DNA of 64,000 nucleotides from an uncultured candidate division Zixibacteria bacterium (GTDB taxonomy: Bacteria > Zixibacteria > MSB-5A5 > UBA10806). The notes beneath the pieces are model-generated. The model ran no database searches. It worked only from the letters and a program-made list of their open reading frames with translations, and had not been told where the DNA came from. This document shows, piece after piece, positions 1 to 64,000 of the stretch (positions within the stretch are counted from its first letter, which is position 1; every line of letters begins with the position of its first letter). The stretch is taken from positions 1,376,001 to 1,440,000 of the forward strand of contig CAWDFP010000006.1 of assembly GCA_963801605.1 (NCBI GenBank), read 5' to 3'. The position numbers and the translations under genes are program-made.

Positions 1-1
1 T

Positions 2-502
2 TCAGGAGATGATGCCGGCCGACGGGCAGTGGATGAGCATCCCGGAGTACTTCGAAATCTCGTGAAAGCATTTGGCAACGAGATACTAAATTCCGATGGC
101 GCCCTCAATCGACGCCTGTTGGGCCGGATCGCTTTCTCCGATGTTGAGGCTCATCGCAAATTAAATGAAATAGTTCATCCCATGCTGCTTAAGATTCTAA
201 AATCCGATCTCAAAAAACATCGTAAGAAATCGAAATTGGCCGTTATCGATGCCGCTCTCATTTTCGAATGGGGTATTGCCGATTGGTGCGATTATATCCT
301 GGTTGTTACCGCCAAACGTGATATCCGTTTGAAGCGCTTAAGGGCGCAAGGCCTCTCCAGTCGCGAGGCCCGGGATCGAATCAGCTCCCAAATTCCGGAT
401 CGCGACAAAGCGGCTCTGGCAGATTATGTTATTAAAAACAATGGCTCCAAAACTCAACTTCGAAATGCTATATTAAAATTCCTCAAATTGTTGCCTGATT
501 AA
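2..502 (+). CDS. coaE: Dephospho-CoA kinase (5' end outside window)
   Basis: Motifs FG.EIL..DG.LNRR.LG...F, LN.IVHP, IDAALIFE, R..RL, RI.SQ, ADYVI.NNG; frame is open from the window start (SGDDAGRRAV...). Confidence 0.92.
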   Translation, partial: SGDDAGRRAVDEHPGVLRNLVKAFGNEILNSDGALNRRLLGRIAFSDVEAHRKLNEIVHPMLLKILKSDLKKHRKKSKLAVIDAALIFEWGIADWCDYILVVTAKRDIRLKRLRAQGLSSREARDRISSQIPDRDKAALADYVIKNNGSKTQLRNAILKFLKLLPD

Positions 503-795
503 TTATTATATACTTTTCCTCTCTCAGGCTTTACGGGATACGAATTGTGTTGATCCCTGACGCTTTCCCAATCAAAACCATCCATTACCGTGTTTCCATC
601 GCAATCATCGTAGGGACACATCTGAATGCCGTCAATATCGCGATATTCACCACGATGATAAGTCCTCTGACAATGCAGGCACCATAAATAATCAGAGCGT
701 TTCTCCTCGTTGAAAACTTGATCGCGATGATACCCATCCTTAACCCCGGCGATTTTCATCATTCTGCGATACATGTCACTTTGCGGATCTTTCAT
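499..795 (-). CDS. Small hypothetical protein with WCLHC and CPYDDC motifs (possible Zn-binding)
   Basis: ATG at 795 preceded by GGAGG; two Cys pairs; stop overlaps the coaE stop. Confidence 0.7.
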   Translation of the reverse strand: MKDPQSDMYRRMMKIAGVKDGYHRDQVFNEEKRSDYLWCLHCQRTYHRGEYRDIDGIQMCPYDDCDGNTVMDGFDWESVRDQHNSYPVKPERGKVYNN

Positions 796-897
796 TGTTC
801 CTCCATGTAAAAATTTCCTCAAATGCTTAAATTATATCAGGCGTTACTGACAGAACCTGTCAGTAGATTTTGCATGATTTTGAGGCCATCACAGATG

Positions 898-1083
898 GCT
901 CGCGGGTTCCGCGGCCCCGACGAAGTCGGGGCACAGAAATCGGATTGGACGCCCGAAATTCTTATAAGAAGAGTGGTATGCTTCCTTTGTAAAAGTGATC
1001 TATCCCCGATTATGAGAAGGCCAAACGGGCTCCAATCCGATTTCTCCTTTTGTCCCTTGGGACAAAAGGCGGAACCCGCGGGC
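898..1083. repeat. Inverted pair of ~58-bp elements (REPIN/MITE-like), each carrying a different internal hairpin
   Basis: 898-955 GCTCGCGGGTTCCGC-[GCCCCGACGAAGTCGGGGC]-AGAAATCGGATTGGACGCCCG matches the reverse complement of 1026-1083, whose insert is CCTTTTGTCCCTTGGGACAAAAGG. Confidence 0.85.
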
Positions 1084-1128
1084 TTTTTCCCTTGCGGATT
1101 ACCACCGCGATCTCCTAAATAGTGATTC

Positions 1129-1836
1129 ATGCATCTCTGGGGTTACATTGTCAACACGCTTGCTGTAATAGCAGGCTCCGGTCTTGGCTTGTTGGCGGGA
1201 GCTCGTATATCCGATCCCGTTAAAAAGATCATTTTGACCGCCCTCGGGCTTTCCACAATTTTGATTGGTATCCAAACAACCGTAGCCACTTCTAAGGTCC
1301 TTTTGGTTGTAGGGTCGCTCGTTGTTGGCGGAATTATCGGGCAATTGATCGGTATTGAGGAGTGGTTGGAACGAGTCGGCGAAAAGATTCACTTAAAAAT
1401 TGCCAGACCTTCAAACAATGATACTCAACCGGCACCCAATACTTTTGTTTTGGGATTTGTGACTGCCTCGCTTTTATTTTGCGCCGGGCCGATGACAATC
1501 GTCGGTTCGCTTCAAGACGGTTTTGCGCGGGATGCCAATATCATCTATATCAAATCGCTTATGGATGGTGTGGCGGCAATTGCCTTAACCGCCTCGATGG
1601 GTGTGGGAGTGATTTTCTCCGCTGTTACGGTATTTGTTATGCAGGGTCTGCTAACTTACGCCGGTATGGCTGCCGGTAATTCTATCAGTAAAATCGTGAT
1701 GGACGTAATTAGCGCTACTGGCGGGGCATTAATTTTGGGAATTGGATTTAACCTTTTGGGATTTGGGAAAATAAAGGTCGGGAATTTAATTCCAGCGCTT
1801 TTTGTCGCGGGTATTTTGGCGTGGTGGCTTTTGTAG
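1129..1836 (+). CDS. DUF554 family membrane protein (YdfK/YqgA-like)
   Basis: G.IVN.LAVI.GS..G, GFVTASLLFC.GPMTIVGS..DG, KS.MDG, GVGV.FSA, KIKV.NL.PAL; multiple TM segments. Confidence 0.9.
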   Translation: MHLWGYIVNTLAVIAGSGLGLLAGARISDPVKKIILTALGLSTILIGIQTTVATSKVLLVVGSLVVGGIIGQLIGIEEWLERVGEKIHLKIARPSNNDTQPAPNTFVLGFVTASLLFCAGPMTIVGSLQDGFARDANIIYIKSLMDGVAAIALTASMGVGVIFSAVTVFVMQGLLTYAGMAAGNSISKIVMDVISATGGALILGIGFNLLGFGKIKVGNLIPALFVAGILAWWLL

Positions 1837-2061
1837 AAATTCATTTGTTGTGGTTATTTAGAGAATTATAATATGGATGATAAAAATATCAGGTACCTTT
1901 AATAATAATGGTTAATGCCTCCTATGATGTTTGTCGATAATAAGTTAAGTGAATATATGAAAGTAAGTTCAATCATTGAATCGAGGGATCATAGTATCAG
2001 GATTTCATATTTTTCAAGGCTTGTTCGAGGTTGCTTGAACCTCTGTTCTGCAAAATTATTC

Positions 2062-2089
2062 TTGACATTTTTTTCGGCGAAGGTATTTT
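2062..2089 (+). promoter_or_regulatory. Putative sigma70 promoter of the T9SS/envelope operon
   Basis: TTGACA (2062-2067), 16-bp spacer, TATTTT (2084-2089), ~170 bp upstream of the porU-like ATG. Confidence 0.5.
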
Positions 2090-2260
2090 AATTGCAACGA
2101 TTTAGAGGAAAGGGATTGCGTATCGCGATTAGTTAAAAGGTTTTTGTAGAGAAGCAGAACAACTGAAGAAAGCGTGCGCTACATTAACCTGTTAGCTGAT
2201 TTTTGATTTTGCGGGCAATTTCCCTCGCCCGGAAAATCAAATTGCGGGTATGGAGACCTA

Positions 2261-5200
2261 ATGAATCGTTCCTCTCAATCGAAAAAATTAACAGCCATCA
2301 TCTATCTATTTATCATAATGCTCTGCGCCAATTTATCTTGGGCGGGGGCCATATTTGATGATGATGTGGAAATTCTGCAATCGGATGCCGGTGGCGTAAC
2401 TCTTCGCTATATTGTTCCGGATGCTTCAATTGTGCCTTATAGCGAGGATGGTTTTAATCTGTTGAGTATTCCCGGAACAGCACAAAATGCCAAAGAGGGT
2501 ACAATCGAAATCCCCCTCAAAATCGTACCGTTGGCTATGCCGCCCGAAGCTTCAGCGAGGATAACCGTTCAGGAATCCCAATATGCACCCATAGTTTTCC
2601 AGCAGCTGGCGCCATATTTCTCACGACCTAACTCTGACGCGCTCCATCAGGCCTATCTTCAAGCTAAACTTGCTAAGCCGATTATCCCCGATGATAAACC
2701 TTATATATCTTCCAGCGGCGTCACGCGAGGCTTGAACATTGCTCGTCTCGCGATTCCCGCAGCTCGGTATTCTCTTGAACCTCAGGAAATTTCCGTGCTA
2801 AAAAGTATGACGGTGCGCGTCGATTTCGTCGGAGGCAGTCAGAAATTCGCTGAAGGATATCGAGATCCGGGGCCGGCTTATCGACGAATGTTCGAACAAA
2901 TCATAGCTAATTATGATATCGGACGTAACTGGTATCTACCTCGTAATCTGCCATTTGCCAAAGCGGCCATAACCAGTTCGACTCCATTCGACTCCTCTGC
3001 AACCTGGATCAGGATTGAACTTACCACTGACGGTATTTATGGTTTTGGCTGGCCGCAATTTTCCATGGTTGGAATCGATCCCTTAAGTATTGACCCCACT
3101 CGTATCAGGGTATTTTATGGTGGTGGCCAGGAACTTCCTGTAGCCAATAGCCAGCCTCGACCTCAGCTAACTGAAATCCCCGTCAAAATTCTGGGCGGCG
3201 ACGATGGAAGTTTCGATAACGGAGACCTGGTTGTTTTTTATGCGGATGCGGTAGATAGTTGGCAATACTCCACGCAATTTCACAGGTTCGAACGCTATAA
3301 AGATCATTACACTGATAAAAATGTTTACTGGCTTACGTTCGATGGCGATTTCCAGGGACAGCCGCGCCGGATTGCATCCTTTGATGGGGCTCCCGATGGT
3401 CCGGTCGATATCTCAGTCGATAGCTACACCTCGGTTGCCCATAAGGAACAGGAAACGGTCTTCTGGTTTTCCGGCGATCAGGAAATGGATGAATTCGAAT
3501 GGTACTGGGGAAGAGGCTTGACGTTTTCTGTCACTTCCCAGTTGACTGATCTGGTGCCCGGCTCCGAGGCTACTGTAACTGTCAGGCATCAATATGGCGA
3601 TCCTACCTTGTCGGTAAATGGCGGCGCCCCTATTACGGGCATGCTTTATCCAACATTTGCCTTTTACAAAACTTCCGAATTCGTCGAGGGCGCCAACGGC
3701 CTTCAATTCCAATCGCCCGGCGATATGACTCTCGATTATGTTGATGTTGATTACAAGCGATGGCTTAAGGTTGTCGATGGTGTCTTGACGTTTACACAAC
3801 CGGATTCTTTTGGAACGATAAAATACACGCTTACTAATGTGAGAACGCCCTATTTTCTGTTCGATATTGGCGATAGAAATAATCCCGTTGAAATTGTAAA
3901 TGGGACTCTTGATAACGGCAATCTGGCTTTTGATGATACCGTTTCTTCTCTATCTCATAAAAGGTATTGCTTCACCAGCCGCGACAGACTGAAAAGCCCC
4001 GGAGCGGTTTCGCTCTATCAAATGGATAATCTCAGGGATGCTACCCTTTCTCAGAATCGCGCCGACGAAATTATCGTCACTTATGATGGTTTCTATGATC
4101 AGGCCGTGCGCCTCGCTCAACACCGGCAGGCCGCCAATGGTTTGACTGCCAGGGTTGTAAAAATATCCGATGTCTATAATCAATTCTCTTTCGGACTCAC
4201 CGATGCTGTCGCCATTAGAGATTTTCTCAAATACGCCTACGAAAACTGGCCCGACCCGGCCCCCAGTTTCGCCTGCTTGCTTGGCGACGGCAACTATGAT
4301 TATCGAAACTATCATGGCAACAACCTTCGCAATTATATTCCTCCCTTCGAAAATACCACTGCTATGGGGGATGAGAATTTCATTTATTTCAACAGGGATG
4401 GCTTTCTTGATTCTGATGGCAATCTCCTTCCCGATATGGTTATCGGGCGTATTAATGCCCGAAGCGCCCAGGAAGCCGATGATATTGTCAGCAAAATCGA
4501 GGATTATGATACCAATCCCGATCTTGGGCCCTGGCGGAATCGCGTGGTTATAGTCGCCGATGATAATTTGCATCCGGGTGACCCCAACGAGAGATACCAT
4601 ACCAATCCCCAGGCTGAAGCCTTAGCGAACGGACATGTCCCGGCCAAATTCGAAATCAATAAAATTTATATGGTCGATTACCTCATGGGTCCGGGAGGGG
4701 AGAAGCCCGAAGCCCGTAATGCTCTTATCAGTGCCTGGAATCAAGGCGCCTTAATTATAAACTGGATAGGCCACGGCAGCGCCAATCTTTGGGCTGATGA
4801 GCATATCTTCCGGCGCGTCGAGGATATCCCCAGGCTGACTAATGGTAAAAGGCTGCCCCTGGTTTTCACCGCCTCATGTTCTATCGGCCGTTTCGATGTT
4901 CCCAATGTCGAATGCATGGCGGAAGAGCTATTGCGCGGAAGATCGCGCGGGGCAATTTCGGTGATCTCGGCCACTCGGGATTCCTGGGCGACACCCAATC
5001 AATTCCTTAATAATTATTTCTTCGATCAAGTCCTGGTTCACGACTCGATCGGGATCGGCATGGCCTTGTACATGGCCAAATTCCTGCGCGCTAACTATGG
5101 ACAGGTAGATGACAATGATCGCCGCTATATGGTCTTTGGCGACCCTGCCCAGATTCTCCAATATCCCAAATATGATGTCAACATAACGGCCGCTCCCGAT

Positions 5201-6253
5201 ACTCTGGTCGCCCTCTCGGTAGACAGCCTGGCCGGTGAGATTACCGATGATCACGGTAATTTACAAACCGATTTCAACGGTACCGTTTGGATTACCGTTA
5301 AAGATGGAAGCGTAGTCCGTCAGGTAACCCTGAGAGACTGGCTGAATAATCCCTTACCATATCAGGTAACTTTCATCTCTCCGGGCTCAACTATATTTTT
5401 CGGGCCCGCTGATGTGGTCAACGGCCATTTCTCCAGCCGATTTTTCATCCCCAAAGATATTTCCTATGGCAGCCGAGGCGCTAAGATTTACGCCTATGCC
5501 GGCAATGGTTCGTATGATGCCGTCGGCGTAAAAGACTCGCTTGCTATCTCCGGTTCGCTTTCGACTGTTCAGGATACCGTCGGCCCGTCTGTATCGCTTC
5601 TGGTGGATGGCCGCCAGTTTGGTGACGGTGTCACCATGGTGCCTCTAAGCTTCACATTGGGGGCTGAGGTTCACGACGAGCACGGGATAAATATTACCGG
5701 ACAACTTGGGCACGGGATTGTCGCCGCAATCGATGGCGGGGAAGTTTACAGCGGGGACGTTACCAGCTATTTCCGCTATAACCAGGGCGACTATCAAAGC
5801 GGCAGGCTCGATATCAAGCTGCCCGAAATACCTGCCGGTGAACATGATATTTCCCTGAAAATCTGGGATAATTTCAATAACTCCACTCTCATCACGCGCC
5901 GTATCGAGGCAGTGGCGACCGACAAGCTGGAATTGACTGATGTTATGAACTATCCAAATCCAATTAAGGCCGGAATGTCCAGCACTGCTTTTCAGTACTG
6001 CCTCAACGATAATGTCGATCATGTGACAATAAAGTTGTTTACCGAATCGGGTAAGAAAATAAAAACTATCGATATCACCTCAGGCGATCTAACCCGGATG
6101 GATTGTAACCAGGTAAATTGGGATCTTTTGGATGCCGACGGCGACCGCCTGGCAAACGGGATTTATCTATATAAAGTTACCGCTGAGAAACGGCTCCCTG
6201 ATGGCTCAAGTGAAAATGCCGATAAAACGGGTAAACTGGTTATTCTCAGATAA
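2261..6253 (+). CDS. porU: Type IX secretion system sortase PorU-like protein (peptidase C25) with C-terminal sorting domain
   Basis: Signal peptide; IRDFLKYAY, LLGDG.YDY, IGRI; catalytic region NWIGHGS...WADE and FTASC..GRFD; GDPA; F.IPKDI; K.WD.FNN; CTD NYPNP...NGIYLYKV...KLVILR; adjacent to PorV-like gene. Confidence 0.88.
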   Translation: MNRSSQSKKLTAIIYLFIIMLCANLSWAGAIFDDDVEILQSDAGGVTLRYIVPDASIVPYSEDGFNLLSIPGTAQNAKEGTIEIPLKIVPLAMPPEASARITVQESQYAPIVFQQLAPYFSRPNSDALHQAYLQAKLAKPIIPDDKPYISSSGVTRGLNIARLAIPAARYSLEPQEISVLKSMTVRVDFVGGSQKFAEGYRDPGPAYRRMFEQIIANYDIGRNWYLPRNLPFAKAAITSSTPFDSSATWIRIELTTDGIYGFGWPQFSMVGIDPLSIDPTRIRVFYGGGQELPVANSQPRPQLTEIPVKILGGDDGSFDNGDLVVFYADAVDSWQYSTQFHRFERYKDHYTDKNVYWLTFDGDFQGQPRRIASFDGAPDGPVDISVDSYTSVAHKEQETVFWFSGDQEMDEFEWYWGRGLTFSVTSQLTDLVPGSEATVTVRHQYGDPTLSVNGGAPITGMLYPTFAFYKTSEFVEGANGLQFQSPGDMTLDYVDVDYKRWLKVVDGVLTFTQPDSFGTIKYTLTNVRTPYFLFDIGDRNNPVEIVNGTLDNGNLAFDDTVSSLSHKRYCFTSRDRLKSPGAVSLYQMDNLRDATLSQNRADEIIVTYDGFYDQAVRLAQHRQAANGLTARVVKISDVYNQFSFGLTDAVAIRDFLKYAYENWPDPAPSFACLLGDGNYDYRNYHGNNLRNYIPPFENTTAMGDENFIYFNRDGFLDSDGNLLPDMVIGRINARSAQEADDIVSKIEDYDTNPDLGPWRNRVVIVADDNLHPGDPNERYHTNPQAEALANGHVPAKFEINKIYMVDYLMGPGGEKPEARNALISAWNQGALIINWIGHGSANLWADEHIFRRVEDIPRLTNGKRLPLVFTASCSIGRFDVPNVECMAEELLRGRSRGAISVISATRDSWATPNQFLNNYFFDQVLVHDSIGIGMALYMAKFLRANYGQVDDNDRRYMVFGDPAQILQYPKYDVNITAAPDTLVALSVDSLAGEITDDHGNLQTDFNGTVWITVKDGSVVRQVTLRDWLNNPLPYQVTFISPGSTIFFGPADVVNGHFSSRFFIPKDISYGSRGAKIYAYAGNGSYDAVGVKDSLAISGSLSTVQDTVGPSVSLLVDGRQFGDGVTMVPLSFTLGAEVHDEHGINITGQLGHGIVAAIDGGEVYSGDVTSYFRYNQGDYQSGRLDIKLPEIPAGEHDISLKIWDNFNNSTLITRRIEAVATDKLELTDVMNYPNPIKAGMSSTAFQYCLNDNVDHVTIKLFTESGKKIKTIDITSGDLTRMDCNQVNWDLLDADGDRLANGIYLYKVTAEKRLPDGSSENADKTGKLVILR

Positions 6254-6289
6254 GGAATTAATTACGAAAATGTTTTTGTGGTCTAATAT

Positions 6290-8875
6290 ATGGAGGAAAA
6301 GATGAAGTTTTACAGGCTCGTGGTCATATTAATTCTACTTTGCACCGCTGGAGCATCTGCACAGGTGGGACGCACCGGTGTGCCGTTTCTGCTGATCGCG
6401 CCGGGAGCGAGGGCGGCCGGCATGGGAGAGGCATTTATCTCGATTGCAGATGACGCCACGTCCGTGCATTGGAATCCCGCCGGATTGGGGCGCTATCCCT
6501 TAACCGGAACCTGGAAAACCCTTCAAGGCAGCGATAAAGACTCCATTCAGGCGGTTGTCTTGGTTAAAAATAACCTGCCCGAAAATAATTACCGCCAATA
6601 TGATATCTGGGGTTTGGTAAACAGTAAATTGGCCAAATGGGATGGTGTTGCCTGGACGACAGGAAGCAGGCAGCAATTGAATGCCGGTTCATCCCTAAAA
6701 TCGCTTCTGATACGCTACACCGGTTTAAGTGAGGAGGCGGCCGGACCCTATATTGATAAGCTGGCCCGTCAGAATAATCCTATCACTCCGGAGACAATCG
6801 ATTCGCTCAGGACCAGACTGACCGGCGCTCTTCCGGCAAATTACTCTTATAAAGACGAAATCGGATATGGTTTCGATAAACTCAATAAGGCCTGGCTGGA
6901 ATTGCGAATTAATCCTGTCGGAATCGACCAAATTCGCGCTGATATCAATGGCGCTTTGAAAGATTCGATTCCCTCTACGGCGAATCTCGATAAGATCGCT
7001 TTTGGATTTGATCGCGCCATTGCCTCCAAGGGAGACCGTCGTATCTGGATACCTTATGATCTTATCCTGCCCGATACCATCAACTGCGTTGGATCAGATG
7101 ATAAAAATATTTATATCGGCACAAAATCCGGATTCTTCCGCCTGGAGCCGGATAAGTTGAGATGGTCGTCATTCAGCGCTAAAGCAGATTCGATGGTATC
7201 TGACAATGTCACCGTTGTCGAAAAAGTTGGAACCCGCGTCTATGTCGGAACCGATAAGGGCATAATGAGTTTCTCCGGCCGCACTTTTAATGCCTTCGCA
7301 TCCGACGCTGGCGCTCCCAAGGGACGAATCACTGCTATCGCCGCCGATGGTGATCGCAATGTTTGGGCTTCCACTCCCACAGATCTATATCATTATGATG
7401 GGTTAAAATGGTCCAATGCTCAGGAAAAGCAATTTGGCGTCGGCCAGACTTTAATTAAGTCGACTCAAAATTTCTACGGAGAGCTTGGAGTGGTCGACAG
7501 CGCCAGAATTCTAACCGAAATCGCCAGGGCTAACGCTAATCTTGGTGACACGGTATCAGCCGGACAATCAATAAAAATGCCGTATCGCTTAGGTTATAAA
7601 GGCGAACCCACGGCTCTTGGCGTTGACCCCAAAGGGCGAGTGTGGATTGGCACCACCACCGGCATAAGCTATTTCGATGGCGAAAGTTTCCGTCTTTTCG
7701 GTTACAAACTTATCCAGGCCGATCAGCCAACGACTGTTGACGAGGTTGCCACTCGTTTTATCCCGGATCGCAATCCGGTAAAACTTCAAAAATTAGCGGC
7801 ATTGATAAAACAATATAACGGCTTGACCTCCGATTCTCTTGCGGCTGGGTCCAGAATACTCGTTTTTGCCAACGCTTTGGGAACTGAGATTAATACTATC
7901 GAGCCGATTTCTTCCAAATCGACTGTCGTGGCGACAGACCAGGGAGTGGTCGAATACGATAACGGCAAATGGGGTCGGATGCATAATAACGATTTCTCAG
8001 GCTCCAGTATCTCCAATATCTATTCGCACTCCAGGGATTTATGGGTCGGCTCGAACGATAAGGTTTCAGTCTATGCCGCGCCCAAAAAGCAAATCACATT
8101 TATGCATTCCAACTACCTGGTGCAGCTTGCCAGTGATATCTATTATGAATATTTCTCCTTCGTTCTCCCTACCAGGGATTGGGGAACGTTTGGAATGGGA
8201 GTCACTTTCCTCTCTCTGGGAAATCAGCAGAGGATGGATGAGGTCGGCAGGCCAATGGGTACTTTCTACACTTACGAAATGGCCTTGACCTTGTCTTACG
8301 GTACCAGGCTTATGAATAACGTTTACGGCGGCCTGTCGCTGCGTTATATTAATTCGCATCTATCGATTGCAGGCGCTGGACGAGAACAGGGTACCGGTAT
8401 TGGCTCTTCGGCGGCTATCGACGCTGGCGTTCTCTATGATATGAGCCGTAAAATGACCCTGGCTGCTACGGTAACAAATATCGGACCTGACATTTCTTAC
8501 ATCGACGCTGATCAGGCTGACCCGCTTCCCCGCAAGCTTGCGGTCGGTTTCAATTATAAGTTGATCGATTCCCCGTTCAATCGACTCGCGGTTATCGGCG
8601 AGGCTACCAAGCTTTTGGTCGATCTTAACCATAGCGTCAAAACCGAAATTGAAGAAATCATTCCGCATGTCGGTTTGGAATATTGGTATTCGAATTATGT
8701 AGCTCTGCGCGCCGGTTATGTTTATGACAAGGTCGGCTACCAAAAGTACGTCACACTTGGCGCTTCTCTGCAATACACCGATTACCGGTTTGATTTTGCC
8801 TATATTCCGCCAAGCAACGAAAATACCAACCGCCTGGGAAACACTATCAGGTTTTCCATGAACGTGGGGTTCTAA
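6290..8875 (+). CDS. porV: PorV/PorQ-family outer-membrane protein with large internal propeller/LysM-like insertion
   Basis: N-terminal FLLIAPGARAAGMGEA...DDATSVHWNPAGL; barrel resumes at ITFMHSNYL (~aa 600) with DAGVLY, NIGPDISY...ADPLP, GLEYWY...LRAGY; terminal Phe; start may be the ATG at 6302. Confidence 0.82.
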   Translation: MEEKMKFYRLVVILILLCTAGASAQVGRTGVPFLLIAPGARAAGMGEAFISIADDATSVHWNPAGLGRYPLTGTWKTLQGSDKDSIQAVVLVKNNLPENNYRQYDIWGLVNSKLAKWDGVAWTTGSRQQLNAGSSLKSLLIRYTGLSEEAAGPYIDKLARQNNPITPETIDSLRTRLTGALPANYSYKDEIGYGFDKLNKAWLELRINPVGIDQIRADINGALKDSIPSTANLDKIAFGFDRAIASKGDRRIWIPYDLILPDTINCVGSDDKNIYIGTKSGFFRLEPDKLRWSSFSAKADSMVSDNVTVVEKVGTRVYVGTDKGIMSFSGRTFNAFASDAGAPKGRITAIAADGDRNVWASTPTDLYHYDGLKWSNAQEKQFGVGQTLIKSTQNFYGELGVVDSARILTEIARANANLGDTVSAGQSIKMPYRLGYKGEPTALGVDPKGRVWIGTTTGISYFDGESFRLFGYKLIQADQPTTVDEVATRFIPDRNPVKLQKLAALIKQYNGLTSDSLAAGSRILVFANALGTEINTIEPISSKSTVVATDQGVVEYDNGKWGRMHNNDFSGSSISNIYSHSRDLWVGSNDKVSVYAAPKKQITFMHSNYLVQLASDIYYEYFSFVLPTRDWGTFGMGVTFLSLGNQQRMDEVGRPMGTFYTYEMALTLSYGTRLMNNVYGGLSLRYINSHLSIAGAGREQGTGIGSSAAIDAGVLYDMSRKMTLAATVTNIGPDISYIDADQADPLPRKLAVGFNYKLIDSPFNRLAVIGEATKLLVDLNHSVKTEIEEIIPHVGLEYWYSNYVALRAGYVYDKVGYQKYVTLGASLQYTDYRFDFAYIPPSNENTNRLGNTIRFSMNVGF

Positions 8876-8878
8876 ATA

Positions 8879-11800
8879 GTGTCCTTTCGCAGCCTTCGGA
8901 TAATTATTCCGGCAGTCATATTACTAATCCTGCCGGAATTAGCCTCATCTAAGGATATGATGCGTCCTATTACCTGGAAAGTTGTTCCTCAGGAAACGGA
9001 CGGGGGTAAAATCAGGCCATCATTTAAATCCGATATCTCTCAAAAAAATATTCTTGGATTGGATAGGCCAACTCCGTTTTCGCTTCCTACCGGAAAACGC
9101 GGGTTGCCCCTGTCGCTGGCGGTTTTAGAGGATACCGTCAAGGTCCTGGTGCTCAAAATAGAATTCCAGCCGGAAATACCTGACGATCCCAAAACCACCG
9201 GTATCGGCACTTTCGATATGCGTTCTTATGATGAATTTGTCGCTCAGGAACATCATTATATCGATCCCGCTCCGCATGGAACGGCTTATTTCAATTCGCA
9301 CATGGAAGGTTTGCGTCGATATTGGTATTTCGTCTCCGATAAAAAACTCGACCTTAGCTGGGATATATTTCCTCAACCGGAAAGCTCGACTTTCAGGCTG
9401 CCGGTTAAAATGTCTTATTACGGTTCCGAGGGTCCCTGGGCTGATTCCTCGGTTGCCGACAAGTTGGGGCATTTTCTAATCGACGCTATCACTTTTGCCG
9501 ACTCGGCCGCTCCGGAGATAGATTTTTCGCAATACCAGGCGATAATAATCTTCCATGCCGGCTCGGATCAGCAAAATAATTTCGCATTTATCAACGATAC
9601 TCCCGATGATTTTTATACCGGGTTCATCAGACTGGCCGAACCGGTTATCGTCGACAACGGAGCGTTTCAGGTAAGTGAAGCTTTGCAGGTGCCGGAGACT
9701 GAAAGCCAGGATAATCGCATCACAGCTCTGAATGGCGTTCTGGCGCATGAGTTCGGACATCAACTTGGGCTGGTTGACCTGTATGACACCTATAATTTCA
9801 TGACACAGATCGGCGATTTCTCGCTGATGGATAATAACGGCATGTCTGTGGGTGTCGAATTCGACAGCATCTCATCATCTGTTGGTGGCACTATTCCGGT
9901 TTATCCCGACGCCTGGTCGCGGGCCTATCTGGGTTTTGATGTGCCCAAAGTTGTGTCACGCATGGGGGGAGAATCCGTCAGCGCGGCCGTCCTCAATTAT
10001 TCCGAAAGCGAAATTGTCAAAGTCCCTATAACGGATTTTGAATATTACCTGATCGAAAACAGGCAGCAGGTAAATCATGAAACTGCCCTCATTGCTGATC
10101 ACCAAACGGGTGTAATTTTAGGTCCGGGATATTTAGATAACGAAGGCCTGTTGGTTGCCAACGGCGAATACGATCTCTTCTGCCCCGGCAACGGTATGCT
10201 GATCTGGCATATCGATGAATATCCGGCTTATCAAAATTATACGGGATCTCCCGATAACAACTTCTTCACCAATACTCTTCAATGGGATAAAGATCGTCGC
10301 TTTGTGTCTCTGGTCGAGGCCGACGGCGTGGTCGATTTTGGAGGCAACTATTACCGTGGCTACGGCGATCAAAACGATTTCTTCAGGGCTGGCGGCCCCA
10401 CAGCCATGACTCCTTTTACTCGTCCACCCTCGCGAACCAATCTGGGCGCCGATTCCCATGTATTTATCACCAACGTTTCCGCTTCCGATACCATCATGAC
10501 AGTCGATATCGATAACAACTGGCTCTTGCCCGGCTGGCCGCAGATGAGTCGTCCAGCGGCCATGTCTGATCCAATTATTACCGATGTTGGCGCGCTGGGC
10601 TCTAATGCGGTCGTAATGGCCGGCGGAAATCAGCTTTTGGCCTGGCGATTCGATGGCAGCAAAATTATCCCTAATTACGACTCAATTGGTTTCATGCGTT
10701 ATGACAGCAGTATCGCCGTTTACCCCTTAGCGGTGATAGCTGATTGCAATACCGATATCGTTGGCCGTCCGGTCGCGGTTGATTTCGATGGTGACGGTAT
10801 CAACGAGCTTGCGGCCGTCACAACTACTGGACGACTTTATGCAGTTAGGGCCGCTGACGATGACCACGATGGCCGCGGCGACGCCCTAACCGGATTCCCA
10901 TATCAAATTGGCGCTGGAGTCACGCTTCCGCCGATTGCCGTTAATTTTCTGGCGCGGCCCGGTCAGCAGCTTCTTGTATTCCGTAGTTCCGAAGTCCATC
11001 TGATTTATTCCAATCCTCCGGATTCGTTACCGGTCGATAGTCTGATTTTTGCATGGGAATATGACTTTCCTTCCGCGTCCGCTTATAGCGTTGCCGGAAA
11101 AAATGTAGTAGATCTGATTGAACGCGAAAGGTTTGGACATATTATCAGGATGACTGCTGATTCTGGCGCGGTTAATTTTCAGCAGGCGTTTAGGGCCTCA
11201 TATTATGACCCCGCGAAATATCTGATCTCAGGCGATGTCAGCCGTAGCGGCGGAATGCCGGATATCGTGCTCGTAAGCGGTCGAACTGTGCGGCTTATTG
11301 GAGCGGATGGCGCTCTTAAATGGGCTGTAGATATCCGCGATGAACTCGGCCGCCCGGCGCTGGGCGATATCAATTCGGATGGTTTCCCGGAAGTTGTCGT
11401 TGCCGGCAATGCGAAAATTTACGCTATTTCCTACAATGGCGTTATGCTTGATAATTTCCCCATCAATATGCGGCTATATGATACCAGTGGCATCCCGGAT
11501 ACGTCCGCCATTACATCCCCTCCGATATTGGGAGATGTTGACGGTGACGACAATCCCGATATCATCATTGGTCTGCCGGCTGGCTCTATCTATGCGTTCA
11601 ATTATCACGCCGATAAACTTTCAGGTTTCCCGCTTCCCAGTTCATTTGGGATATCGCGAGCTTGTGCCCTGGGCGATATCAACGCCGATGGCAGGATCGA
11701 TCTGGTCACCGTGGAAAATCCCGGTTTTGTCAAAGCCTGGGCGATAGATACATCGTATATTGCCGCTGATGTCCCCTGGGGCAATTCGGGCGGCACTCCT

Positions 11801-12136
11801 GGCAACAGTGGTTACCTCAACCCCATTTATGAAAAACCGATGGTCAGCGCTGATCTCCAACTTCCTGAAAATTCCGTATTCAACTATCCAAACCCGGCCA
11901 GAAACACTACCACCATCAGGTACTACCTTAACAGCGATTCCCGGGTAAATATCGATATATTTGATTTCATGGGGGAGAGGGTTCACGATATCCAACTTGC
12001 CGGGTTGGGTCATGTTTCGAACGAATATGTTTGGGACTGCAGCAGTGTGGCATCCGGAATATATTTTTGCCGTGTCGAGGCTGTAAATGACACTGGCAAG
12101 AACTGGCGGATGATTAAAATTGCGATTGCAAAATAA
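8879..12136 (+). CDS. M6 (immune inhibitor A-like) metalloprotease with FG-GAP repeats and T9SS CTD
   Basis: IFHAG, HEFGHQLGLVDLY, FSLMD, EYYLIENR, GMLIWHIDE; GD.N.DG FG-GAP repeats; CTD FNYPNP...ASGIYF...KIAIAK. Confidence 0.85.
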   Translation: MSFRSLRIIIPAVILLILPELASSKDMMRPITWKVVPQETDGGKIRPSFKSDISQKNILGLDRPTPFSLPTGKRGLPLSLAVLEDTVKVLVLKIEFQPEIPDDPKTTGIGTFDMRSYDEFVAQEHHYIDPAPHGTAYFNSHMEGLRRYWYFVSDKKLDLSWDIFPQPESSTFRLPVKMSYYGSEGPWADSSVADKLGHFLIDAITFADSAAPEIDFSQYQAIIIFHAGSDQQNNFAFINDTPDDFYTGFIRLAEPVIVDNGAFQVSEALQVPETESQDNRITALNGVLAHEFGHQLGLVDLYDTYNFMTQIGDFSLMDNNGMSVGVEFDSISSSVGGTIPVYPDAWSRAYLGFDVPKVVSRMGGESVSAAVLNYSESEIVKVPITDFEYYLIENRQQVNHETALIADHQTGVILGPGYLDNEGLLVANGEYDLFCPGNGMLIWHIDEYPAYQNYTGSPDNNFFTNTLQWDKDRRFVSLVEADGVVDFGGNYYRGYGDQNDFFRAGGPTAMTPFTRPPSRTNLGADSHVFITNVSASDTIMTVDIDNNWLLPGWPQMSRPAAMSDPIITDVGALGSNAVVMAGGNQLLAWRFDGSKIIPNYDSIGFMRYDSSIAVYPLAVIADCNTDIVGRPVAVDFDGDGINELAAVTTTGRLYAVRAADDDHDGRGDALTGFPYQIGAGVTLPPIAVNFLARPGQQLLVFRSSEVHLIYSNPPDSLPVDSLIFAWEYDFPSASAYSVAGKNVVDLIERERFGHIIRMTADSGAVNFQQAFRASYYDPAKYLISGDVSRSGGMPDIVLVSGRTVRLIGADGALKWAVDIRDELGRPALGDINSDGFPEVVVAGNAKIYAISYNGVMLDNFPINMRLYDTSGIPDTSAITSPPILGDVDGDDNPDIIIGLPAGSIYAFNYHADKLSGFPLPSSFGISRACALGDINADGRIDLVTVENPGFVKAWAIDTSYIAADVPWGNSGGTPGNSGYLNPIYEKPMVSADLQLPENSVFNYPNPARNTTTIRYYLNSDSRVNIDIFDFMGERVHDIQLAGLGHVSNEYVWDCSSVASGIYFCRVEAVNDTGKNWRMIKIAIAK

Positions 12137-12177
12137 TGGTGTAAGCAATAGGCGAGAGCATTCTCGCGGGAGGAATT

Positions 12178-13029
12178 ATGAAGGCGCTTAATATTTTGAT
12201 TGTGATAGCTGTAGTATTTTCGGCTGCTCTGTGTCAGGCCGCAGGCTTGACCCGGACAGTTTCGGTTAACGAATATTTCGCGGAAAAATCATTATCCCTG
12301 CATAGCTATCTATCCAATCAGCTTGATGTCAAAGGCAACGACACCGACTTGCGCGCTGATATTTATGAATTCCACGCCAAATCACCTGTTAAGGCCTTTG
12401 TGATGTCGATGCTGATACCTGGCGCGGGACAGTATTACAATGGCTCAAAAATAAAAGCTGCTTCATTTTTTGCTGTCGATGTAGCCCTTTGGTCGGGTTA
12501 TCTCCTTTATCATGGTAAAGGCGTCAATATGGAAAATGATTATAAAGCCTTTGCCAATCAGAATTATCATTTTTCGACTTATTTCGGTTGGTGGGATGGT
12601 CTGGATTCAAGCAGTCAAAACGTTTTTTCGCATCGAATTTATCTCGATTCAACAGGTCAAAGCCCGATTTATAACCGCGAGTATTATGAAAATATAGGAA
12701 AATACGATCAATTTCAGGTTGGCTGGGGCTCCAGCGGTCTGAATCATCCCCCGCGGATTTCTCCCAACGATACTACCAGAACTGCCTGGTACGGAGATAA
12801 CAACGAACGTCTGACTTACCTTGGAATGCGAAAAAAATCAAACGATTATTTCTCAAATGCCAAAACGATGGCCATAGTGTCAATAGGTAATCATCTCATT
12901 TCGGCCATCGAGGCTGCTATTGGCGCCAGAGGATTTAATAAAGGCGGCAAGCAATATTCGCTCCAGTTGGAATCGAGAGATATTAACGGACGGGTCGTGC
13001 CGTTTGCAATGGTCAGGACGATATTCTGA
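12178..13029 (+). CDS. DUF5683-like exported/outer-membrane protein
   Basis: Signal peptide; KSP.KA...S.LIPGAGQYYN motif; paralogue of the next gene. Confidence 0.65.
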   Translation: MKALNILIVIAVVFSAALCQAAGLTRTVSVNEYFAEKSLSLHSYLSNQLDVKGNDTDLRADIYEFHAKSPVKAFVMSMLIPGAGQYYNGSKIKAASFFAVDVALWSGYLLYHGKGVNMENDYKAFANQNYHFSTYFGWWDGLDSSSQNVFSHRIYLDSTGQSPIYNREYYENIGKYDQFQVGWGSSGLNHPPRISPNDTTRTAWYGDNNERLTYLGMRKKSNDYFSNAKTMAIVSIGNHLISAIEAAIGARGFNKGGKQYSLQLESRDINGRVVPFAMVRTIF

Positions 13030-13031
13030 TT

Positions 13032-13778
13032 ATGATAGCTCGTAAATTAATAATTTTAGGGTTGGTATTATCCTTCCTGATGCCGGTTCAGGCATTCCCT
13101 GAAACGATTTCTCGCCTTATGGAGCGGCAACTTAAGCAGGGCGGCGAAGATCTCAATCCTCCCTCTTTTTTAACGCCGCAAAAGGGAAAAAGGAAATCCA
13201 AGTTCAAAGCGCTGGGGCTATCGCTTCTCCTTCCGGGTGCAGGGCAGTATTATACCGAAAATAAAACCAAAATGATTATCTTCGGAAGCGCCGAGGCTCT
13301 CATCTGGACCAGCTTTTTCGGCTTACGCACCTATGGCAAATGGAAAAAAGATGATTATAAGGGATGGGCCGCTGTACATGCCGGAGCGTCTATCGCCGGT
13401 AAATCCGACCTCTTTTTCGAAAAGCTGACTTACTACAATAATCTTAACGAATACAATCAGCTTGAGCTTGTCTATGAGGGGCCTGATGCGCAGCTTTTCC
13501 CAACCACCGCCAGTTACTGGTGGAATTGGGATTCCCAGGCTAACCGGGATTATTACCGCAGCCTGCGTAATCAAAGCAAAAACGCCTATCGACGATCCCT
13601 TTTTCTGGTAGCTGGAGCCGTGATTAACCGCGTCCTTTCGGGAATTGACGCTTACCGCTCCGCTTCGGCTATGGATCGAAATCAGGAATTTGGCGCCGCC
13701 GACTGGGGTCTTTACTATTCTGCGGACGGCCCGCTATGGGATAGCAAACTTGAAATCGGGTTTGTTAAAAAGTTTTAA
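13032..13778 (+). CDS. DUF5683-like exported/outer-membrane protein
   Basis: Signal peptide; KSKFKALGLSLLLPGAGQYY; N..LS.IDAY; terminal Phe. Confidence 0.65.
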   Translation: MIARKLIILGLVLSFLMPVQAFPETISRLMERQLKQGGEDLNPPSFLTPQKGKRKSKFKALGLSLLLPGAGQYYTENKTKMIIFGSAEALIWTSFFGLRTYGKWKKDDYKGWAAVHAGASIAGKSDLFFEKLTYYNNLNEYNQLELVYEGPDAQLFPTTASYWWNWDSQANRDYYRSLRNQSKNAYRRSLFLVAGAVINRVLSGIDAYRSASAMDRNQEFGAADWGLYYSADGPLWDSKLEIGFVKKF

Positions 13779-14703
13779 GGCTGCCCTGGCATGCCTTTTA
13801 GCCTTCTCTTGTGCTACCGGAGGGATGGGGCAATCGGGCAAGTTGCCGGTTCGCTCGCAATCCAGGCCGATCTTGAACGTCCGGCAGATTACCCAGGCCG
13901 GCCCTCAACTCTCCGATGATGTAGCCCTGATTTCGCCCGCGGCGGTTGTTATTAACGATATTGGCGAAATTTTTATCTCCGATAATGCCTCCAACTCGGT
14001 TTACAGGCTTTCATCGTCATTGGAGCTGCTTTCAAAGGAGGGTAGTCCGTCATCGAGCATCTTCAATAAGCCTTTGGGAATGGCTTGCGATGCTGCCCTC
14101 AATCTTTACGTAGTCGATAGCGGCAACCATCGGATTCAGGTTCTTGATCACAATTTGCGCTTTGCCCGAAGTGTAACCTCATATTCCGATCAAAATAATG
14201 AATCAGTTGATTTTTCCCAGCCGACCGATATTTCAATTGATGGTGAAGGCAATTTCTGGATTGCCGATGATAATAAGATTTTAAAGCTCAACCCTTTTTT
14301 TGATCTTCTTCTTGAAATATCCGACCAGGTCCCCAGTCCGTTTATTGTAGGTAAAGTTTCATCGCTCAGGGTCTCAAAGAAAGGTCTGGTTGCCATCGCC
14401 GATAACGGTAACCAGCGAATCAGGATCATCTCAACCGCTGGCAACTATATTTCTGAAATCAACGTTTCCTCGCCGCGGGCGGTTGCCTGGGATGGGGATG
14501 ATGATATTTGGGTTGTCGAACAAAATAAACTTTCGTCCTATGATTTGGCCGGAAATGAGCGCTATTCATTTATAGGAGATCAGCCCGGCGCTCGGCCCGG
14601 CTGGGCCGCGTTTGATCCCGGCGGTCGGCTGATTATCCTCGATAGCGGCCTGCGCAAAATTGGAATCTTTGAGGTGGTTCGAGGCTCCCAAGGTGGTAAA
14701 TAA
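13762..14703 (+). CDS. NHL-repeat (beta-propeller) lipoprotein
   Basis: Repeated F..P..I..D..GN.YV.D.GN.RIQV units; LAFSC lipobox after a probable TTG start near 13750-13762 (ORF track starts at 13645). Confidence 0.78.
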   Translation: MLKSFKAALACLLAFSCATGGMGQSGKLPVRSQSRPILNVRQITQAGPQLSDDVALISPAAVVINDIGEIFISDNASNSVYRLSSSLELLSKEGSPSSSIFNKPLGMACDAALNLYVVDSGNHRIQVLDHNLRFARSVTSYSDQNNESVDFSQPTDISIDGEGNFWIADDNKILKLNPFFDLLLEISDQVPSPFIVGKVSSLRVSKKGLVAIADNGNQRIRIISTAGNYISEINVSSPRAVAWDGDDDIWVVEQNKLSSYDLAGNERYSFIGDQPGARPGWAAFDPGGRLIILDSGLRKIGIFEVVRGSQGGK

Positions 14704-14789
14704 GATGGTATTTAGCCACGTAATCAATTTGCGGGAATAACTCAAGAAGGATCATATATCCTTGATGATAATTTCATGGAATAAAATAA

Positions 14790-14817
14790 GCAGGGGCGTA
14801 CCGCGAAACGCCCCTGC
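14790..14817. repeat. AGGGGCG...CGCCCCT family palindrome (REP-like; may also act as terminator)
   Basis: GCAGGGGCGT-ACCGCGAA-ACGCCCCTGC; related copies near 21216, 41050 and 48830. Confidence 0.7.
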
Positions 14818-14874
14818 ATTATTAATAACATCGCTTGTTGTCATTATAATGTTATTGAAAATGAATGACTGCTG

Positions 14875-17800
14875 ATGAAAAAATGTATCGCTTCATTATT
14901 TGTGTTCTTTTTATATGCCATCGCTTCGAGCCAGGCGCCGGATACTTCTGTTACGGTCCACGGTAAGGGCACTCGCGGGCCATATCAGCTTGGCTTCCGA
15001 TATTTAATTAACGGCTCATTCTCCTTATTTCACGGCGATAAACCCATCAGCGCCGACAGCTTTACAGTCCAATTCGCTGACGGTATCCTCGATCTTACTG
15101 AGCCTCTTCCAATCGGAGATTCCCTGTTTGCCCGATTTCGCTTCATGCCGCTTACGCTTAAAACACGCTATTTCCTGCATGATATCGCATCTTCCAGCGC
15201 GGATACGTCAACAATAATTGATCTAAAATCAACTCCTGGCGTTGAACACTTTGGAAGCGATCTCTCTATTACCGGCAGCAAAGGATTTTCATTTCAAGCC
15301 GGGCAGGGAGTCAATAACTCCTTGTCTCAATCGCTCAACCTGTCTATTGCCGGCGATCTCATTCCGGGATTGCATACCTCTGCCCATATCTCAGACAAGT
15401 CAACCGGCACAAACGGGGTTACCCGACGGCTTGAGGAACTTGACAAGATTTATATCGAGGCCGAATCCGACAAATTCAAAGGGACCTTTGGCGATTTTGA
15501 TTATACTCGTGATCGTGATCCGCTCTTGGGATTCGAAAGAAAATTGACCGGCTTAAAAGCTCTTTATGCCAATAAAGGCAATTCGATACAGGGAGCCGCC
15601 GCATTTTTCCCCGGAGAATATTCCTCTATTACCATAAGCGGCCATGATGGTCAACTCGGGCCGTATTATCTAACCGATCTTGGTGGACGTCAGGGAACGC
15701 AGATATTACCGGGTTCCGAGAAGATTTATCTCGATGGAATTTTGCAGCGGCGCGGTGATGATTATCAGATCGATTATGATGCTGGAACCATCCTGTTCGC
15801 ACCCTCAAAAGTGATTCGCGATGAGAGCCGTATCACTCTCGATTATGAAGTTTCCCGCGAGGAGTATGGACGAAGTTTTTATTCTGCGTCGGGTGAAGCT
15901 GCGCCCGCGCCGGGTTTTCGCGTTTATTCAAGTGTTCTTCAGGAGGGCGATAACAAAAGCTCCCCCAAAAGCTTTGAAATGACCGACGAGATCAAAAGCA
16001 TTCTTCAGAACGCCGGCGCAAACCGTTTCAGTGCTGCTAAAAGCGGTGTAAAACCTGTTGGCCCCGGATTGGGAAGCTACAATCTTGATACCACCGGGAC
16101 TCCGCATTATGTTTATGTCGGGGCAAATCGCGGCTCATTCGATGTGACATTCTCATTCATTGGTACAAACCTCGGCTCCTATCGTGCCCTGGGTGGCGGC
16201 TCGTATGTTTATAACGGTCTTAACCTGGGCGATTATGAACCAGTAATATTGATTCCCCTTCCTCAGGTAAGCAGGTACGGCTCTTTCGGCTCAACCTGGA
16301 TGGCCCCCGACAGCTCAATTGCCTTTGAAGGTGAATTAGCCGGCTCTCTTAATGATCGTAATACTCTTTCTAATTTCGATCCGGTCCAGCAGGGGGCCTC
16401 CGGATATGGGGCCGCGCACCTCAGGCAAAATATATTTGGAGAAAATAGCTTCATCGGCTTTGATGCCCGGTTTCGTAAGATTGGCCGTGAAGCTATCTTC
16501 CCGGGCAGAATTGATGATGTAGAACGTTATCGCAAATACGATCTCGATGCCGCTCTTCCCAGCGCCGGAGAGAAGGTCGAGGAGGCTGCTATTAGCGGCG
16601 GCCCCGATAAACAGCGTGTTATTTCGTTCGAAATGGGCTATCTGACTCATCCCGATATCAAAAGCCGATATCGTCAGGCCGCCGGACTTAATTGGAAGAT
16701 TATAGGCCCGTTAAGCATCTCTTCGAGTCTCGAACGAACAACAGGTATTCGAACCTGGTGGAAACGCAATGCTTTAATCTCCGCCAACATGAAGCGTTTC
16801 CAACCTTCTTTCAGAGTCAATTTCGAGCAACGTGACGGCCTTTCCGGATTTAAATATTATGAATACGGGGCATCCTTACCGGCGACATATACCCAAAATA
16901 TCAGCGGCACAACGGAGTTGGTTTTTCGAGATGAAAAGTATCTGGATACGGTTTGGAAAAATAAATTCCAATCGGGATCGATTCAACAGAACCTGAATTT
17001 CGTTTTGGGGCCATCCGGTTTTTCGGGCGAATTGGCCGGATCATATTATCGGAAACATTACCGGGATTTCGCGGGTACCGACTCCGATCAGCGCACCGGC
17101 TGGACCCGGCTGACATACTCCGATCCCGCTGGCAGAGGTTCATTTTCGGTTAACGAACGCTTAAGTTCATCAAACGAAAGACTGCAATCGAAAAATTATC
17201 TCTTCGTGGGATTGGGACATGGCGACTACCGATTGGAAGATGGCGAATATATCAGTGATCCCCAGGGAGATTATATAGCGGTAATCGATGAGCTGGGAGA
17301 AGGGGAGAAGATTTCCGAAATCAATACCGAACTGAGCGGTTCGCTGTCTCCTTTCGTGGCATTCGATCCATCCCGAAAAATTGAATCAAGCGCCGGACGG
17401 TTGAGTATCGAATCCGATCTCACTTATTCTCTTAAAAAATCGTCTAATCGTCTTTTGGGATGGGATTTTTTCCCCTGGAGAACCTCACACGTTTCCAAGG
17501 TGGTTCTTCAGAATGGGCAACTCAACACCAGAGTTTATTATTATCCTCCGCGCGGCAATCATCGCTTTCGATATAATATGGAGCGTACCTTCGAAAATGG
17601 GGCGCCATACTCCAATGAAACTTCAAATAACCGTTCCAGAACCGATGAACTTTCCTGGGCTTTTCCTGCAAATAAAAAACTGGATATAATATTATCATTG
17701 TCATCGTCAAACGAAAGAAGATCGGTCAATGGATCGGGCTATAATATCGATCGCAACAGCGTTACAATATCGAATAGCTATCGCCCGACAAAATCGTGGA

Positions 17801-18144
17801 CCGTCACTTTTAGCCCGTCTTTCGAATCCGACCGCCAGAGCGATACCGGTCTCAAAGCCTCTCTTCCGGCGGTGGAAACGGGTCTCACACGGGAAATCGA
17901 ACGAACTGGCAGAATTTCAGCCAGGATAGGTTATGCCAGGATGATTGCTGCTCCTCATAATGTTTATGTTCCCTTTCAGGTGGCGCAGGGACGAGGCCCT
18001 GGCGATAACTTCGAGGCTAGCCTCATAGCTCGGCTAACCGTTACTAATAACGGACGGATTGATTTGTCTTATCGCTTCGAGGATTATGCCAAACGGCCTA
18101 TCAAGCATAATTTTAGATTAGAATTTACGGTGCTATTTTTATGA
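14875..18144 (+). CDS. Large exported/outer-membrane protein with a SprA-N-like motif and probable C-terminal beta-barrel
   Basis: Signal peptide; GPY.L...ILPGSEKIYLDG...RG.DY.IDY..G.I.F motif; amphipathic beta-strand-rich C-terminus. Confidence 0.6.
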   Translation: MKKCIASLFVFFLYAIASSQAPDTSVTVHGKGTRGPYQLGFRYLINGSFSLFHGDKPISADSFTVQFADGILDLTEPLPIGDSLFARFRFMPLTLKTRYFLHDIASSSADTSTIIDLKSTPGVEHFGSDLSITGSKGFSFQAGQGVNNSLSQSLNLSIAGDLIPGLHTSAHISDKSTGTNGVTRRLEELDKIYIEAESDKFKGTFGDFDYTRDRDPLLGFERKLTGLKALYANKGNSIQGAAAFFPGEYSSITISGHDGQLGPYYLTDLGGRQGTQILPGSEKIYLDGILQRRGDDYQIDYDAGTILFAPSKVIRDESRITLDYEVSREEYGRSFYSASGEAAPAPGFRVYSSVLQEGDNKSSPKSFEMTDEIKSILQNAGANRFSAAKSGVKPVGPGLGSYNLDTTGTPHYVYVGANRGSFDVTFSFIGTNLGSYRALGGGSYVYNGLNLGDYEPVILIPLPQVSRYGSFGSTWMAPDSSIAFEGELAGSLNDRNTLSNFDPVQQGASGYGAAHLRQNIFGENSFIGFDARFRKIGREAIFPGRIDDVERYRKYDLDAALPSAGEKVEEAAISGGPDKQRVISFEMGYLTHPDIKSRYRQAAGLNWKIIGPLSISSSLERTTGIRTWWKRNALISANMKRFQPSFRVNFEQRDGLSGFKYYEYGASLPATYTQNISGTTELVFRDEKYLDTVWKNKFQSGSIQQNLNFVLGPSGFSGELAGSYYRKHYRDFAGTDSDQRTGWTRLTYSDPAGRGSFSVNERLSSSNERLQSKNYLFVGLGHGDYRLEDGEYISDPQGDYIAVIDELGEGEKISEINTELSGSLSPFVAFDPSRKIESSAGRLSIESDLTYSLKKSSNRLLGWDFFPWRTSHVSKVVLQNGQLNTRVYYYPPRGNHRFRYNMERTFENGAPYSNETSNNRSRTDELSWAFPANKKLDIILSLSSSNERRSVNGSGYNIDRNSVTISNSYRPTKSWTVTFSPSFESDRQSDTGLKASLPAVETGLTREIERTGRISARIGYARMIAAPHNVYVPFQVAQGRGPGDNFEASLIARLTVTNNGRIDLSYRFEDYAKRPIKHNFRLEFTVLFL

Positions 18145-19788
18145 GATGGCGATTCGGAATATTTCTTCTTCTACTTTTTGGAAATGCCTCGGCAATCGAG
18201 ATTTCGGGCAATCATCTATTTAGTTATAAAGATATATCCCATTCAGTGAAACTTAATGTTAGCAGCGATTCTCTGATTAACCAAATTCAGACGCTTTATC
18301 GAAATGCAGGGTACTTCAATGCCAGGATTGACATTATTCCCGCCCAAAATACCGCTGATACAAAAATCATTATTCGCGAAGGCCTACCATCCCGAATCGA
18401 TGGCTATGACAATCGAACTTATCCCGCCTGATTCACAGATAACTTTTGATGATTTTATTTCCGAAATAAAAGGCCAAATCGCATCGCAATCTAATCTCGA
18501 TGATTTGGCCAATCAATCAATAGCACGTCTCGCCGAAAGCGGTATGCCGTTTGCCAGCGCCCAGTGGCGTGATTTTCAATTTGATTCTACCGGCAATATC
18601 GCCGCTGCCCTGAGAATTGTCTCCGGGCCGCGTATCAGGATTGCCAGAGTGCTTTATCGTGGCTTGAAGCGAACCCGACCGGAAACTCTCAATCGTGTCA
18701 TGAACTTCAGGCTCGGCGATTTCTATTCTGAATCGAAAGTATCTTCATCCGAACGTCTGCTCGATCAAATGCCTTATCTTCGAATTGCCTCTAAATTCGA
18801 AATCGAACAAATTGGCGATGGTGATTCCTGCGCGGTGATATTTAATGTCAGGGAGCTTCCCTCTACAAGGTTCGATGGTGCTGCCGGGGTGTCTTCGATT
18901 AAAGGCAAATCGACATTTGTGGGCCGGCTCGATCTCGAATTTGGTGATATCCTCGGCAGCGGACGAGCTTTTGGTCTTTTATGGAATAAAAAAGATCGCT
19001 TCTCCAGCGAGATTCGCATAAATTATCTTGAACCGTATCTACTGGGAAGCCAATTTGATTTAAACCTGGAAACTCACCAGGTCGATCGCGATTCTCTTTA
19101 TATTGAAAGTGGCGCCTCGCTGGGTTTATCGCATGATTTTGGTGACGGCCTGGGCGGCAGCCTCAATCTGGCAATAGGACGGACTGTACCTGAAACTGGA
19201 AGCAAGGTCGCCTCATCGAATGGCAGTGCTGTGGGTGTTCAGTTCGATTATTATAATTCCGATCACCCGGATAATCCGACTACCGGCTATGTTATTATGT
19301 CAAACGTAAACTACAAATATCGTTCCAATCAGAATAGTGATTCGCTCGATCTCCCCACTCGTCTTACATCGGCAGGCGTCGATCTTCGCTATTATGCGAA
19401 AGTCTCATCACGTTTCGTGGCGGCCTTTGCTGTTAGCGGATGGGGAATTATTTCTAATGATGGTCAGGTTCCGCCCGACGAGCTTCGCTACATCGGAGGC
19501 TTTCAAAGCCTTCGTGGTTACGCCGAGCGCCAGATTCCGGCTTTTCGTTACGCCATCGCAAGTTTCGAACCGCGCCTTATCACCGGACGGGCAAGCCGCG
19601 CCTACCTCTTCTATGACCTTGCTGAGGTTAAAGGCGGACAGGTGGGACCATATCGATTTTTCCCCGGATACGGCTTCGGACTGGTAGCGCCGACCAGCCT
19701 GGGTCAATTCAAGCTTGAAATCGGATGGGGGAAAAATGGCTTTCCCTCCAATGCCATCCTCAATTTTGGCCTGGCAGGACGATTCTAA
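18141..19788 (+). CDS. Omp85 (BamA/TamA-like) protein with POTRA domains, split by one frameshift near 18400
   Basis: POTRA-like Y.NAGYF and GL.RT...L.R; Y.EPYL.G; GG.QSLRGY; terminal Phe; ORFs 18141-18431 and 18304-19788 join as SRID|AMTIE if one base is removed from GATGGCT. Confidence 0.8.
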
Positions 19789-20628
19789 ATGAAGAACCTC
19801 TTGCGCTGGCCCGCTCTCTGCCGCCCTCTGAACTGCCTGATCACCTTTCTATCCGTCTGGGTTGGGGCCGTGGTCGCGGGTCAGGTATATTTCTCAAATC
19901 GAATATTAGCCGCCTCGCTTTCAGCCGCGCTTATCACAGCTTATGGAAATATCGTCAACGATCTTTTCGATATCAAAGCCGATAGCATCAATAAACCTGA
20001 TCGTCTGTTGGCAGGCGGAATTGTAGACAAATCAACTGCAATCGTGCTCGCCATTTTGTTTGCTTTATTTGGATTCGCCTTGTCATTTACCGTCGGCAAT
20101 CGAGGTTATCTTATCGCCCTTTTGACAATCATCCTTCTTCTCTTCTATACCCCGATATTCAAGGGTAAAAGCTATCTTGGCAATATCCTCGTGGCTGCGG
20201 TATCGGCTCTGGCATTCATTTATGGGGGAATGGCGGTCGATAAGCCCTTTGGCGCCTTTTTCCTGATAATTTTTGCCTTTCTGCTTCATCTGGGCAGAGA
20301 GATTGTTAAAGATATTCAGGACACAATCGCCGATCTGATAGTGGGGCATCGGACCGGCGCAACTATTGCTAACGGCAACTGTTCGCGCGTCCTGGCATCG
20401 CTCATTCTGGCACTCCTGATCGCCACGACCTTCGTGCCATACTTCCTCCACATCTATGGCCTTGGATATCTGATAGTCGTAATCGCAGTCGATCTAGTTC
20501 TCGCCGAGTCTATCAACCGCCTGATCATCTCCGGAAAAGAAGACGCTGCCCGTCGCGTTTCCCGCTGGCTCAAGTTAGCTATGCCTTTAGGTTTGCTTGC
20601 TGTACTCCTCGGACGGTTAGGATTGTAA
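19789..20628 (+). CDS. UbiA-family prenyltransferase, DGGGP-synthase-like
   Basis: RP.N, GN.VND.FD...D.INKPDR.L..G, YT...K....GN..VA, REIVKDIQD...D; multi-TM. Confidence 0.82.
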   Translation: MKNLLRWPALCRPLNCLITFLSVWVGAVVAGQVYFSNRILAASLSAALITAYGNIVNDLFDIKADSINKPDRLLAGGIVDKSTAIVLAILFALFGFALSFTVGNRGYLIALLTIILLLFYTPIFKGKSYLGNILVAAVSALAFIYGGMAVDKPFGAFFLIIFAFLLHLGREIVKDIQDTIADLIVGHRTGATIANGNCSRVLASLILALLIATTFVPYFLHIYGLGYLIVVIAVDLVLAESINRLIISGKEDAARRVSRWLKLAMPLGLLAVLLGRLGL

Positions 20629-20812
20629 TTTATTCAGGAGAATCGCGGTTTAAGTATCGCGGCCAACTCAGCTAAACATTCGATCGGATTGCATTTACAT
20701 CCCCAGTAATTGATTCCTTAACAATATCTATAATATTTTCTAAAAGCGGAAACTTGGAGCGACTCCAACATGTTCTATATTCAAAACACAGAACCTTTTT
20801 AAGGAGCATTAT

Positions 20813-21187
20813 ATGATAAAAATAAACTCAAGAATCATCGGCTTTTTATTTGTGATCGCTATCGGCCTCTTCGTTATTGCTGGATGTGGCAGTAGCAGCA
20901 AGTCCACCAATCCGCCGCCCCCGCCGACTCATTCGGCTCATTTCCATGATGTTTCTATCGCAAATTTCGCCTATTCACCGGCTACCCTCACGATCGCTGT
21001 CGGGGATACTGTTTTATGGACCAATAATCAAAACGTCCAACATACTGTGACCTCTGATACCGGTACCGAGTTGTCGGGAGACCTCGCTGCCGGAGCTACC
21101 TATCAGCACATTTTTGGAACGGCCAACGTATACCCTTATCATTGCGCGATTCACCCCACAATGCATGGATCGGTAACTGTACAATGA
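20813..21187 (+). CDS. Cupredoxin (plastocyanin/amicyanin-like) lipoprotein
   Basis: IAGC lipobox; type-1 Cu ligands HTVT...YHCAIHPTM. Confidence 0.85.
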   Translation: MIKINSRIIGFLFVIAIGLFVIAGCGSSSKSTNPPPPPTHSAHFHDVSIANFAYSPATLTIAVGDTVLWTNNQNVQHTVTSDTGTELSGDLAAGATYQHIFGTANVYPYHCAIHPTMHGSVTVQ

Positions 21188-21287
21188 TAGGTTATAAAAT
21201 ATCATTTTGAGGAATAGGGGCGCGTGGATATCACTCGCCCCCATTTAAGAAATATGACACTTAATAATATCAAAGCGAAGGAGGGTT

Positions 21288-21923
21288 ATGATGAAAGTTC
21301 TACAGTCTGCTTTCATGAGCCTGCTATTGATGACCGTGATGCTGTTTCTCGTTCCTATCGACGCATATTCCACGGTGCATCAAATTGCCATGCAGGATTT
21401 CTTTTTCTCACCGAGAAATACAGTCGTTAGCCCCGGCGATACCGTCCGGTGGTCCAACTCCAGCCTGGCGCCCCATACCAGTACGGGTGATACTCGCATC
21501 TGGAGTTCCGGTGTTGTTAATCCCGGGGCATCTTACTCCCGTCAATTTCTCACGCCGGGCGTTTTTGCCTATCAATGCAGTATTCATGTTTTAATGGGAA
21601 TGCGCGATACTATTCACGTCTCATCCGTTGGTATTGATGATCCCCAGTCTGCAATTCCGAGCGCTTACGAATTAGCTCAAAACTATCCCAATCCATTCAA
21701 CGCCCAAACCACCATTCAATACGATTTGCCGTCCGATGCCGATGTTACCATCACGGTTTTTGATATTCTTGGCCAGAAGCTGGAGACTCTTGTTGACGAG
21801 CATCAGGATGCCGGCCATCATCAGATCGCCTGGGACGCTGCTGATCAACCGTCAGGCATTTATTTCTATAAGATTCAAGCCGGGGATTTCTCTCAAACCA
21901 AACGGGCCACGCTGCTGAAATAA
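21288..21923 (+). CDS. Cupredoxin domain protein with T9SS CTD
   Basis: Signal peptide; PHTST...YQCSIH..MGM; CTD AQNYPNPFN...SGIYFYKI...TKRATLLK. Confidence 0.85.
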   Translation: MMKVLQSAFMSLLLMTVMLFLVPIDAYSTVHQIAMQDFFFSPRNTVVSPGDTVRWSNSSLAPHTSTGDTRIWSSGVVNPGASYSRQFLTPGVFAYQCSIHVLMGMRDTIHVSSVGIDDPQSAIPSAYELAQNYPNPFNAQTTIQYDLPSDADVTITVFDILGQKLETLVDEHQDAGHHQIAWDAADQPSGIYFYKIQAGDFSQTKRATLLK

Positions 21924-21935
21924 ATTTCTTAAAGT

Positions 21936-22055
21936 GGATGGCATACGTCCTCGTATGCCATCCTGATAATAAAAATGTTATGGCCGGTAGACGCCCTCGT
22001 CTGCCCCGACACCGCGTTTCGTCAGGTCGTAGGTCCCTTGGGATCGTGACCTGAC
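21936..22055. repeat. Cluster of three palindromes at the left edge of the accessory patch
   Basis: 21936-21963 perfect 12-bp stem GGATGGCATACG/CGTATGCCATCC; 21986-22005 GGTAGACG-CCCT-CGTCTGCC; 22020-22056 CGTCAGGTC...GACCTGACG. Confidence 0.8.
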
Positions 22056-22756
22056 GATTTATTCTTCCTGATTTTATAACACTTCTCAAGCACTTCCCGG
22101 CTGATTTGAAATCCGTGCGCCGGGATAAATATCTCGCACGTGCTTTCGAGCAGCTTGCCCCAGCTCTTGATTAATTGGTCGGCATCATCCGCGAACGGGG
22201 GGAATGCTGAATTGGGAATCGCGCCATAAAGCGTATCGCCGGCTAGTGCTATCTGGTCATCGATAATAACGCTGATCGATCCCGCCGAATGTCCCGGCGT
22301 ATGAATGATCCTCGCCTCGAATCCGTAATCGTTTAGGCTGATCACGTCCTCTACCAGAATATCCGCCTGGCATGGCTCATATTTTACTTTGGCCTGTACC
22401 TTTTTCCCGAGCAGCTCCAACGCTAACTTTGCCGGACGAATAGTTCCGCCCGGCAGCGGTGAATTCCCACTTTCGAGAAACTCCGCCTCCGATTTATGAA
22501 CGATTACCTTCGCGCCGTACTTATCCCGTACGTATGCCGCATTTTCGACATGATCAAAATGGGTATGCGTCAAGATCAGGGCGTCGAGTCTGGCGATCCC
22601 CAATTTCTCGAGATGTTCCACCAACTTCGTCCTGTAACTCTCCATGCTGGTATCGATAAGGATATTATTATTGCCATTGGAAAGCAAAAATACATTAGCT
22701 CGTAAGGTCAACACTTCTGTAATCGTATAGCCGCTTTTGGTCTGCCATTTTTTCAT
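22022..22756 (-). CDS. MBL-fold metallo-hydrolase
   Basis: LIDT, THTHFDH, HTPGHSAGS, AGD, PAHG. Confidence 0.88.
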   Translation of the reverse strand: MKKWQTKSGYTITEVLTLRANVFLLSNGNNNILIDTSMESYRTKLVEHLEKLGIARLDALILTHTHFDHVENAAYVRDKYGAKVIVHKSEAEFLESGNSPLPGGTIRPAKLALELLGKKVQAKVKYEPCQADILVEDVISLNDYGFEARIIHTPGHSAGSISVIIDDQIALAGDTLYGAIPNSAFPPFADDADQLIKSWGKLLESTCEIFIPAHGFQISREVLEKCYKIRKNKSSGHDPKGPTT

Positions 22757-22830
22757 TTGCGCCCTTCTTCATACATAATATACCAGCCGGCCATCGATTT
22801 GTATGCAAAATTGATATATTTAAAACCCGC

Positions 22831-22912
22831 GTAGGATGCGCTTCGCGCATCAAAGGGGGGATGCGCCGGCTTATTTATGCCTCAGGATGGAAACGTAGTG
22901 ACATCCTGAGGC
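22831..22912. repeat. Two REP-like palindromes
   Basis: GTAG-GATGCG-CTTCG-CGCATC (22831-22851); GCCTCAGGATG...CATCCTGAGGC (22879-22912), with a second copy at 25030-25063. Confidence 0.75.
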
Positions 22913-22928
22913 CCATTCTTGGCAGAGT

Positions 22929-24161
22929 CTATGATCGTAGCGTCTTGAGCGCGTTAGTGGCGTTGGTATTGCTCGGGTTAAGCTTAAGTGATTTTTTATA
23001 ATTTTTGATGGCAAGTTCCTTATTCCCCAATTTCATATACGCTTCACCGAGACAATCATAGGAATTCCAGGCGTCGGGAAATTCTTTTACGTAAAGCTGA
23101 AAAATCTTAAGGGCATCATCATTTCTGTTTCTTTGAAGCAAATAATAGCCGACCGCGACCAATTGGCCCTCAGAAAATGAATAATCGTTGGGATTGTTCT
23201 TTTTTAATTCGTACCATTTTGCAATGGCGGCATCGGTGTCTTTTGCCTTTATCGTTTTGTAAAGCTCGACCCCCGCCGGGTCTTTGAGCTTTTTATCTTG
23301 CAGGCCATCAACTATCGCTTGGATCCATGGCCCCTCGGTGGCTGCGTTAGTATATGCCGGCCACTTATTCAGTATTTTTTCTTTCTGCATGGTCCCGACA
23401 TCTTTACCCTCGGCCAGCCCGGCTTTTACGTCCGCAATCGAATTTTCGATCATTACCAGAAAATCTTTTTCTTCGGTTATGGTGCAATTAGATTCGTGAC
23501 CGGGAACGAGAATTACATCGGCGGGAAGCAGGTCTATCGCCTTGCGGACAGCTATGGGATATTGAAGGGCATTTCCGCCGCGCGGGTCGACATAGGGGAA
23601 ATTATTATTGGCCCCTAATCCTCCCATGCAAACCACTTTTGATTTTGCGAAATGCACGATGATATCGCCGTCATCATGAGCGCCGGGGTCGGCTATTAGG
23701 CGGATATTTTCGCCGTTAAAAAACAGGTTCAAGGAATCTGCGAAACCAATCGTGGGCAGCATCGACTCGGGAAATTCCTGAAGCATATACGCGCCGGATG
23801 TCAATCTGCTGCGAAGGCTCGCGTGGCCGATTTTGATTACGTTTTTATCAAAAGAGGCGTTACCGATCAAATGCTCAGGATGGGCGTGCGTGCTGATAAT
23901 TATCTTAACCTCGCCTTTGCCGAATGATTGAAGGATATCCTTAAATTCAGCCGACGATGCTTCGGGGCCGGCATCCACCAATAAAATTCCATCGTCACCG
24001 ACTGAAACCAGCATATTAACCGCGCCTGGATTATTGGATGTGATCTCATAGATATTGGGGGCCAATTGAGTTGTGGTGAAATTGGATTGCTGCTGGGCTA
24101 ATACCGGTCCCGCCAATAAAAAAGGCAGGATCAGGAACGCTGACGTTAGAAACCTCTTCAT
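22929..24161 (-). CDS. Exported MBL-fold (cyclase-like) protein with C-terminal TPR domain
   Basis: ATG at 24161 with GGAGG; signal peptide; LLVDAG, THAHPEH, AHDDGD, VPGH; TPR N.YD.LGEAY...G.KELAIKNYKKSL.LNP.N. Confidence 0.82.
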   Translation of the reverse strand: MKRFLTSAFLILPFLLAGPVLAQQQSNFTTTQLAPNIYEITSNNPGAVNMLVSVGDDGILLVDAGPEASSAEFKDILQSFGKGEVKIIISTHAHPEHLIGNASFDKNVIKIGHASLRSRLTSGAYMLQEFPESMLPTIGFADSLNLFFNGENIRLIADPGAHDDGDIIVHFAKSKVVCMGGLGANNNFPYVDPRGGNALQYPIAVRKAIDLLPADVILVPGHESNCTITEEKDFLVMIENSIADVKAGLAEGKDVGTMQKEKILNKWPAYTNAATEGPWIQAIVDGLQDKKLKDPAGVELYKTIKAKDTDAAIAKWYELKKNNPNDYSFSEGQLVAVGYYLLQRNRNDDALKIFQLYVKEFPDAWNSYDCLGEAYMKLGNKELAIKNYKKSLKLNPSNTNATNALKTLRS

Positions 24162-24333
24162 TCGAATCCTCCGCATTTTTGGTGATGATATGTGAAAATC
24201 TATTCTGGAACGGGATAATATTAGAGACTGAAATGTATCGTCGGTTAGTATTAGAAAAAGTAATCGCATAATACTAATAAACTTTACGTAAACTATGAAT
24301 ATCTGTTGCGCTGATTATTCTGTCGCTTGATGG

Positions 24334-24363
24334 GTCGGGTTCCGAGTCCGCGAGAAACCCGAC
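24334..24363 (+). repeat. REP-like family A (GTAGGTCGGGTTCCGAG...AAACCCGAC)
   Basis: GTCGGGTT-CCGAGTCCGCGAGA-AACCCGAC; other copies at 25160-25181(-), 29040-29065(+), 29131-29157(-), 37389-37430(+). Confidence 0.8.
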
Positions 24364-24371
24364 AACTCCGG

Positions 24372-24944
24372 TTACATCAGCCTCACCGTAAACTCGCAGG
24401 TCTGAGCACCCTCGCGAATCGTCTCATCCATCCGAACTTTAGCAGGGCTGTTGAAAATCGAACTGAAATATTCCTCCAGCCAGGTCCGGCTGCACTGGCA
24501 GTAGATATCGGAAGCGAACGGCTTGGTCGCCGCGGCAACCTGTCCGCAGTAGCATCTATCGTATCCACCCATGATGGTGTGGTCGTCCACCAAAACCAGT
24601 CTGCCGCCGCCCATGCCGGTCTTATTCAGCCTGGTCAGGAAATCGGCAATTGATGAAGACTCCCGGTAGAGCGCTTTCGCCCTCGATCTGGTCTGCGCCC
24701 CGCAGCATTTCCGTCCGCACGATTGCATAACCTCCAAAGCCTTTTCGCGGCCCAGAGTTTTCTCCATCCGAACCATAGTGATGTCCCACCAGGCTGCTTT
24801 CTCCGGTGCTTTCAGTTTGTCGTAGCTTTCGATTCCCCTGGTAATTTTCAACGCAGCGTTCTCTCCGCCGATAGCGATCAGAAACTGCGCGAACCGCCCG
24901 ATTCGCCCCGATGTCGGCAACTCCGATTTGGGTTTAGCTTTCAT
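24372..24944 (-). CDS. DUF6144-like Cys-rich protein
   Basis: ATG at 24944 with GGAGG; CGRKCC, YDRCYC, YCQCS..W, G...CEF. Confidence 0.72.
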   Translation of the reverse strand: MKAKPKSELPTSGRIGRFAQFLIAIGGENAALKITRGIESYDKLKAPEKAAWWDITMVRMEKTLGREKALEVMQSCGRKCCGAQTRSRAKALYRESSSIADFLTRLNKTGMGGGRLVLVDDHTIMGGYDRCYCGQVAAATKPFASDIYCQCSRTWLEEYFSSIFNSPAKVRMDETIREGAQTCEFTVRLM

Positions 24945-25029
24945 CAATACCTCCAATACAAACATAAGACAGGTTGGGGGAGGGAGCAAGGGGATTTGGC
25001 AGGCATCTTTAGTCATGTACCTGTCATAT

Positions 25030-25754
25030 GCCTCATGATGAAAAGCCTCTGACATCCTGAGGCGTAAAATATAGGTTACTGATAGGTTTGGTTTGTTCTC
25101 TTATCTCTTGATATTCGCTTAAAGTAATTCTCCTTTCGTCATATTGTCAGTTTGTCAAAGGTTTCTCGGAACTCGACCTACGATCTTCTGTTTTCAAATC
25201 CCCTTATTGTAAGGGGGCGGTCCCGGGACCAATTATCCCGCCAAAAATACGGCGGGTAAACCCTTTACAAGGTGGGACCTGCCCTAACCGTCGCCGCAAT
25301 ATTTCCGTCGCTCCGAAGAAGTCTTACTGACCTTCCTCATTGCGAAGGAGGGCGGTGACAGCCGACTCCGAGGGGAGTCCGGAGGACCCCCGATGGGTCC
25401 TAAGAGGACAGCCACCAAGTGGGAAGGTTTTGTGGCCACAATCATCCTTCCACTTATATAGCCCTTAGAAATCAAAATGCACTTTGAACGCGTTTTCGGG
25501 GCTTTGTAAGAGCGAAAAGGGTGTTTATCAAAATGAGCCCCCACGGAGAGAGAGGGGATTTTTCGGTTTTGTGAATTTGAGGGAAAAGTACTCTGATTTG
25601 GGATGGTGTCGGGTTGCCTGACCCGACACCAAAAAGAATCCGGTCATTGCGAGGAGGCCCATTTGGGCCGACGAAGCAATCCCCCTGCAAAAAGCGTCTT
25701 ATGTTATAAATGACGAGGTAGGGATGGGGATTGCTTCGCTTCGCTCGCAATGAC
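25030..25754. repeat. Dense non-coding cluster of heterogeneous palindromes
   Basis: 25030-25063; family A at 25160-25181; GGTGTCGGGT/ACCCGACACC (25605-25630); inverted pair GTCATTGCGAG...GAAGCAATCCC (25643-25683) / GGGATTGCTTC...CTCGCAATGAC (25727-25754). Confidence 0.8.
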
Positions 25755-25813
25755 ACGTCTGCGTAAGATGCCCCCGCAAAAGGCTATAGCGGACCAGATA
25801 GCCACTATTTTTG

Positions 25814-25842
25814 TTGACGATAATATTATATTTGTTTATAAT
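25814..25842 (+). promoter_or_regulatory. Putative sigma70 promoter of the AT-rich cassette
   Basis: TTGACG, 17-bp spacer, TATAAT, ~100 bp before the ATG at 25941. Confidence 0.6.
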
Positions 25843-25940
25843 CCTATTACAAAGCCAATCCTGATGTAATGGTGATGAATGTGTTATGTTCAATAAATAT
25901 TGAGTATGAATATTTTTTTTATTACCAATAGGAGAAATCA

Positions 25941-27007
25941 ATGAGTACGGAAGCCAAAGCATTTGTGTTAATGTCTTTTCAGCCAGAATTTAAATCGATT
26001 TATGAAAAATTAATTAAACCTACGTTGGAGGAGGTTGGCTATTTAGTTGAAAGGGCAGATAGTATATTGGATAGAAAGAATATTCTAAAGGATATTATTG
26101 AACGAATAGCGGTAGCGGATTTAATTGTAGCCGATTTAACATCAGTCAACCCCAATGTACTATATGAACTTGGTATATGTCACGGGCTTAGAGTTCCTAC
26201 TGTTATGATTGCACAGTCAATTGATGAGGTTCCTTTTGATCTGCGAGGTTATAGAATCGTTGTATATTCTAAAGAATTTGACGAAGTAGAAAAATTTATA
26301 AATGAACTTAAAAGCATTGCTCAAGGTCGAATAAACCAAACAGTATCATTTGAAAGCCCAATAACTGACCATTTTGCCAAAATGGAAATATCTAATAATG
26401 CCAATGATATTAAAATGTCTGAAGCTTTAAATAGTTTAGATGAATTAGAGGAAGAAGGTTTCCTTGATCTTTGGTGAGGTTAGAAGGCAATACAAAAATA
26501 ATGGAATTTAATTTGAGCACTATTACAGAAGCAACGCTTGAAATAGGGCAGAAAATTGATATGCGTGCCGCGGAGATAAATGAAGTTGTTGGTAAACCCG
26601 GTCCAGGGAGCGCATCAGCATTGCATAAAATATCAAATTCTACTGCTAACGACCTGATTCAATATTCTGATAAAATGGAAGGAGCTATACCGAAATTTGA
26701 ATCAGATATGGAATTATTGCTAGATACATTTTCAGCGGGCGTTAAAATATTAAAAACACTACCATCTGTAAATCCCGAATCAGTTACTCAATTTAAGGCA
26801 TCTATTTTTGAATTCATGGAAGCATCGGCCACAACGCTAAAAAGCATAAAAGGATTTAAGGAAATAATGTCTAATACTAAGGGAATCTCAAAAGCGATGA
26901 ACAGGGGTATATCCCAAGTAATCAAATCCCTTGATAAGATTATTACAGTTATGGAGAAATCTGAAGCGTATTTAGCAAGGATAGCCACTTCTTTGAATGG
27001 TATGTAA
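25941..27007 (+). CDS. Nucleoside 2-deoxyribosyltransferase-like (NDT/Rcl-like) domain plus helical C-terminal region; probably one gene with a frameshift near 26470
   Basis: AFVLMSF, ERAD, ADLIVADLT..NPNVLYELG, PFDLR; ORFs 25941-26477 and 26471-27007 join as GFLDLLVRLE if one T is added to the T-run at 26470-26472; visibly AT-rich. Confidence 0.72.
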
Positions 27008-27116
27008 TGGGGCGGCAAGCCTATTGGCTTTCCCTTCAATCGCGATTGGAGGGGCAGACATTGATGTCCACCAGCCACAAAACAATAGCACATATTACCT
27101 TTAAAATCGAGGCATT

Positions 27117-27599
27117 ATGGAAGAAACTCATGAACTAAAACTTGATCCGGAACATCAAGGGAATAAACCCTATTATGCAATATGCAATGAAGCTAGTGAG
27201 CTTTTAGAAAAAGTTGATAAGCTACATTTAGGATTAGATAAAATAAAAATGCCTAAATTATTTCCATTTAGGGCTAACAAGCAATTAACAAATCTTAAAA
27301 AGGAGATTAATAAAATCATCCCGGATGTAAACAATTTTTGGATTAAAGCCAAAAAATTCACAGAGCAACCTTCCTTTTATGTCACTTATCGCGCCGATGC
27401 CCCGCTTGATCAAGTAGTTGGATATTTTCATTTTTCACTATTATTATTAAATAGAATTACCACGCTTGAAAATATTGTTAATAATACTGTTCGCGATTTA
27501 CAATCTTTTTCCTTAAGGATAGATGGTGTTAAATCCCTATTTTGGGCATTACTTTTCTTTACTTTTAGCATTATTGTTACAATTATCATATCAGCTTAA
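27117..27599 (+). CDS. Hypothetical helical protein with C-terminal TM helix
   Basis: GAGG before ATG; AT-rich; C-terminal LFWALLFFTFSIIVTIII. Confidence 0.7.
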   Translation: MEETHELKLDPEHQGNKPYYAICNEASELLEKVDKLHLGLDKIKMPKLFPFRANKQLTNLKKEINKIIPDVNNFWIKAKKFTEQPSFYVTYRADAPLDQVVGYFHFSLLLLNRITTLENIVNNTVRDLQSFSLRIDGVKSLFWALLFFTFSIIVTIIISA

Positions 27600-27652
27600 A
27601 GATAGCGATTTTGTGCCACAAGAAACGCTTAGCGACAAACGCTAACCGGTTT

Positions 27653-27940
27653 GTAGCCGGAGAACCCCGCGGTCTCCGGTTTTTATTTTTCGGGAGGCAT
27701 TCAAACTCCTTCCTCAGCCCCCCCCCCCGCCCCCCAGCATACCACCCCCTTGCCAGCACTTCTGAAGACCTATTAAATAATGCGTCAGGTCTCGGATGCC
27801 TAAGACCTGACGCAACCGTAGACGGATACTTGACATCCCCCACCGTCCCCCTATATCTTTGCCACCTTTAGGGTTCGATGTTTTTGGGCGGTCCAGATGG
27901 CCCCATAAATGAGTGAATCGGCAGACGAGGGCGTCTGCCG
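27653..27940. repeat. Palindrome cluster at the right edge of the accessory patch
   Basis: GTAG-CCGGAGA...TCTCCGG (27653-27679); TGCGTCAGGTCT...AGACCTGACGCA (27781-27814); CGGCAGACG-AGGG-CGTCTGCCG (27919-27940). Confidence 0.8.
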
Positions 27941-28041
27941 CGCAGGACCAGGAACAAAGACGGAGTTTTCGCTGTATAATCGACCTGAAAATGGTTGAAT
28001 AAATGGACCGGGGTCGAACATGACGACCAGGGAGGTTTTTA

Positions 28042-29028
<987 letters not shown>

Positions 29029-29039
29029 GCATAGGAAGT

Positions 29040-29157
29040 GTAGGTCGGGTTCCGAGAAACCCGGCATTTCTATAAAATTGTATTCTATGTTTTTTGAATA
29101 TTCGAGGTACGTTCGCCCCCCGATAAGATCAGGGTTCTCACTCGGAACCCGACCTAC
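29040..29157. repeat. REPIN-like doublet (inverted family A copies) inside the bat operon
   Basis: GTAGGTCGGGTTCCGAG at 29040(+) and its exact 17-bp reverse complement ending at 29157. Confidence 0.85.
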
Positions 29158-29185
29158 GTCGGGCCGAAAATATGCAGAGGTTTAG

Positions 29186-30067
29186 ATGCTCCCACGGGAG
29201 ATATTAAAAAAAGTCAAACGAATCGAGATCAGAACCTCTCGGATGGTCAACGAGGTTTTCTCCGGCGAGTACCATTCCATCTTCAAAGGCCTGGGGATGG
29301 AGTTCTCCGAGGTTCGCGAGTACCAGCCGGGCGATGATATCCGCAATATCGATTGGAACGTCACCGCGCGTTACGGCCATCCCTATCTGAAAGTTTACCG
29401 CGAGGAGCGCGAATTGACCGTCATGCTCATGGTCGATCTTTCGGCCTCACAGAATTTCGGCACCGGCGAACGTTTCAAGACCGAGGCCGCCGCCGAGATC
29501 ACTGCGCTTCTGTCGCTGGCCGCTATCAAGAATAACGATAAGGTCGGTCTTCTCGTTTATACCGATAAAATCGAAAAATATATCATCCCGAAAAAGGGAC
29601 GAAACCATGTTCTGCGCTTGATTCGCGAGATCATCTATTTCAAACCGCAGGGCAAAGGAACCAACACCGGCGCCGCTTTGGAATATCTGCTTGGGGTGAT
29701 GAAAAAACGCAGCGTCCTTTTTCTGATCTCCGATTTTCTCGATTCCGGATTTGAAAAACCGCTCGGCGTCGCCGCCAGAAAACACGATCTGATTGCACTC
29801 AAGATCAACGATCCTCTGGAAACCGATTTCCCCAAAGCCGGGCTTATCAGATTCCACGATCTCGAAAGCGGCCAGGAAAGATTAATTGACACCTCCGATC
29901 CTAAATTTAAGGAGCAGTTCCGATCTCGCGTTCGTGCCCGCAATCTGCAGTTCGAAAAAATGACTACTAAGATGGGAATCGACCGCGTCTTCATTCCTGC
30001 CGGCGGCGATTATTCGATTCCCCTTATCAGATTTTTTGAAATGAGAGCCAGGCGTATAAGACATTAG
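29186..30067 (+). CDS. DUF58 family protein
   Basis: GEYHS.FKG.GMEF.EVREY.PGDDIR.IDWNVTAR, EEREL, D.S.S, LISDF. Confidence 0.93.
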   Translation: MLPREILKKVKRIEIRTSRMVNEVFSGEYHSIFKGLGMEFSEVREYQPGDDIRNIDWNVTARYGHPYLKVYREERELTVMLMVDLSASQNFGTGERFKTEAAAEITALLSLAAIKNNDKVGLLVYTDKIEKYIIPKKGRNHVLRLIREIIYFKPQGKGTNTGAALEYLLGVMKKRSVLFLISDFLDSGFEKPLGVAARKHDLIALKINDPLETDFPKAGLIRFHDLESGQERLIDTSDPKFKEQFRSRVRARNLQFEKMTTKMGIDRVFIPAGGDYSIPLIRFFEMRARRIRH

Positions 30068-30069
30068 TT

Positions 30070-31044
30070 ATGAAAGCGATTTTGGCTGATAAAATATTCC
30101 GTCCACTCAATTTTTTGCCGATTGCCCTTTTTATTTTGATATTCGCGGCAAATTCATCGGCTCTAACAATCAGGTCACACGCTTTCCCGGAGAGCCTGAC
30201 AGTTGGAGATCGTTTCCTGTTTATCAATACGATCGAGCTTCAGCCGGGCATGGAAGTTGATCCCGTTACCCCCGATGAAAAGCTTGGCGATGCCACGGTT
30301 CTCTCGCGCGTTTTCAGGATGGAGAAATCGCCTGCCAACAGCGTCGCCTATGGTTGTACACTGGCAGTCTATCAGCCTGGCCCGGTAAAAATTCCCACGC
30401 TTGCCTTCCGAAGTTCCAATTCCGCTGACACCACTACCTATACCGGTGATTCTTTGACCGTCAATATTCACAGTATCCTGCCGCCTGATACCACCGGTCT
30501 TCAAATGGCCGATATCAAAGGGCCGCGCCGTTTGCGCGAACCGATCTGGCCGTATCTGGCAATTATCGCCGGAGTCGTGCTGCTGATTTTTGGAGGAGGA
30601 TATCTCTATCGCCGGTTCACGGGCAAGATCGTTGCCCCAACATTACCGCCCGTGCCGCCCTGGGATATCGCCTGGCAGCGTCTCGATACCCTGAAAGGGG
30701 AGAGGCACGCCGAATTCGGACGGTTCAAGCAATTCTATTTCGAACTATCTCTGATTATCAGAGGCTATATCGAGGGCCGCTACGAAACTCCGGCCGTTGA
30801 AAGCACTACCTATGAGCTTGAGGACGATACCAAAATTAAAGCCGGATTATCCGATGATCTCTATCGTAATCTTTTTGAATTCTTTATGCGCTCCGATTTG
30901 GTCAAATTCGCCAAATCGATTCCCACTACCAAGGACGCCGAAAAAGATATGGCCTTCGCCTATGATTTGATCCTTCAAACCAAGCCGCTGCCTGTTCCCG
31001 AAACAACTCCGGAGAAACCTGCTCCGGTGGAGGCGCAGGACTGA
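30070..31044 (+). CDS. Bat-operon membrane-anchored protein (BatD/DUF4381-like)
   Basis: Signal peptide, DIKGP before a TM helix, LS.I.R.YIE, E.TT.E, DLVKFAK; position between DUF58 and batA. Confidence 0.75.
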   Translation: MKAILADKIFRPLNFLPIALFILIFAANSSALTIRSHAFPESLTVGDRFLFINTIELQPGMEVDPVTPDEKLGDATVLSRVFRMEKSPANSVAYGCTLAVYQPGPVKIPTLAFRSSNSADTTTYTGDSLTVNIHSILPPDTTGLQMADIKGPRRLREPIWPYLAIIAGVVLLIFGGGYLYRRFTGKIVAPTLPPVPPWDIAWQRLDTLKGERHAEFGRFKQFYFELSLIIRGYIEGRYETPAVESTTYELEDDTKIKAGLSDDLYRNLFEFFMRSDLVKFAKSIPTTKDAEKDMAFAYDLILQTKPLPVPETTPEKPAPVEAQD

Positions 31045-31045
31045 T

Positions 31046-32038
31046 ATGTTCCGTTTCAAGGATCCACTCTGGCTATTGCTTTTGATTCTTCCTGCTGGTT
31101 ATGTTTATGTCCGTTATTTTAAGTCCTTTCTAAGGCCGCCCTCGATTCCTTATTCCGATTTAAAAACATTCGATGGCATAGGCTCATCCTGGCGCACCAA
31201 ACTTGCCTCGGCCATGCCTGCCATCAAAGCGTTGGGGTTGTCAGCATTGATATTGGCGCTGGCTCGTCCGCAATCCGGATTTGGCGATACCAGGCAATCC
31301 GTCGAGGGTGTTGATATCATGCTCGCTCTCGATACATCTGGAAGTATGAAAGCGGAAGATTTTAAACCGAAAAACAGGCTTTATGTCGCCAAGGAAGTTA
31401 TCCGCAATTTTATTGAGGGCCGGGAGAGCGATCGGCTTGGCCTGGTGGTCTTTGCCCGGCGCAGCTTCACACAGTGCCCCCTGACAACCGATTATGATCT
31501 CCTCAAAACGCTTCTCGATCAAGTCGATTTCGGTATGGTGGAGGATAAAACCGCCATCGGTCTGGCCATCGCCAACGCCGCAAACCGTCTAAAAGAATCG
31601 AACGCTAAATCGAAAATTATCATTCTGCTTACCGACGGCGTCAACAATGTCGATGACCTTAGCCCTATCGACGCCGCCAAAGCTGCAGCTGCTTTGGGCA
31701 TCAAAATATATACCATCGGCGCCGGACGGCCCGGCCTGGTCGATATCCCTCTCGATACCGGTTTCGGCGTACGATATGTTCAGCAGGAATCCGAGATCGA
31801 TGAGGATGCGCTTCGCGAGATAGCCAGCATTACCGGCGGCCAGTTCTATCGCGCCAAAGACGAGACGACCTTAAAGGAAATCTACGATCAGATTTCCAAA
31901 CTTGAAAAGACCAAGATCGAGGTGCAAAGATTTTATCGCTATAACGAATTGTTCGGGCAATTCCTGCTTGTCGGCCTGGGGCTGCTCCTCGCCGAATTGG
32001 CTCTTTCAAAAACCGTGTTGGGAGGAATCCCCGAATGA
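31046..32038 (+). CDS. batA: BatA-like VWA domain protein
   Basis: F.F..P..L, ALARPQ, MIDAS DTSGS, DRLGLVVF, TAIG.A, LLTDG.NN. Confidence 0.88.
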   Translation: MFRFKDPLWLLLLILPAGYVYVRYFKSFLRPPSIPYSDLKTFDGIGSSWRTKLASAMPAIKALGLSALILALARPQSGFGDTRQSVEGVDIMLALDTSGSMKAEDFKPKNRLYVAKEVIRNFIEGRESDRLGLVVFARRSFTQCPLTTDYDLLKTLLDQVDFGMVEDKTAIGLAIANAANRLKESNAKSKIIILLTDGVNNVDDLSPIDAAKAAAALGIKIYTIGAGRPGLVDIPLDTGFGVRYVQQESEIDEDALREIASITGGQFYRAKDETTLKEIYDQISKLEKTKIEVQRFYRYNELFGQFLLVGLGLLLAELALSKTVLGGIPE

Positions 32039-33042
32039 GATTTTATCTTCCCCAATATCTCTGGTTGTTGGCGGCGCTGCCAGTTGTACTTGGCTTTTTT
32101 TTAATTGCCGACAGATTTAGAAAAGCCCGCTCCCAAAGAATCGGCCAACCCACTACTGTTTCCCGTCTTTTTGGACGATCCAATTTTGCGGCCTCCAACC
32201 TTTCATTAATTTCATTTCTGGCAGGAATTGCCTTTATCATCGCGGCCATGGCCCGCCCGCAATACCCTGGCGGCGTTGAGAAAATCGAGGCTCGCGGCGG
32301 CAAAATCGTAGTGGCGCTCGATCTCTCGCTATCGATGAAAGCCCAGGATTTTCAGCCTGACCGTCTGGAGAAAGCCAAACGCGAGATAATCGATCTGGTC
32401 GAAAAGCTAAAAGCGCAGACGGTCGGCCTGGTTATTTTTGCTGGTGAGGCCTTCGTGCAGTGTCCGCCGACCATCGATTACTCTGCCTTCCGGATGTTCC
32501 TCGATGTCGCTGATGTGGGAATGATTTCGGATACAGGCACGAATTTAGCTGATGCTATCACCGTATCGGCCAAACTCCTTGACGATGGCTCGACAGTTGA
32601 CAAGGCCGTCATCATCTTCACCGATGGCGAAACTTTCGAGGGTGATGCCGAAAAGGCCGCCTCTGCCGCCGCCGATAAGGGCGTCAAAGTCTATACGATT
32701 GGAGTGGGCAGTGTCAGCGGCCGTCCCATTCCCGACCCCGAAGGCGGTGGCCTGAAGAAAAATGAAAACGGTGAAATTGTGATTTCCAAACTCGACGCTG
32801 ATATCCTTGCCAAAATCGCGGATAAGGGCAACGGCAAATTCTTTCGCGCCACCCCTGGTGAATCGGAGCTTGATGATCTCTATGCCGATATCAAAGGGCT
32901 CAAAGGCGAGGAAAAGGAAAAAAAGTTCCGCACTCTGTATAATGAAAAATATCGCTGGCTTCTTCTGCCGGGAATTGTTTTAGTTGGGGCGGCAGCATTT
33001 ATTCCTACCAGCAGGAGGGAGGACGATAGCGATGCGGCTTAG
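32035..33042 (+). CDS. batB: BatB-like VWA domain protein
   Basis: MARPQ, DLSLSM.AQD..PDRL, FAGEAF.QCP.T.DY, FTDGE. Confidence 0.85.
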   Translation: MRFYLPQYLWLLAALPVVLGFFLIADRFRKARSQRIGQPTTVSRLFGRSNFAASNLSLISFLAGIAFIIAAMARPQYPGGVEKIEARGGKIVVALDLSLSMKAQDFQPDRLEKAKREIIDLVEKLKAQTVGLVIFAGEAFVQCPPTIDYSAFRMFLDVADVGMISDTGTNLADAITVSAKLLDDGSTVDKAVIIFTDGETFEGDAEKAASAAADKGVKVYTIGVGSVSGRPIPDPEGGGLKKNENGEIVISKLDADILAKIADKGNGKFFRATPGESELDDLYADIKGLKGEEKEKKFRTLYNEKYRWLLLPGIVLVGAAAFIPTSRREDDSDAA

Positions 33043-33763
33043 ATGGTTTATTATTCCCATGATTTTGCTTGTGACACATATTACCTATGCCGATGAGTAC
33101 CGCAGCAAGATTAACGAGGGGTACGATCTTTATAAGGACGGGGAATACGAAAAGGCCGCAGAGAAGTTTAAGGATGCCGGCATTCTGAAACCCGATAAAG
33201 CCTTGCCATCCTACGATAAAGGCACAGCGCTTTATAAGTCGAACGATTTCGAAGGCGCCGCCAATGAGTTCCAGGGCAGCGTCGCCAAAAACGATCCAAT
33301 CGTTAAGGCTGACGCTTTTTACAATGCCGGAAACGCCTATTATAAAGCCGGAAAATATGACCAGGCGATTAAATCTTATGTTGACGCGCTTAAGCTTAAG
33401 CCCAAAGATACTGATTCCAAACATAATCTTGAAATGGCCCTGTTGCAGATGAAACAACAGCAGCAACAGCAGCAAAATAAGCAGAATAAAGACAACAAGC
33501 AAAATCAACAAAAACAGGATCAGCAGAAACAAGATCAAAATAAGGATCAGCAAAAGCAGGATCAGGCTCAAAACCAGCAGAACCAGGATAAGCAGGACGA
33601 AAAAAAGCAGGAACAGCAGCAGCAATCGTCACAACAAAATAAAGATGAAATGGATAAACAGAAGGCGCAGGAACTGCTGGCCCGCTTTGCAAATGATGAG
33701 AAAGACATTCAAAAACGTCTCAAGCAGGTTCATGTTAGAGGGAAATCGGCTAATGATTGGTAG
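33032..33763 (+). CDS. batC: BatC-like TPR protein with Q/N/K/D-rich linker
   Basis: ATG at 33032 after GGAGG; TPR YN.GN.YY; HNLE.AL; Q-rich tract; terminal ..DW. Confidence 0.85.
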   Translation: MRLRWFIIPMILLVTHITYADEYRSKINEGYDLYKDGEYEKAAEKFKDAGILKPDKALPSYDKGTALYKSNDFEGAANEFQGSVAKNDPIVKADAFYNAGNAYYKAGKYDQAIKSYVDALKLKPKDTDSKHNLEMALLQMKQQQQQQQNKQNKDNKQNQQKQDQQKQDQNKDQQKQDQAQNQQNQDKQDEKKQEQQQQSSQQNKDEMDKQKAQELLARFANDEKDIQKRLKQVHVRGKSANDW

Positions 33764-35549
33764 GAAGCTATTTACAATTTCCCTGTTCCAATTGCTGTTA
33801 ACTGGAATCGCTTCGGCCATCACTATTACTGCCTCGATTGATAAACAAACAGTCAGCCTCGGTGATCCCATAACACTTACGCTCACAATTGTAGGCAAGG
33901 GGGGGACGCTCCCGGAGCCGACAATGCCTGATTTGTCAGCTTTCGAAATTTACTCTTCGGGAAGAAAGCAGAATATTTCCATTATAAACGGAGCTTTCTC
34001 ATCGTCGCTTGATATCAGCTATATCCTCGTCCCCAAAAAGGTGGGAGATTTTATCATCGGTCCCATTACGATTCGAGATAACACCGGCATGGCGTCAACC
34101 GAACCAATTAAGATTCATGTCTCAAATCAAGGCGCCGCTTCTTCCAGCGGCAACGCGGCAACTCAGCCGGGGCAGTCTCCCGAGGCCAAAGCCCAGCCTC
34201 CTCAAAAAGGCGGGGATTTTTTCATAGATCAGTTTGTTAACAAAACTAATCCCTATGTCGGCGAACAGATAACTCTGACCTTTAGATTTTACCAGGCAGT
34301 TAATCTTTGGGATCAACCCACGTTGGAATGGCCCAAATACGCCGGATTTACTGTTGAGGATTTACCGCCCAATGGACGATATTACCAGGTCGTTAATGGA
34401 CGGCGTTATCTCGTCACCGAAATCAAACGCGCCCTATTCCCCCTTTCATCCGGGAAAATGGTAATTGATACTCCCAGGCTTACCATCAAACCCGATGATT
34501 TCGGAAGCGCCTTCGATCCCTTCAGCATGTTCGACCGCGATCTCAAAGAACTGTTTCGCCGCGGCCAACCCAAGATTTTAACTGCTGACGCTCTTAGCTT
34601 AAACGTCAAGCCTCTTCCCGAACAAAACAAACCGGCCGATTTTGCCGGAGCCGTTGGGAAATTTTCAATACAGGCGGAAACCGATAAAGATTCAGTTGGA
34701 GTCGACGAGCCGATCACCTTCAAGGTCACTCTTTCGGGTACCGGTAATATCCGCTCACTCTCGCCTGTCAAGCTTCCGGAGCTTTCCGATTTCAGAATTT
34801 ATGATTCCGGCAATACTGAATCCGTGTCCAACAACAATCAAGTGGTAGCGGGCACCAAAACTTTCGAACAGGCTATTATCCCCAAAACTTCGGGGATTTT
34901 TACAATCCCGGCAATTAGCTTGAGTTATTTTGATCCCTCATCGGCAACCTATAAAACGATCGAAACTCAACCCCGACGAATCGTGGCCTCAGGCCAGGGT
35001 TTGGCTGATGTTGGCGGAGCGCCCAAGAATATCATCGGAGCCGGCAAACTTTCTTTAGGCTACATAGTAACCGATTTCCCCAAGGTCGATACTCCCATAA
35101 ACCTCTTTGGCTCAGGTTGGTTCTGGTTTTTGCAGTTATTGCCTTTGTTTGGAATCATAGCCGCGTTGGTTTATAGATCGCATTCCCAAAAACTTCTGGC
35201 CGATCGTGGTTATGCCCGTCGTCTAGGCGCCGGAAAACGCTTGCGTTCGATATTTAAAACCGCGGCGGCCTTAAAGGCCAAAAATGATTTGGTGGGTTTT
35301 TACGGAGCATTATATGACGCTGTCCTTGGTTTTGTAGCTGACCGCCTGAATCTCGAAAAGGCCGGCCTTACTATTGAGGATTTGAAAATACATCCTAAAA
35401 TTCCTGATGATATTAAAAGCGAATTGTCGACATTTCTGGATAATTGTCAGATCGCCCGTTTTGCTCCCGGCGGTACTACGAAAAACCATGCCGAGGACCT
35501 TCTCGAAAAAGCCGGCGATTTAGTTGGTCGACTGGAAAAGATGCTATGA
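33753..35549 (+). CDS. batD: BatD-like protein
   Basis: ATG at 33753; signal peptide; YVGEQ, GAVGKF, GTGNI, YFDP; TM helix near the C-terminus. Confidence 0.85.
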   Translation: MIGRKLFTISLFQLLLTGIASAITITASIDKQTVSLGDPITLTLTIVGKGGTLPEPTMPDLSAFEIYSSGRKQNISIINGAFSSSLDISYILVPKKVGDFIIGPITIRDNTGMASTEPIKIHVSNQGAASSSGNAATQPGQSPEAKAQPPQKGGDFFIDQFVNKTNPYVGEQITLTFRFYQAVNLWDQPTLEWPKYAGFTVEDLPPNGRYYQVVNGRRYLVTEIKRALFPLSSGKMVIDTPRLTIKPDDFGSAFDPFSMFDRDLKELFRRGQPKILTADALSLNVKPLPEQNKPADFAGAVGKFSIQAETDKDSVGVDEPITFKVTLSGTGNIRSLSPVKLPELSDFRIYDSGNTESVSNNNQVVAGTKTFEQAIIPKTSGIFTIPAISLSYFDPSSATYKTIETQPRRIVASGQGLADVGGAPKNIIGAGKLSLGYIVTDFPKVDTPINLFGSGWFWFLQLLPLFGIIAALVYRSHSQKLLADRGYARRLGAGKRLRSIFKTAAALKAKNDLVGFYGALYDAVLGFVADRLNLEKAGLTIEDLKIHPKIPDDIKSELSTFLDNCQIARFAPGGTTKNHAEDLLEKAGDLVGRLEKML

Positions 35550-36301
35550 ACCGACTTCTTATAATGACATTGTTATTTACGCTTATTCTTTTTGTGATAA
35601 GCTTTGCGGCTGATAATCAAACGCTCTGGCAGGAGGCCGCCACTTACTACGATCAGGCTAATTACCGCGCCGCTATCGACGATTACAATAAACTAATCGA
35701 GAAGGGTTTTATTAATCCTCAAATATATTATAATCTTGGTGATTCCTACTTTAAAGCGGGCGATCTCGGTCACGCCATTTGGAGTTTTCGAAAGGCCCTG
35801 CTGCTCGATCCCGGATTCAAACCCGCATCTTCAAACCTTGATTATGTCCGCACGTTCAACACCGATCAAATCGCCGCCAAACAACACGGGTTTGTCATCG
35901 ATATTTGGGATGCCTTAAGCGGCCTGTTGTCTGCTAACGGTTATCTCTTGCTATTAATGCTTGGATGGTGGGCGCTGGCGGGAATTTTGATTTTCAAGAT
36001 CATCAGGCCTTATAACTTCTCCTGGTTATATTATTTGTTGATAGTTCCGGCAATACTCATTATCTTTTCAGGTACGTCAGCTGCCAGGCGGATCAATGAG
36101 GATCGGCTGACTCATTGGGGGGTTCTTATTCAGGAGACCGCCGATATCCGCGAGGGACCCGGCGAGGAGTTTAACCGCGTCGAGGTTGCCCATGAGGGAT
36201 TGGAGCTTAAGATCCTCGGAGCCAGAGAAAATAGCTATCTGATAGAGCTCGGTAACGGTCTTAAAGGCTGGGTAACCAAAAAAGCCGTGCTGGAAATTTG
36301 A
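35546..36301 (+). CDS. batE: BatE-like TPR/SH3 protein
   Basis: ATGA overlap with batD; YYNLG.SYFK.G..G.AI..; two TM helices; R.GP...HEG; GWV. Confidence 0.85.
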   Translation: MNRLLIMTLLFTLILFVISFAADNQTLWQEAATYYDQANYRAAIDDYNKLIEKGFINPQIYYNLGDSYFKAGDLGHAIWSFRKALLLDPGFKPASSNLDYVRTFNTDQIAAKQHGFVIDIWDALSGLLSANGYLLLLMLGWWALAGILIFKIIRPYNFSWLYYLLIVPAILIIFSGTSAARRINEDRLTHWGVLIQETADIREGPGEEFNRVEVAHEGLELKILGARENSYLIELGNGLKGWVTKKAVLEI

Positions 36302-37359
36302 AATTACTAAAGTCGAGAAGATTCTGGGGATTGCTACTGACGGTCGGCCTCCTGGTCTACTGCTTTTATGACTTCGATTTTTATAGCGTCTGGCAGGCCA
36401 TTGCCGCCGTTCATTTCTGGTACTTGATTCCGCTGATTTTCCTCGAGGCTGTCATCGCTTATATACGCACCGCTCGTTTGAAATATATTATCGATCCCGT
36501 TAAAAGCATCAAAGTATCCGCTCTCTATCCAATCTATTGCATTGGAATGATGACCAATCTGCTCATGCCTTATCTCACGGGCCAGGTAGCCCGTATTTAC
36601 CTCTTGAGCAAACGAGGGCAGCTAAAGAAAACTCTTCTTGTGACCACAACCGTGCTCGAGGTGCTCTTTGATGGTTTGGCTCTGATCGGCATCACATTAG
36701 TTATTTCTCTATTTTTTGTTTTGCCATCCGAATTTCACCTCTGGCATTTGTTCCTGTTGGCTGGCATTTTAGTTTTGGCCATTTCTTTTTTATTTTGGAT
36801 ATCACGCCGTCGAGGTAAAAGCGCCGGAGTTCTGGGCTTTTTAATTGGCAAATTACCTTCCAGGTTCGGAAAAAAAATCGATGAAGTTCGATCCTCGTTT
36901 TTGGCCGGGCTTGAAACCCTTCGAAGCTCCAAACATCTTCTCATGGTCTCGTTGCTTTCGATTCTTTCCTGGGTGGCTCAAGCGGCCATGGTATATGTCC
37001 TGATTCTGGCTTTCGGCTTTAAAATCAGTATATGGGGCGCTGTCATCATTACAACAGTCGTTACCGTTATGATGATTATAGTCCTTTCGCCGGTTAATAT
37101 CGGTACTTTCCAGGCTGCCACGCGCGCCGCTTTGCTGCCATTCGGTATTATTAAATCCGAGGCTTTAGCTTTTTCGTTTTTACTTCATATTGCGGTTTAT
37201 ATTCCTCCCATTATCCTGGGGGCATTTTTCAGCTTTAAGGAGGGTTTAACTTTAAAGCAGCTTCGTGATGAAGGCGAAAAAAGCGTCGATGATGATACCA
37301 ATAATGGCTCTAACGATTCCCTGGACTCTGCCGCCAATCAAATTTTCGAAACACGTTGA
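36298..37359 (+). CDS. Lysylphosphatidylglycerol-synthase TM-domain (flippase-like) protein
   Basis: Multi-TM; IG.M.N...P...G..AR.Y, E..FD, P.NIG.F. Confidence 0.75.
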   Translation: MKLLKSRRFWGLLLTVGLLVYCFYDFDFYSVWQAIAAVHFWYLIPLIFLEAVIAYIRTARLKYIIDPVKSIKVSALYPIYCIGMMTNLLMPYLTGQVARIYLLSKRGQLKKTLLVTTTVLEVLFDGLALIGITLVISLFFVLPSEFHLWHLFLLAGILVLAISFLFWISRRRGKSAGVLGFLIGKLPSRFGKKIDEVRSSFLAGLETLRSSKHLLMVSLLSILSWVAQAAMVYVLILAFGFKISIWGAVIITTVVTVMMIIVLSPVNIGTFQAATRAALLPFGIIKSEALAFSFLLHIAVYIPPIILGAFFSFKEGLTLKQLRDEGEKSVDDDTNNGSNDSLDSAANQIFETR

Positions 37360-37388
37360 AAAATTTTTTTGATGTTTTTAACCGAAGA

Positions 37389-37430
37389 GTAGTTCGGGTT
37401 CCGAGTCCCCTAAAGGACGAGAAACCAGAC
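37389..37430 (+). repeat. Family A REP-like copy with inserted GTCC...GGAC hairpin
   Basis: GTAGTTCGGGTTCCGA-GTCCCCTAAAGGAC-GAGAAACCAGAC. Confidence 0.7.
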
Positions 37431-37486
37431 ATGATCGTATATCAAGACCCCTGCGGTTTTAACGACATGTCCCGTTTAGGACTGAT

Positions 37487-38173
37487 ATGACCAAATCCCA
37501 ACTCCTGCAGCGCGCAAACGCCATTGACCGCATTCTGGCCAAAACCTACGGCGCTAAAATCCAGAATCGCCGCACCGACCCCACCTCGGAGCTCATTCTT
37601 ACTATCCTCTCTCAAAACACCAATGATACCAATCGCGACCGTGCTTTCAATTCCCTTCGTGAGCGTTTCCCAACCTGGGATGATATCGCATCCGCCAACT
37701 CCTCCCAAATCGCTAAGGCAATCGAAACCGGCGGGCTATCGAGCATTAAATCTAAAAGAATAAAAAAGATCCTGTCCCAAATTGCCCAAAGATCATCCGA
37801 TTATAGTCTTTCTTTTTTGGATAAAATGAATGATCAAGAAGTTTGGGATTATCTTATTTCATTTGATGGCGTTGGGCCAAAGACTGTATCCTGCGTGCTG
37901 CTTTTCTCGTTGGGACGAAATATTATGCCGGTCGATACCCATGTGCATCGTGTAGGTCAGCGCTTGGGATTAATTCCTGACGATTTTACTGCCGAGAAGG
38001 CCCATCAATATTTTATTGAAATGAATCTGCCTTTCGGCATGTATCAACTACATCTCAATCTCATAGCCCACGGACGTGCCCTCTGCCGTCCCCGCAACCC
38101 CGGATGCGACAGATGCCCCTTGAAACGTTATTGCCTCTACTATAAAAAATTTGTAGCCAATAATTTAGTGTAA
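37487..38173 (+). CDS. nth: Endonuclease III family (HhH-GPD, 4Fe-4S)
   Basis: ILSQNT.D, GVGPKT, PVDTHV.R, C.P.NP.C..CPL...C. Confidence 0.88.
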   Translation: MTKSQLLQRANAIDRILAKTYGAKIQNRRTDPTSELILTILSQNTNDTNRDRAFNSLRERFPTWDDIASANSSQIAKAIETGGLSSIKSKRIKKILSQIAQRSSDYSLSFLDKMNDQEVWDYLISFDGVGPKTVSCVLLFSLGRNIMPVDTHVHRVGQRLGLIPDDFTAEKAHQYFIEMNLPFGMYQLHLNLIAHGRALCRPRNPGCDRCPLKRYCLYYKKFVANNLV

Positions 38174-38316
38174 TAGGACATTAGTATCATAACGTTTCAT
38201 CCCGCAACACCACTGAATCCACTTGATTTCAATGGCCTGCCCCCCTTATATCTACGTTTATACGATATATAGAATGGTAAACTCATTTGTATAACAGCCT
38301 GAAAAGAGGCAAAATC

Positions 38317-38550
38317 ATGTTTCAGCAATTCTGGTCAATAGCGCAAATGAGGCTTTATCTCCCGTTGGAGAAATTCGAGGCCTGGCCGGAGGATACTTTC
38401 TCCTTCTGCCCTCGATGCGCCCTGGATAGTTTCGAACTGCTCCTTGATTCCGGATTCGAAAGCTATATCCGATGTAAGGTCTGTGGTTCGCTCTGGATCG
38501 TGCATTCCCTGGCCCAATGCGACCATCCTGTTGAGGCGTCCATAGCTTGA
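38317..38550 (+). CDS. Small putative zinc-ribbon protein
   Basis: ATG at 38317 after GAGG; CPRC...CKVC. Confidence 0.5.
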   Translation: MFQQFWSIAQMRLYLPLEKFEAWPEDTFSFCPRCALDSFELLLDSGFESYIRCKVCGSLWIVHSLAQCDHPVEASIA

Positions 38551-38625
38551 ACCATAATGGTCTTTTCCCTGTTTTGTGCGACTCGAAATACCCCTATTCT
38601 TTATTTATTCTAACCTTAAAAAAAC

Positions 38626-38655
38626 TTGACTCTATAAAACTCCTGGGAGTATAAT
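38626..38655 (+). promoter_or_regulatory. Putative sigma70 promoter of the glycolytic operon
   Basis: A-tract, TTGACT, 18-bp spacer, TATAAT. Confidence 0.55.
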
Positions 38656-38918
38656 TAAGTGTTTTCTGGGAGGCAGCGGTCATCCTTGATATCTAATGGC
38701 TGTAAAATAAGTTACGCCGCTAAAAGGACTTAGCCCGGCTGCCGAAAAGGATATTGGTTGCTAAAAGATATCACCTGTCATAAGAATAATGTTTTTAACA
38801 ACAATCGGCTGTGTTCCTCGACCGACTCGGCTAATTGGTTTCTGCAGAGCACTAAAAACGATCCGTCTGTTGAATGGTCGATTTTAAGATTATCTAAATT
38901 TAAAGGGGGAGAATATTT

Positions 38919-39968
38919 ATGCCTGAGAGGGTAGGAATTCTTACAGGCGGTGGCGATTGCCCCGGCCTGAATGCCGTTATTCGAGCCATAGTTCGAAGAT
39001 CCATCAATCGCTATGATTATGAAATTGTAGGCCTTATGAAGGGTTGGCGCGGCCTGCTTGAAATGGACTACGAAATCATAGACCGTGAAAAGGTTTCGGG
39101 GTTATTGCCTCGCGGTGGAACCATCATTAGGACCTCGCGCACCAATCCATTTAAAGTCGAAAACGGCGTAAAAACCATTTTCGAAAATTTCAAAAAACTC
39201 AAACTTGACGCCCTGATCGCTATCGGCGGGGAGGATACCCTTGGCGCCGCCAATCAGCTTTACGCCCAGGGCCTAAAAGTGGTCGGAGTCCCTAAAACAA
39301 TCGACAACGATCTTGAGGGCACCGATTACACCTTTGGATACGATACCGCCGTAAATATCGCTATGGAGGCCATTGATCGGGTGCATACCACTGCCGAATC
39401 GCATAACCGGGTTATGGTGGTCGAGGTTATGGGACGACATGCCGGATGGATTGCCCTCGAATCTGGAATTGCCGGTGGCGCCGATGTCATCCTGATCCCT
39501 GAAAAACCATTCGAAATTGAGCAGGTTTGCAGGATTATCAAGCATCGCCATGAACGAGGCCGCGATTTTTCAATCGTAGTGGTGGCCGAGGGCGCCAGCT
39601 TTAAGGCGGATGGCCAAACCGAGGGTAAGCTCGTTTTGCAGGACGCTGAGGTTGATTCATTCGGCCATGTACGGCTTGGAGGCATAGGCACTTTCCTGGC
39701 AAAGGAAATCGAAAATCGTACCGGATTTGAATCGCGAGTTGTTATACTGGGTCATATCCAGCGCGGAGGATCGCCTACCGCTTTTGATCGCGTTCTGGCT
39801 ACCCGCTTTGGTATAGCCGCGATCGATCTCGTTCACAAAGGCGAATTCGGGAAAATGGTTGCCTTGCAGGGCAACAAAATTGTCAATATCCCGATCTCCG
39901 ACGCTGTGCAGAAATTAAAAACTGTAAGTGAGGATTTATACCAGGTAGCTGAAGTCTTTTTTGGATAA
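38919..39968 (+). CDS. pfkA: 6-phosphofructokinase (PfkA family; PPi-type signature)
   Basis: TGGGDCPGLNAVIR, GGEDT, PKTIDND, EVMGRHAG, LGHIQRGG. Confidence 0.93.
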   Translation: MPERVGILTGGGDCPGLNAVIRAIVRRSINRYDYEIVGLMKGWRGLLEMDYEIIDREKVSGLLPRGGTIIRTSRTNPFKVENGVKTIFENFKKLKLDALIAIGGEDTLGAANQLYAQGLKVVGVPKTIDNDLEGTDYTFGYDTAVNIAMEAIDRVHTTAESHNRVMVVEVMGRHAGWIALESGIAGGADVILIPEKPFEIEQVCRIIKHRHERGRDFSIVVVAEGASFKADGQTEGKLVLQDAEVDSFGHVRLGGIGTFLAKEIENRTGFESRVVILGHIQRGGSPTAFDRVLATRFGIAAIDLVHKGEFGKMVALQGNKIVNIPISDAVQKLKTVSEDLYQVAEVFFG

Positions 39969-39989
39969 AGAAATGGAGGATTTCTTAAA

Positions 39990-40997
39990 ATGGCAGCGAA
40001 AATAGGGATAAATGGTTTTGGACGAATCGGGCGTCTGATTATTCGCGCCGGCCTGAATAATCGAGATTTGGAATTTGTGGCGGTCAACGATGTAACCGAC
40101 GCCAAAACTCTGGCTCATCTTCTGAAATATGATTCTGTGCATGGGATTTATCCCTGCGAGGTGAAAGCCCTGGAGGGTGCAATTTCAGTCGATGGCAAAG
40201 TCATCAAAGTCCTTTCCGAAAGGGACCCGGCGAAGCTTCCCTGGAAAGATATGGGAGTCGATATCGTAATCGAATCGACCGGCTTATTCACCAAAAAAGA
40301 GGATGCCATCAAACATATCCAGGCCGGTGCCAAGAAGGTAATCATTTCTGCGCCCGCCAAGGGACATGACGGCACCTTTGTGATGGGTGTCAATTTCGAT
40401 CAATATGATCCCGCCAAGGATCAGGTGATTTCGATCGGTTCTTGCACTACCAACTGCCTGGCGCCGGTCGTCAAGGTTCTGCATGATACCTTCAATATCA
40501 AGCGTGGTTTTATGACCACCATTCATGCTTACACCAACGATCAGAAAATCCTCGATATGCCGCATAAAGACTTGCGCCGAGCCAGAGGCGCGGCCCTCTC
40601 GATGATTCCCACCACCACCGGTGCGGCCAAGGCGATTTCCGAGGTAATCCCTGATATGAAGGGACGGCTCGACGGCGTGGCAGTGCGCGTCCCTACTCCG
40701 GACGGTTCGCTGGTTGACCTCGTTGTCGAAGTTGAAAAACCGACCACTAAAGAAGAAGTTAACGCCGCCATAAAGAAAGCCGCTGATGGCCCCATGAAAG
40801 GCGTTCTGGAATACACCGAGGACCCGATTGTTTCTATCGATGTTGTCGGCAATTCGCATTCATCGGTGTTTGATGCTTTATCGACGATGGTATCCGGTGG
40901 CAATTTAATCAAGGTCTTCTCCTGGTACGATAACGAGTGGGGTTTCTCCTGCCGGATGGTCGACATGATGAAGATTATGGCCGCCAAGCTTAAATAG
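39990..40997 (+). CDS. gap: Type I glyceraldehyde-3-phosphate dehydrogenase
   Basis: GINGFGRIGR, SCTTNCLAP, WYDNEWG. Confidence 0.97.
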   Translation: MAAKIGINGFGRIGRLIIRAGLNNRDLEFVAVNDVTDAKTLAHLLKYDSVHGIYPCEVKALEGAISVDGKVIKVLSERDPAKLPWKDMGVDIVIESTGLFTKKEDAIKHIQAGAKKVIISAPAKGHDGTFVMGVNFDQYDPAKDQVISIGSCTTNCLAPVVKVLHDTFNIKRGFMTTIHAYTNDQKILDMPHKDLRRARGAALSMIPTTTGAAKAISEVIPDMKGRLDGVAVRVPTPDGSLVDLVVEVEKPTTKEEVNAAIKKAADGPMKGVLEYTEDPIVSIDVVGNSHSSVFDALSTMVSGGNLIKVFSWYDNEWGFSCRMVDMMKIMAAKLK

Positions 40998-41133
40998 GCT
41001 TTTTCCGGATAAATTGCTTTGAAATTTCTGATATTGAAATAGTTTTTAAAAGGGGCGTTGCACAGATAAACTGCGACTCGCCCCTTATCTACTTTTTTTC
41101 TGGGGGCATAAAACTTTAGCGGGTGAGGGTTAT

Positions 41134-43377
41134 ATGTTCCGGAAAACTTTCGCGTTGGCCTTGGCCTTAAGCGCTATCCTTTGGCTGGCCTGCTCTAAAG
41201 ATAACAAATCGACTGCTCCCACGTCGGGTACCATCAGCGGCAGCGTAACCGCTGACGGTATCGGTGTTCCCGGTGTAAGTATCGTAGTTTCGCCTTATCT
41301 TTTCACCGATGGCGGGCAAAAAGTCGATAATGCCTTCGAGCAGGCAGGTTCTGCCGCTGACGGGGATTTCCGGGTTGAAGTGCTCGCGGGGCGCTATAGA
41401 ATTTCTTTCAGCGCATTTATAACGGCGAAAGTTTCAATACTGCCCGCTATCCTATCGACGTTGCCGCGGGGACAGAGGTGACTGTCAATGTTGAACTGAA
41501 AAACCCGGCGCCCGTAAATCTTCTTCTAAGCGAAAGGGAAGCCGCTGTACAAGTTACTTGCGAACCGGGTTATAGAGCGATTTCACATAATATCTATCGC
41601 TCTCCGCTCGAACTGGATAACTATGTCTTGGTCGGGTCCTCGGCGGGCGGCGGCGCCGTCAGCTATCTCGATTCACCTCCGGTGTTGGGAGGATATAAAT
41701 ATCGGGTAACGGCCGTTTCCATAAACGGAGAATCAGCCCCCAGCAATGAGGTCCCGATCGATTTCACCGGAATGATCCCGGCGCCCTCAAACTTTACAGC
41801 CAGCGATCAGGTAAGTTATGTGCGATTGCAATGGAATCGCGTTAGTTCGGCGGTCCAATACAAAATTTACAGATCAAGCACATCGAACAATTGGACTTTC
41901 CTGACTTCGACGACTGCCTTGACCGGCGCTGACGTCCCCGATCAATTTGGGACTTATAACTACCGCGTAACTGCCATATCTTCTTACGGCACCGAGTCGA
42001 TTCCATCTATGGCGGTTTCGGTGAATTTCGATGGCCGTATTGATGCTCCTCAGAGACTGACCATCATAGATCGCGGCTCAAATATCTATCTTACCTGGGA
42101 GGAATCCGAACAGGCCGGACAATACTATATCTATCGCTCGCCTGGCAATGAAAATGCCTACGCCAAAATCGATTCGACCGAATCAGCCAATTATACCGAT
42201 CACCCCGACAACCAATGGACGATTCTTCTATAAGGTTTCCGCGACCGGGCCTAATGGTTTGGAATCATTCCAATCCAGTTCGGTTTATATCGACTATGAC
42301 GGTCGCCTCGATCCGCCGCACTCCGTTTCAGCCTACAACCAGGGATTATCGGTTGCCGTCACTTGGGAAACTGTACCATGGGCCGGTGCTTATGTTGTTT
42401 ACCGCTCCGACGATAATGGGTCAACCTACCACCAGATCGCCCGGGTTTCGCCGGCTTCAACTCAATTTATAGATACTCCTCCCGCATCCGGTGATTATCT
42501 CTACAAAGTATCTACCGAAACTATTGATGGTATCGGCGGACCTCTATCTGCCCCGGCTGCTGTGCATTACCTGGATAATTTATTACCTCCTTTTAATGTC
42601 ACCGCCCAGAATATGGGACTGAGCGTTCGCTTAACATGGCAACATGTGGATAACGCCACTGCCTATACCGTTTATCGAGCCCCCGAACCATCAGGCGATT
42701 ATGTCGAAATCGAGGATTCCACCGGTAATATCGATTTTAGCGATACTCCGCCTGTTGCCGGGCCGTACTACTATCGTGTCGAGGCTTTCGATAACCATGG
42801 GCATAGGTCTCCTCTGAGTTACTACGCTTATACATACTTCACCGCTCGTCCAATGACACCTTATAATCTACTTCTTGAAAATTTGAATTATTATATAAGA
42901 CTTGATTGGGATTACTCAGGCCCTATCGATTCTTTCCTGGTTTTCAGGGCAACAACTTTCAATGGCACGTTTGTACCTCAGTTCTGGAGCCGGCAATCCT
43001 ATGCTAATGATTGGCCTCCGTCAGCAGGACATTATTTTTATAAAATTCAGGCAGTTTATCACGGGATATCTTCAGAACAATCGGAGTATGGCCATGTTTA
43101 TTTGTCGGGCATATTCAATTCTCCGAGCGATCTTTCGGGCTATGACGCTGGCAGCAATGTTCGCCTGGATTGGAGTTCCGTTACTGGCGCGGCCAGTTAT
43201 GACGTTTATCGTGGTACTAATCCGGACAACATGATATTAAACCAAACCGTCTATTTGCCCAGCGCCTCCGATACGCCGCCGGAGTCCGGATCCTATTATT
43301 ACGCCGTTTCGGCTAAAACAGTGGGCGGGTTGGAATCTCCTGTTTGCTCGCCGATAATGGTACAATTTACTCCCTGA
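41134..43377 (+). CDS. FN3-repeat lipoprotein (~747 aa), split by two compensating frameshifts (~41417, ~42204)
   Basis: LAC lipobox; three ORFs are colinear with paralogue 43661-45916; adding a T at TTT 41416-41418 and removing a C at CCCC 42203-42206 restores one frame; repeats W......Y.IYRS...D.P...G.Y.Y.V...G.ES. Confidence 0.8.
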
Positions 43378-43660
43378 TCAGATGCAATTTAGTTGTTTTG
43401 AAAAGGCTTTGGAAAGTGGATTGTATTTATTTATAATGAATTACAAAGGCGTCCTTTTAATTTGCAGTTGCCGCGGCGCTGGCAACCCGGGCGGAACCAT
43501 CGCGTTCTTGCCTTGATGATGATGGAGGAGAGAAGCATTTTACCTCGGGATGCTTATAATGATTTAATTCCGAGCATAACTATTTTTTCGCGGAGCAATT
43601 AACAAACGCTTCCGCGAACATGATATCAATCCGTCATTTTTTGGAATTGGTTGATTCGAG

Positions 43661-45916
43661 GTGATTATGAAAACTCAGGTTCTTATCTCAAGCGCGATCA
43701 TCGCGGGATTTGTGTTATTTGGATGCAGCGATGAGCGGACTACAACACCATCGTCCAACACCGGTTTTATCGAAGGCCATGTCACGGTGGATGGTGTCGG
43801 CGCTTCCAGCGCCTACGGCTTAATTATATCTGTAACTCCCTATGTTATACTTAATGGTGGCAGCCCCAAACCCGATCAATCTCTGAGTCAATCCTCAATC
43901 TCCGAAGATGGCGACTATAGAATCGAAGTCACGCCTGGCTCATATAAAGTCTCGTTTACCTCTTCTGGAAACTATTACGGATTGTCCGCCTACAGATATC
44001 CAATTGAGGTTACCCCCGGCCAGACTACGACATTAAACGTAGAAATGAGAGAGCGCGGTGCCGTTAACCTTCTGGCCCTGGATTTTGATGCCCAGGTTTT
44101 GCTAACATTTGAAGGTGGCTATAACGCCGACCGATACCGTTATTATCGTTCACTCTCCGAGCTTAACCAGTACGAACTTATTTTGGAATCTTCTAACAAT
44201 TATAGGAACCTGACTGATCGTCCCCCATCTGTTGGAAATTATAAATATAAAGTTGTCGCCATTAATTCAAACGGAGAGACTCCGCCTTCAAATGAGGCCA
44301 TGGTCTCGTTCAGCGGCATTCCTCTGCCTCCGTCAATCTTGATTGCCCATGATCATATCAATCACGTTTCGCTATCCTGGCAGCGAAATTCCGACGGGCA
44401 GTCTTATGATATTTATAGATCCCTCAACGGTAACGATTGGACGCTCATTAAGACATCCACAAGTACCAGCTACGATGATTCTCTTCAAAATTATGCCCTT
44501 TATTATTATCGCCTTAAAACCCTTTCCCAGTACAATCTCGAATCGCCGCCAACTCAAACTGTGAGCGTTAATTACGATGGCCGCCCCGATGCGCCCACTA
44601 ACCTTGGGGCTCAAGATGCGGGGAATGAGATAGAATTATATTGGAATTCTTCCTTACCCGGCACGATATATAAATTATATCGAGCCTTTGGCGAAAATGG
44701 GAATTATGAGTTTATCGCAACGGTAAATACTAATAGATTCGTCGACCGCCCAACCGAACCTGGAACTTATTATTATCAGGTTACCGAATTGATAGCTGGT
44801 GGTTTCGAATCAGAACGTTCAATTCCTGTTTCGATTTACTTTGACGGCCATTTCGATCCTCCTACTGCTGTTGCGGCCAGTCTTCAGGGATTTCGCGTCT
44901 ACATTAGTTGGAATTCAGTCCCCAATGCCAGATATTATGGAGTCTATCGCTCCGCAGATAATGGCGAGCATTACCAGCGGACTGATATGTCTAACGGAAA
45001 TCAATGGGACGTTCCCCCTGCCATCGGGACTTACCTTTATGCTGTTACTACAATTACTGATGATGGCATGGTCGAAAGCGAAAAATCGGTTCCTGCCCAG
45101 ATATATTATTCAGGCCAGGGGACCGCTCCAAATTATATTAATGTTAATAGCTATGGCACATTTCTTCAAATCTATTGGGGGTCAGTGGAGGGCGCCGACT
45201 ACTATAAATTATATAGATCGCCTACTCTGGATGGAGAATATATTTCTATCGTGGACAGCCTTCATAATACCAACTTTTCAGATTCTCCCGATACCGCCGG
45301 TTACTACTATTATAAGGTCCAGGCTTTTACGCAGGACGGTTTATCCTCCGCTCTTAGCAATGCCACTTATATCTATTTTACTGACAAACCTATTCCGCCG
45401 CAATTCTACATTAGCAATATGGGATACTGCCTTCAATTAACCTGGAATACCGACACTACCAGATCGCTTTATATCGTTTATAGATACGACACCTACGCCA
45501 ACGATTATATCCCTATCGATTCCACCACCGGTTTTACATTGTATGATTATTTGGTTGCTCCGGGTAATTATAGTTACAGGATGAGAGTCAAACAATATGA
45601 CATCTATTCCGATTTTTCAGAACCGGCCTGGTGCTATTTTTCAGCGAGACTTGATGCTCCCCGTTTGTATTATCTCAATGATATCGGCCTATCGATCTTA
45701 TTCACCTGGTATAATCTTGAGGGCGCTAGTAAATATAATATTTTTCGAGGAACCAGCCGTAATAACCTCGTCTGGATAAATTATGTCATTGGTGATTGCG
45801 CTGTTTACGATACCCCGCCTTCCGAGGGTTGGTACTTCTATGCTGTTACCGGCGAAACAGAAGGTGGCCTGGAATCCCCAATGTCGGCTATCGATAGCAT
45901 TTACTTTACTCCCTGA
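43661..45916 (+). CDS. FN3-repeat lipoprotein
   Basis: LFGC lipobox; N-terminal beta-sandwich domain and about seven FN3-like repeats; ends YFTP like its paralogue (QFTP). Confidence 0.82.
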   Translation: MIMKTQVLISSAIIAGFVLFGCSDERTTTPSSNTGFIEGHVTVDGVGASSAYGLIISVTPYVILNGGSPKPDQSLSQSSISEDGDYRIEVTPGSYKVSFTSSGNYYGLSAYRYPIEVTPGQTTTLNVEMRERGAVNLLALDFDAQVLLTFEGGYNADRYRYYRSLSELNQYELILESSNNYRNLTDRPPSVGNYKYKVVAINSNGETPPSNEAMVSFSGIPLPPSILIAHDHINHVSLSWQRNSDGQSYDIYRSLNGNDWTLIKTSTSTSYDDSLQNYALYYYRLKTLSQYNLESPPTQTVSVNYDGRPDAPTNLGAQDAGNEIELYWNSSLPGTIYKLYRAFGENGNYEFIATVNTNRFVDRPTEPGTYYYQVTELIAGGFESERSIPVSIYFDGHFDPPTAVAASLQGFRVYISWNSVPNARYYGVYRSADNGEHYQRTDMSNGNQWDVPPAIGTYLYAVTTITDDGMVESEKSVPAQIYYSGQGTAPNYINVNSYGTFLQIYWGSVEGADYYKLYRSPTLDGEYISIVDSLHNTNFSDSPDTAGYYYYKVQAFTQDGLSSALSNATYIYFTDKPIPPQFYISNMGYCLQLTWNTDTTRSLYIVYRYDTYANDYIPIDSTTGFTLYDYLVAPGNYSYRMRVKQYDIYSDFSEPAWCYFSARLDAPRLYYLNDIGLSILFTWYNLEGASKYNIFRGTSRNNLVWINYVIGDCAVYDTPPSEGWYFYAVTGETEGGLESPMSAIDSIYFTP

Positions 45917-45949
45917 TAATTTTGTTCTATTTCGTTTTCAAAAGGAGGA

Positions 45950-47161
45950 TTGGTGAACAAACTGACAATTGACGATATCGATTTGAAAGGCAAACGAGCC
46001 CTGCTCAGGGTCGACTTTAACGTTCCTATCGATGGTGGTAAGGTCACCGATGATACCCGGCTGGTGGCTTCTATACCAACAATCCAAAAATTGATTCAAT
46101 CCAACGCCAGGGTTATCCTCATGTCACATCTCGGCCGGCCCAAAGGCGGCCCCGATCCCAAATATAGCCTGCGTCCGGTGGCGGAGCGTCTCTCGAAGCT
46201 CATGGGCATCCCCGTTAAATTTGTTGATGATTGTATTGGGGCTGCTGCCCAGAGCGCCGCAAAAAATCTCGGTAATGGTGAAATTCTCCTCCTGGAAAAC
46301 TTACGTTTTCATCCCGAGGAGGAAAAAAACGAACCCAATTTTGCCAAAGAGCTGGCGTCCCTTGGCGATATTTATATCAATGACGCCTTCGGGTCTGCCC
46401 ATCGCGCCCACGCCTCCACCGAGGGTGTAACCCGCTATATCCAGCCCGCGGTCGCTGGATATCTCATGAAAAAGGAACTGGATTATCTTGGTATGGCCCT
46501 CGAGGATCCTGTCAGGCCGTTTGTAGCCATCCTCGGCGGAGCCAAGATATCCGGAAAGATTGATGTTATCTCCAACCTGCTTGATAAAGTTGACTCGCTT
46601 CTTATCGGAGGCGGCATGGCTTTCACCTTTTTCAAAGCAAAAGGGCTCAACGTTGGCAAATCCCTTTTGGAAGAAGATAAAATTAACGAGGCCAGCAATA
46701 TTATGCTGCTTGCCGAAAGCCGCAAATCCAATCTGGTATTGCCAATCGATGTGATAGTCACGACCGATTTGAACGACCCCAACGCTCCTTCCGAAATTGT
46801 CGGCGCCGCCGGTTTAAAAGGAGATATGATCGGTGTCGATATCGGACCTCGTACCGTTGATGCATTTCTTGAACATATCTCGTCCGCTGGCACCGTAATC
46901 TGGAATGGCCCTATGGGCATTTTCGAAAATCCGCGCTATGCATCCGGTACTTTTGCAATTGCCAAGGCGTTGGCCGATGCTACCGACCGCGGTTGCATCA
47001 CAATCGTAGGCGGCGGCGATTCAGCGGCCGCCGTTGCCAAAGCCGGGTTGGCCGATAGAATGTCCCATGTCTCAACTGGCGGTGGCGCTTCGTTGGAATT
47101 TCTCGAGGGCAAAAAACTGCCCGGTGTGGCGGCATTGACCAACAAAGGAGGCAATAAGTGA
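45950..47161 (+). CDS. pgk: Phosphoglycerate kinase
   Basis: [52 protein letters not shown]. Confidence 0.97.
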
Positions 47162-47907
47162 GAAAAGCATTCGTCGCCGGCAACTGGAAAATGTACACCG
47201 ATTTCGCATCGGCAGGGGAGTTGGCCGGGAAACTTAAAATCTCCCTGGGAAGCGCTGACTGGACCGATATCGCGGTATTTCCGCCTTTTACTTCGCTTGG
47301 CTCCGTTATTACCGCCTTACAGGGAACAGCGATCTCTGTTGGCGGCCAGAATCTGTTTTGGGAAAAGGAAGGCGCTTATACCGGCGAAATTTCCCCATTG
47401 ATGCTTAAGCACGTCGGCTGCAGCATGGTTCTGATTGGACATTCCGAACGACGCACTTATTTTGGAGAAAAAGATTCCACCGTCCTTCGTAAAATCCACG
47501 CGGCTCTGGGGGCCGGTCTCAAGCCTATCGTTTGTGTAGGGGAGACTTTGGAACAGCGCGAATCAGGCATCACCGAGTCGGTCGTGGAACGCCAGATCAA
47601 AGAAGGACTGGGTGAGATTAAGAATATTTCTAATATCACTTTGGCTTATGAGCCGGTATGGGCTATTGGAACCGGCCGCAATGCCACGCCTCAGCAGGCG
47701 CAGGATGTCCATAAATTTATTCGAAACCTCGTAGCCCAATGCTGGAACCTCGAAACAGCTGAGGCGATCCGCATATTATATGGCGGTTCGGTCAAACCGG
47801 ATAACTCCCGAACCCTATGGGAAATGGACGATATCGATGGTTTTTTGGTGGGTGGGGCCAGCTTAAAAGCCGATTCTTTTACGGCGATTGCGGAATCGGT
47901 TAAATAA
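47158..47907 (+). CDS. tpiA: Triosephosphate isomerase
   Basis: [35 protein letters not shown]. Confidence 0.97.
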
Positions 47908-47911
47908 GGCC

Positions 47912-47939
47912 TTGACATATTTGGCTCAGTAAATATCTT
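47912..47939 (+). promoter_or_regulatory. Putative promoter for secG-tRNA-Leu
   Basis: TTGACA, 16-bp spacer, TATCTT. Confidence 0.5.
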
Positions 47940-47980
47940 TAGAGGTTACTGAAAATTTTTTTGGAGGATTGAAATAAGAA

Positions 47981-48475
47981 ATGGCATTTTTGTATCCCAT
48001 ACTGATCGTAATACATATCTTGATCAGCGCTTCGCTGATTATCGTAGTATTATTACAGTCATCAAAAGGTGAAGGCCTGGCAGGCGCTTTTGGTGGCGGC
48101 GGCTTGAGCGGCGCGGTTTTTGGTGGACGTGGCGCGGCCACATTCTTGTCCAAGGCCACTTCGGTATTAGCTATCTGCTTTATGCTTTCGAGCATTGGAC
48201 TGACAGTTGTTTCATTAGGCGTAAAAGGCAGCAGTACCTCATCCGGTGTTATCCAGAATTTGAAAACTGGCCAATCGCAGCAGCTTCCCGAGACTCCAAC
48301 TACTGTTCCTGGAGCCCCCCAGCAGGGTGCTCAGCCAGGCGCTCAGAATGGTACGGGATCGGATTTGTTTAATCAAACTGCCCCGGCTCAATCGCAGCAA
48401 CCTGCTACGACCGCACCTCCTCCGGCTTCCCAGCAACAGACTCCGGCCACGCCAAAGCCGGCTGGGACCAAGTAA
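47981..48475 (+). CDS. secG: Preprotein translocase subunit SecG with low-complexity C-terminal extension
   Basis: VLLQSSKG.GLAGAFGGG, FL.KAT; conserved tpiA-secG-tRNA-Leu order. Confidence 0.92.
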   Translation: MAFLYPILIVIHILISASLIIVVLLQSSKGEGLAGAFGGGGLSGAVFGGRGAATFLSKATSVLAICFMLSSIGLTVVSLGVKGSSTSSGVIQNLKTGQSQQLPETPTTVPGAPQQGAQPGAQNGTGSDLFNQTAPAQSQQPATTAPPPASQQQTPATPKPAGTK

Positions 48476-48486
48476 AGCTATCTAAC

Positions 48487-48568
48487 GCGGAAGTGGCGGA
48501 ACTGGCAGACGCGCCATCTTGAGGGGGTGGTGCCGAAAGGCGTGAGGGTTCAAGTCCCTCCTTCCGCA
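48487..48568 (+). tRNA. tRNA-Leu (anticodon GAG), CCA not encoded
   Basis: GCGGAAG/CTTCCGC acceptor stem, D arm GCGGAACTGGCAGACGC, anticodon arm CCATC-TTGAGGG-GGTGG, long variable arm, GGGTTCAAGTCCC T arm. Confidence 0.95.
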
Positions 48569-48580
48569 GATAAAGATATA

Positions 48581-48620
48581 TCCCGCAAGTCGTTGTAAGA
48601 CTTGCGGGAATCTTATTTTC
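48581..48620 (+). terminator. Hairpin/terminator after tRNA-Leu
   Basis: TCCCGCAAGTC/GACTTGCGGGA 11-bp stem followed by a T-rich tail. Confidence 0.65.
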
Positions 48621-48741
48621 TGGGAGCACTTACAGTGTTTTTCTCAGATTTTAAGTCAGTATATCTACCAATAACTTACAACGAATTTATAGGCATATAT
48701 GTAACAGTCACAAAATAAGAATGTCCATAGACGGGTAAAAA

Positions 48742-48931
48742 AGACGGATAGAAGCCGTCTCAGGCTGTTAACAATTAGTCATTTCGAGAATTGTTGCTTG
48801 CAAGAGTATATTTCCCTATTGATTAAAGTGTAGGGGCGTATTGCAATACGCCCCTACAATAAAATAATTAAATTTCGAATGGGATAAATCTATGACTTTG
48901 TAAACAATCTCAGACGGATAGAAGCCGTCTC
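48742..48931. repeat. 20-bp direct repeat enclosing a perfect 30-bp GTAG palindrome
   Basis: AGACGGATAGAAGCCGTCTC at 48742 and 48912; TGTAGGGGCGTATTGCAATACGCCCCTACA at 48829-48858. Confidence 0.85.
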
Positions 48932-48979
48932 TTTTTCGGGTGGAGCAACGCATATGCCAATTGGTATCCCATTGAGATT

Positions 48980-49460
48980 CTAGTAGGGGAGAAGATTGAT
49001 TTTTTCGCGGTTCACATCGGGGGCATGGTAAGCGTAAATGAGCGTTGACTGAATATCGGAATGCCCCATCCACGCTTGGATATCTCGAATCGGCACTCCC
49101 GATGCAAGGGTATACGTTCCAAACGTACGACGCAAGTCGTTCAGTTTGTCTAATTGCCCAAGTTTTTGTAATTATCTCTGGTAAGCTAATGACAATTCCT
49201 GTGGCCTGTGGTACTTAATGGTTACCCCTTCTTTTTTGCTTCTGGGAAGTGCCCATGAATCCTTGAGCACATTGGTTTGCTTGAGAATTTTAGCCAGCTG
49301 ATGACTCAGGGGGATCGTACGTGGCCGCTTACCTTTGGAAGTATAGCTGCGATCGGACCGTATTTTTATTTCCATCTTCTTGAAATCGATGTCCGACATT
49401 TTTAATTCAACCATTTCAGATCTTCGCAAACTAGAATATACTCATAATCCAATCAGCCTC
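48980..49460 (-). pseudogene. Tyrosine recombinase/integrase remnant (catalytic domain only)
   Basis: One frame reads LRRSE...L...DIDF...SKGKRPRTIPL, in-frame TAA (49172-49174), then NDLRRTFGT...GVPIRDIQAWMGHSDIQSTLIY, TAG at 48980; a further stop upstream and no N-terminus. Confidence 0.88.
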
Positions 49461-49532
49461 TTAATATATGGCGAAGCGGCTGTCATCAGGAGCCTTTGGG
49501 AAGTCGACAGCAGGGTATGGTAAGCCTCGAAA

Positions 49533-49670
49533 TCAATTTGGTTTTCCACTGCCGGGTACCGAAGCGTTCTTAGATTGCTTCTCCTGCTTTCTCAATGTCT
49601 CCTGGCCCTGTTTATCTAACTTTTGTTTTTGGCTCTTGTTCTTATCCTTTTTCCCGCCTTTGTCTCCCAT
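49533..49670 (-). CDS. 45-aa Lys/Gln-rich small protein (MGDKGGKKDKNKSQKQK...), missed by the ORF track
   Basis: AAGGAG 7 nt before the ATG at 49670; TGA at 49533-49535. Confidence 0.65.
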   Translation of the reverse strand: MGDKGGKKDKNKSQKQKLDKQGQETLRKQEKQSKNASVPGSGKPN

Positions 49671-50044
49671 TTCGTGACTCCTTTCAATTTACCATTTTCC
49701 CTCTTACTGAGGAGGGCATTAGCCGCACCATAGATTTAAGGCGGCTAATCTGCATCGTATTTAAGGCCATTAGTATAAATTACAATAATTATCTATAATA
49801 TTATAGCCCGCCAATTAATTAGTGTCAACCAGAATCAAGGTAAATGGTCGAGTTGGCGGTTCGAGTTTGATGTCTATTGCTGCCATATTATTTGTACTAA
49901 GGCAATTCATTTTCAACTTGACGAATTAGGCTTTTTTTTGCTAATCTTGGCATTCGTAATACCCGCTTGCCCCGCTGTTATAATGGTAGGGGTGTCGCGG
50001 CGGCCAGAACATTAACGCCTAGACGGTTGTGGAGGCACAATCGA

Positions 50045-50716
50045 ATGTCGAAAATCAGAGTACTGCTGATCGAAGATAACCGCCTTCTACGAGAAGGCAT
50101 AGAAGCCATGCTCAACGAGCAGGAGGATATCAGGGCACTTTCGGCCGCCGGGAATGGTGATGCCTTTGAAAAAGCGGAGAAGCTCAATCCACATGTCGTC
50201 CTCCTGGATCTTGGTCTCAGGAGCCAAAACAGCCTAAAGGTGGTAGGACACATCAGGAAGAAGTTTCCCGGGACAGAGGTGGTCGTGATGGATCTTATTC
50301 CCGTGCATGCCGAGGTCATTGAATTCGTGAAAGCCGGTGTTTCGGGCTTCATTCTCAAAGACGCCACTCTCGATGATTTTCTGCATACCATCAGGTCAGT
50401 TGCGAAAGGGAAAAAAGTTCTTCCGCCACCATTAACCGATTCGCTCTTTTCCCATATTGTCGAGCACGCTGTCCAGGCGGGTAAAGTAGACGAACTAATC
50501 GAGTCGGTTAAGTTGACTAAAAGGGAACAGGATGTAATAGATCTGATAGCCCTTGGCCGAAGCAATAAGGCAATCGCCTCGGAACTTAATATCGCTATCC
50601 ATACAGTCAAAAGCCATGTGCATAATATTCTCGAAAAGCTGGCCCTGCATACGCGTCTTGAATTGGCCAGTTTCGCTCATACCAAAAACACAAATATCGA
50701 TAACTCTGAACGGTAA
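50045..50716 (+). CDS. NarL/FixJ-family response regulator (REC + LuxR HTH), paralogue 1
   Basis: ATG at 50045 after GGAGG; IEDN, VVLLD, GFILKD, LTKRE..V, SNK.IA..L.I...TVKSH. Confidence 0.9.
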   Translation: MSKIRVLLIEDNRLLREGIEAMLNEQEDIRALSAAGNGDAFEKAEKLNPHVVLLDLGLRSQNSLKVVGHIRKKFPGTEVVVMDLIPVHAEVIEFVKAGVSGFILKDATLDDFLHTIRSVAKGKKVLPPPLTDSLFSHIVEHAVQAGKVDELIESVKLTKREQDVIDLIALGRSNKAIASELNIAIHTVKSHVHNILEKLALHTRLELASFAHTKNTNIDNSER

Positions 50717-50747
50717 CCTAAGAACCGTAAGTAGAAATCAATCAAAG

Positions 50748-50857
50748 GGATTAGACCCTTTTTCAATCCTTAGAGCGATTGACCCAATTTTAAATCTTTA
50801 TATAATAGGTCCATAGATATGTACCGTTTTCCGGAAGACTAAAAGGGGGCTTCCGGA
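50748..50857 (+). promoter_or_regulatory. Conserved island promoter module, copy 1
   Basis: CCCTTTT-TCAATC-CTTAGAGC-GATTGA overlapping -35 TTGACC (50779), 16 bp, TATAAT (50801), AGGTCCATAGA, then a GGAAG/CTTCC hairpin. Confidence 0.8.
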
Positions 50858-50961
50858 GAACTGAATTTTCATGAAGTTTGATTCATGAAGAGGCGAACTC
50901 GGCGAGGGGACAATCAATTAAGGGACGAGTTAGAATATTATTGTGTGGTGATGAGGTTATC

Positions 50962-51075
50962 ATGAAAACCCTGAAGGAGATTACCGTCGAGTTAGACTTG
51001 CTTTTTGCAAGGCTGTTCAACATGGACGATAAGGTAGAAATGCTGGAACAGCAAATTGGGGGAGTATCAGTCTGA
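50962..51075 (+). CDS. Short helical/coiled-coil ORF; may continue to ~51168 via a frameshift in the G5 run at 51058-51062
   Basis: GAGG before ATG; first ORF after promoter copy 1; the shifted frame reads EYQSDYLEELDNSKAEQKQ... Confidence 0.35.
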   Translation: MKTLKEITVELDLLFARLFNMDDKVEMLEQQIGGVSV

Positions 51076-51516
51076 TTATCTGGAGGAACTCGATAATTCT
51101 AAGGCGGAGCAAAAACAAATTGTAATTGATTCAAAAAATATAAGTAAGGAATATTGGGGTACCTTGTAGAGTATTTCAAAATTCAATTGCCATTTATCAT
51201 GATGCAATTTGGCATAATTTATTAATGGTTCATAGAGAAATAAAATAAGGACATTGTTCGAATCTACATAACCGGGATCAAGGAGCGGTAGGGCGTTCTC
51301 TGGAAACCCATGAGGGGTCTTTAGAGAAATAATATTCCCTGGAATGAGGGGAAATTTCCAGGGAAAAGATCCCCCGAGAAGCTGATAAGGCTTCCGGGGG
51401 AGTAAATAAGACTCAGGAATAAATCAAGATCGGGAAATTATAAATGCTCCCACAGCCAAGTTGTATTCGTCCGAACGCCCGTACGTATGCCTAACAATTA
51501 ATAGATAGGATTTTCC

Positions 51517-52056
51517 ATGACCTATGAAACGATAGGGAAAAATGAACTCCAAGACGAGGCCCTATTAAATCTGGATGCTATCTGGCAAACAGCTCTATGG
51601 TTCGCCAATAGCGACCACGAAGCTGAAGACCTGGTTATGAATACCTACGTGAAAGCCTCTACGTTTTGGGTTGATACTATTTCCAAAGACGGCTGTAAGG
51701 CCCAATTGTTCAAGGTTTTGATGAAGTTGCTCTTTGGAAAAACCCGGCTGAATTTCCGCGCACATTCATCCGTCAGTTTCGAAAATATGCATGATTCAAT
51801 ACCACCAGATAAAGTTTCAGAATTCGAGACAATTCCCAGGGACGTGATAATTGGGGCCATCAAGGGGCTTCCGGTAGAAATTCGCCTGGTTATGGTATTA
51901 TCGATTTTTGAAAAGTTCTCATATCAAAAGATCGCCGAAATATTAGGCGTTCATAAGAAGGCTGTAAGACTAAATATATATCAAGGATATATGCTTCTTC
52001 GACGAGATATCATCGATTCTTTTGCTGCGGGGAATAATAAAATGGCAGTTGGATGA
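51517..52056 (+). CDS. Divergent ECF-type sigma factor-like protein
   Basis: EAL..LDA....AL......EAEDLV..TY.KA (region 2) and LP...R....L...E.FSY..IAEILG (region 4). Confidence 0.72.
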   Translation: MTYETIGKNELQDEALLNLDAIWQTALWFANSDHEAEDLVMNTYVKASTFWVDTISKDGCKAQLFKVLMKLLFGKTRLNFRAHSSVSFENMHDSIPPDKVSEFETIPRDVIIGAIKGLPVEIRLVMVLSIFEKFSYQKIAEILGVHKKAVRLNIYQGYMLLRRDIIDSFAAGNNKMAVG

Positions 52057-52089
52057 TACCAAAGAATCAAATTCGCAAGGGGGCAATCT

Positions 52090-52471
52090 GTGACGAAATA
52101 CGTGGAACTCGATAGACTTAGACCTAACAGTTGGTTTCTTAATAGGAAAAAGGTTGAAATTGTCCGCCAAATTTGGCGCGAAGGGAAGCAGCATCATCTC
52201 CATTGCTATACTTGTAACCACCATCGATAACGAACTAAGTTTGCTTGATGGCCATTGCCGGGCTTTTGTAGCCTGGGAAAATGGAGCTTTAGAAATTCAG
52301 GCGAATATTGTATCACTCGACCAGGTCAGCGGCCCCACGGAATTATATATTATCTTTCATCATCAAGCGCCCAGCGTCGGTATTCGAAATGTTCATGATC
52401 TAGGCAAAAGAATATATGATTTGTCTGATACAACCGACCCTGACATCGCGATTGCAATTACAGACGTATAA
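52090..52471 (+). CDS. ParB/Srx-like domain protein, frameshifted near 52200
   Basis: GTG at 52090 reads TKYVELDRLRPNSWFLN...; the next frame reads ILVTTIDNELSLLDGHCRA (DGHxR motif). Confidence 0.5.
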
Positions 52472-52539
52472 GTTGGAAATATAAGCCTTAGTTGCAATAG
52501 AATATTCAATGCGCAAATACATAATATTTGGATAATTAA

Positions 52540-52566
52540 AAAGGCCAGGCAAATTGCCTGGCCTTT
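52540..52566. terminator. Probable bidirectional terminator between convergent genes
   Basis: AAAGGCCAGGCAA/TTGCCTGGCCTTT stem with A/T flanks. Confidence 0.75.
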
Positions 52567-52601
52567 AATAATTCCATCTATGTGAGTGAAATTACATGCT
52601 G

Positions 52602-52877
52602 TTAATAGCGGGAACCGCGGTCGCGGTTGTCTGTGCGTGGACGAGCCTCGCTGACAGTTATCGAACGACCATCGAGATCCTTGCCATTAAGATTGAGAAT
52701 GGCTGCGTCGGCTTCAGTTTTATTCGGCATTTCAATAAAGCCGAACCCCTTTGACTCGCCGCTCATCTTGTCTTTGATAATGTTGGCGGTCGAAACCTGG
52801 CCATGGCTTTCAAACGCCTGTCGAAGGCTGTCAACTTGTGTCTGGTGTGATAGATTTCCGATGAATATATTCATCAT
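52602..52877 (-). CDS. RRM-domain RNA-binding protein
   Basis: RNP2 IFIGNL, RNP1 KGFGFIEM, LNG..LDGR.I.V.EARP. Confidence 0.93.
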   Translation of the reverse strand: MMNIFIGNLSHQTQVDSLRQAFESHGQVSTANIIKDKMSGESKGFGFIEMPNKTEADAAILNLNGKDLDGRSITVSEARPRTDNRDRGSRY

Positions 52878-53132
52878 TTCTCCTTTTTTCGTTCATCTCG
52901 CGACTTGCATCGATTAAGACGCACATTCTGGCAAAATAAACAGATTCTTGCGCGTTATTGCGCTTGACTCCGGGATTAATATTTTGCCAAGGATTGGGTG
53001 TTAGGCAAGGCTTGAGAAAACTTAATTAGGGAGGTCGTTAACATAATGATAATAACTATTAGATTCTTGAATGTCAAGGAATATCTTCTGGTTATAACAG
53101 ACAAATCAACCTTTGAGACTTAACACAAAAAC

Positions 53133-54075
53133 TCAACTTTGTTGTTCAAGCCATTTTAGGATGACACTTAAGCTTCCGGTTGCCAGTGCAATGCTCGAAT
53201 CCGCCGCTCCATAATATAGGTGAATGGTATCACCATCCGGAGCAATTGTGCAGCCACACGGGAATACAACGTTATCGACATCACCGCGCTGTTCGTATGG
53301 TTTTACCGGACCGAATATCCATTCGTCGCCTCGTTTAAGGCACTTTTCCGGCGCTTGTAAATCAAACAACGCCAGGCCAAGCCGATAAATTGCGCCAGCT
53401 GCATTTTGTCGAACACCGTGATAGATTACAAGCCAACCTCTTTCCGTTTCGATGGGCGGAGACGAGAGTCCGATTTTATTTGCATCCCACCATCCACCAA
53501 GCCGAGCTTCCAACATCATTTTATGATTACCCCATTGACGCAAATCGGAAGAATAGGAAATCCACATGTGCGCCCCTGGCGAACTTACCGGACGGTGGAT
53601 CAAGGCCCAATTTCCGTCAATCCGATGCGGCAAAAGAGCCGCGTCTTTATCTTCCGGCTGCATAATTAAACCGTATCGTTCAAAGTGTCGAAAATCTTCT
53701 GTGAGGGCCAGGGCTACACCTGGCGCCATCACGCGTGTAGGCAGTGTATACGACGGCGTAATTCCTTAATTCTGGTACATAAGTAATGCGCGGATCTTCA
53801 ATGCCCCACAATTCTTCCGGAAAACGTTCGGGATCGGCCATTAAAGTGGGCTGTGAATCAATTTTCCAGTTATCGATGCCGTTGGCTGAGCGGGCCGCGC
53901 ATAAGTGAGAATGACCTCGACGATCTTCCACTCGACACAACAACAGAGTGGTTCCATCCGGCAACAATACCGCTCCAGGGTTGAATACGCTATGCACTGG
54001 GTAAGGCCAGTCGGCGGCGGTTAGGATTGGGTTTAGATTATGGCGAATAAATAATTCGGGATATTGATTGCTCAT
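53133..54075 (-). CDS. GH130-family glycosidase/phosphorylase, split by one frameshift near 53725
   Basis: VFNPGA, GIEDPRI, DKDAAL, KIG...PPIET..GWL.IYHGV, GDV.NVVFP, YYGAAD; junction reads RDG|PGVALA if one base is removed; TAATG coupling to the upstream gene. Confidence 0.85.
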
Positions 54076-56354
54076 TATGATCCTATCTCTGTGGTTAGAA
54101 GGGGATTTTCTGCCAGTCGCAATTCCAGCAATGATTGAAGAAAGGCCAGAGTCGATTCCGCGCCTTGATTCTCGTTTGGTCGGTCAGGATGCAAGCCATC
54201 CCTGCAGCCGCCTGTTGTTGGGTCGTAAAGCGGAAGGTTCAAGTCGTTGCGCCCAAGAAACCATTCGAAGGCGCGACGGGCTTCTTTACGCCATTGTTTA
54301 TCGCCAGTGGTCCTAAAAGCTTCGAGACAAGCGGATACCATCGCCTGAGCTTCTATCGGCTGCTGATCGAATCGAGCGCGCTCGCCATCTTGATGATAAA
54401 AGCCATTAGATCCGATCGGAACAAAGTGCCCGGCTTTGGAGCGCTGCAGATCAGCCAGCCAGTGGAGTGCCTCAAGTGCATTCTCAATCATGGCGGTATT
54501 CGGAATCCATTGGCCGCACATAAGCATCGCGTGCGGCAAGGCAGCGTTACAGTAGGTCAGCTTGTCTTCATACCAACGCCATTTCTCCGAACTATTACTT
54601 TTATACATTGCCAGCAACCGCCCGGATAATTCCTCCCTGACCTGGTTGGCTCTACTGTCTCCGGTAAACCGTTGCAGGTATTCATGAATTCCGATAAGCG
54701 CGAAGGCCCAGGCTCGAGGGCTGGTCGTGTTGATAATTGCGGGCAAAGCCTGCTCAAACAACCGACCGGCCATACTCTGTAAGGACGGTATGTTCGAGCG
54801 TCCGAGGACTGTGCCCAACGCCCATAGTGTACGACCATGGCTATCATCCGATCCATTGACTTCCAGCCAATTACGCTGGTAATCCATAAAATTGCGGAAG
54901 TATCCCGTTTCAGTATTAAAGGCATACCAAATAAAAGCAAGATAACGAGTGGCAAATTCAGTGGCCTCCTCATTTCCAGTTGCTTCCAAAAGAGCGCTTA
55001 CCATCAACGCGCGGGCATTATCATCGGTGGTGTAACCCTCGATATAGTTGGGGATCGTGAAAATAGCATGCTGCAAAATGCCGGTTTCATCCGTCATGTG
55101 GCGCAAGTGGTCAATTTTAAGTGGCGGCAATTCACCTGGGCGTTTGTCTAACGGCTTGACTGCGAGCTCCTGGCGAGAAGAATGACGCCGCTCCGCTCGG
55201 GCCCGTTCAAAGCTCTCCATATAACGGCTGGCGACTTGTGGCCAGATCATATCTCGTCCAAAAACGTATGCCTTTTTGCGCATGGCATGACGCAGGGATT
55301 CATTATCCAAAAGGTTGATTACCTGATTGGCCATCGCTACTGGATCTCGGAATGGTACCAGCGCCCCGCGTCCATCTGCCAGCATTTCCTCTGCGTACCA
55401 GTAAGGAGTTGAAATGACCGCCTTTCCTGCTCCCACAGTATATGCCAGCGTACCAGACGTGATCTGGGCAGCATCGAGATATGGTGTGATATAAATATCC
55501 GCCACGCTAATGAACTGAATAAGCTCATCCAAACTGACAAAGCGATCATAAAAGATCACCTGGCCTTCTACACCTTTTTCCTGGGCCAGCCATTGCAGAG
55601 ACAGTCTATACGATTCGCCTTCATTTAGCAGTACGTGTGGATGGGTAGCACCCAGAATGATGTATACTACATTTGGGTGTTTGGCCAATATATCAGGTAA
55701 AGCGGAAATTACGTTCTCGATCCCTTTATTCGCTGATAGTAAGCCAAAGCTAAGCAGGACAATTTTACCTTCCACTCCAAACAGGTCTTTGTGAAAACTG
55801 GGATCAACAAATGGCACATCGGGTATGCCGTGTGGGATCAAGTCAATCTTACCGGGATCTACACCATATACTTCTTGCAGGAATTCAACTCCTCGAGCGC
55901 TCATAACCACCAATCGATCTGACAAAGCTGCCACTTCTTTTAATACCCGTAGCTGATTGAGATCGGGTTCGCGCAGTATTGTATGGAGGGTTGTAACAAT
56001 GGGCATCCGCAATTCGCGCAAGAGCGCTAGAATATGGCTGCCCGCCCGTCCTCCAAAAATTCCATACTCGTGTTGCAGGGATATGAGATCTACATCGTTA
56101 ATATTCAAGAAATCTGCGGCGCGGCGATAGGAATTAATATCCTTCTCCGTGAGTTCAAATCGGACGCGGGTCGGATATGAGTAACCGGCCTCGATGTCAT
56201 TGACAGGCAGAACAATGCACGTCTTTTGGCTATATTGGGTGGAAATAGCCTCGCACAAATCGGTGGTAAATGTTGCAATGCCACAATGGCGGGGCAAGTA
56301 GTTGCCGATAAATGCAATGCGATCAAGTTTCGAATTGTTTGAGCTATCATCCAT
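54075..56354 (-). CDS. GT4 glycosyltransferase fused to a C-terminal helical (glycosidase-like) domain
   Basis: PRHCGIATF, QHEYGIFGG, IPHG, FGLLS.NKGIE, QITSGTL; C-terminal YTTDDNARAL, FDQQP.EA, NENQGAESTL. Confidence 0.88.
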   Translation of the reverse strand: MDDSSNNSKLDRIAFIGNYLPRHCGIATFTTDLCEAISTQYSQKTCIVLPVNDIEAGYSYPTRVRFELTEKDINSYRRAADFLNINDVDLISLQHEYGIFGGRAGSHILALLRELRMPIVTTLHTILREPDLNQLRVLKEVAALSDRLVVMSARGVEFLQEVYGVDPGKIDLIPHGIPDVPFVDPSFHKDLFGVEGKIVLLSFGLLSANKGIENVISALPDILAKHPNVVYIILGATHPHVLLNEGESYRLSLQWLAQEKGVEGQVIFYDRFVSLDELIQFISVADIYITPYLDAAQITSGTLAYTVGAGKAVISTPYWYAEEMLADGRGALVPFRDPVAMANQVINLLDNESLRHAMRKKAYVFGRDMIWPQVASRYMESFERARAERRHSSRQELAVKPLDKRPGELPPLKIDHLRHMTDETGILQHAIFTIPNYIEGYTTDDNARALMVSALLEATGNEEATEFATRYLAFIWYAFNTETGYFRNFMDYQRNWLEVNGSDDSHGRTLWALGTVLGRSNIPSLQSMAGRLFEQALPAIINTTSPRAWAFALIGIHEYLQRFTGDSRANQVREELSGRLLAMYKSNSSEKWRWYEDKLTYCNAALPHAMLMCGQWIPNTAMIENALEALHWLADLQRSKAGHFVPIGSNGFYHQDGERARFDQQPIEAQAMVSACLEAFRTTGDKQWRKEARRAFEWFLGRNDLNLPLYDPTTGGCRDGLHPDRPNENQGAESTLAFLQSLLELRLAENPLLTTEIGS

Positions 56355-56818
56355 GCCTAAAATCTCTTTCCCTGCAACAAGCCTGCCCTTTGGCTGCTAA
56401 AGCTCTATTAACATAAAGAGGCGGTTGCTCCCGCGACTGCCCCTACAAGCACCTTAATAGACACCTGTAAATCCTTGCCAATCGGATATCGGAATTGGTT
56501 TTTATTATAATAACTAGATTCCGGCTCGAATGCAAGTCATATAACCAAGCTCCCTCGGATAGCTCAATGAAAATGAAGGGCGCCGAACAATACAATTTTT
56601 TCAATTCGAGATTAATGGCTTGATCTCAAATTTGATTTTATTCTCGAAATAGAAAGAAAATCATAAAGGCTAAAAGAAAGGCTTTCTAACAATTTTCTAA
56701 CATAACACGGCGTAATGTGGAATAAAACGGGACAATACCGGAAAAGACAGCCAGGCGTTAGTCTTTGCCCTCGTTGTCGCTTATTGTTCGGTAATGACCC
56801 GTGTTAGGTGGTTATATC

Positions 56819-56866
56819 CGGCTTATAACCCAAAGGTCCTAAGCTTAAATCCCAGCCCCGCTACCA
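56819..56866 (+). pseudogene. Degenerate 3' half of an initiator tRNA-Met (att-site-like remnant)
   Basis: CGGCTTATAACCCAAAGGTC...AAATCC...CCCCGCTACCA resembles tRNA-fMet GGGCTCATAACCCGAAGGTC...CAAATCC...CCCCGC(A/T)ACCA; no 5' half; followed by a hairpin and T-run (56871-56910). Confidence 0.7.
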
Positions 56867-57003
56867 AGTTAAGCCGCTGAGGTTCAACAACTCAAGTGGT
56901 TGCGTTTTTTAGGAACACCTTCGATTTTAGGGTTGACAATGTTACGTTAATCTTTTATTTTTTTTGTTGGGTTACCCAATAATTTCTTAAGGAGGAATTA
57001 TAG

Positions 57004-57693
57004 GTGCAGAAGATACAGGTGCTATTGTTAGAAGACAATCGCCTGCTTCGTGAAGGAATCACCAAAATGCTGAATGCCGAGGCGGATATCAAGGTGATTT
57101 CGTCTACTGACAGCGGTGACATCTTTGAGAATGCAAAAACACCGGCGCCAGATGTAGTGCTACTCGATTTAGGCCTAAAAGATCAAAACAGTCTGACGGT
57201 GGTCGAAGTAATCAGAAAACAATTTCCGACTACATATGTGGTTGTCATGGACCTGATACCGGCGCATGCGGAAATTGTTGAATTTGTCAAAGCTGGAGTT
57301 GCAGGTTTTATCCTCAAAGACGCGACTCTTGATGATTTTCTACATACGATCAGATCGGTTAGCAAAGGGGAAAAAATTCTCCCTCCTACGATGGCCGGTT
57401 CGCTTTTTTCTCAAATCATAGAGCATGCGCTTCAGGGCGGGAAAATCGAGGAATTAAAATCAGCAGTCAAAATGACCGCCCGTGAGCGGGACGTAATTAG
57501 TCATATCGCCGCCGGAAAAAGCAATAAAGAGATCGCCAGTGATCTCAATATTGCTGTTTATACGGTTAAAAGCCATTTGCACAACATCCTGGAAAAACTG
57601 GCTCTTCACACTCGTCTGGAGTTGGCGACATTCGCGCATTCACAACAAATAAGCCATAAACCATCCGCTGGAACTCCCGAAGATAGCGATTAG
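57004..57693 (+). CDS. NarL/FixJ-family response regulator, paralogue 2
   Basis: AAGGAGG before GTG; same motifs as paralogue 1. Confidence 0.9.
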   Translation: MQKIQVLLLEDNRLLREGITKMLNAEADIKVISSTDSGDIFENAKTPAPDVVLLDLGLKDQNSLTVVEVIRKQFPTTYVVVMDLIPAHAEIVEFVKAGVAGFILKDATLDDFLHTIRSVSKGEKILPPTMAGSLFSQIIEHALQGGKIEELKSAVKMTARERDVISHIAAGKSNKEIASDLNIAVYTVKSHLHNILEKLALHTRLELATFAHSQQISHKPSAGTPEDSD

Positions 57694-57707
57694 CATATCT
57701 ATCAAAA

Positions 57708-57776
57708 GAATTAATCCTTTTTTCATCCCTTCGAGCGATTGATTCTAATCGAATTGGTCGTATCCTTTACATAGAA
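57708..57776 (+). promoter_or_regulatory. Conserved island promoter module, copy 2
   Basis: CCTTTTT-TCATCC-CTTCGAGC-GATTGA; TTGATT (57739), 16 bp, TATCCT (57761), CATAGA. Confidence 0.75.
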
Positions 57777-57859
57777 ATTTATAATGCTTTGGACTTTTCC
57801 CGCTAAGCTTACCCGGCCTGGAAAGGTCATCCGCTAATTAATAAGGGGAGTGTTCAGTT

Positions 57860-58513
57860 ATGAAAAAGATAAAAGTATTGCTAATCGAAGACAATCGTCT
57901 TCTGCGAGATGGGACAACCGCACTTCTTAATGAACAAGAAGACATTCGGGCAGTTTCTTCCCCGGGTAACAAAAGTGCGCTTGAGAAAGCCAAAAAGCTG
58001 GCGCCGGATGTGGTCTTGCTCGATTTGGGCCTAAAGAGCAATAATAGTATGAGGGTGCTCGAATCAATAAAGAAACAACACCCTCAAACGGAAGTTGTCG
58101 TCATGGACTTGATCCCGGTACATTCGGAAGTTGTTGAATTTGTAAAGGCTGGAGTCGCAGGTTTTATCCTCAAAGATGCGACTCTTGATGATTTTCTACA
58201 TACGATCAGATCGGTTGTCAAGGGAGAGAAGATTTTACCTCCGACAACGGCCGGCTCGCTTTTTTCTCAAATCGTGGAGCACGCGCTGCAAAGCGGCCAA
58301 ATTGACGAGGTGATGTCTACCCTTAAAATGACCAGCAGAGAGAATGAAGTGATCAACCATATAGCCAGGGGAAAAAGCAACAATGAAATTGCAGATGCGC
58401 TCAACGTTGCAGTTCATACAATCGAAAACCATATACGTAACATTTTGGATAAGTTAGCCCTTCATACGCGCCTTGAATTGGCCACACTCACTCATATTAA
58501 AGAAGTTTTGTAA
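57860..58513 (+). CDS. NarL/FixJ-family response regulator, paralogue 3
   Basis: Same architecture as paralogues 1 and 2; recognition helix reads TIENH. Confidence 0.9.
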   Translation: MKKIKVLLIEDNRLLRDGTTALLNEQEDIRAVSSPGNKSALEKAKKLAPDVVLLDLGLKSNNSMRVLESIKKQHPQTEVVVMDLIPVHSEVVEFVKAGVAGFILKDATLDDFLHTIRSVVKGEKILPPTTAGSLFSQIVEHALQSGQIDEVMSTLKMTSRENEVINHIARGKSNNEIADALNVAVHTIENHIRNILDKLALHTRLELATLTHIKEVL

Positions 58514-58561
58514 CCGTCTGTAAAGACCAGGATAGGTTGTCGATTTATCCCTCGCTCTAAA

Positions 58562-58621
58562 GGGGTAGCTATTTTTTCAACCTTTTGGGCGATTGACCAA
58601 CCCCGGCGTATCTATTAAACT
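58562..58621 (+). promoter_or_regulatory. Conserved island promoter module, copy 3
   Basis: TTTTT-TCAACC-TTTTGGGC-GATTGA; TTGACC (58593), 17 bp, TAAACT (58616). Confidence 0.72.
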
Positions 58622-58974
58622 AAGTTAATTATACGACATTTCTATGGAGCATATCTTCCGCTAGCACAAATCGCGTATAATCGACAATTATTAATTGGTT
58701 ATTGAAACAGGCTTTACTAAAGCAATGGAAAAGAGAGACGGTTGTTTGCGTGCGATTTAGGCGGGGAGAAATCCAGGCTTGTTATTACGATGGCCATGTA
58801 GATTGCTGCACAACGTCTAAGGCAAGTATAAAAAGATCAAGTTTATGAAGGGAATGGAGGTCCTTTTTATATACTTTAAATAGATACATTAGGGTCGAAC
58901 GACCAGCCTGAATCTCGATAAGTTGAGACCGGGTTTTGATTCACAAAAACAGGTAAAACCAAAGGAAATACATC

Positions 58975-59511
58975 ATGCGTTACATACTAGCATTAATTGC
59001 GGCAGTGCTTTTTTCGAGCGCTTTAAGTGCGCCAGCAAGCGCAGAGGTTAATATCAGTGTTAACTTCAACGTGGATCGTCAACCAATTTGGGGGCCGACC
59101 GGCTACGATCATGTTGATTATTACTATCTTCCGGACATTGACATTTATTACTACGTTCCCCAGCACAGATATTTCTATTTTGAAAAAGAACAATGGAGGA
59201 ATTCCACATCGTTACCGAGCTGTTATCGGGGATTTGATTTTTACCACTCTTACAAAGTAGTAATAAACGAGCCAACCCCTTACCGTAATGACAAAATGTA
59301 TAGAGATAGATATGCTTCGTATAAAGGTCGTCACGATCAAGAGGTAATCCGCGACAGCCGCGATTCAAAATATTTTGTAAACCCAAAACATCCCGAACAT
59401 AAAAACTGGGTAAAGCAAAATAAGCAAGCCAAGAATAATGGACGGGGTAATGGCAATGATCAGGGTAATCGCAATGGAAACGATCACGGTAATAACTCCG
59501 GACGAAAGTAG
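58975..59511 (+). CDS. Exported Tyr-rich hypothetical protein with N/G-rich tail
   Basis: AAGGA RBS; signal peptide; QP.WGP.GY..V.YYYLPDI..YY. Confidence 0.75.
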   Translation: MRYILALIAAVLFSSALSAPASAEVNISVNFNVDRQPIWGPTGYDHVDYYYLPDIDIYYYVPQHRYFYFEKEQWRNSTSLPSCYRGFDFYHSYKVVINEPTPYRNDKMYRDRYASYKGRHDQEVIRDSRDSKYFVNPKHPEHKNWVKQNKQAKNNGRGNGNDQGNRNGNDHGNNSGRK

Positions 59512-59646
59512 CCGATTCGTAATGTGAGGTCTGTTTAAGGGCTTTGGCAAGTATACTGATTCCGCTTCGTCGATTTAGAGATATCGGCGAAGCGGGTTAA
59601 ATCAATTTCGGAAATCATAAAAGCTATTAAGACAGATAGAGCGAAT

Positions 59647-61368
59647 ATGGGTTTCAGGAATATGCGACCGATCTTAGAAGGGCAAATGATTGGCGTTAGG
59701 AAGAGATCAATTAGGATAAATGCAGGAACGATAAAACTGATGGCCTTAGTTGCGCTCATCTTAATATTAGTGTTTTCTATGCCTCTGCAAGCACAGGATA
59801 CCGGTAAGGACGATAAAGGAACTTCGCTGAATTCTAAAACGGTGGCAGATTCGACCGCCGTTAAACAAGCCGCACCAATTCCCAAGACTCCTGCAGATAC
59901 TGTTGCCGCTGAGAAAGTTGCACCACCGCCAAAGGCGGGAGCAGATTCATCCGCAATACAGAAGCGAATTGAAGTTCATTCCGAATTGGGCTTAAATACC
60001 AAATGGTATTCGGCGAGAGACTCTATTTTTTACACCAAGTACAACAAGTACGGTTATTTGAAGGATGACGACCCTGTATACAATCCTAAAAAGCCCTGGT
60101 GGCATGTGGCTCTTAAGATTACTGCCTCCAATGTTTTTACAAATACTTATGACATGCATATTCTAAAAGATAACTTTGCGAGAGTGAGCATTCATTCATG
60201 GTCTCATAATATAAAGACAGGATGGGAATGGGATACAGATAGATTCGGAATGAATTTTTTCTTTCATCCATATTCAGGGGCAAGTTATTTCAATTCGGCT
60301 CTTTCCAGTGGATATAATTACTATCAGGCGATCCCCTTTGCAATCGGTGGCAGTTTGATGTGGGAATATTTTGGGGAAAACACTCTTCCGTCGTACAACG
60401 ATATTATCAACACTCCTGTCAGCGGCATGTTTTTGGGAGGAATACTCTACCGGATAAGTTCGAATATTTTGGATGACAGAGCCACCGGTATCGGTAGGTT
60501 TTGGCGAGAGTTAGCAGCTGCGGCCGTAGATCCTTCCAGAGGTTTTGGCAGGCTTACATCGGGCAAGCTTTGGAGGCATACATCGAGAGAGATATATCAG
60601 AAAGAACCTCTTAACATTACATTATCCACCGGGTTGCGTAAACTAAATAATGGACATAGCTTTGGAACGGGATCCAATAGCGCAACATTCAACATTCATC
60701 TTGATTACGGAAATCCGTTCGAAGTAAGATCTCGAAAGCCCTTTGATTACTTTAAATTTCGAACCGATTTAAATTTCGGCGTGGGCAGGAAAACTCTGGA
60801 TAATATAACTGGCTCCGGAATCATATATGGCAATAATTATCATATCGGCTCATTGGAAATGCTGGCGGGTATATTTCAACATTATGACTATTGGGACAAC
60901 AAGACTTTTGAGTTGGGCACAATGGCCTTCGGCGGTGGTGTTGTTTCCAAATTACCCCTCACGAAGAACTCTCAGCTTTACATAACAATTCACCTTAATA
61001 TTGTGCCTCTTGCCGGAAACAGCACCCAATACGGACCCGATACATCTCAATTTAGAGACTATAATTACGGTGGCGGATTCGGAGGAAAAATCGATAACAC
61101 TCTCGAAATTGGGAAAGCGGTTAGCGCTACCTTCATCGGATATTATTATTGGATTCATACCTATGTCGGCCATAAAGGGGATCATTACTTAGGTTTGATC
61201 AGGCCCAGAATCGAACTCAGAATGATTCGCAATTTTAGCCTGGGATTTGAACATCTGGTCTATTACAGCGATAGATACCCGACTGATTTTCCTTCAATCC
61301 ACAAAGTACGGACTGAGCAGAGGGTATATTTAAAAGTATATTTTGAACAGTTCAAGCGAAAAGAATGA
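59647..61368 (+). CDS. DUF3943-like outer-membrane protein (true start probably later, e.g. near 59740)
   Basis: W.WD.D.F..N...HPY.G..YFN.A, GS..WEY.GE...PS.ND..NTP; beta-strand-rich C-terminus. Confidence 0.75.
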   Translation: MGFRNMRPILEGQMIGVRKRSIRINAGTIKLMALVALILILVFSMPLQAQDTGKDDKGTSLNSKTVADSTAVKQAAPIPKTPADTVAAEKVAPPPKAGADSSAIQKRIEVHSELGLNTKWYSARDSIFYTKYNKYGYLKDDDPVYNPKKPWWHVALKITASNVFTNTYDMHILKDNFARVSIHSWSHNIKTGWEWDTDRFGMNFFFHPYSGASYFNSALSSGYNYYQAIPFAIGGSLMWEYFGENTLPSYNDIINTPVSGMFLGGILYRISSNILDDRATGIGRFWRELAAAAVDPSRGFGRLTSGKLWRHTSREIYQKEPLNITLSTGLRKLNNGHSFGTGSNSATFNIHLDYGNPFEVRSRKPFDYFKFRTDLNFGVGRKTLDNITGSGIIYGNNYHIGSLEMLAGIFQHYDYWDNKTFELGTMAFGGGVVSKLPLTKNSQLYITIHLNIVPLAGNSTQYGPDTSQFRDYNYGGGFGGKIDNTLEIGKAVSATFIGYYYWIHTYVGHKGDHYLGLIRPRIELRMIRNFSLGFEHLVYYSDRYPTDFPSIHKVRTEQRVYLKVYFEQFKRKE

Positions 61369-61417
61369 AACACTTTTTGGTAATATTGGGAAGAGTTTGA
61401 AGGCTTCATTAAATATT

Positions 61418-62194
61418 ATGCGACGAAGAATTATATTATCATTCCTTCTTGTATTCATCTACGAATCCTCGCTGTTTGCGCAAAACCATTACAATATCTC
61501 GCGGTTTACACATGAAACCGGTGATTTCTTCAAACAACCTGGCAATTGGCAAGGCAACGATTGGCTTAAATTTAGCCTGTTAGCTTCTGGAACAATTTTA
61601 GTAATGCAAGTTGATCGGCCAATCCGCGATGTTGTCCTAAGAAATAACGGAAGTTACTACCACAGCATTCCGATTGAAGCCGGTAGAGTTTGGGGGGAAT
61701 GGTATACCCCGCCTGTCGTCGTAGGCGGGTTCGCGCTGCATGGATGGCTGGCGCATAATAGCTCGTCAAGAAAAGTCAGCTTTGAAATATTGCAGGCCGT
61801 GCTCTACTCCGAGTCAATTACGGGAGTATTAAAATTCGCTTTTGGAAGGGCCAGGCCGTACGAGAACGAAGGCGCATTCTCTTTTCATCCATTCTCGTTC
61901 AAGAAAGTCGGCTTTCAATCATTCCCCGGCGGACATAGCACCGAAGGTTGGGCAATGTCGGCGGTTCTTTCTCGAAACGCCCAATCAACTGCATTGAAAA
62001 TCGCTGCTTATGCCCCGGCAATACTTACTTTTGTATCACGAATTTATCAGGATCAACACTGGACATCCGATTGTTTTCTCGGCGCCGCAATCGGATATAC
62101 AGTCGGGAATTGGGTTGTGGATATTCATGAGGAAAAGGCATCGGCGGTGAAAGTTTCGGCGATCTATCCATTTATTCTAAGAATCAGCTTTTAA
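61418..62194 (+). CDS. PAP2-family phosphatase
   Basis: K...GRARP, SFPGGH, SRIY..QHW.SD; signal peptide from the ATG at 61418. Confidence 0.85.
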   Translation: MRRRIILSFLLVFIYESSLFAQNHYNISRFTHETGDFFKQPGNWQGNDWLKFSLLASGTILVMQVDRPIRDVVLRNNGSYYHSIPIEAGRVWGEWYTPPVVVGGFALHGWLAHNSSSRKVSFEILQAVLYSESITGVLKFAFGRARPYENEGAFSFHPFSFKKVGFQSFPGGHSTEGWAMSAVLSRNAQSTALKIAAYAPAILTFVSRIYQDQHWTSDCFLGAAIGYTVGNWVVDIHEEKASAVKVSAIYPFILRISF

Positions 62195-62254
62195 TTAGCA
62201 GAATAATCCACCAATCGCGCTCCGTAAAATTACCCGAAAGTGTCTCATCCCAAT

Positions 62255-62360
62255 GGACTAACCCCCTTTTCAATCCTTTGGGCGATTGATAATAAAGCAT
62301 ATCAATATATAATAGGTTCATAGAAAAGTATTAATCGTGGGAAGACAATAGGGGGCTTCC
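62255..62360 (+). promoter_or_regulatory. Conserved island promoter module, copy 4
   Basis: CCCCTTT-TCAATC-CTTTGGGC-GATTGA; TTGATA (62286), 16 bp, TATAAT (62308), AGGTTCATAGA, then a GGAAG/CTTCC hairpin. Confidence 0.8.
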
Positions 62361-62417
62361 AGTTTGTATTCAAATCCGGTACCTATCCGGTAAAATTTTA
62401 AATCCGTGGAGGATAGT

Positions 62418-63077
62418 ATGTATAAGTCTAAATTAGTGATTCTCTGTTCTGCAATTTTCCTGAGTGTAACCTTGCTTTTAGCCGGAGGCTGCCAACAGGG
62501 CGCGGAAAATGCCTCGGCGGCCAAAAGCAACGTTACTCCTGTTGTACCGCAGCAAGCCAAGCTGATCGTTCCGGGTTCGACACAGTTCCTCGTCACCCTT
62601 AATGAGACTGTGGAAACCAATAAAAACCAGGTTGGTGACATTGTTAGTGGCCAACTGGCTAAATCCATCGATGTGGCAGGAAAGGTAGTCCTTCCCGAGG
62701 GGTCGAATGTTAATATGATCATCACCCAGCTTGTTAAAGGGGGTACGATGAAAACGAGACCTGAAATCGCCTTTACTATCAGGGATATCACCCTGGCCGA
62801 TGGGAGGGTCTATTCCATAGAGTCAAACCAAGTCTATGAAAAGGGACGAAGTCACACCGGGCGTGAGGTTGGAATGATCGGTGGCGGAGCAGCAGCGGGC
62901 GCGGTTGTTGGCGCCTTGCTTGGTAAAGGGAAAGGGGCCGTTATCGGAGCGGTTGCCGGAGCAGCGGCAGGAACCGGCGCTTCGGCTCTAACGGGTCGAC
63001 AGAATCTGGTTTATTCGGCTGGCGAGATGATAACTTTCACTTCGACACAACCAATAACCGTGACCATGCGGCGGTAA
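62418..63077 (+). CDS. Glycine-zipper lipoprotein
   Basis: GGAGG before the ATG at 62418; AGGC lipobox; IGGGAAAGAVVGALLG.GKGAVIGA. Confidence 0.8.
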   Translation: MYKSKLVILCSAIFLSVTLLLAGGCQQGAENASAAKSNVTPVVPQQAKLIVPGSTQFLVTLNETVETNKNQVGDIVSGQLAKSIDVAGKVVLPEGSNVNMIITQLVKGGTMKTRPEIAFTIRDITLADGRVYSIESNQVYEKGRSHTGREVGMIGGGAAAGAVVGALLGKGKGAVIGAVAGAAAGTGASALTGRQNLVYSAGEMITFTSTQPITVTMRR

Positions 63078-63144
63078 TGATTCAGGGGGTTGTTAGTTTA
63101 ATAATAGGAGTTTTCAGCGTAACATTTTCTGAAAGGATTGAAAA

Positions 63145-63651
63145 ATGAAAAATTGGATTACCATCACATTTATTATTCTGCTATTCGCGGTTACTGCGAA
63201 TGCCGGCAGCCGTCACATCGGTTATTACGGCATGGGGCCGCGGGTTGGATTTACGATTAATCCCGACCAGTTTCATTTCGGGGGCCAGGTGGATTTCGGA
63301 GAAATCACCACTAATTTGATGATGGTTCCGAATTTGGAAATCGGGTTTGGCGATAACCTGACTACGGTTGCACCATCTTTTGAGCTTGATTATCGCTTTC
63401 GCACTGATTGGGGAGTCTGGTCGCCATATCTGGGCGGCAGCGCGGGCCCGATTTTCTATTCATACAGGCATCATGGCAACGATCCTTACGGGCACAATGG
63501 CAGCGATACCCAATTTGGTTTATATATTCAAGGCGGAATCCTCAAAGGATTTTCTGGCAGAAATTCGGGATATTTCTTCATGGAAGGCAAGCTTGGACTG
63601 GCCGATGCGCCCGATGCGAAGTTTACTATCGGTTGGACATTCGGGAATTAA
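63145..63651 (+). CDS. Small outer-membrane beta-barrel-like protein
   Basis: Signal peptide; alternating strands, PYLGG..G, C-terminal FTIGWTF. Confidence 0.7.
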   Translation: MKNWITITFIILLFAVTANAGSRHIGYYGMGPRVGFTINPDQFHFGGQVDFGEITTNLMMVPNLEIGFGDNLTTVAPSFELDYRFRTDWGVWSPYLGGSAGPIFYSYRHHGNDPYGHNGSDTQFGLYIQGGILKGFSGRNSGYFFMEGKLGLADAPDAKFTIGWTFGN

Positions 63652-63852
63652 CCGTTGACTAAACCATTGGAAAATTTGACTCCCGGAAAGCAAATTGTTT
63701 TGCTCAGGGGGGCAACACGAGGAATGCGTAGATAACAAAATGACCATCAAGGCATCGTAATCCTCGACTGATTAGATTAAAGGATTTACGCCGGCCGATA
63801 GGGGGATTTATCGGTCGGCGGCAATTCCCAAACTTAGGGAAAGGAGATTTAT

Positions 63853-64000
63853 ATGTTGTGGACAATAGCAGTAGTGCTGCTGATTTTATGGGCACTAGGA
63901 TTAGTTGCCGGCTACACGATAAGTGGATTCATTCACGTTTTGCTGGTGATCGCAATTATAGTCGTACTGATTCGGGTAATAACCGGACGAAGGCCCGTTT
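63853..64000 (+). CDS. lmo0937-family small membrane protein (stop just beyond window), missed by the ORF track
   Basis: AAGGAG RBS; MLWTIAVVLLILWALGLVAGYTISGFIHVLLVIAIIVVLIRVITGRRPV. Confidence 0.85.
   Translation, partial: MLWTIAVVLLILWALGLVAGYTISGFIHVLLVIAIIVVLIRVITGRRPV

Follow-up and report, generated by a model that had tools for sequence, protein, structure and literature searches.

We find that Zixibacteria carry a long form of PorV, 861 aa as an open reading frame, in which an insert of 529 aa separates the hatch from the barrel. This long PorV is a real, phylum-wide and new variant of the protein; its function we infer. It is encoded in the window analyzed here, the whole stretch of 64,000 nucleotides from an uncultured Zixibacteria bacterium (assembly GCA_963801605.1, contig CAWDFP010000006.1, positions 1,376,001 to 1,440,000). 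The initial annotation, made from the letters of the window, had read the gene as a PorV with an inserted propeller bearing LysM-like modules, and possibly part of a variant type IX secretion system (T9SS). Family scans, a fold model and a genome survey agree with that reading. The features are as follows.

6290 to 8875, + strand: long PorV gene; 861 aa as the listed reading frame, 857 aa if the start is at 6302
6302 to 6361, + strand: predicted Sec signal peptide, read by eye from the sequence; ends in ASA before Gln25; helix 2-19 in the model
6362 to 6496, + strand: PorV N-terminal hatch (plug) with the NPA motif, aa 25-69
6497 to 8083, + strand: insert, aa 70-598, predicted to be periplasmic; seven-bladed Reg_prop-type propeller with three LysM-type modules
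6662 to 7054, + strand: LysM-like module 1, aa 125-255, with a helical bundle set into it
6779 to 7024, + strand: four-helix bundle inside module 1, aa 164-245, assigned to no family
7418 to 7582, + strand: LysM-type module 2, aa 377-431; profile matches in the PDB
7703 to 7867, + strand: LysM-type module 3, aa 472-526; profile matches in the PDB and an hhalign match to module 2
8084 to 8875, + strand: 14-stranded PorV barrel, aa 599-861, with a terminal Phe and long outer loops
2261 to 6253, + strand: porU, the T9SS sortase (C25 peptidase with a C-terminal CTD), directly 5' of the long PorV gene
8879 to 12136, + strand: M6-like metalloprotease whose type A CTD lies at 11858-12133; a conserved downstream neighbor

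Translation probably starts at Met5 (6302), as in the database protein of 857 aa. The adjacency to porU that had been pointed out is seen in the window and recurs among related loci, with porU directly 5' of the long PorV gene in 77 of 80; the other three have fewer than 450 bases upstream. The porU reading frame scores 700.6 bits on NF033707 (cut-off 420), and the GHG...SC motif is present in 63 of 66 long PorU reading frames. An M6-like protease lies on the 3' side in 70 of the 80 loci (371 bits on NF052323, below the cut-off of 600; 38 bits on Por_Secre_tail). DUF5683 genes are found nearby in 53 and 51 of the 80 loci, and an NHL protein and a 1089-aa barrel in 41 each, all of these counts being bounded by locus length.

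Both general PorV models recognize the 861-aa protein in two stretches, Pfam PorV (PF19572) with 82.7 bits against a cut-off of 27 and NCBIfam PorV_fam (NF033709) with 237 bits against a cut-off of 90. The PorV equivalog model NF033710 gives 184 bits in three stretches, below its cut-off of 250. A search for further porV genes, which the initial annotation had proposed, returned seven other PorV_fam genes over the cut-off in this genome, and these reach only 27-87 bits on NF033710. Among 61 genomes searched, 36 passed E 1e-25 on NF033710, and in 35 of these the best match was a frame of 811-1070 aa. Barrels of Bacteroidota PorV match the long forms at E 5e-19 to 2e-7, compared with 4e-5 or worse for the paralogues. 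We therefore file the long PorV as the positional counterpart of PorV, working like PorV and standing outside NF033710 membership. The long forms cluster in a tree of 20 barrels (94/92), and the same 20 rows gave no resolution on a sister relation between the long forms and Bacteroidota PorV. Submitters titled several records Ignavibacteria or other taxa, and one row of this kind falls among the Zixibacteria rows of the tree.

An alignment with the annotated PorV of P. distasonis (400 aa), that of Emticicia and two short paralogues shows about five linker residues joining the NPA hatch to barrel strand 1 in those proteins, where the long PorV has its insert. The N-terminal motif ends with WNPAGL at aa 61-66 and barrel sequence restarts with ITFMHSNYL at about aa 602-610, much as first read. 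The accompanying claim that the two segments are nearly adjacent in an ordinary PorV of less than half this length is likewise borne out by the short linker and by the P. distasonis protein. Thus, the hatch-to-strand-1 linker is an insertion site that PorV tolerates. The hatch itself is the most conserved part of the protein, at 3.6 bits per column (103 sequences).

An AF2 model built from 46 sequences (pLDDT 80, pTM 0.77) has 14 strands in residues 601-861 and a well-predicted insert, which forms a single seven-bladed propeller (aa 72-598). The hatch is uncertain in this monomer, with pLDDT below 50 for residues 13-69. Read from the strand list, the blades span residues 86-123, 264-295, 307-335, 349-375, 440-470, 534-563 and 574-596, with a closing strand at 74-79, and three insertions occupy interblade linkers (125-255, 377-431 and 472-526). 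The propeller-type blades claimed at the outset are thus found both in this seven-bladed ring and as a Reg_prop match of 29 bits on the insert. Two propellers were also considered and are ruled out by the one ring seen with AF2 and VIA-align. The top rank in VIA-align was PorV 6h3i_F (Z 25.0, rmsd 3.6), with 282 residues aligned over model positions 31-861, which is more than the barrel part by itself. The best propeller row had Z 22.9 and rmsd 2.5 over 259 aligned residues, and other single seven-bladed propellers gave Z 21-23. Foldseek ranked 8gl6_F first and 6h3i_F second, followed by two-component sensor propellers; PorZ (5m11) stood at rank 26. Structure searching and modeling of the insert, both suggested in the initial annotation, thus return a propeller fold in a protein that aligns with PorV, and the models contain the hatch and 14-stranded barrel that define PorV membership (the 6h3i_F alignment; hatch residues 26-36 at the CTD site).

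Three LysM-type modules are present, the upper figure of the two to three first counted. In the 861-aa protein itself, Pfam LysM (PF01476) gives 13.6-15.7 bits, under the cut-off of 20.9, and we therefore call the modules LysM-type. Among relatives, 46 of 74 inserts give a match to the Pfam model at E <= 0.1, the best one at 2.6e-13, and two relatives exceed the cut-off (L112 with 48 bits, L111 with 39.9). A profile of module 2, built from 47 of the 74 sequences (excluding the 27 that have long additions), matched LytE (E 8.7e-11) and 4uz2 (5.6e-7) in the PDB; a profile of module 3, from 73 of the 74, matched 4uz2 (E 5.1e-9), then 4xcm and LytE. These top matches come from cell-wall enzymes that bear LysM. 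Homology links modules 2 and 3 (hhalign probability 98.9%), and the first half of module 1 aligns with module 3 at a probability of 95%. Module 1 of this protein (aa 125-255), folded alone, reaches pLDDT 91.8; in relatives that lack the bundle (P0214, L115) the module is unsplit. The modules follow a beta-alpha-alpha-beta pattern with the motif G[DE]xL...N.L...L..G..[IL] and about nine extra residues between the helices. LysM chains were absent from the structure search lists of both the whole model and module 1. Note that propellers and bundles filled these lists, so that the LysM assignment rests on profiles and secondary structure.

The number of modules varies. Of 135 long proteins, 100 have three, 27 two, six one and one four, so that 134 have at least one; none was detected in the last (P0231). 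The profiles behind these counts were built from a set that overlaps the 135 proteins, and shuffled sequences gave no matches. Module 2 is missing in P0150 and module 3 in L067, whereas additional copies occur in the same kind of linker in L112 and the forms of about 1050 aa, and in tandem in L111. Within this genome, the module profiles matched the long PorV gene and one reading frame with four LysM copies only. The modules are net acidic and among the least conserved parts (1.75-1.98 bits, compared with 2.0-2.3 for the blades). In 27 of 74 relatives, module 2 is extended to 64-155 aa by long, low-complexity additions. The helix bundle in module 1 (aa 164-245) has a confident fold and is retained in most of the phylum; its fold has no match that rises above background, VIA reaching at best Z 5.5 to generic bundles and Foldseek giving no matches at E <= 0.001. 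The module 2 additions and the module 1 bundle lie near the loop that we take to be part of the LysM groove.

The insert is predicted to lie below the membrane, on the periplasmic side. In the modeled barrel (601-861), short turns follow even strands and long loops follow odd ones. The last strand of an outer-membrane barrel ends in the periplasm. A barrel of 14 strands that ends in Phe would therefore have its strand 1 start in the periplasm, and the insert precedes strand 1. All LysM-type modules sit in d-to-a blade linkers and the termini of the insert lie at the c-to-d position, by strand order. These two positions are on opposite faces of a propeller, which would turn the modules toward the wall and away from the membrane.

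The long PorV was modeled in complex with the CTD of the downstream M6-like protease as test cargo, alongside three controls. The complex scored 0.67 (best control 0.00), with runs agreeing in at least 90% of contacts and a partner pLDDT of at least 83, and it passed a mark that 116 of 157 solved pairs reach, as do 2 of 215 mismatched ones. A similar complex, 8gl6, is already solved, so this pass may reflect memory of that structure; it shows likeness and not binding. The confident CTD contacts fall on the hatch (26-36) and six outer loops (609-617, 643-661, 689-703, 735-745, 813-818 and 848-849), and none involve the insert. The outer loops are thus predicted to bind type A CTDs. The topology model and cargo multimer that the initial annotation recommended therefore place the insert in the periplasm and the CTD on the outer loops and hatch.

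Within the phylum, the long PorV with its insert is the usual version of this gene. A survey of relatives had been proposed as a check, and the insert proved to be present nearly throughout, matching 283 of the 285 genomes, among them all 198 good ones. Since generic propellers may have inflated this count, a second count used the family-specific module 1 together with the bundle, which matched 270 of the 285 genomes and 191 of the 198 good ones (none of three in family f19). Querying with the insert returned about 50 full-length relatives, PorV domain included. Together with the 80 loci and the 283 genomes, these rule out an assembly chimera. The nearest named relatives are Zixibacteria, which are also the sole taxon in cluster look-ups among entries with a taxon given. 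The metagenome scan gave one full-length relative (L115) among 80 loci. A Bacteroidota PorV query against proteins of 701-2000 aa found two unrelated fusions and missed all the known long forms, so that its outcome carries no information on other phyla. Distant inserts across the phylum share 23-30% identity, and the insert family has invariant Trp, Gly and Asn positions. Outside the long-PorV family, the nearest sequences are mostly Reg_prop sensor proteins.

The core of the T9SS is present in this genome: the SprA translocon (717 bits), the PorU sortase (701 bits) and CTD cargo (105 CTD matches). SprA was found in all 61 genomes searched. According to PMC11285876, other FCB phyla may have a T9SS. 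GldK, GldL, GldM and GldN were each found in 0 of 61 genomes by searches that were equally silent in control genomes and two Bacteroidota plasmid records (for GldK, at E <= 1e-30 only). No genome of the 61 had PorP over the cut-off, and no motor-like gene was found beside sprA in this genome. None of the four of five OmpA-domain matches read in this genome is PorE-like: three are barrel-plus-OmpA proteins and one is Pal, and the fifth frame, at 244 aa, is too short for PorE.

A separate porZ, for which a search had also been advised, is general in the phylum. The available PorZ models proved too weak to show this (Pfam PorZ by itself marks 25 of 101 genomes, and NF052228 is not over its cut-off in this genome); a Zixibacteria PorZ-like query recovered a full-length PorZ-like gene from all 101 genomes. 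Four examples score 125-178 bits on NF052228, three of them over almost the full model length, and the gene follows an lnt-like gene (named from sequence) in the six loci read. In this genome, frameshifts break the copy, on contig C9, into pieces.

On balance, we favor a peptidoglycan-tethered PorV that resembles PorE in role. The barrel would still take CTD cargo at SprA and present it to PorU. The chain would exit the hatch on the periplasmic side, fold into the propeller and re-enter as strand 1, the prediction being that the hatch occupies the barrel while the outer loops keep their grip on cargo CTDs. Beneath the barrel, the propeller would clamp peptidoglycan through its LysM-type modules and in this way hold the barrel to the wall. 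PorV would then be fixed in place, for example in a SprA-PorV-PorU station, instead of diffusing freely as a shuttle. Judged by sequence, the LysM-type modules are likely to bind peptidoglycan, and the insert argues against free PorV diffusion. The glycan-binding PorV proposed in the initial annotation thus survives in part: binding at the cell surface falls away, and binding in the periplasm, most likely of peptidoglycan, stands as the putative activity. The variability and net acidity of the modules, and the scores of this protein's own copies below the Pfam cut-off, weaken the case for a strong binding role. In PMC5562754, PorV is a shuttle moving by diffusion, while PMC10994853 and PMC12365241 describe a PorV carrier that is pulled off SprA by a motor-driven ring. 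A fixed PorV is at odds with the latter model, as given in PMC10994853.

The main alternative, somewhat unlikely, is that the insert serves as a periplasmic docking platform or force handle, binding periplasmic parts of SprA or an energizer (e.g., of TonB/Tol type) that replaces GldKLMN, with LysM folds repurposed for protein binding. Release of cargo from PorV is an energy-requiring step in PMC10994853, so something must act on PorV, and the Gld and PorP searches found nothing in genomes that nonetheless all have SprA, with 105 CTD matches in this one. The variable, acidic modules and the widely kept bundle would also suit such a platform. However, no candidate partner emerged, whether beside sprA or otherwise, and the Gld searches had no positive control, such that divergent motors may have been missed. 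Varying LysM copy number also fits avidity for a polymer better than a fixed protein interface. Docking and wall binding are compatible, and both may hold.

Alternatively, the insert could serve as a spacer or help folding, acting as a strut in the periplasm that stabilizes the barrel or envelope, with degenerate LysM folds and no specific part in secretion. The low identity of distant inserts, the optional bundle and modules, and the long low-complexity additions to module 2 are what a strut would allow. We nevertheless regard this as quite unlikely given that the insert is kept in 283 of 285 genomes, and on one paralogue only, with invariant Trp, Gly and Asn positions and repeated gain of modules.

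Even less probable is that the propeller senses or carries glycans in the periplasm (fragments of the wall, or a lipid-linked sugar) and gates PorV, having arisen from two-component sensor propellers. The nearest structures after PorV are indeed the sensor domains BT4673, BT4663 and BT3049, in keeping with the Reg_prop sensor proteins among the nearest sequences. Known sensors, however, are far longer and multi-domain, with signaling outputs, whereas the long PorV has a single propeller and lacks an output domain, and a common fold speaks to origin and not to function.

PorZ works at the cell surface, as a CTD-bearing cargo that delivers A-LPS to PorU. The functional PorV/PorZ fusion proposed in the initial annotation, which would have a surface propeller bring an LPS-type glycan to PorU, is very improbable and we reject it: the gene adjoins porU, PorZ appears in the fold search, the insert has a weak NF052228 match (20.5 bits over 70 residues) and PF21544 is found in 4 of 74 inserts, but that match is not full length, the insert has one propeller and no CTD, the modeled topology is periplasmic and contradicts a surface location, and every genome of the 101 has a separate PorZ-like gene.

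Returning to the wall-tethered PorV, it is possible, though not probable, that Zixibacteria have a heavily used T9SS that operates without GldKLMN, in which the wall-anchored PorV replaces motor and ring, either as a fixed station from SprA to PorU or as the handle of another energizer. If this reading is true, it would represent a second, and possibly older, way of operating the T9SS. This phylum, with a PorV counterpart that bears a 58-kDa periplasmic domain of wall-binding type and with no motor recovered by the searches, suggests that secretion can be completed in another way. We found no literature on type IX secretion in Zixibacteria, in a search with supplements and most subscription papers outside its scope. 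Judged by titles and the beginnings of abstracts, none of the papers found describes a PorV with LysM, and PMC7323717 and PMC8542988 yielded nothing relevant.

The long PorV can be compared with several known proteins. Like PorV of Flavobacterium johnsoniae (6h3i_F, 8gl6_F), it has an NPA hatch, a 14-stranded barrel and long outer loops, and its gene is the next one after porU, an order shared with the P. distasonis record. Unlike Bacteroidota PorV, it carries 529 aa at the hatch-to-strand-1 linker, measures 861 aa in place of about 400, falls below the NF033710 cut-off and occurs in genomes where GldKLMN searches (run without a positive control) found none. Sensor propellers (BT4673, BT4663, BT3049) share the Reg_prop blades and are the best non-PorV Foldseek matches; here, a single propeller is mounted on an outer-membrane barrel with no kinase or output domain. 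The LysM domains of LytE (8i2e) and of 4uz2 and 4xcm share the beta-alpha-alpha-beta pattern and motif, and differ from the modules described here, which have about nine extra residues between the helices, are set in propeller linkers and include one copy split by a bundle. PorZ (5m11, NF052228) has Reg_prop-type blades and belongs to the same secretion system; unlike the insert, it is a surface cargo with a CTD and is encoded by a separate gene in this phylum. The closest analogy in role is PorE (PG1058) of Porphyromonas gingivalis, which in PMC7192894 and PMC12204202 combines a periplasmic propeller with a peptidoglycan-binding domain and is put forward as a wall anchor for the T9SS. Both pair a periplasmic propeller with a domain of wall-binding type, an analogy for which we claim no homology. 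PorE is a separate lipoprotein (TPR, WD40 and CRD domains plus an OmpA_C-like one), of whose domain set only the propeller is shared by the long PorV, whereas in Zixibacteria the putative anchor lies inside the barrel protein itself.

The long PorV, with its propeller and LysM-type modules, varies in length across the phylum. Locus reading and module profiles identified five longer forms:

L107:9930-13097, longer form
L108:8859-11996, longer form
L109:8406-11558, longer form
L112:8501-11260, longer form
L111:6765-9713, longer form

Forms of ~1050 aa, found in families f3, f11 and f12, carry the LysM-plus-bundle unit twice. The L112 protein has one additional copy of module 3, located past the first strand, and in L111 module 3 is repeated in tandem. 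Shorter forms, of 754-818 aa (L115:7953-10346 and the relative proteins P0107, P0150, P0214 and P0231), lack the helix bundle or module 2. The L115 gene sits in the same order as in the window, porU-porV-M6-DUF5683, and this locus may originate from a different lineage.

Family scans and locus comparison also delimited what follows porU-porV-M6:

window:12178-19788, conserved operon tail, 3' of porU-porV-M6

This tail is conserved phylum-wide and may be a source of periplasmic partners. It encodes two DUF5683 proteins, an NHL-propeller protein that may carry a lipobox, an Omp85/POTRA protein and a 1089-aa outer-membrane protein, whose similarity to SprA is weak and short (aa 273-325). Next in the window is a UbiA-family prenyltransferase gene (19789-20628); its best NCBIfam matches include archaeal-type geranylgeranylglycerol-phosphate geranylgeranyltransferase models, all below cut-offs. 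A pair of small cupredoxin-like genes lies at 20813-21923, and a type A CTD is encoded by the second gene. GC falls to 0.38-0.43 at 25000-28000 and 48500-53000, where long ORFs are sparse.

Elsewhere in the same genome, numerous genes at contig C9:8000-20000 (L098), the PorZ-like gene among them, are in frameshifted pieces, which probably reflect sequencing indels rather than true gene loss. A whole-genome search gave 105 Por_Secre_tail matches in 3.06 Mb, and genome searches run without a positive control found no GldKLMN; T9SS signal use is very heavy for a genome in which GldKLMN was not found.

This genome encodes further PorV-family barrels:

L093:7808-9625, 606-aa barrel with a C-terminal TPR extension
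L089 (contig C11), short paralogue
L090 (contig C6), short paralogue
L091 (contig C7), short paralogue

The TPR extension would likewise be periplasmic, and similar frames of 607-640 aa were seen in further genomes. The short paralogues lie in cassettes with genes that, as read from sequence, encode a TonB-dependent-receptor-like protein, a CTD protein and a lipoprotein. This content suggests that the short paralogues could serve as dedicated anchors of SusCD-like systems.

Follow-up and report, generated by a model that had tools for sequence, protein, structure and literature searches.

In enterobacteria, RcsB and RcsA pair a constitutive regulator with an inducible partner, and the mycobacterial DosR/DevR binds cooperatively to tandem sites and controls a stress regulon that includes its own locus; in both cases the kinase is known. 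General stress regulons under SigB, RpoS or EcfG use alternative-sigma promoters. The NarL protein of E. coli activates yeaR from a site at -43.5 and ogt from sites at -44.5/-77.5, and -67.5 also works (PMC10853779, PMC7419079). The CesR/LiaR box is a 16-bp inverted repeat, TCAGHCTnnAGDCTGA (PMC4447274), and Streptomyces BldM and WhiI form an orphan, atypical NarL pair that is independent of phosphorylation and capable of forming homo- and heterodimers (PMC4125116). A canonical receiver has five active-site residues, DD, D, T/S and K, and large residues at T+1 have been linked to hindered phosphorylation (PMC12632262).

The locus described here lies in a window of 64,000 nucleotides, the whole stretch of DNA that was analysed, from an uncultured Zixibacteria bacterium, and its features are collected in Table 1. 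Three NarL/FixJ-family regulators (R1, R2 and R3) share it with four copies of a 41-base module, fused to an ordinary sigma-70 promoter. Each copy holds two 16-bp sites of 7-2-7 form, 9 bp apart and abutting the -35 box, with the -10 box 16-18 bp beyond it. The geometry of these inverted repeats is of the NarL/FixJ type, and it is the geometry from which binding sites are predicted. We consider it probable that this conserved tandem site and promoter is the operator from which pseudo-receiver NarL regulators of an orphan clade would activate a regulon of stress and envelope genes, clustered in genomic islands. No description of the box was found in the main texts of the open literature, and the relevant sections of PMC8510549 deal with CRP/FNR regulators only.

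Table 1. Features of the window. For module copies, promoter boxes are followed by the score with a matrix built from other genomes and by the mismatches to TCAATC-N8-GATTGA, which begins at the first base of the proximal site.
Feature	Position	Strand	Remarks
tRNA-Leu(GAG)	48487-48568	+	left island edge
Integrase fragments	48980-49429	-	after tRNA-Leu
R1 promoter candidate, sigma-70-like	49918-49947	+	TTGACG-18-TAATCT; consensus match only; no box upstream
R1, NarL/FixJ-family regulator, pseudo-receiver	50045-50716	+	single-copy type lineage
Module copy 1	50738-50806	+	distal 50738-50753, proximal 50763-50778, -35 50779-50784, -10 50801-50806; TTGACC-16-TATAAT; 49.9 bits; 0
37-aa ORF, putative gene	50962-51075	+	first frame after copy 1; enclosing ORF without Pfam match
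ECF-like sigma protein	51517-52056	+	Pfam match confined to region 4
Split GH130 gene (two frames)	53680-54075, 53133-53732	-	not boxed here
GT4 glycosyltransferase	54075-56354	-	not boxed here, boxed in relatives
R2 promoter candidate, sigma-70-like	56933-56961	+	TTGACA-17-TATTTT; no box upstream
R2, A-type regulator	57004-57693	+	unboxed clade
Module copy 2	57698-57766	+	distal 57698-57713, proximal 57723-57738, -35 57739-57744, -10 57761-57766; TTGATT-16-TATCCT; 57.3 bits; 2; predicted R3 promoter
R3, B-type regulator	57860-58513	+	boxed clade; Glu at NarL Lys188-equivalent position
Module copy 3	58552-58621	+	distal 58552-58567, proximal 58577-58592, -35 58593-58598, -10 58616-58621; TTGACC-17-TAAACT; 50.7 bits; 1
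Cassette between copies 3 and 4	58975-62194	+	secreted 178-aa protein (predicted), DUF3943 protein, PAP2 protein
DUF3943 protein	59647-61368	+	
PAP2 protein	61343-62194	+	
Module copy 4	62245-62313	+	distal 62245-62260, proximal 62270-62285, -35 62286-62291, -10 62308-62313; TTGATA-16-TATAAT; 51.7 bits; 0
Predicted copy 4 target operon	62418-64000	+	continues past window
Glycine-zipper lipoprotein	62418-63077	+	copy 4 operon
Exported protein, 168 aa	63145-63651	+	copy 4 operon
lmo0937-family membrane protein	from 63853	+	copy 4 operon

The initial annotation had noticed four copies of TCAATC-N8-GATTGA, whose right arm supplies the -35 box of a promoter with its -10 box 16-17 bp on. All four are present on the plus strand with their -35/-10 pairs, and so are the block common to copies 1 and 4, seen in the alignment, and the GGAAG/CTTCC hairpin into which both leaders fold. 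The repeat is thus real, but only half of it had been seen, as the module reaches 25 bp further upstream. A matrix of the four copies gives five hits in the genome at 35.7-37.7 bits, the next best being 21.9; the fifth copy lies some 2.4 kb beyond the end of the window (G000:C6:1442441). With each leave-one-out matrix only those five of 6.1 million positions score at or above the held-out copy, and with a matrix built solely from other genomes exactly these five copies of this genome exceed 14 bits. Since the scans single out only these copies, the four repeats are not a product of chance. Weak boxes before GT4/GH130, R1 or R2 were not found in this genome.

The symmetry of the site is a different one from that first proposed. 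In 181 homologous sites, two of the six pairs of the 20-bp palindrome hold in only 20-22%, and this axis was rejected as the conserved unit, whereas the 16-bp axis pairs T5-A20 in 97% and C10-G15 in 98%. Perfect palindromes on the 20-bp axis are common in Zixibacteria. The distal site has the same pairing pattern at 73% and 72%, and it emerged in the logo of the 181 unique sites despite the hits having been chosen on the proximal half alone. There is also a fifth half-site, and all five share T1 and C6. The motif TAnnnT stands 16-18 bp past the -35 box in 131 of the sites, against 8-26 at shifted offsets. One could suppose an RNA hairpin, an intrinsic terminator, a selfish repeat or a recombination site with a coincidental likeness to a promoter, as parts of copies 1 and 3 are terminator-like by score and boxes coincide with junctions of cassette gain or loss. 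On none of four axes, however, does Watson-Crick pairing exceed the column-frequency expectation; folding has a mean z-score of -0.5, the -10 box keeps a fixed spacing, boxes occur in divergent intergenic regions as well, and no Rfam family matches the module. A structured RNA, a terminator and an Rfam element were rejected for want of a pairing excess and an Rfam match, and we find this whole line of explanation extremely improbable.

The module tracks this NarL regulator clade across phyla. Of 79 loci with related regulators from Zixibacteria, Ignavibacteria and other phyla, 72 have it, and the box begins 3-100 bp past the regulator stop for 85 of the 115 regulators with enough flank. The module occurs in 35 of 39 regulator-positive genomes but in 23 of 112 others, and in a second comparison in 13 of 20 genomes with the regulator but in 3 of 81 Ignavibacteria genomes without it, figures that are inflated by a search pattern derived from regulator-adjacent sites and by related genomes that are not independent. 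A pattern hit is absent in 4 of the 39 and 7 of the 20 regulator-positive genomes. Boxes without a detectable clade regulator were seen in G027 (99% complete, 6 contigs, one perfect box), in G008 (4 boxes, 270 contigs, with the two examined boxes at contig starts), in G111 and G137, and in the 3 Ignavibacteria genomes. These few genomes, together with an ECF-like gene in 15 of 79 loci, would fit a module that is read by another factor, either the ECF-like sigma protein or an unlinked regulator, with the NarL genes merely travelling along in the islands. We hold this to be very unlikely: in a motif-first scan a regulator ends directly upstream, within 200 bp, in 27 of 45 loci (31 contain one), no other protein cluster is found in more than 26 of 79 loci, the half-site geometry is that of NarL, and the promoter part is sigma-70-like and not ECF-like. 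Co-distribution and motif-first scan thus agree with the early suggestion that the site beside the -35 box belongs to the NarL paralogues. No match was found in a plasmid collection at E 1e-40.

All three regulators score above cut-off for PF00072 and PF00196, that is, a receiver and a GerE/LuxR HTH. Among the best 25 NCBIfam models listed per protein, none for NarL, NarP, RcsB, UhpA or other equivalogs reaches its cut-off; the NarL model, at 120-141 bits, stays below its cut-off of 250. Similarity to RcsB (38-47 bits with its model) and to the DevR protein (97 bits) is only distant. The closest solved relatives are LiaR, NarL, VraR and DesR, which are also the fold-search hits for a moderate AlphaFold model (pLDDT 74.5, pTM 0.58) that served this search only. 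The R1 receiver keeps D55, has D83 where LiaR and VraR have Thr and NarL has Ser, and carries Leu at T+1. Among 120 close members, 117 have Asp and 3 have Gly at the Thr/Ser site, and a bulky Leu occupies T+1 in 118. D55 is kept in all and the lysine (K105) in 119, DD is nearly invariant, and 116 retain the Lys188 equivalent. The wider set has Thr/Ser in at most 4 of 134 representatives, and D55 in only 94. Having lost T/S from the five canonical residues, the regulators are, judged by their sequences, atypical response regulators (pseudo-receivers), which lack at least one of these.

The island yielded no sensor kinase, and the sole HisKA_3 kinase of the genome adjoins another, unrelated NarL. 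HisKA_2 and full-length KaiC were not found in this genome, which is 87% complete, nor was a cognate kinase linked to the regulators as in a canonical two-component system. The regulators probably act without the usual sensor kinase. Phosphorylation is still conceivable, because close members keep D55 and the lysine, and Ignavibacteria loci have HisKA_2/PAS kinases and KaiC downstream of their boxes (81 proteins screened by Pfam, most picked from 1124 ORFs called in loci). With the same operator, the proteins could then be ordinary regulators that are phosphorylated by a HisKA_2/PAS kinase, distant or linked to KaiC, D83 being a tolerated variant, and the incompleteness of the genome would leave room for such a kinase. 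The rarity of Thr/Ser and the loss of D55 in the wider set, the large T+1 residue, a trait linked to hindered phosphorylation (PMC12632262), and the HisKA_2 and KaiC searches of this genome speak against it, and we find it rather unlikely.

We hypothesize instead that an input other than a cognate kinase controls the activity of the regulators. Bound near -43.5 and -68.5, regulator dimers would bring in RNA polymerase in the manner of NarL at yeaR and ogt, and R1 and R2, expressed from their own unboxed promoters, would start the response. R3 would be induced through copy 2, which lies between R2 and R3, just as the initial annotation had regulator 2 placed to drive regulator 3, and would then adjust the output upwards or, since its recognition helix is altered, downwards, perhaps as part of a heterodimer. 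The gene order of an unboxed copy A, a box and a boxed copy B is conserved across relatives, and this wiring likely arose twice, as far as the sequences tell; in G011 the box inside each of the two A-B pairs is degenerate or deleted. A local, self-contained duplication of regulator and promoter, as once supposed, is not supported, because R1, R2 and R3 belong in the tree (119 rows, quick method, one divergent row, L075_9138, omitted) to old, separate lineages common to other phyla, and 2 of the 5 boxes of this genome have no regulator upstream. Placement after NarL stop codons holds for copies 1-3, which start 21, 4 and 38 bp past them, while copy 4 follows the PAP2 gene.

With the E. coli NarL promoters yeaR and ogt the system has in common the NarL/FixJ fold, a 7-2-7 site abutting -35, two-site promoters and the Lys188 equivalent; it differs in half-site sequence, in its fixed 9-bp spacer and fifth half-site, in the replaced catalytic Thr/Ser, and in having no NarX/Q-type kinase. 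The proposed activation resembles the well-known one of the NarL family, which limits the surprise. LiaR/CesR/VraR (PDB 5HEV) are the best sequence match among solved structures and likewise have a 16-bp inverted repeat with T1 and C6, envelope-related targets, and a flanking A/T run that matters for LiaR binding (PMC4447274). LiaR and VraR keep Thr, however, and have cognate kinases, whereas the present regulators are orphans of diderm phyla, have a tandem operator, and their targets cluster in islands. BldM/WhiI may be a parallel for the present pair, but are unlinked, driven by dedicated sigma factors and differ in their pocket defects (PMC4125116); here copy B lies directly behind the box after copy A. 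RcsB/RcsA resembles the proposed scheme in joining a constitutive regulator to an inducible one, and DosR/DevR in its tandem sites and in a regulon that takes in its own locus. Like SigB, RpoS and EcfG regulons, these loci contain the marker genes CsbD, YtxH, lmo0937, BON, ferritin and PRC-barrel, but their shared feature is a predicted activator site on a sigma-70-type promoter, which should allow testing in E. coli. Zixibacteria, Ignavibacteria and Calditrichota seem to have been little studied for transcriptional control, and the predicted regulator-operator pair is sharp and testable, with as many as 19 promoters in the regulon of a genome. A large natural clade that has kept the phospho-Asp and lost the Thr also bears on the question of how pseudo-receivers switch (PMC12632262).

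From their family names, the targets look like general-stress and envelope genes; boxed ones include KaiC, CsbD, YtxH, ferritin, lmo0937, OmpA and MlaE, and many unannotated small and envelope proteins are thereby assigned to one predicted stress response. The stress- and envelope-like cargo of the initial annotation stands, except that GT4/GH130 on the minus strand have no box here. Its link from regulator 1 to the sigma-like gene is weaker in this genome, with about 700 bp and a short ORF between copy 1 and the gene, and direct in relatives, where the ECF-like family is a frequent target (14 of 202 boxes). Box-to-box recombination would add or remove whole target cassettes. It is a tentative and rather doubtful extension that FCB-group bacteria have here a portable, kinase-free general-stress system, in which a pseudo-receiver NarL pair, as a feedback switch that arose twice, replaces an alternative sigma factor, and whose 41-bp operators also serve as recombination joints, through which cassettes may be gained, lost and reordered yet still be controlled. 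One of 8 chimera triplets (L006/L009) was discounted as a paralogue artefact. Copy 3 is the left junction of a 3.7-kb segment that is absent from the relative L001.

The four repeats that the initial annotation described are present where it had placed them, and a matrix of the kind it called for, made from their four proximal parts, finds five matches in the 3.06-Mb genome (35.7-37.7 bits, the next best at 21.9): the four themselves and one extra copy. A 45-bp matrix built from other genomes only also gives exactly five copies above 14 bits (41.6-57.3 bits). The window ends about 2.4 kb before the fifth copy (position 3442 of locus L081), which is followed by the gene for a 1339-aa protein that carries bacterial Ig domains together with a secretion C-terminal sorting domain. 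The five copies share one strand, and the region they occupy starts after a tRNA-Leu and integrase fragments. The module is a real and conserved operator-promoter of a clade of orphan NarL-family regulators with pseudo-receivers, where the operator role is predicted from sequence. We found no description of the box in the literature. The module is far more widespread than the window and occurs in 72 of 79 related loci.

Features discussed in the text (window positions unless prefixed; G000:C6, contig of the window; G011, a compared genome)
Feature	Position	Strand
Regulator R1	50045-50716	+
Regulator R2 (A-type)	57004-57693	+
Regulator R3 (B-type)	57860-58513	+
Module copies 1-4 (starts)	50738, 57698, 58552, 62245	+
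Fifth module copy	G000:C6:1442441	
GTCGTA stretch in the promoter of B-type R3	57751-57766	
R3 recognition helix, Lys188-equivalent region	58422-58424	
Stretches collinear with L001	56991-58596; 62268 onward	
ECF-like gene and downstream gene, island copy	51517-52230	
ECF-like gene and downstream gene, second copy	G000:C6:1456634-1457637	
GH130 glycoside phosphorylase gene	53133-54075	-
RRM RNA-binding protein gene	52602-52877	-
Short Lys-rich ORF	49533-49670	-
Promoter of Lys-rich ORF	49828-49800	
Locus L087	G011:C4:154000-173999	

The related loci were fetched from Zixibacteria, Ignavibacteriota, Bacteroidota-labelled MAGs, Calditrichota, Deferrimicrobium and Abyssobacteria, and the iterated proximal matrix gave 183 matches in them, 177 on the regulator strand, against 0-2 in five Markov shuffles. 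A second conserved block emerged upstream in the logo of 181 unique contexts, without having been selected for. The distal site is 16 bp (TCAnYC-n4-GRnnTA), and after a 9-bp spacer comes the proximal site, also 16 bp (TCAWYC-n4-GnnCKA), with the TTGA of the -35 box next to it; TAnnnT follows 16-18 bp after the -35 in 131 of the 181 sites (at 17 bp in 106 of them), whereas shifted offsets give 8-26. Each module has five readable half-sites with T at position 1 and C at position 6; the third shares a TA with the second and stands 11 bp ahead of the fourth. It is the 16-bp axis that carries the near-invariant symmetric pairs (97% and 98%). The 20-bp palindrome first proposed, TCAATC-N8-GATTGA, is not the conserved axis: the -35 box makes up its right end, and for this reason two of its six pairs hold in only 20-22% of the sites. 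That the module is a structured RNA can be ruled out, since pairing did not exceed column frequencies on any axis tested and the mean folding z-score was -0.5, and Rfam gave no match to it. If +1 is set 7 bp after the -10, the site centres would be near -43.5 and -68.5. At yeaR the 7-2-7 site bound by NarL is at -43.5 (PMC10853779), and activation of ogt by NarL is possible from -44.5, -67.5 or -77.5 (PMC7419079). The predicted way of working would be like NarL/LiaR-type activation. The promoters of B-type regulators (R3, L006, L009 and L087) have a common GTCGTA where the -10 region begins, possibly an extended -10 or an extra contact.

R1, R2 and R3 are 67-69% identical to each other and 28-33% identical to the genome's one other full-length NarL. 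Among 120 members of the clade, DD, D55 (120/120) and K105 (119/120) are retained, but the Thr/Ser position, an assignment borne out by alignment with LiaR, VraR and NarL, holds Asp in 117, and Leu occupies T+1 in 118. Among 134 of the best 150 library representatives (those 190-320 aa long) the same position is Asp in 64, Gly in 32, Asn in 25 and Ser in 2, and D55 is retained in 94. Judged by these residues the regulators are pseudo-receivers, by the definition in PMC12632262. The sole HisKA_3 kinase of the genome adjoins the unrelated NarL, and neither HisKA_2 nor full-length KaiC was found in this genome, which is 87% complete. We infer that the regulators would act independently of phosphorylation, and the clade falls outside both canonical two-component systems and named equivalogs. 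In Ignavibacteria, HisKA_2/PAS kinases are themselves boxed targets.

The initial annotation had named a motif distributed independently of the regulators in other genomes as evidence against its idea; co-distribution was found instead. Of the 115 regulators whose flank is long enough, 85 have a box that starts 3-100 bp after the stop codon. Across 151 genomes from the same phylum as the window, the pattern (at most 2 mismatches) is present in 35/39 regulator-positive against 23/112 regulator-negative genomes; a reversed control pattern gave one match each in 16 of the 151, and many single matches in regulator-negative genomes are therefore likely due to chance. Of 17 genomes with at least three matches, 15 have the regulator. 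The corresponding figures for 101 genomes of an Ignavibacteria class (at most 1 mismatch) are 13/20 against 3/81, with zero control matches. The Fisher p values, 1e-14 and 4e-9, are overstated because related genomes are not independent. A motif-only metagenome scan, biased because sites next to regulators had supplied its pattern, yielded 45 partly overlapping loci, with a regulator end at most 200 bp upstream in 27 and a regulator somewhere in 31. Against the link stand four genomes (G008, G027, G111 and G137) with good boxes and generic NarL proteins only; both boxes examined in G008 are at contig starts, and the box of G027, a 99% complete genome, looks like a true orphan. Boxes cluster in islands, e.g. 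all 19 of G151 within 69 kb. Five regulator-negative genomes (G045, G047, G140, G029 and G150) have a distinct but related 7-2-7-like motif with TATGAT at its end, which may be a site for another NarL-family regulator.

R1 and R2 have sigma-70-like promoter candidates without a box, and copy 2 precedes R3. In a tree of 119 proteins built by a quick method, the R2 clade (15 proteins) has no upstream box in 13/13 assessable, its sister clade of 15, including R3, is boxed throughout (SH-aLRT 96 and 98), and R1 is apart from both. A second-copy clade in Ignavibacteria is boxed in 15/27, its 44-member sister group in one. A single clade of boxed second copies is rejected (AU test, 37 rows, p 0.00034), but as we named the groups with a first tree already in view, and as the pattern could also result from gene conversion, we regard it only as likely that the A-to-B wiring arose twice. 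The link is not obligatory: in G011, where L087 holds two tandem A-B pairs and three ECF-like paralogues, the boxes separating A from B are decayed. A Lys equivalent to the base-contacting Lys188 of NarL is found in 116 of the 120 members; R3 has Glu there, as has only one other of the 120, its nearest orthologue (in L001), so R3 may differ in binding or dampen the response.

Two stretches of the window are collinear with the close relative L001; they overlap in the proximal site, and the one box of L001 joins the distal half of copy 3 to the promoter of copy 4. Gain or loss of the 3.7-kb cassette between these copies therefore took place at the boxes. In a comparison of 201 boxes, both flanks were common to 16 pairs, the left flank alone to 129 and the right alone to 34, and there are eight chimera triplets, one being a paralogue artefact. 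The plain reading is ordinary short-repeat recombination; selection for cassette shuffling is speculation.

The first gene after the box, named by Pfam scans of representatives, is in 202 cases a regulator (37), a family we take to be B12-radical-SAM-like (23; no Pfam match for the one representative scanned), an ECF-like sigma (14), KaiC (14), a roughly 120-aa secreted protein (13), an Ig-domain/ice-binding-like cluster (9), an OmpA cluster (9), MlaE (7), YtxH (5), PAS kinases (5), GT4 (4), lmo0937 (4), ATP-cone (3), and CsbD and ferritin (one each). These loci also contain BON, PRC-barrel, superoxide dismutase and rubrerythrin genes, and judged by family names only, the set resembles general-stress gene sets. 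KaiC genes occur in 16 loci and kaiB in 2; in Ignavibacteria-type loci (L031, L032, L038, L049, L064 and others) kaiC stands immediately behind a box in 14 cases, and often follows the regulator as its first downstream gene. The ECF-like gene and the gene after it are present twice in the genome, with the downstream gene split in the window's island and intact in the second copy. As region 4 is the sole Pfam match of the island's ECF-like protein, this protein could be an inactive or competing sigma. The GH130 gene is in two frames and is intact (318 aa) in L013. The island also has an RRM gene and a short Lys-rich ORF, the latter preceded by a perfect TTGACA-17-TATAAT promoter. RRM genes occur in six related loci, and L038 and L051 have boxed short basic ORFs of a similar kind.
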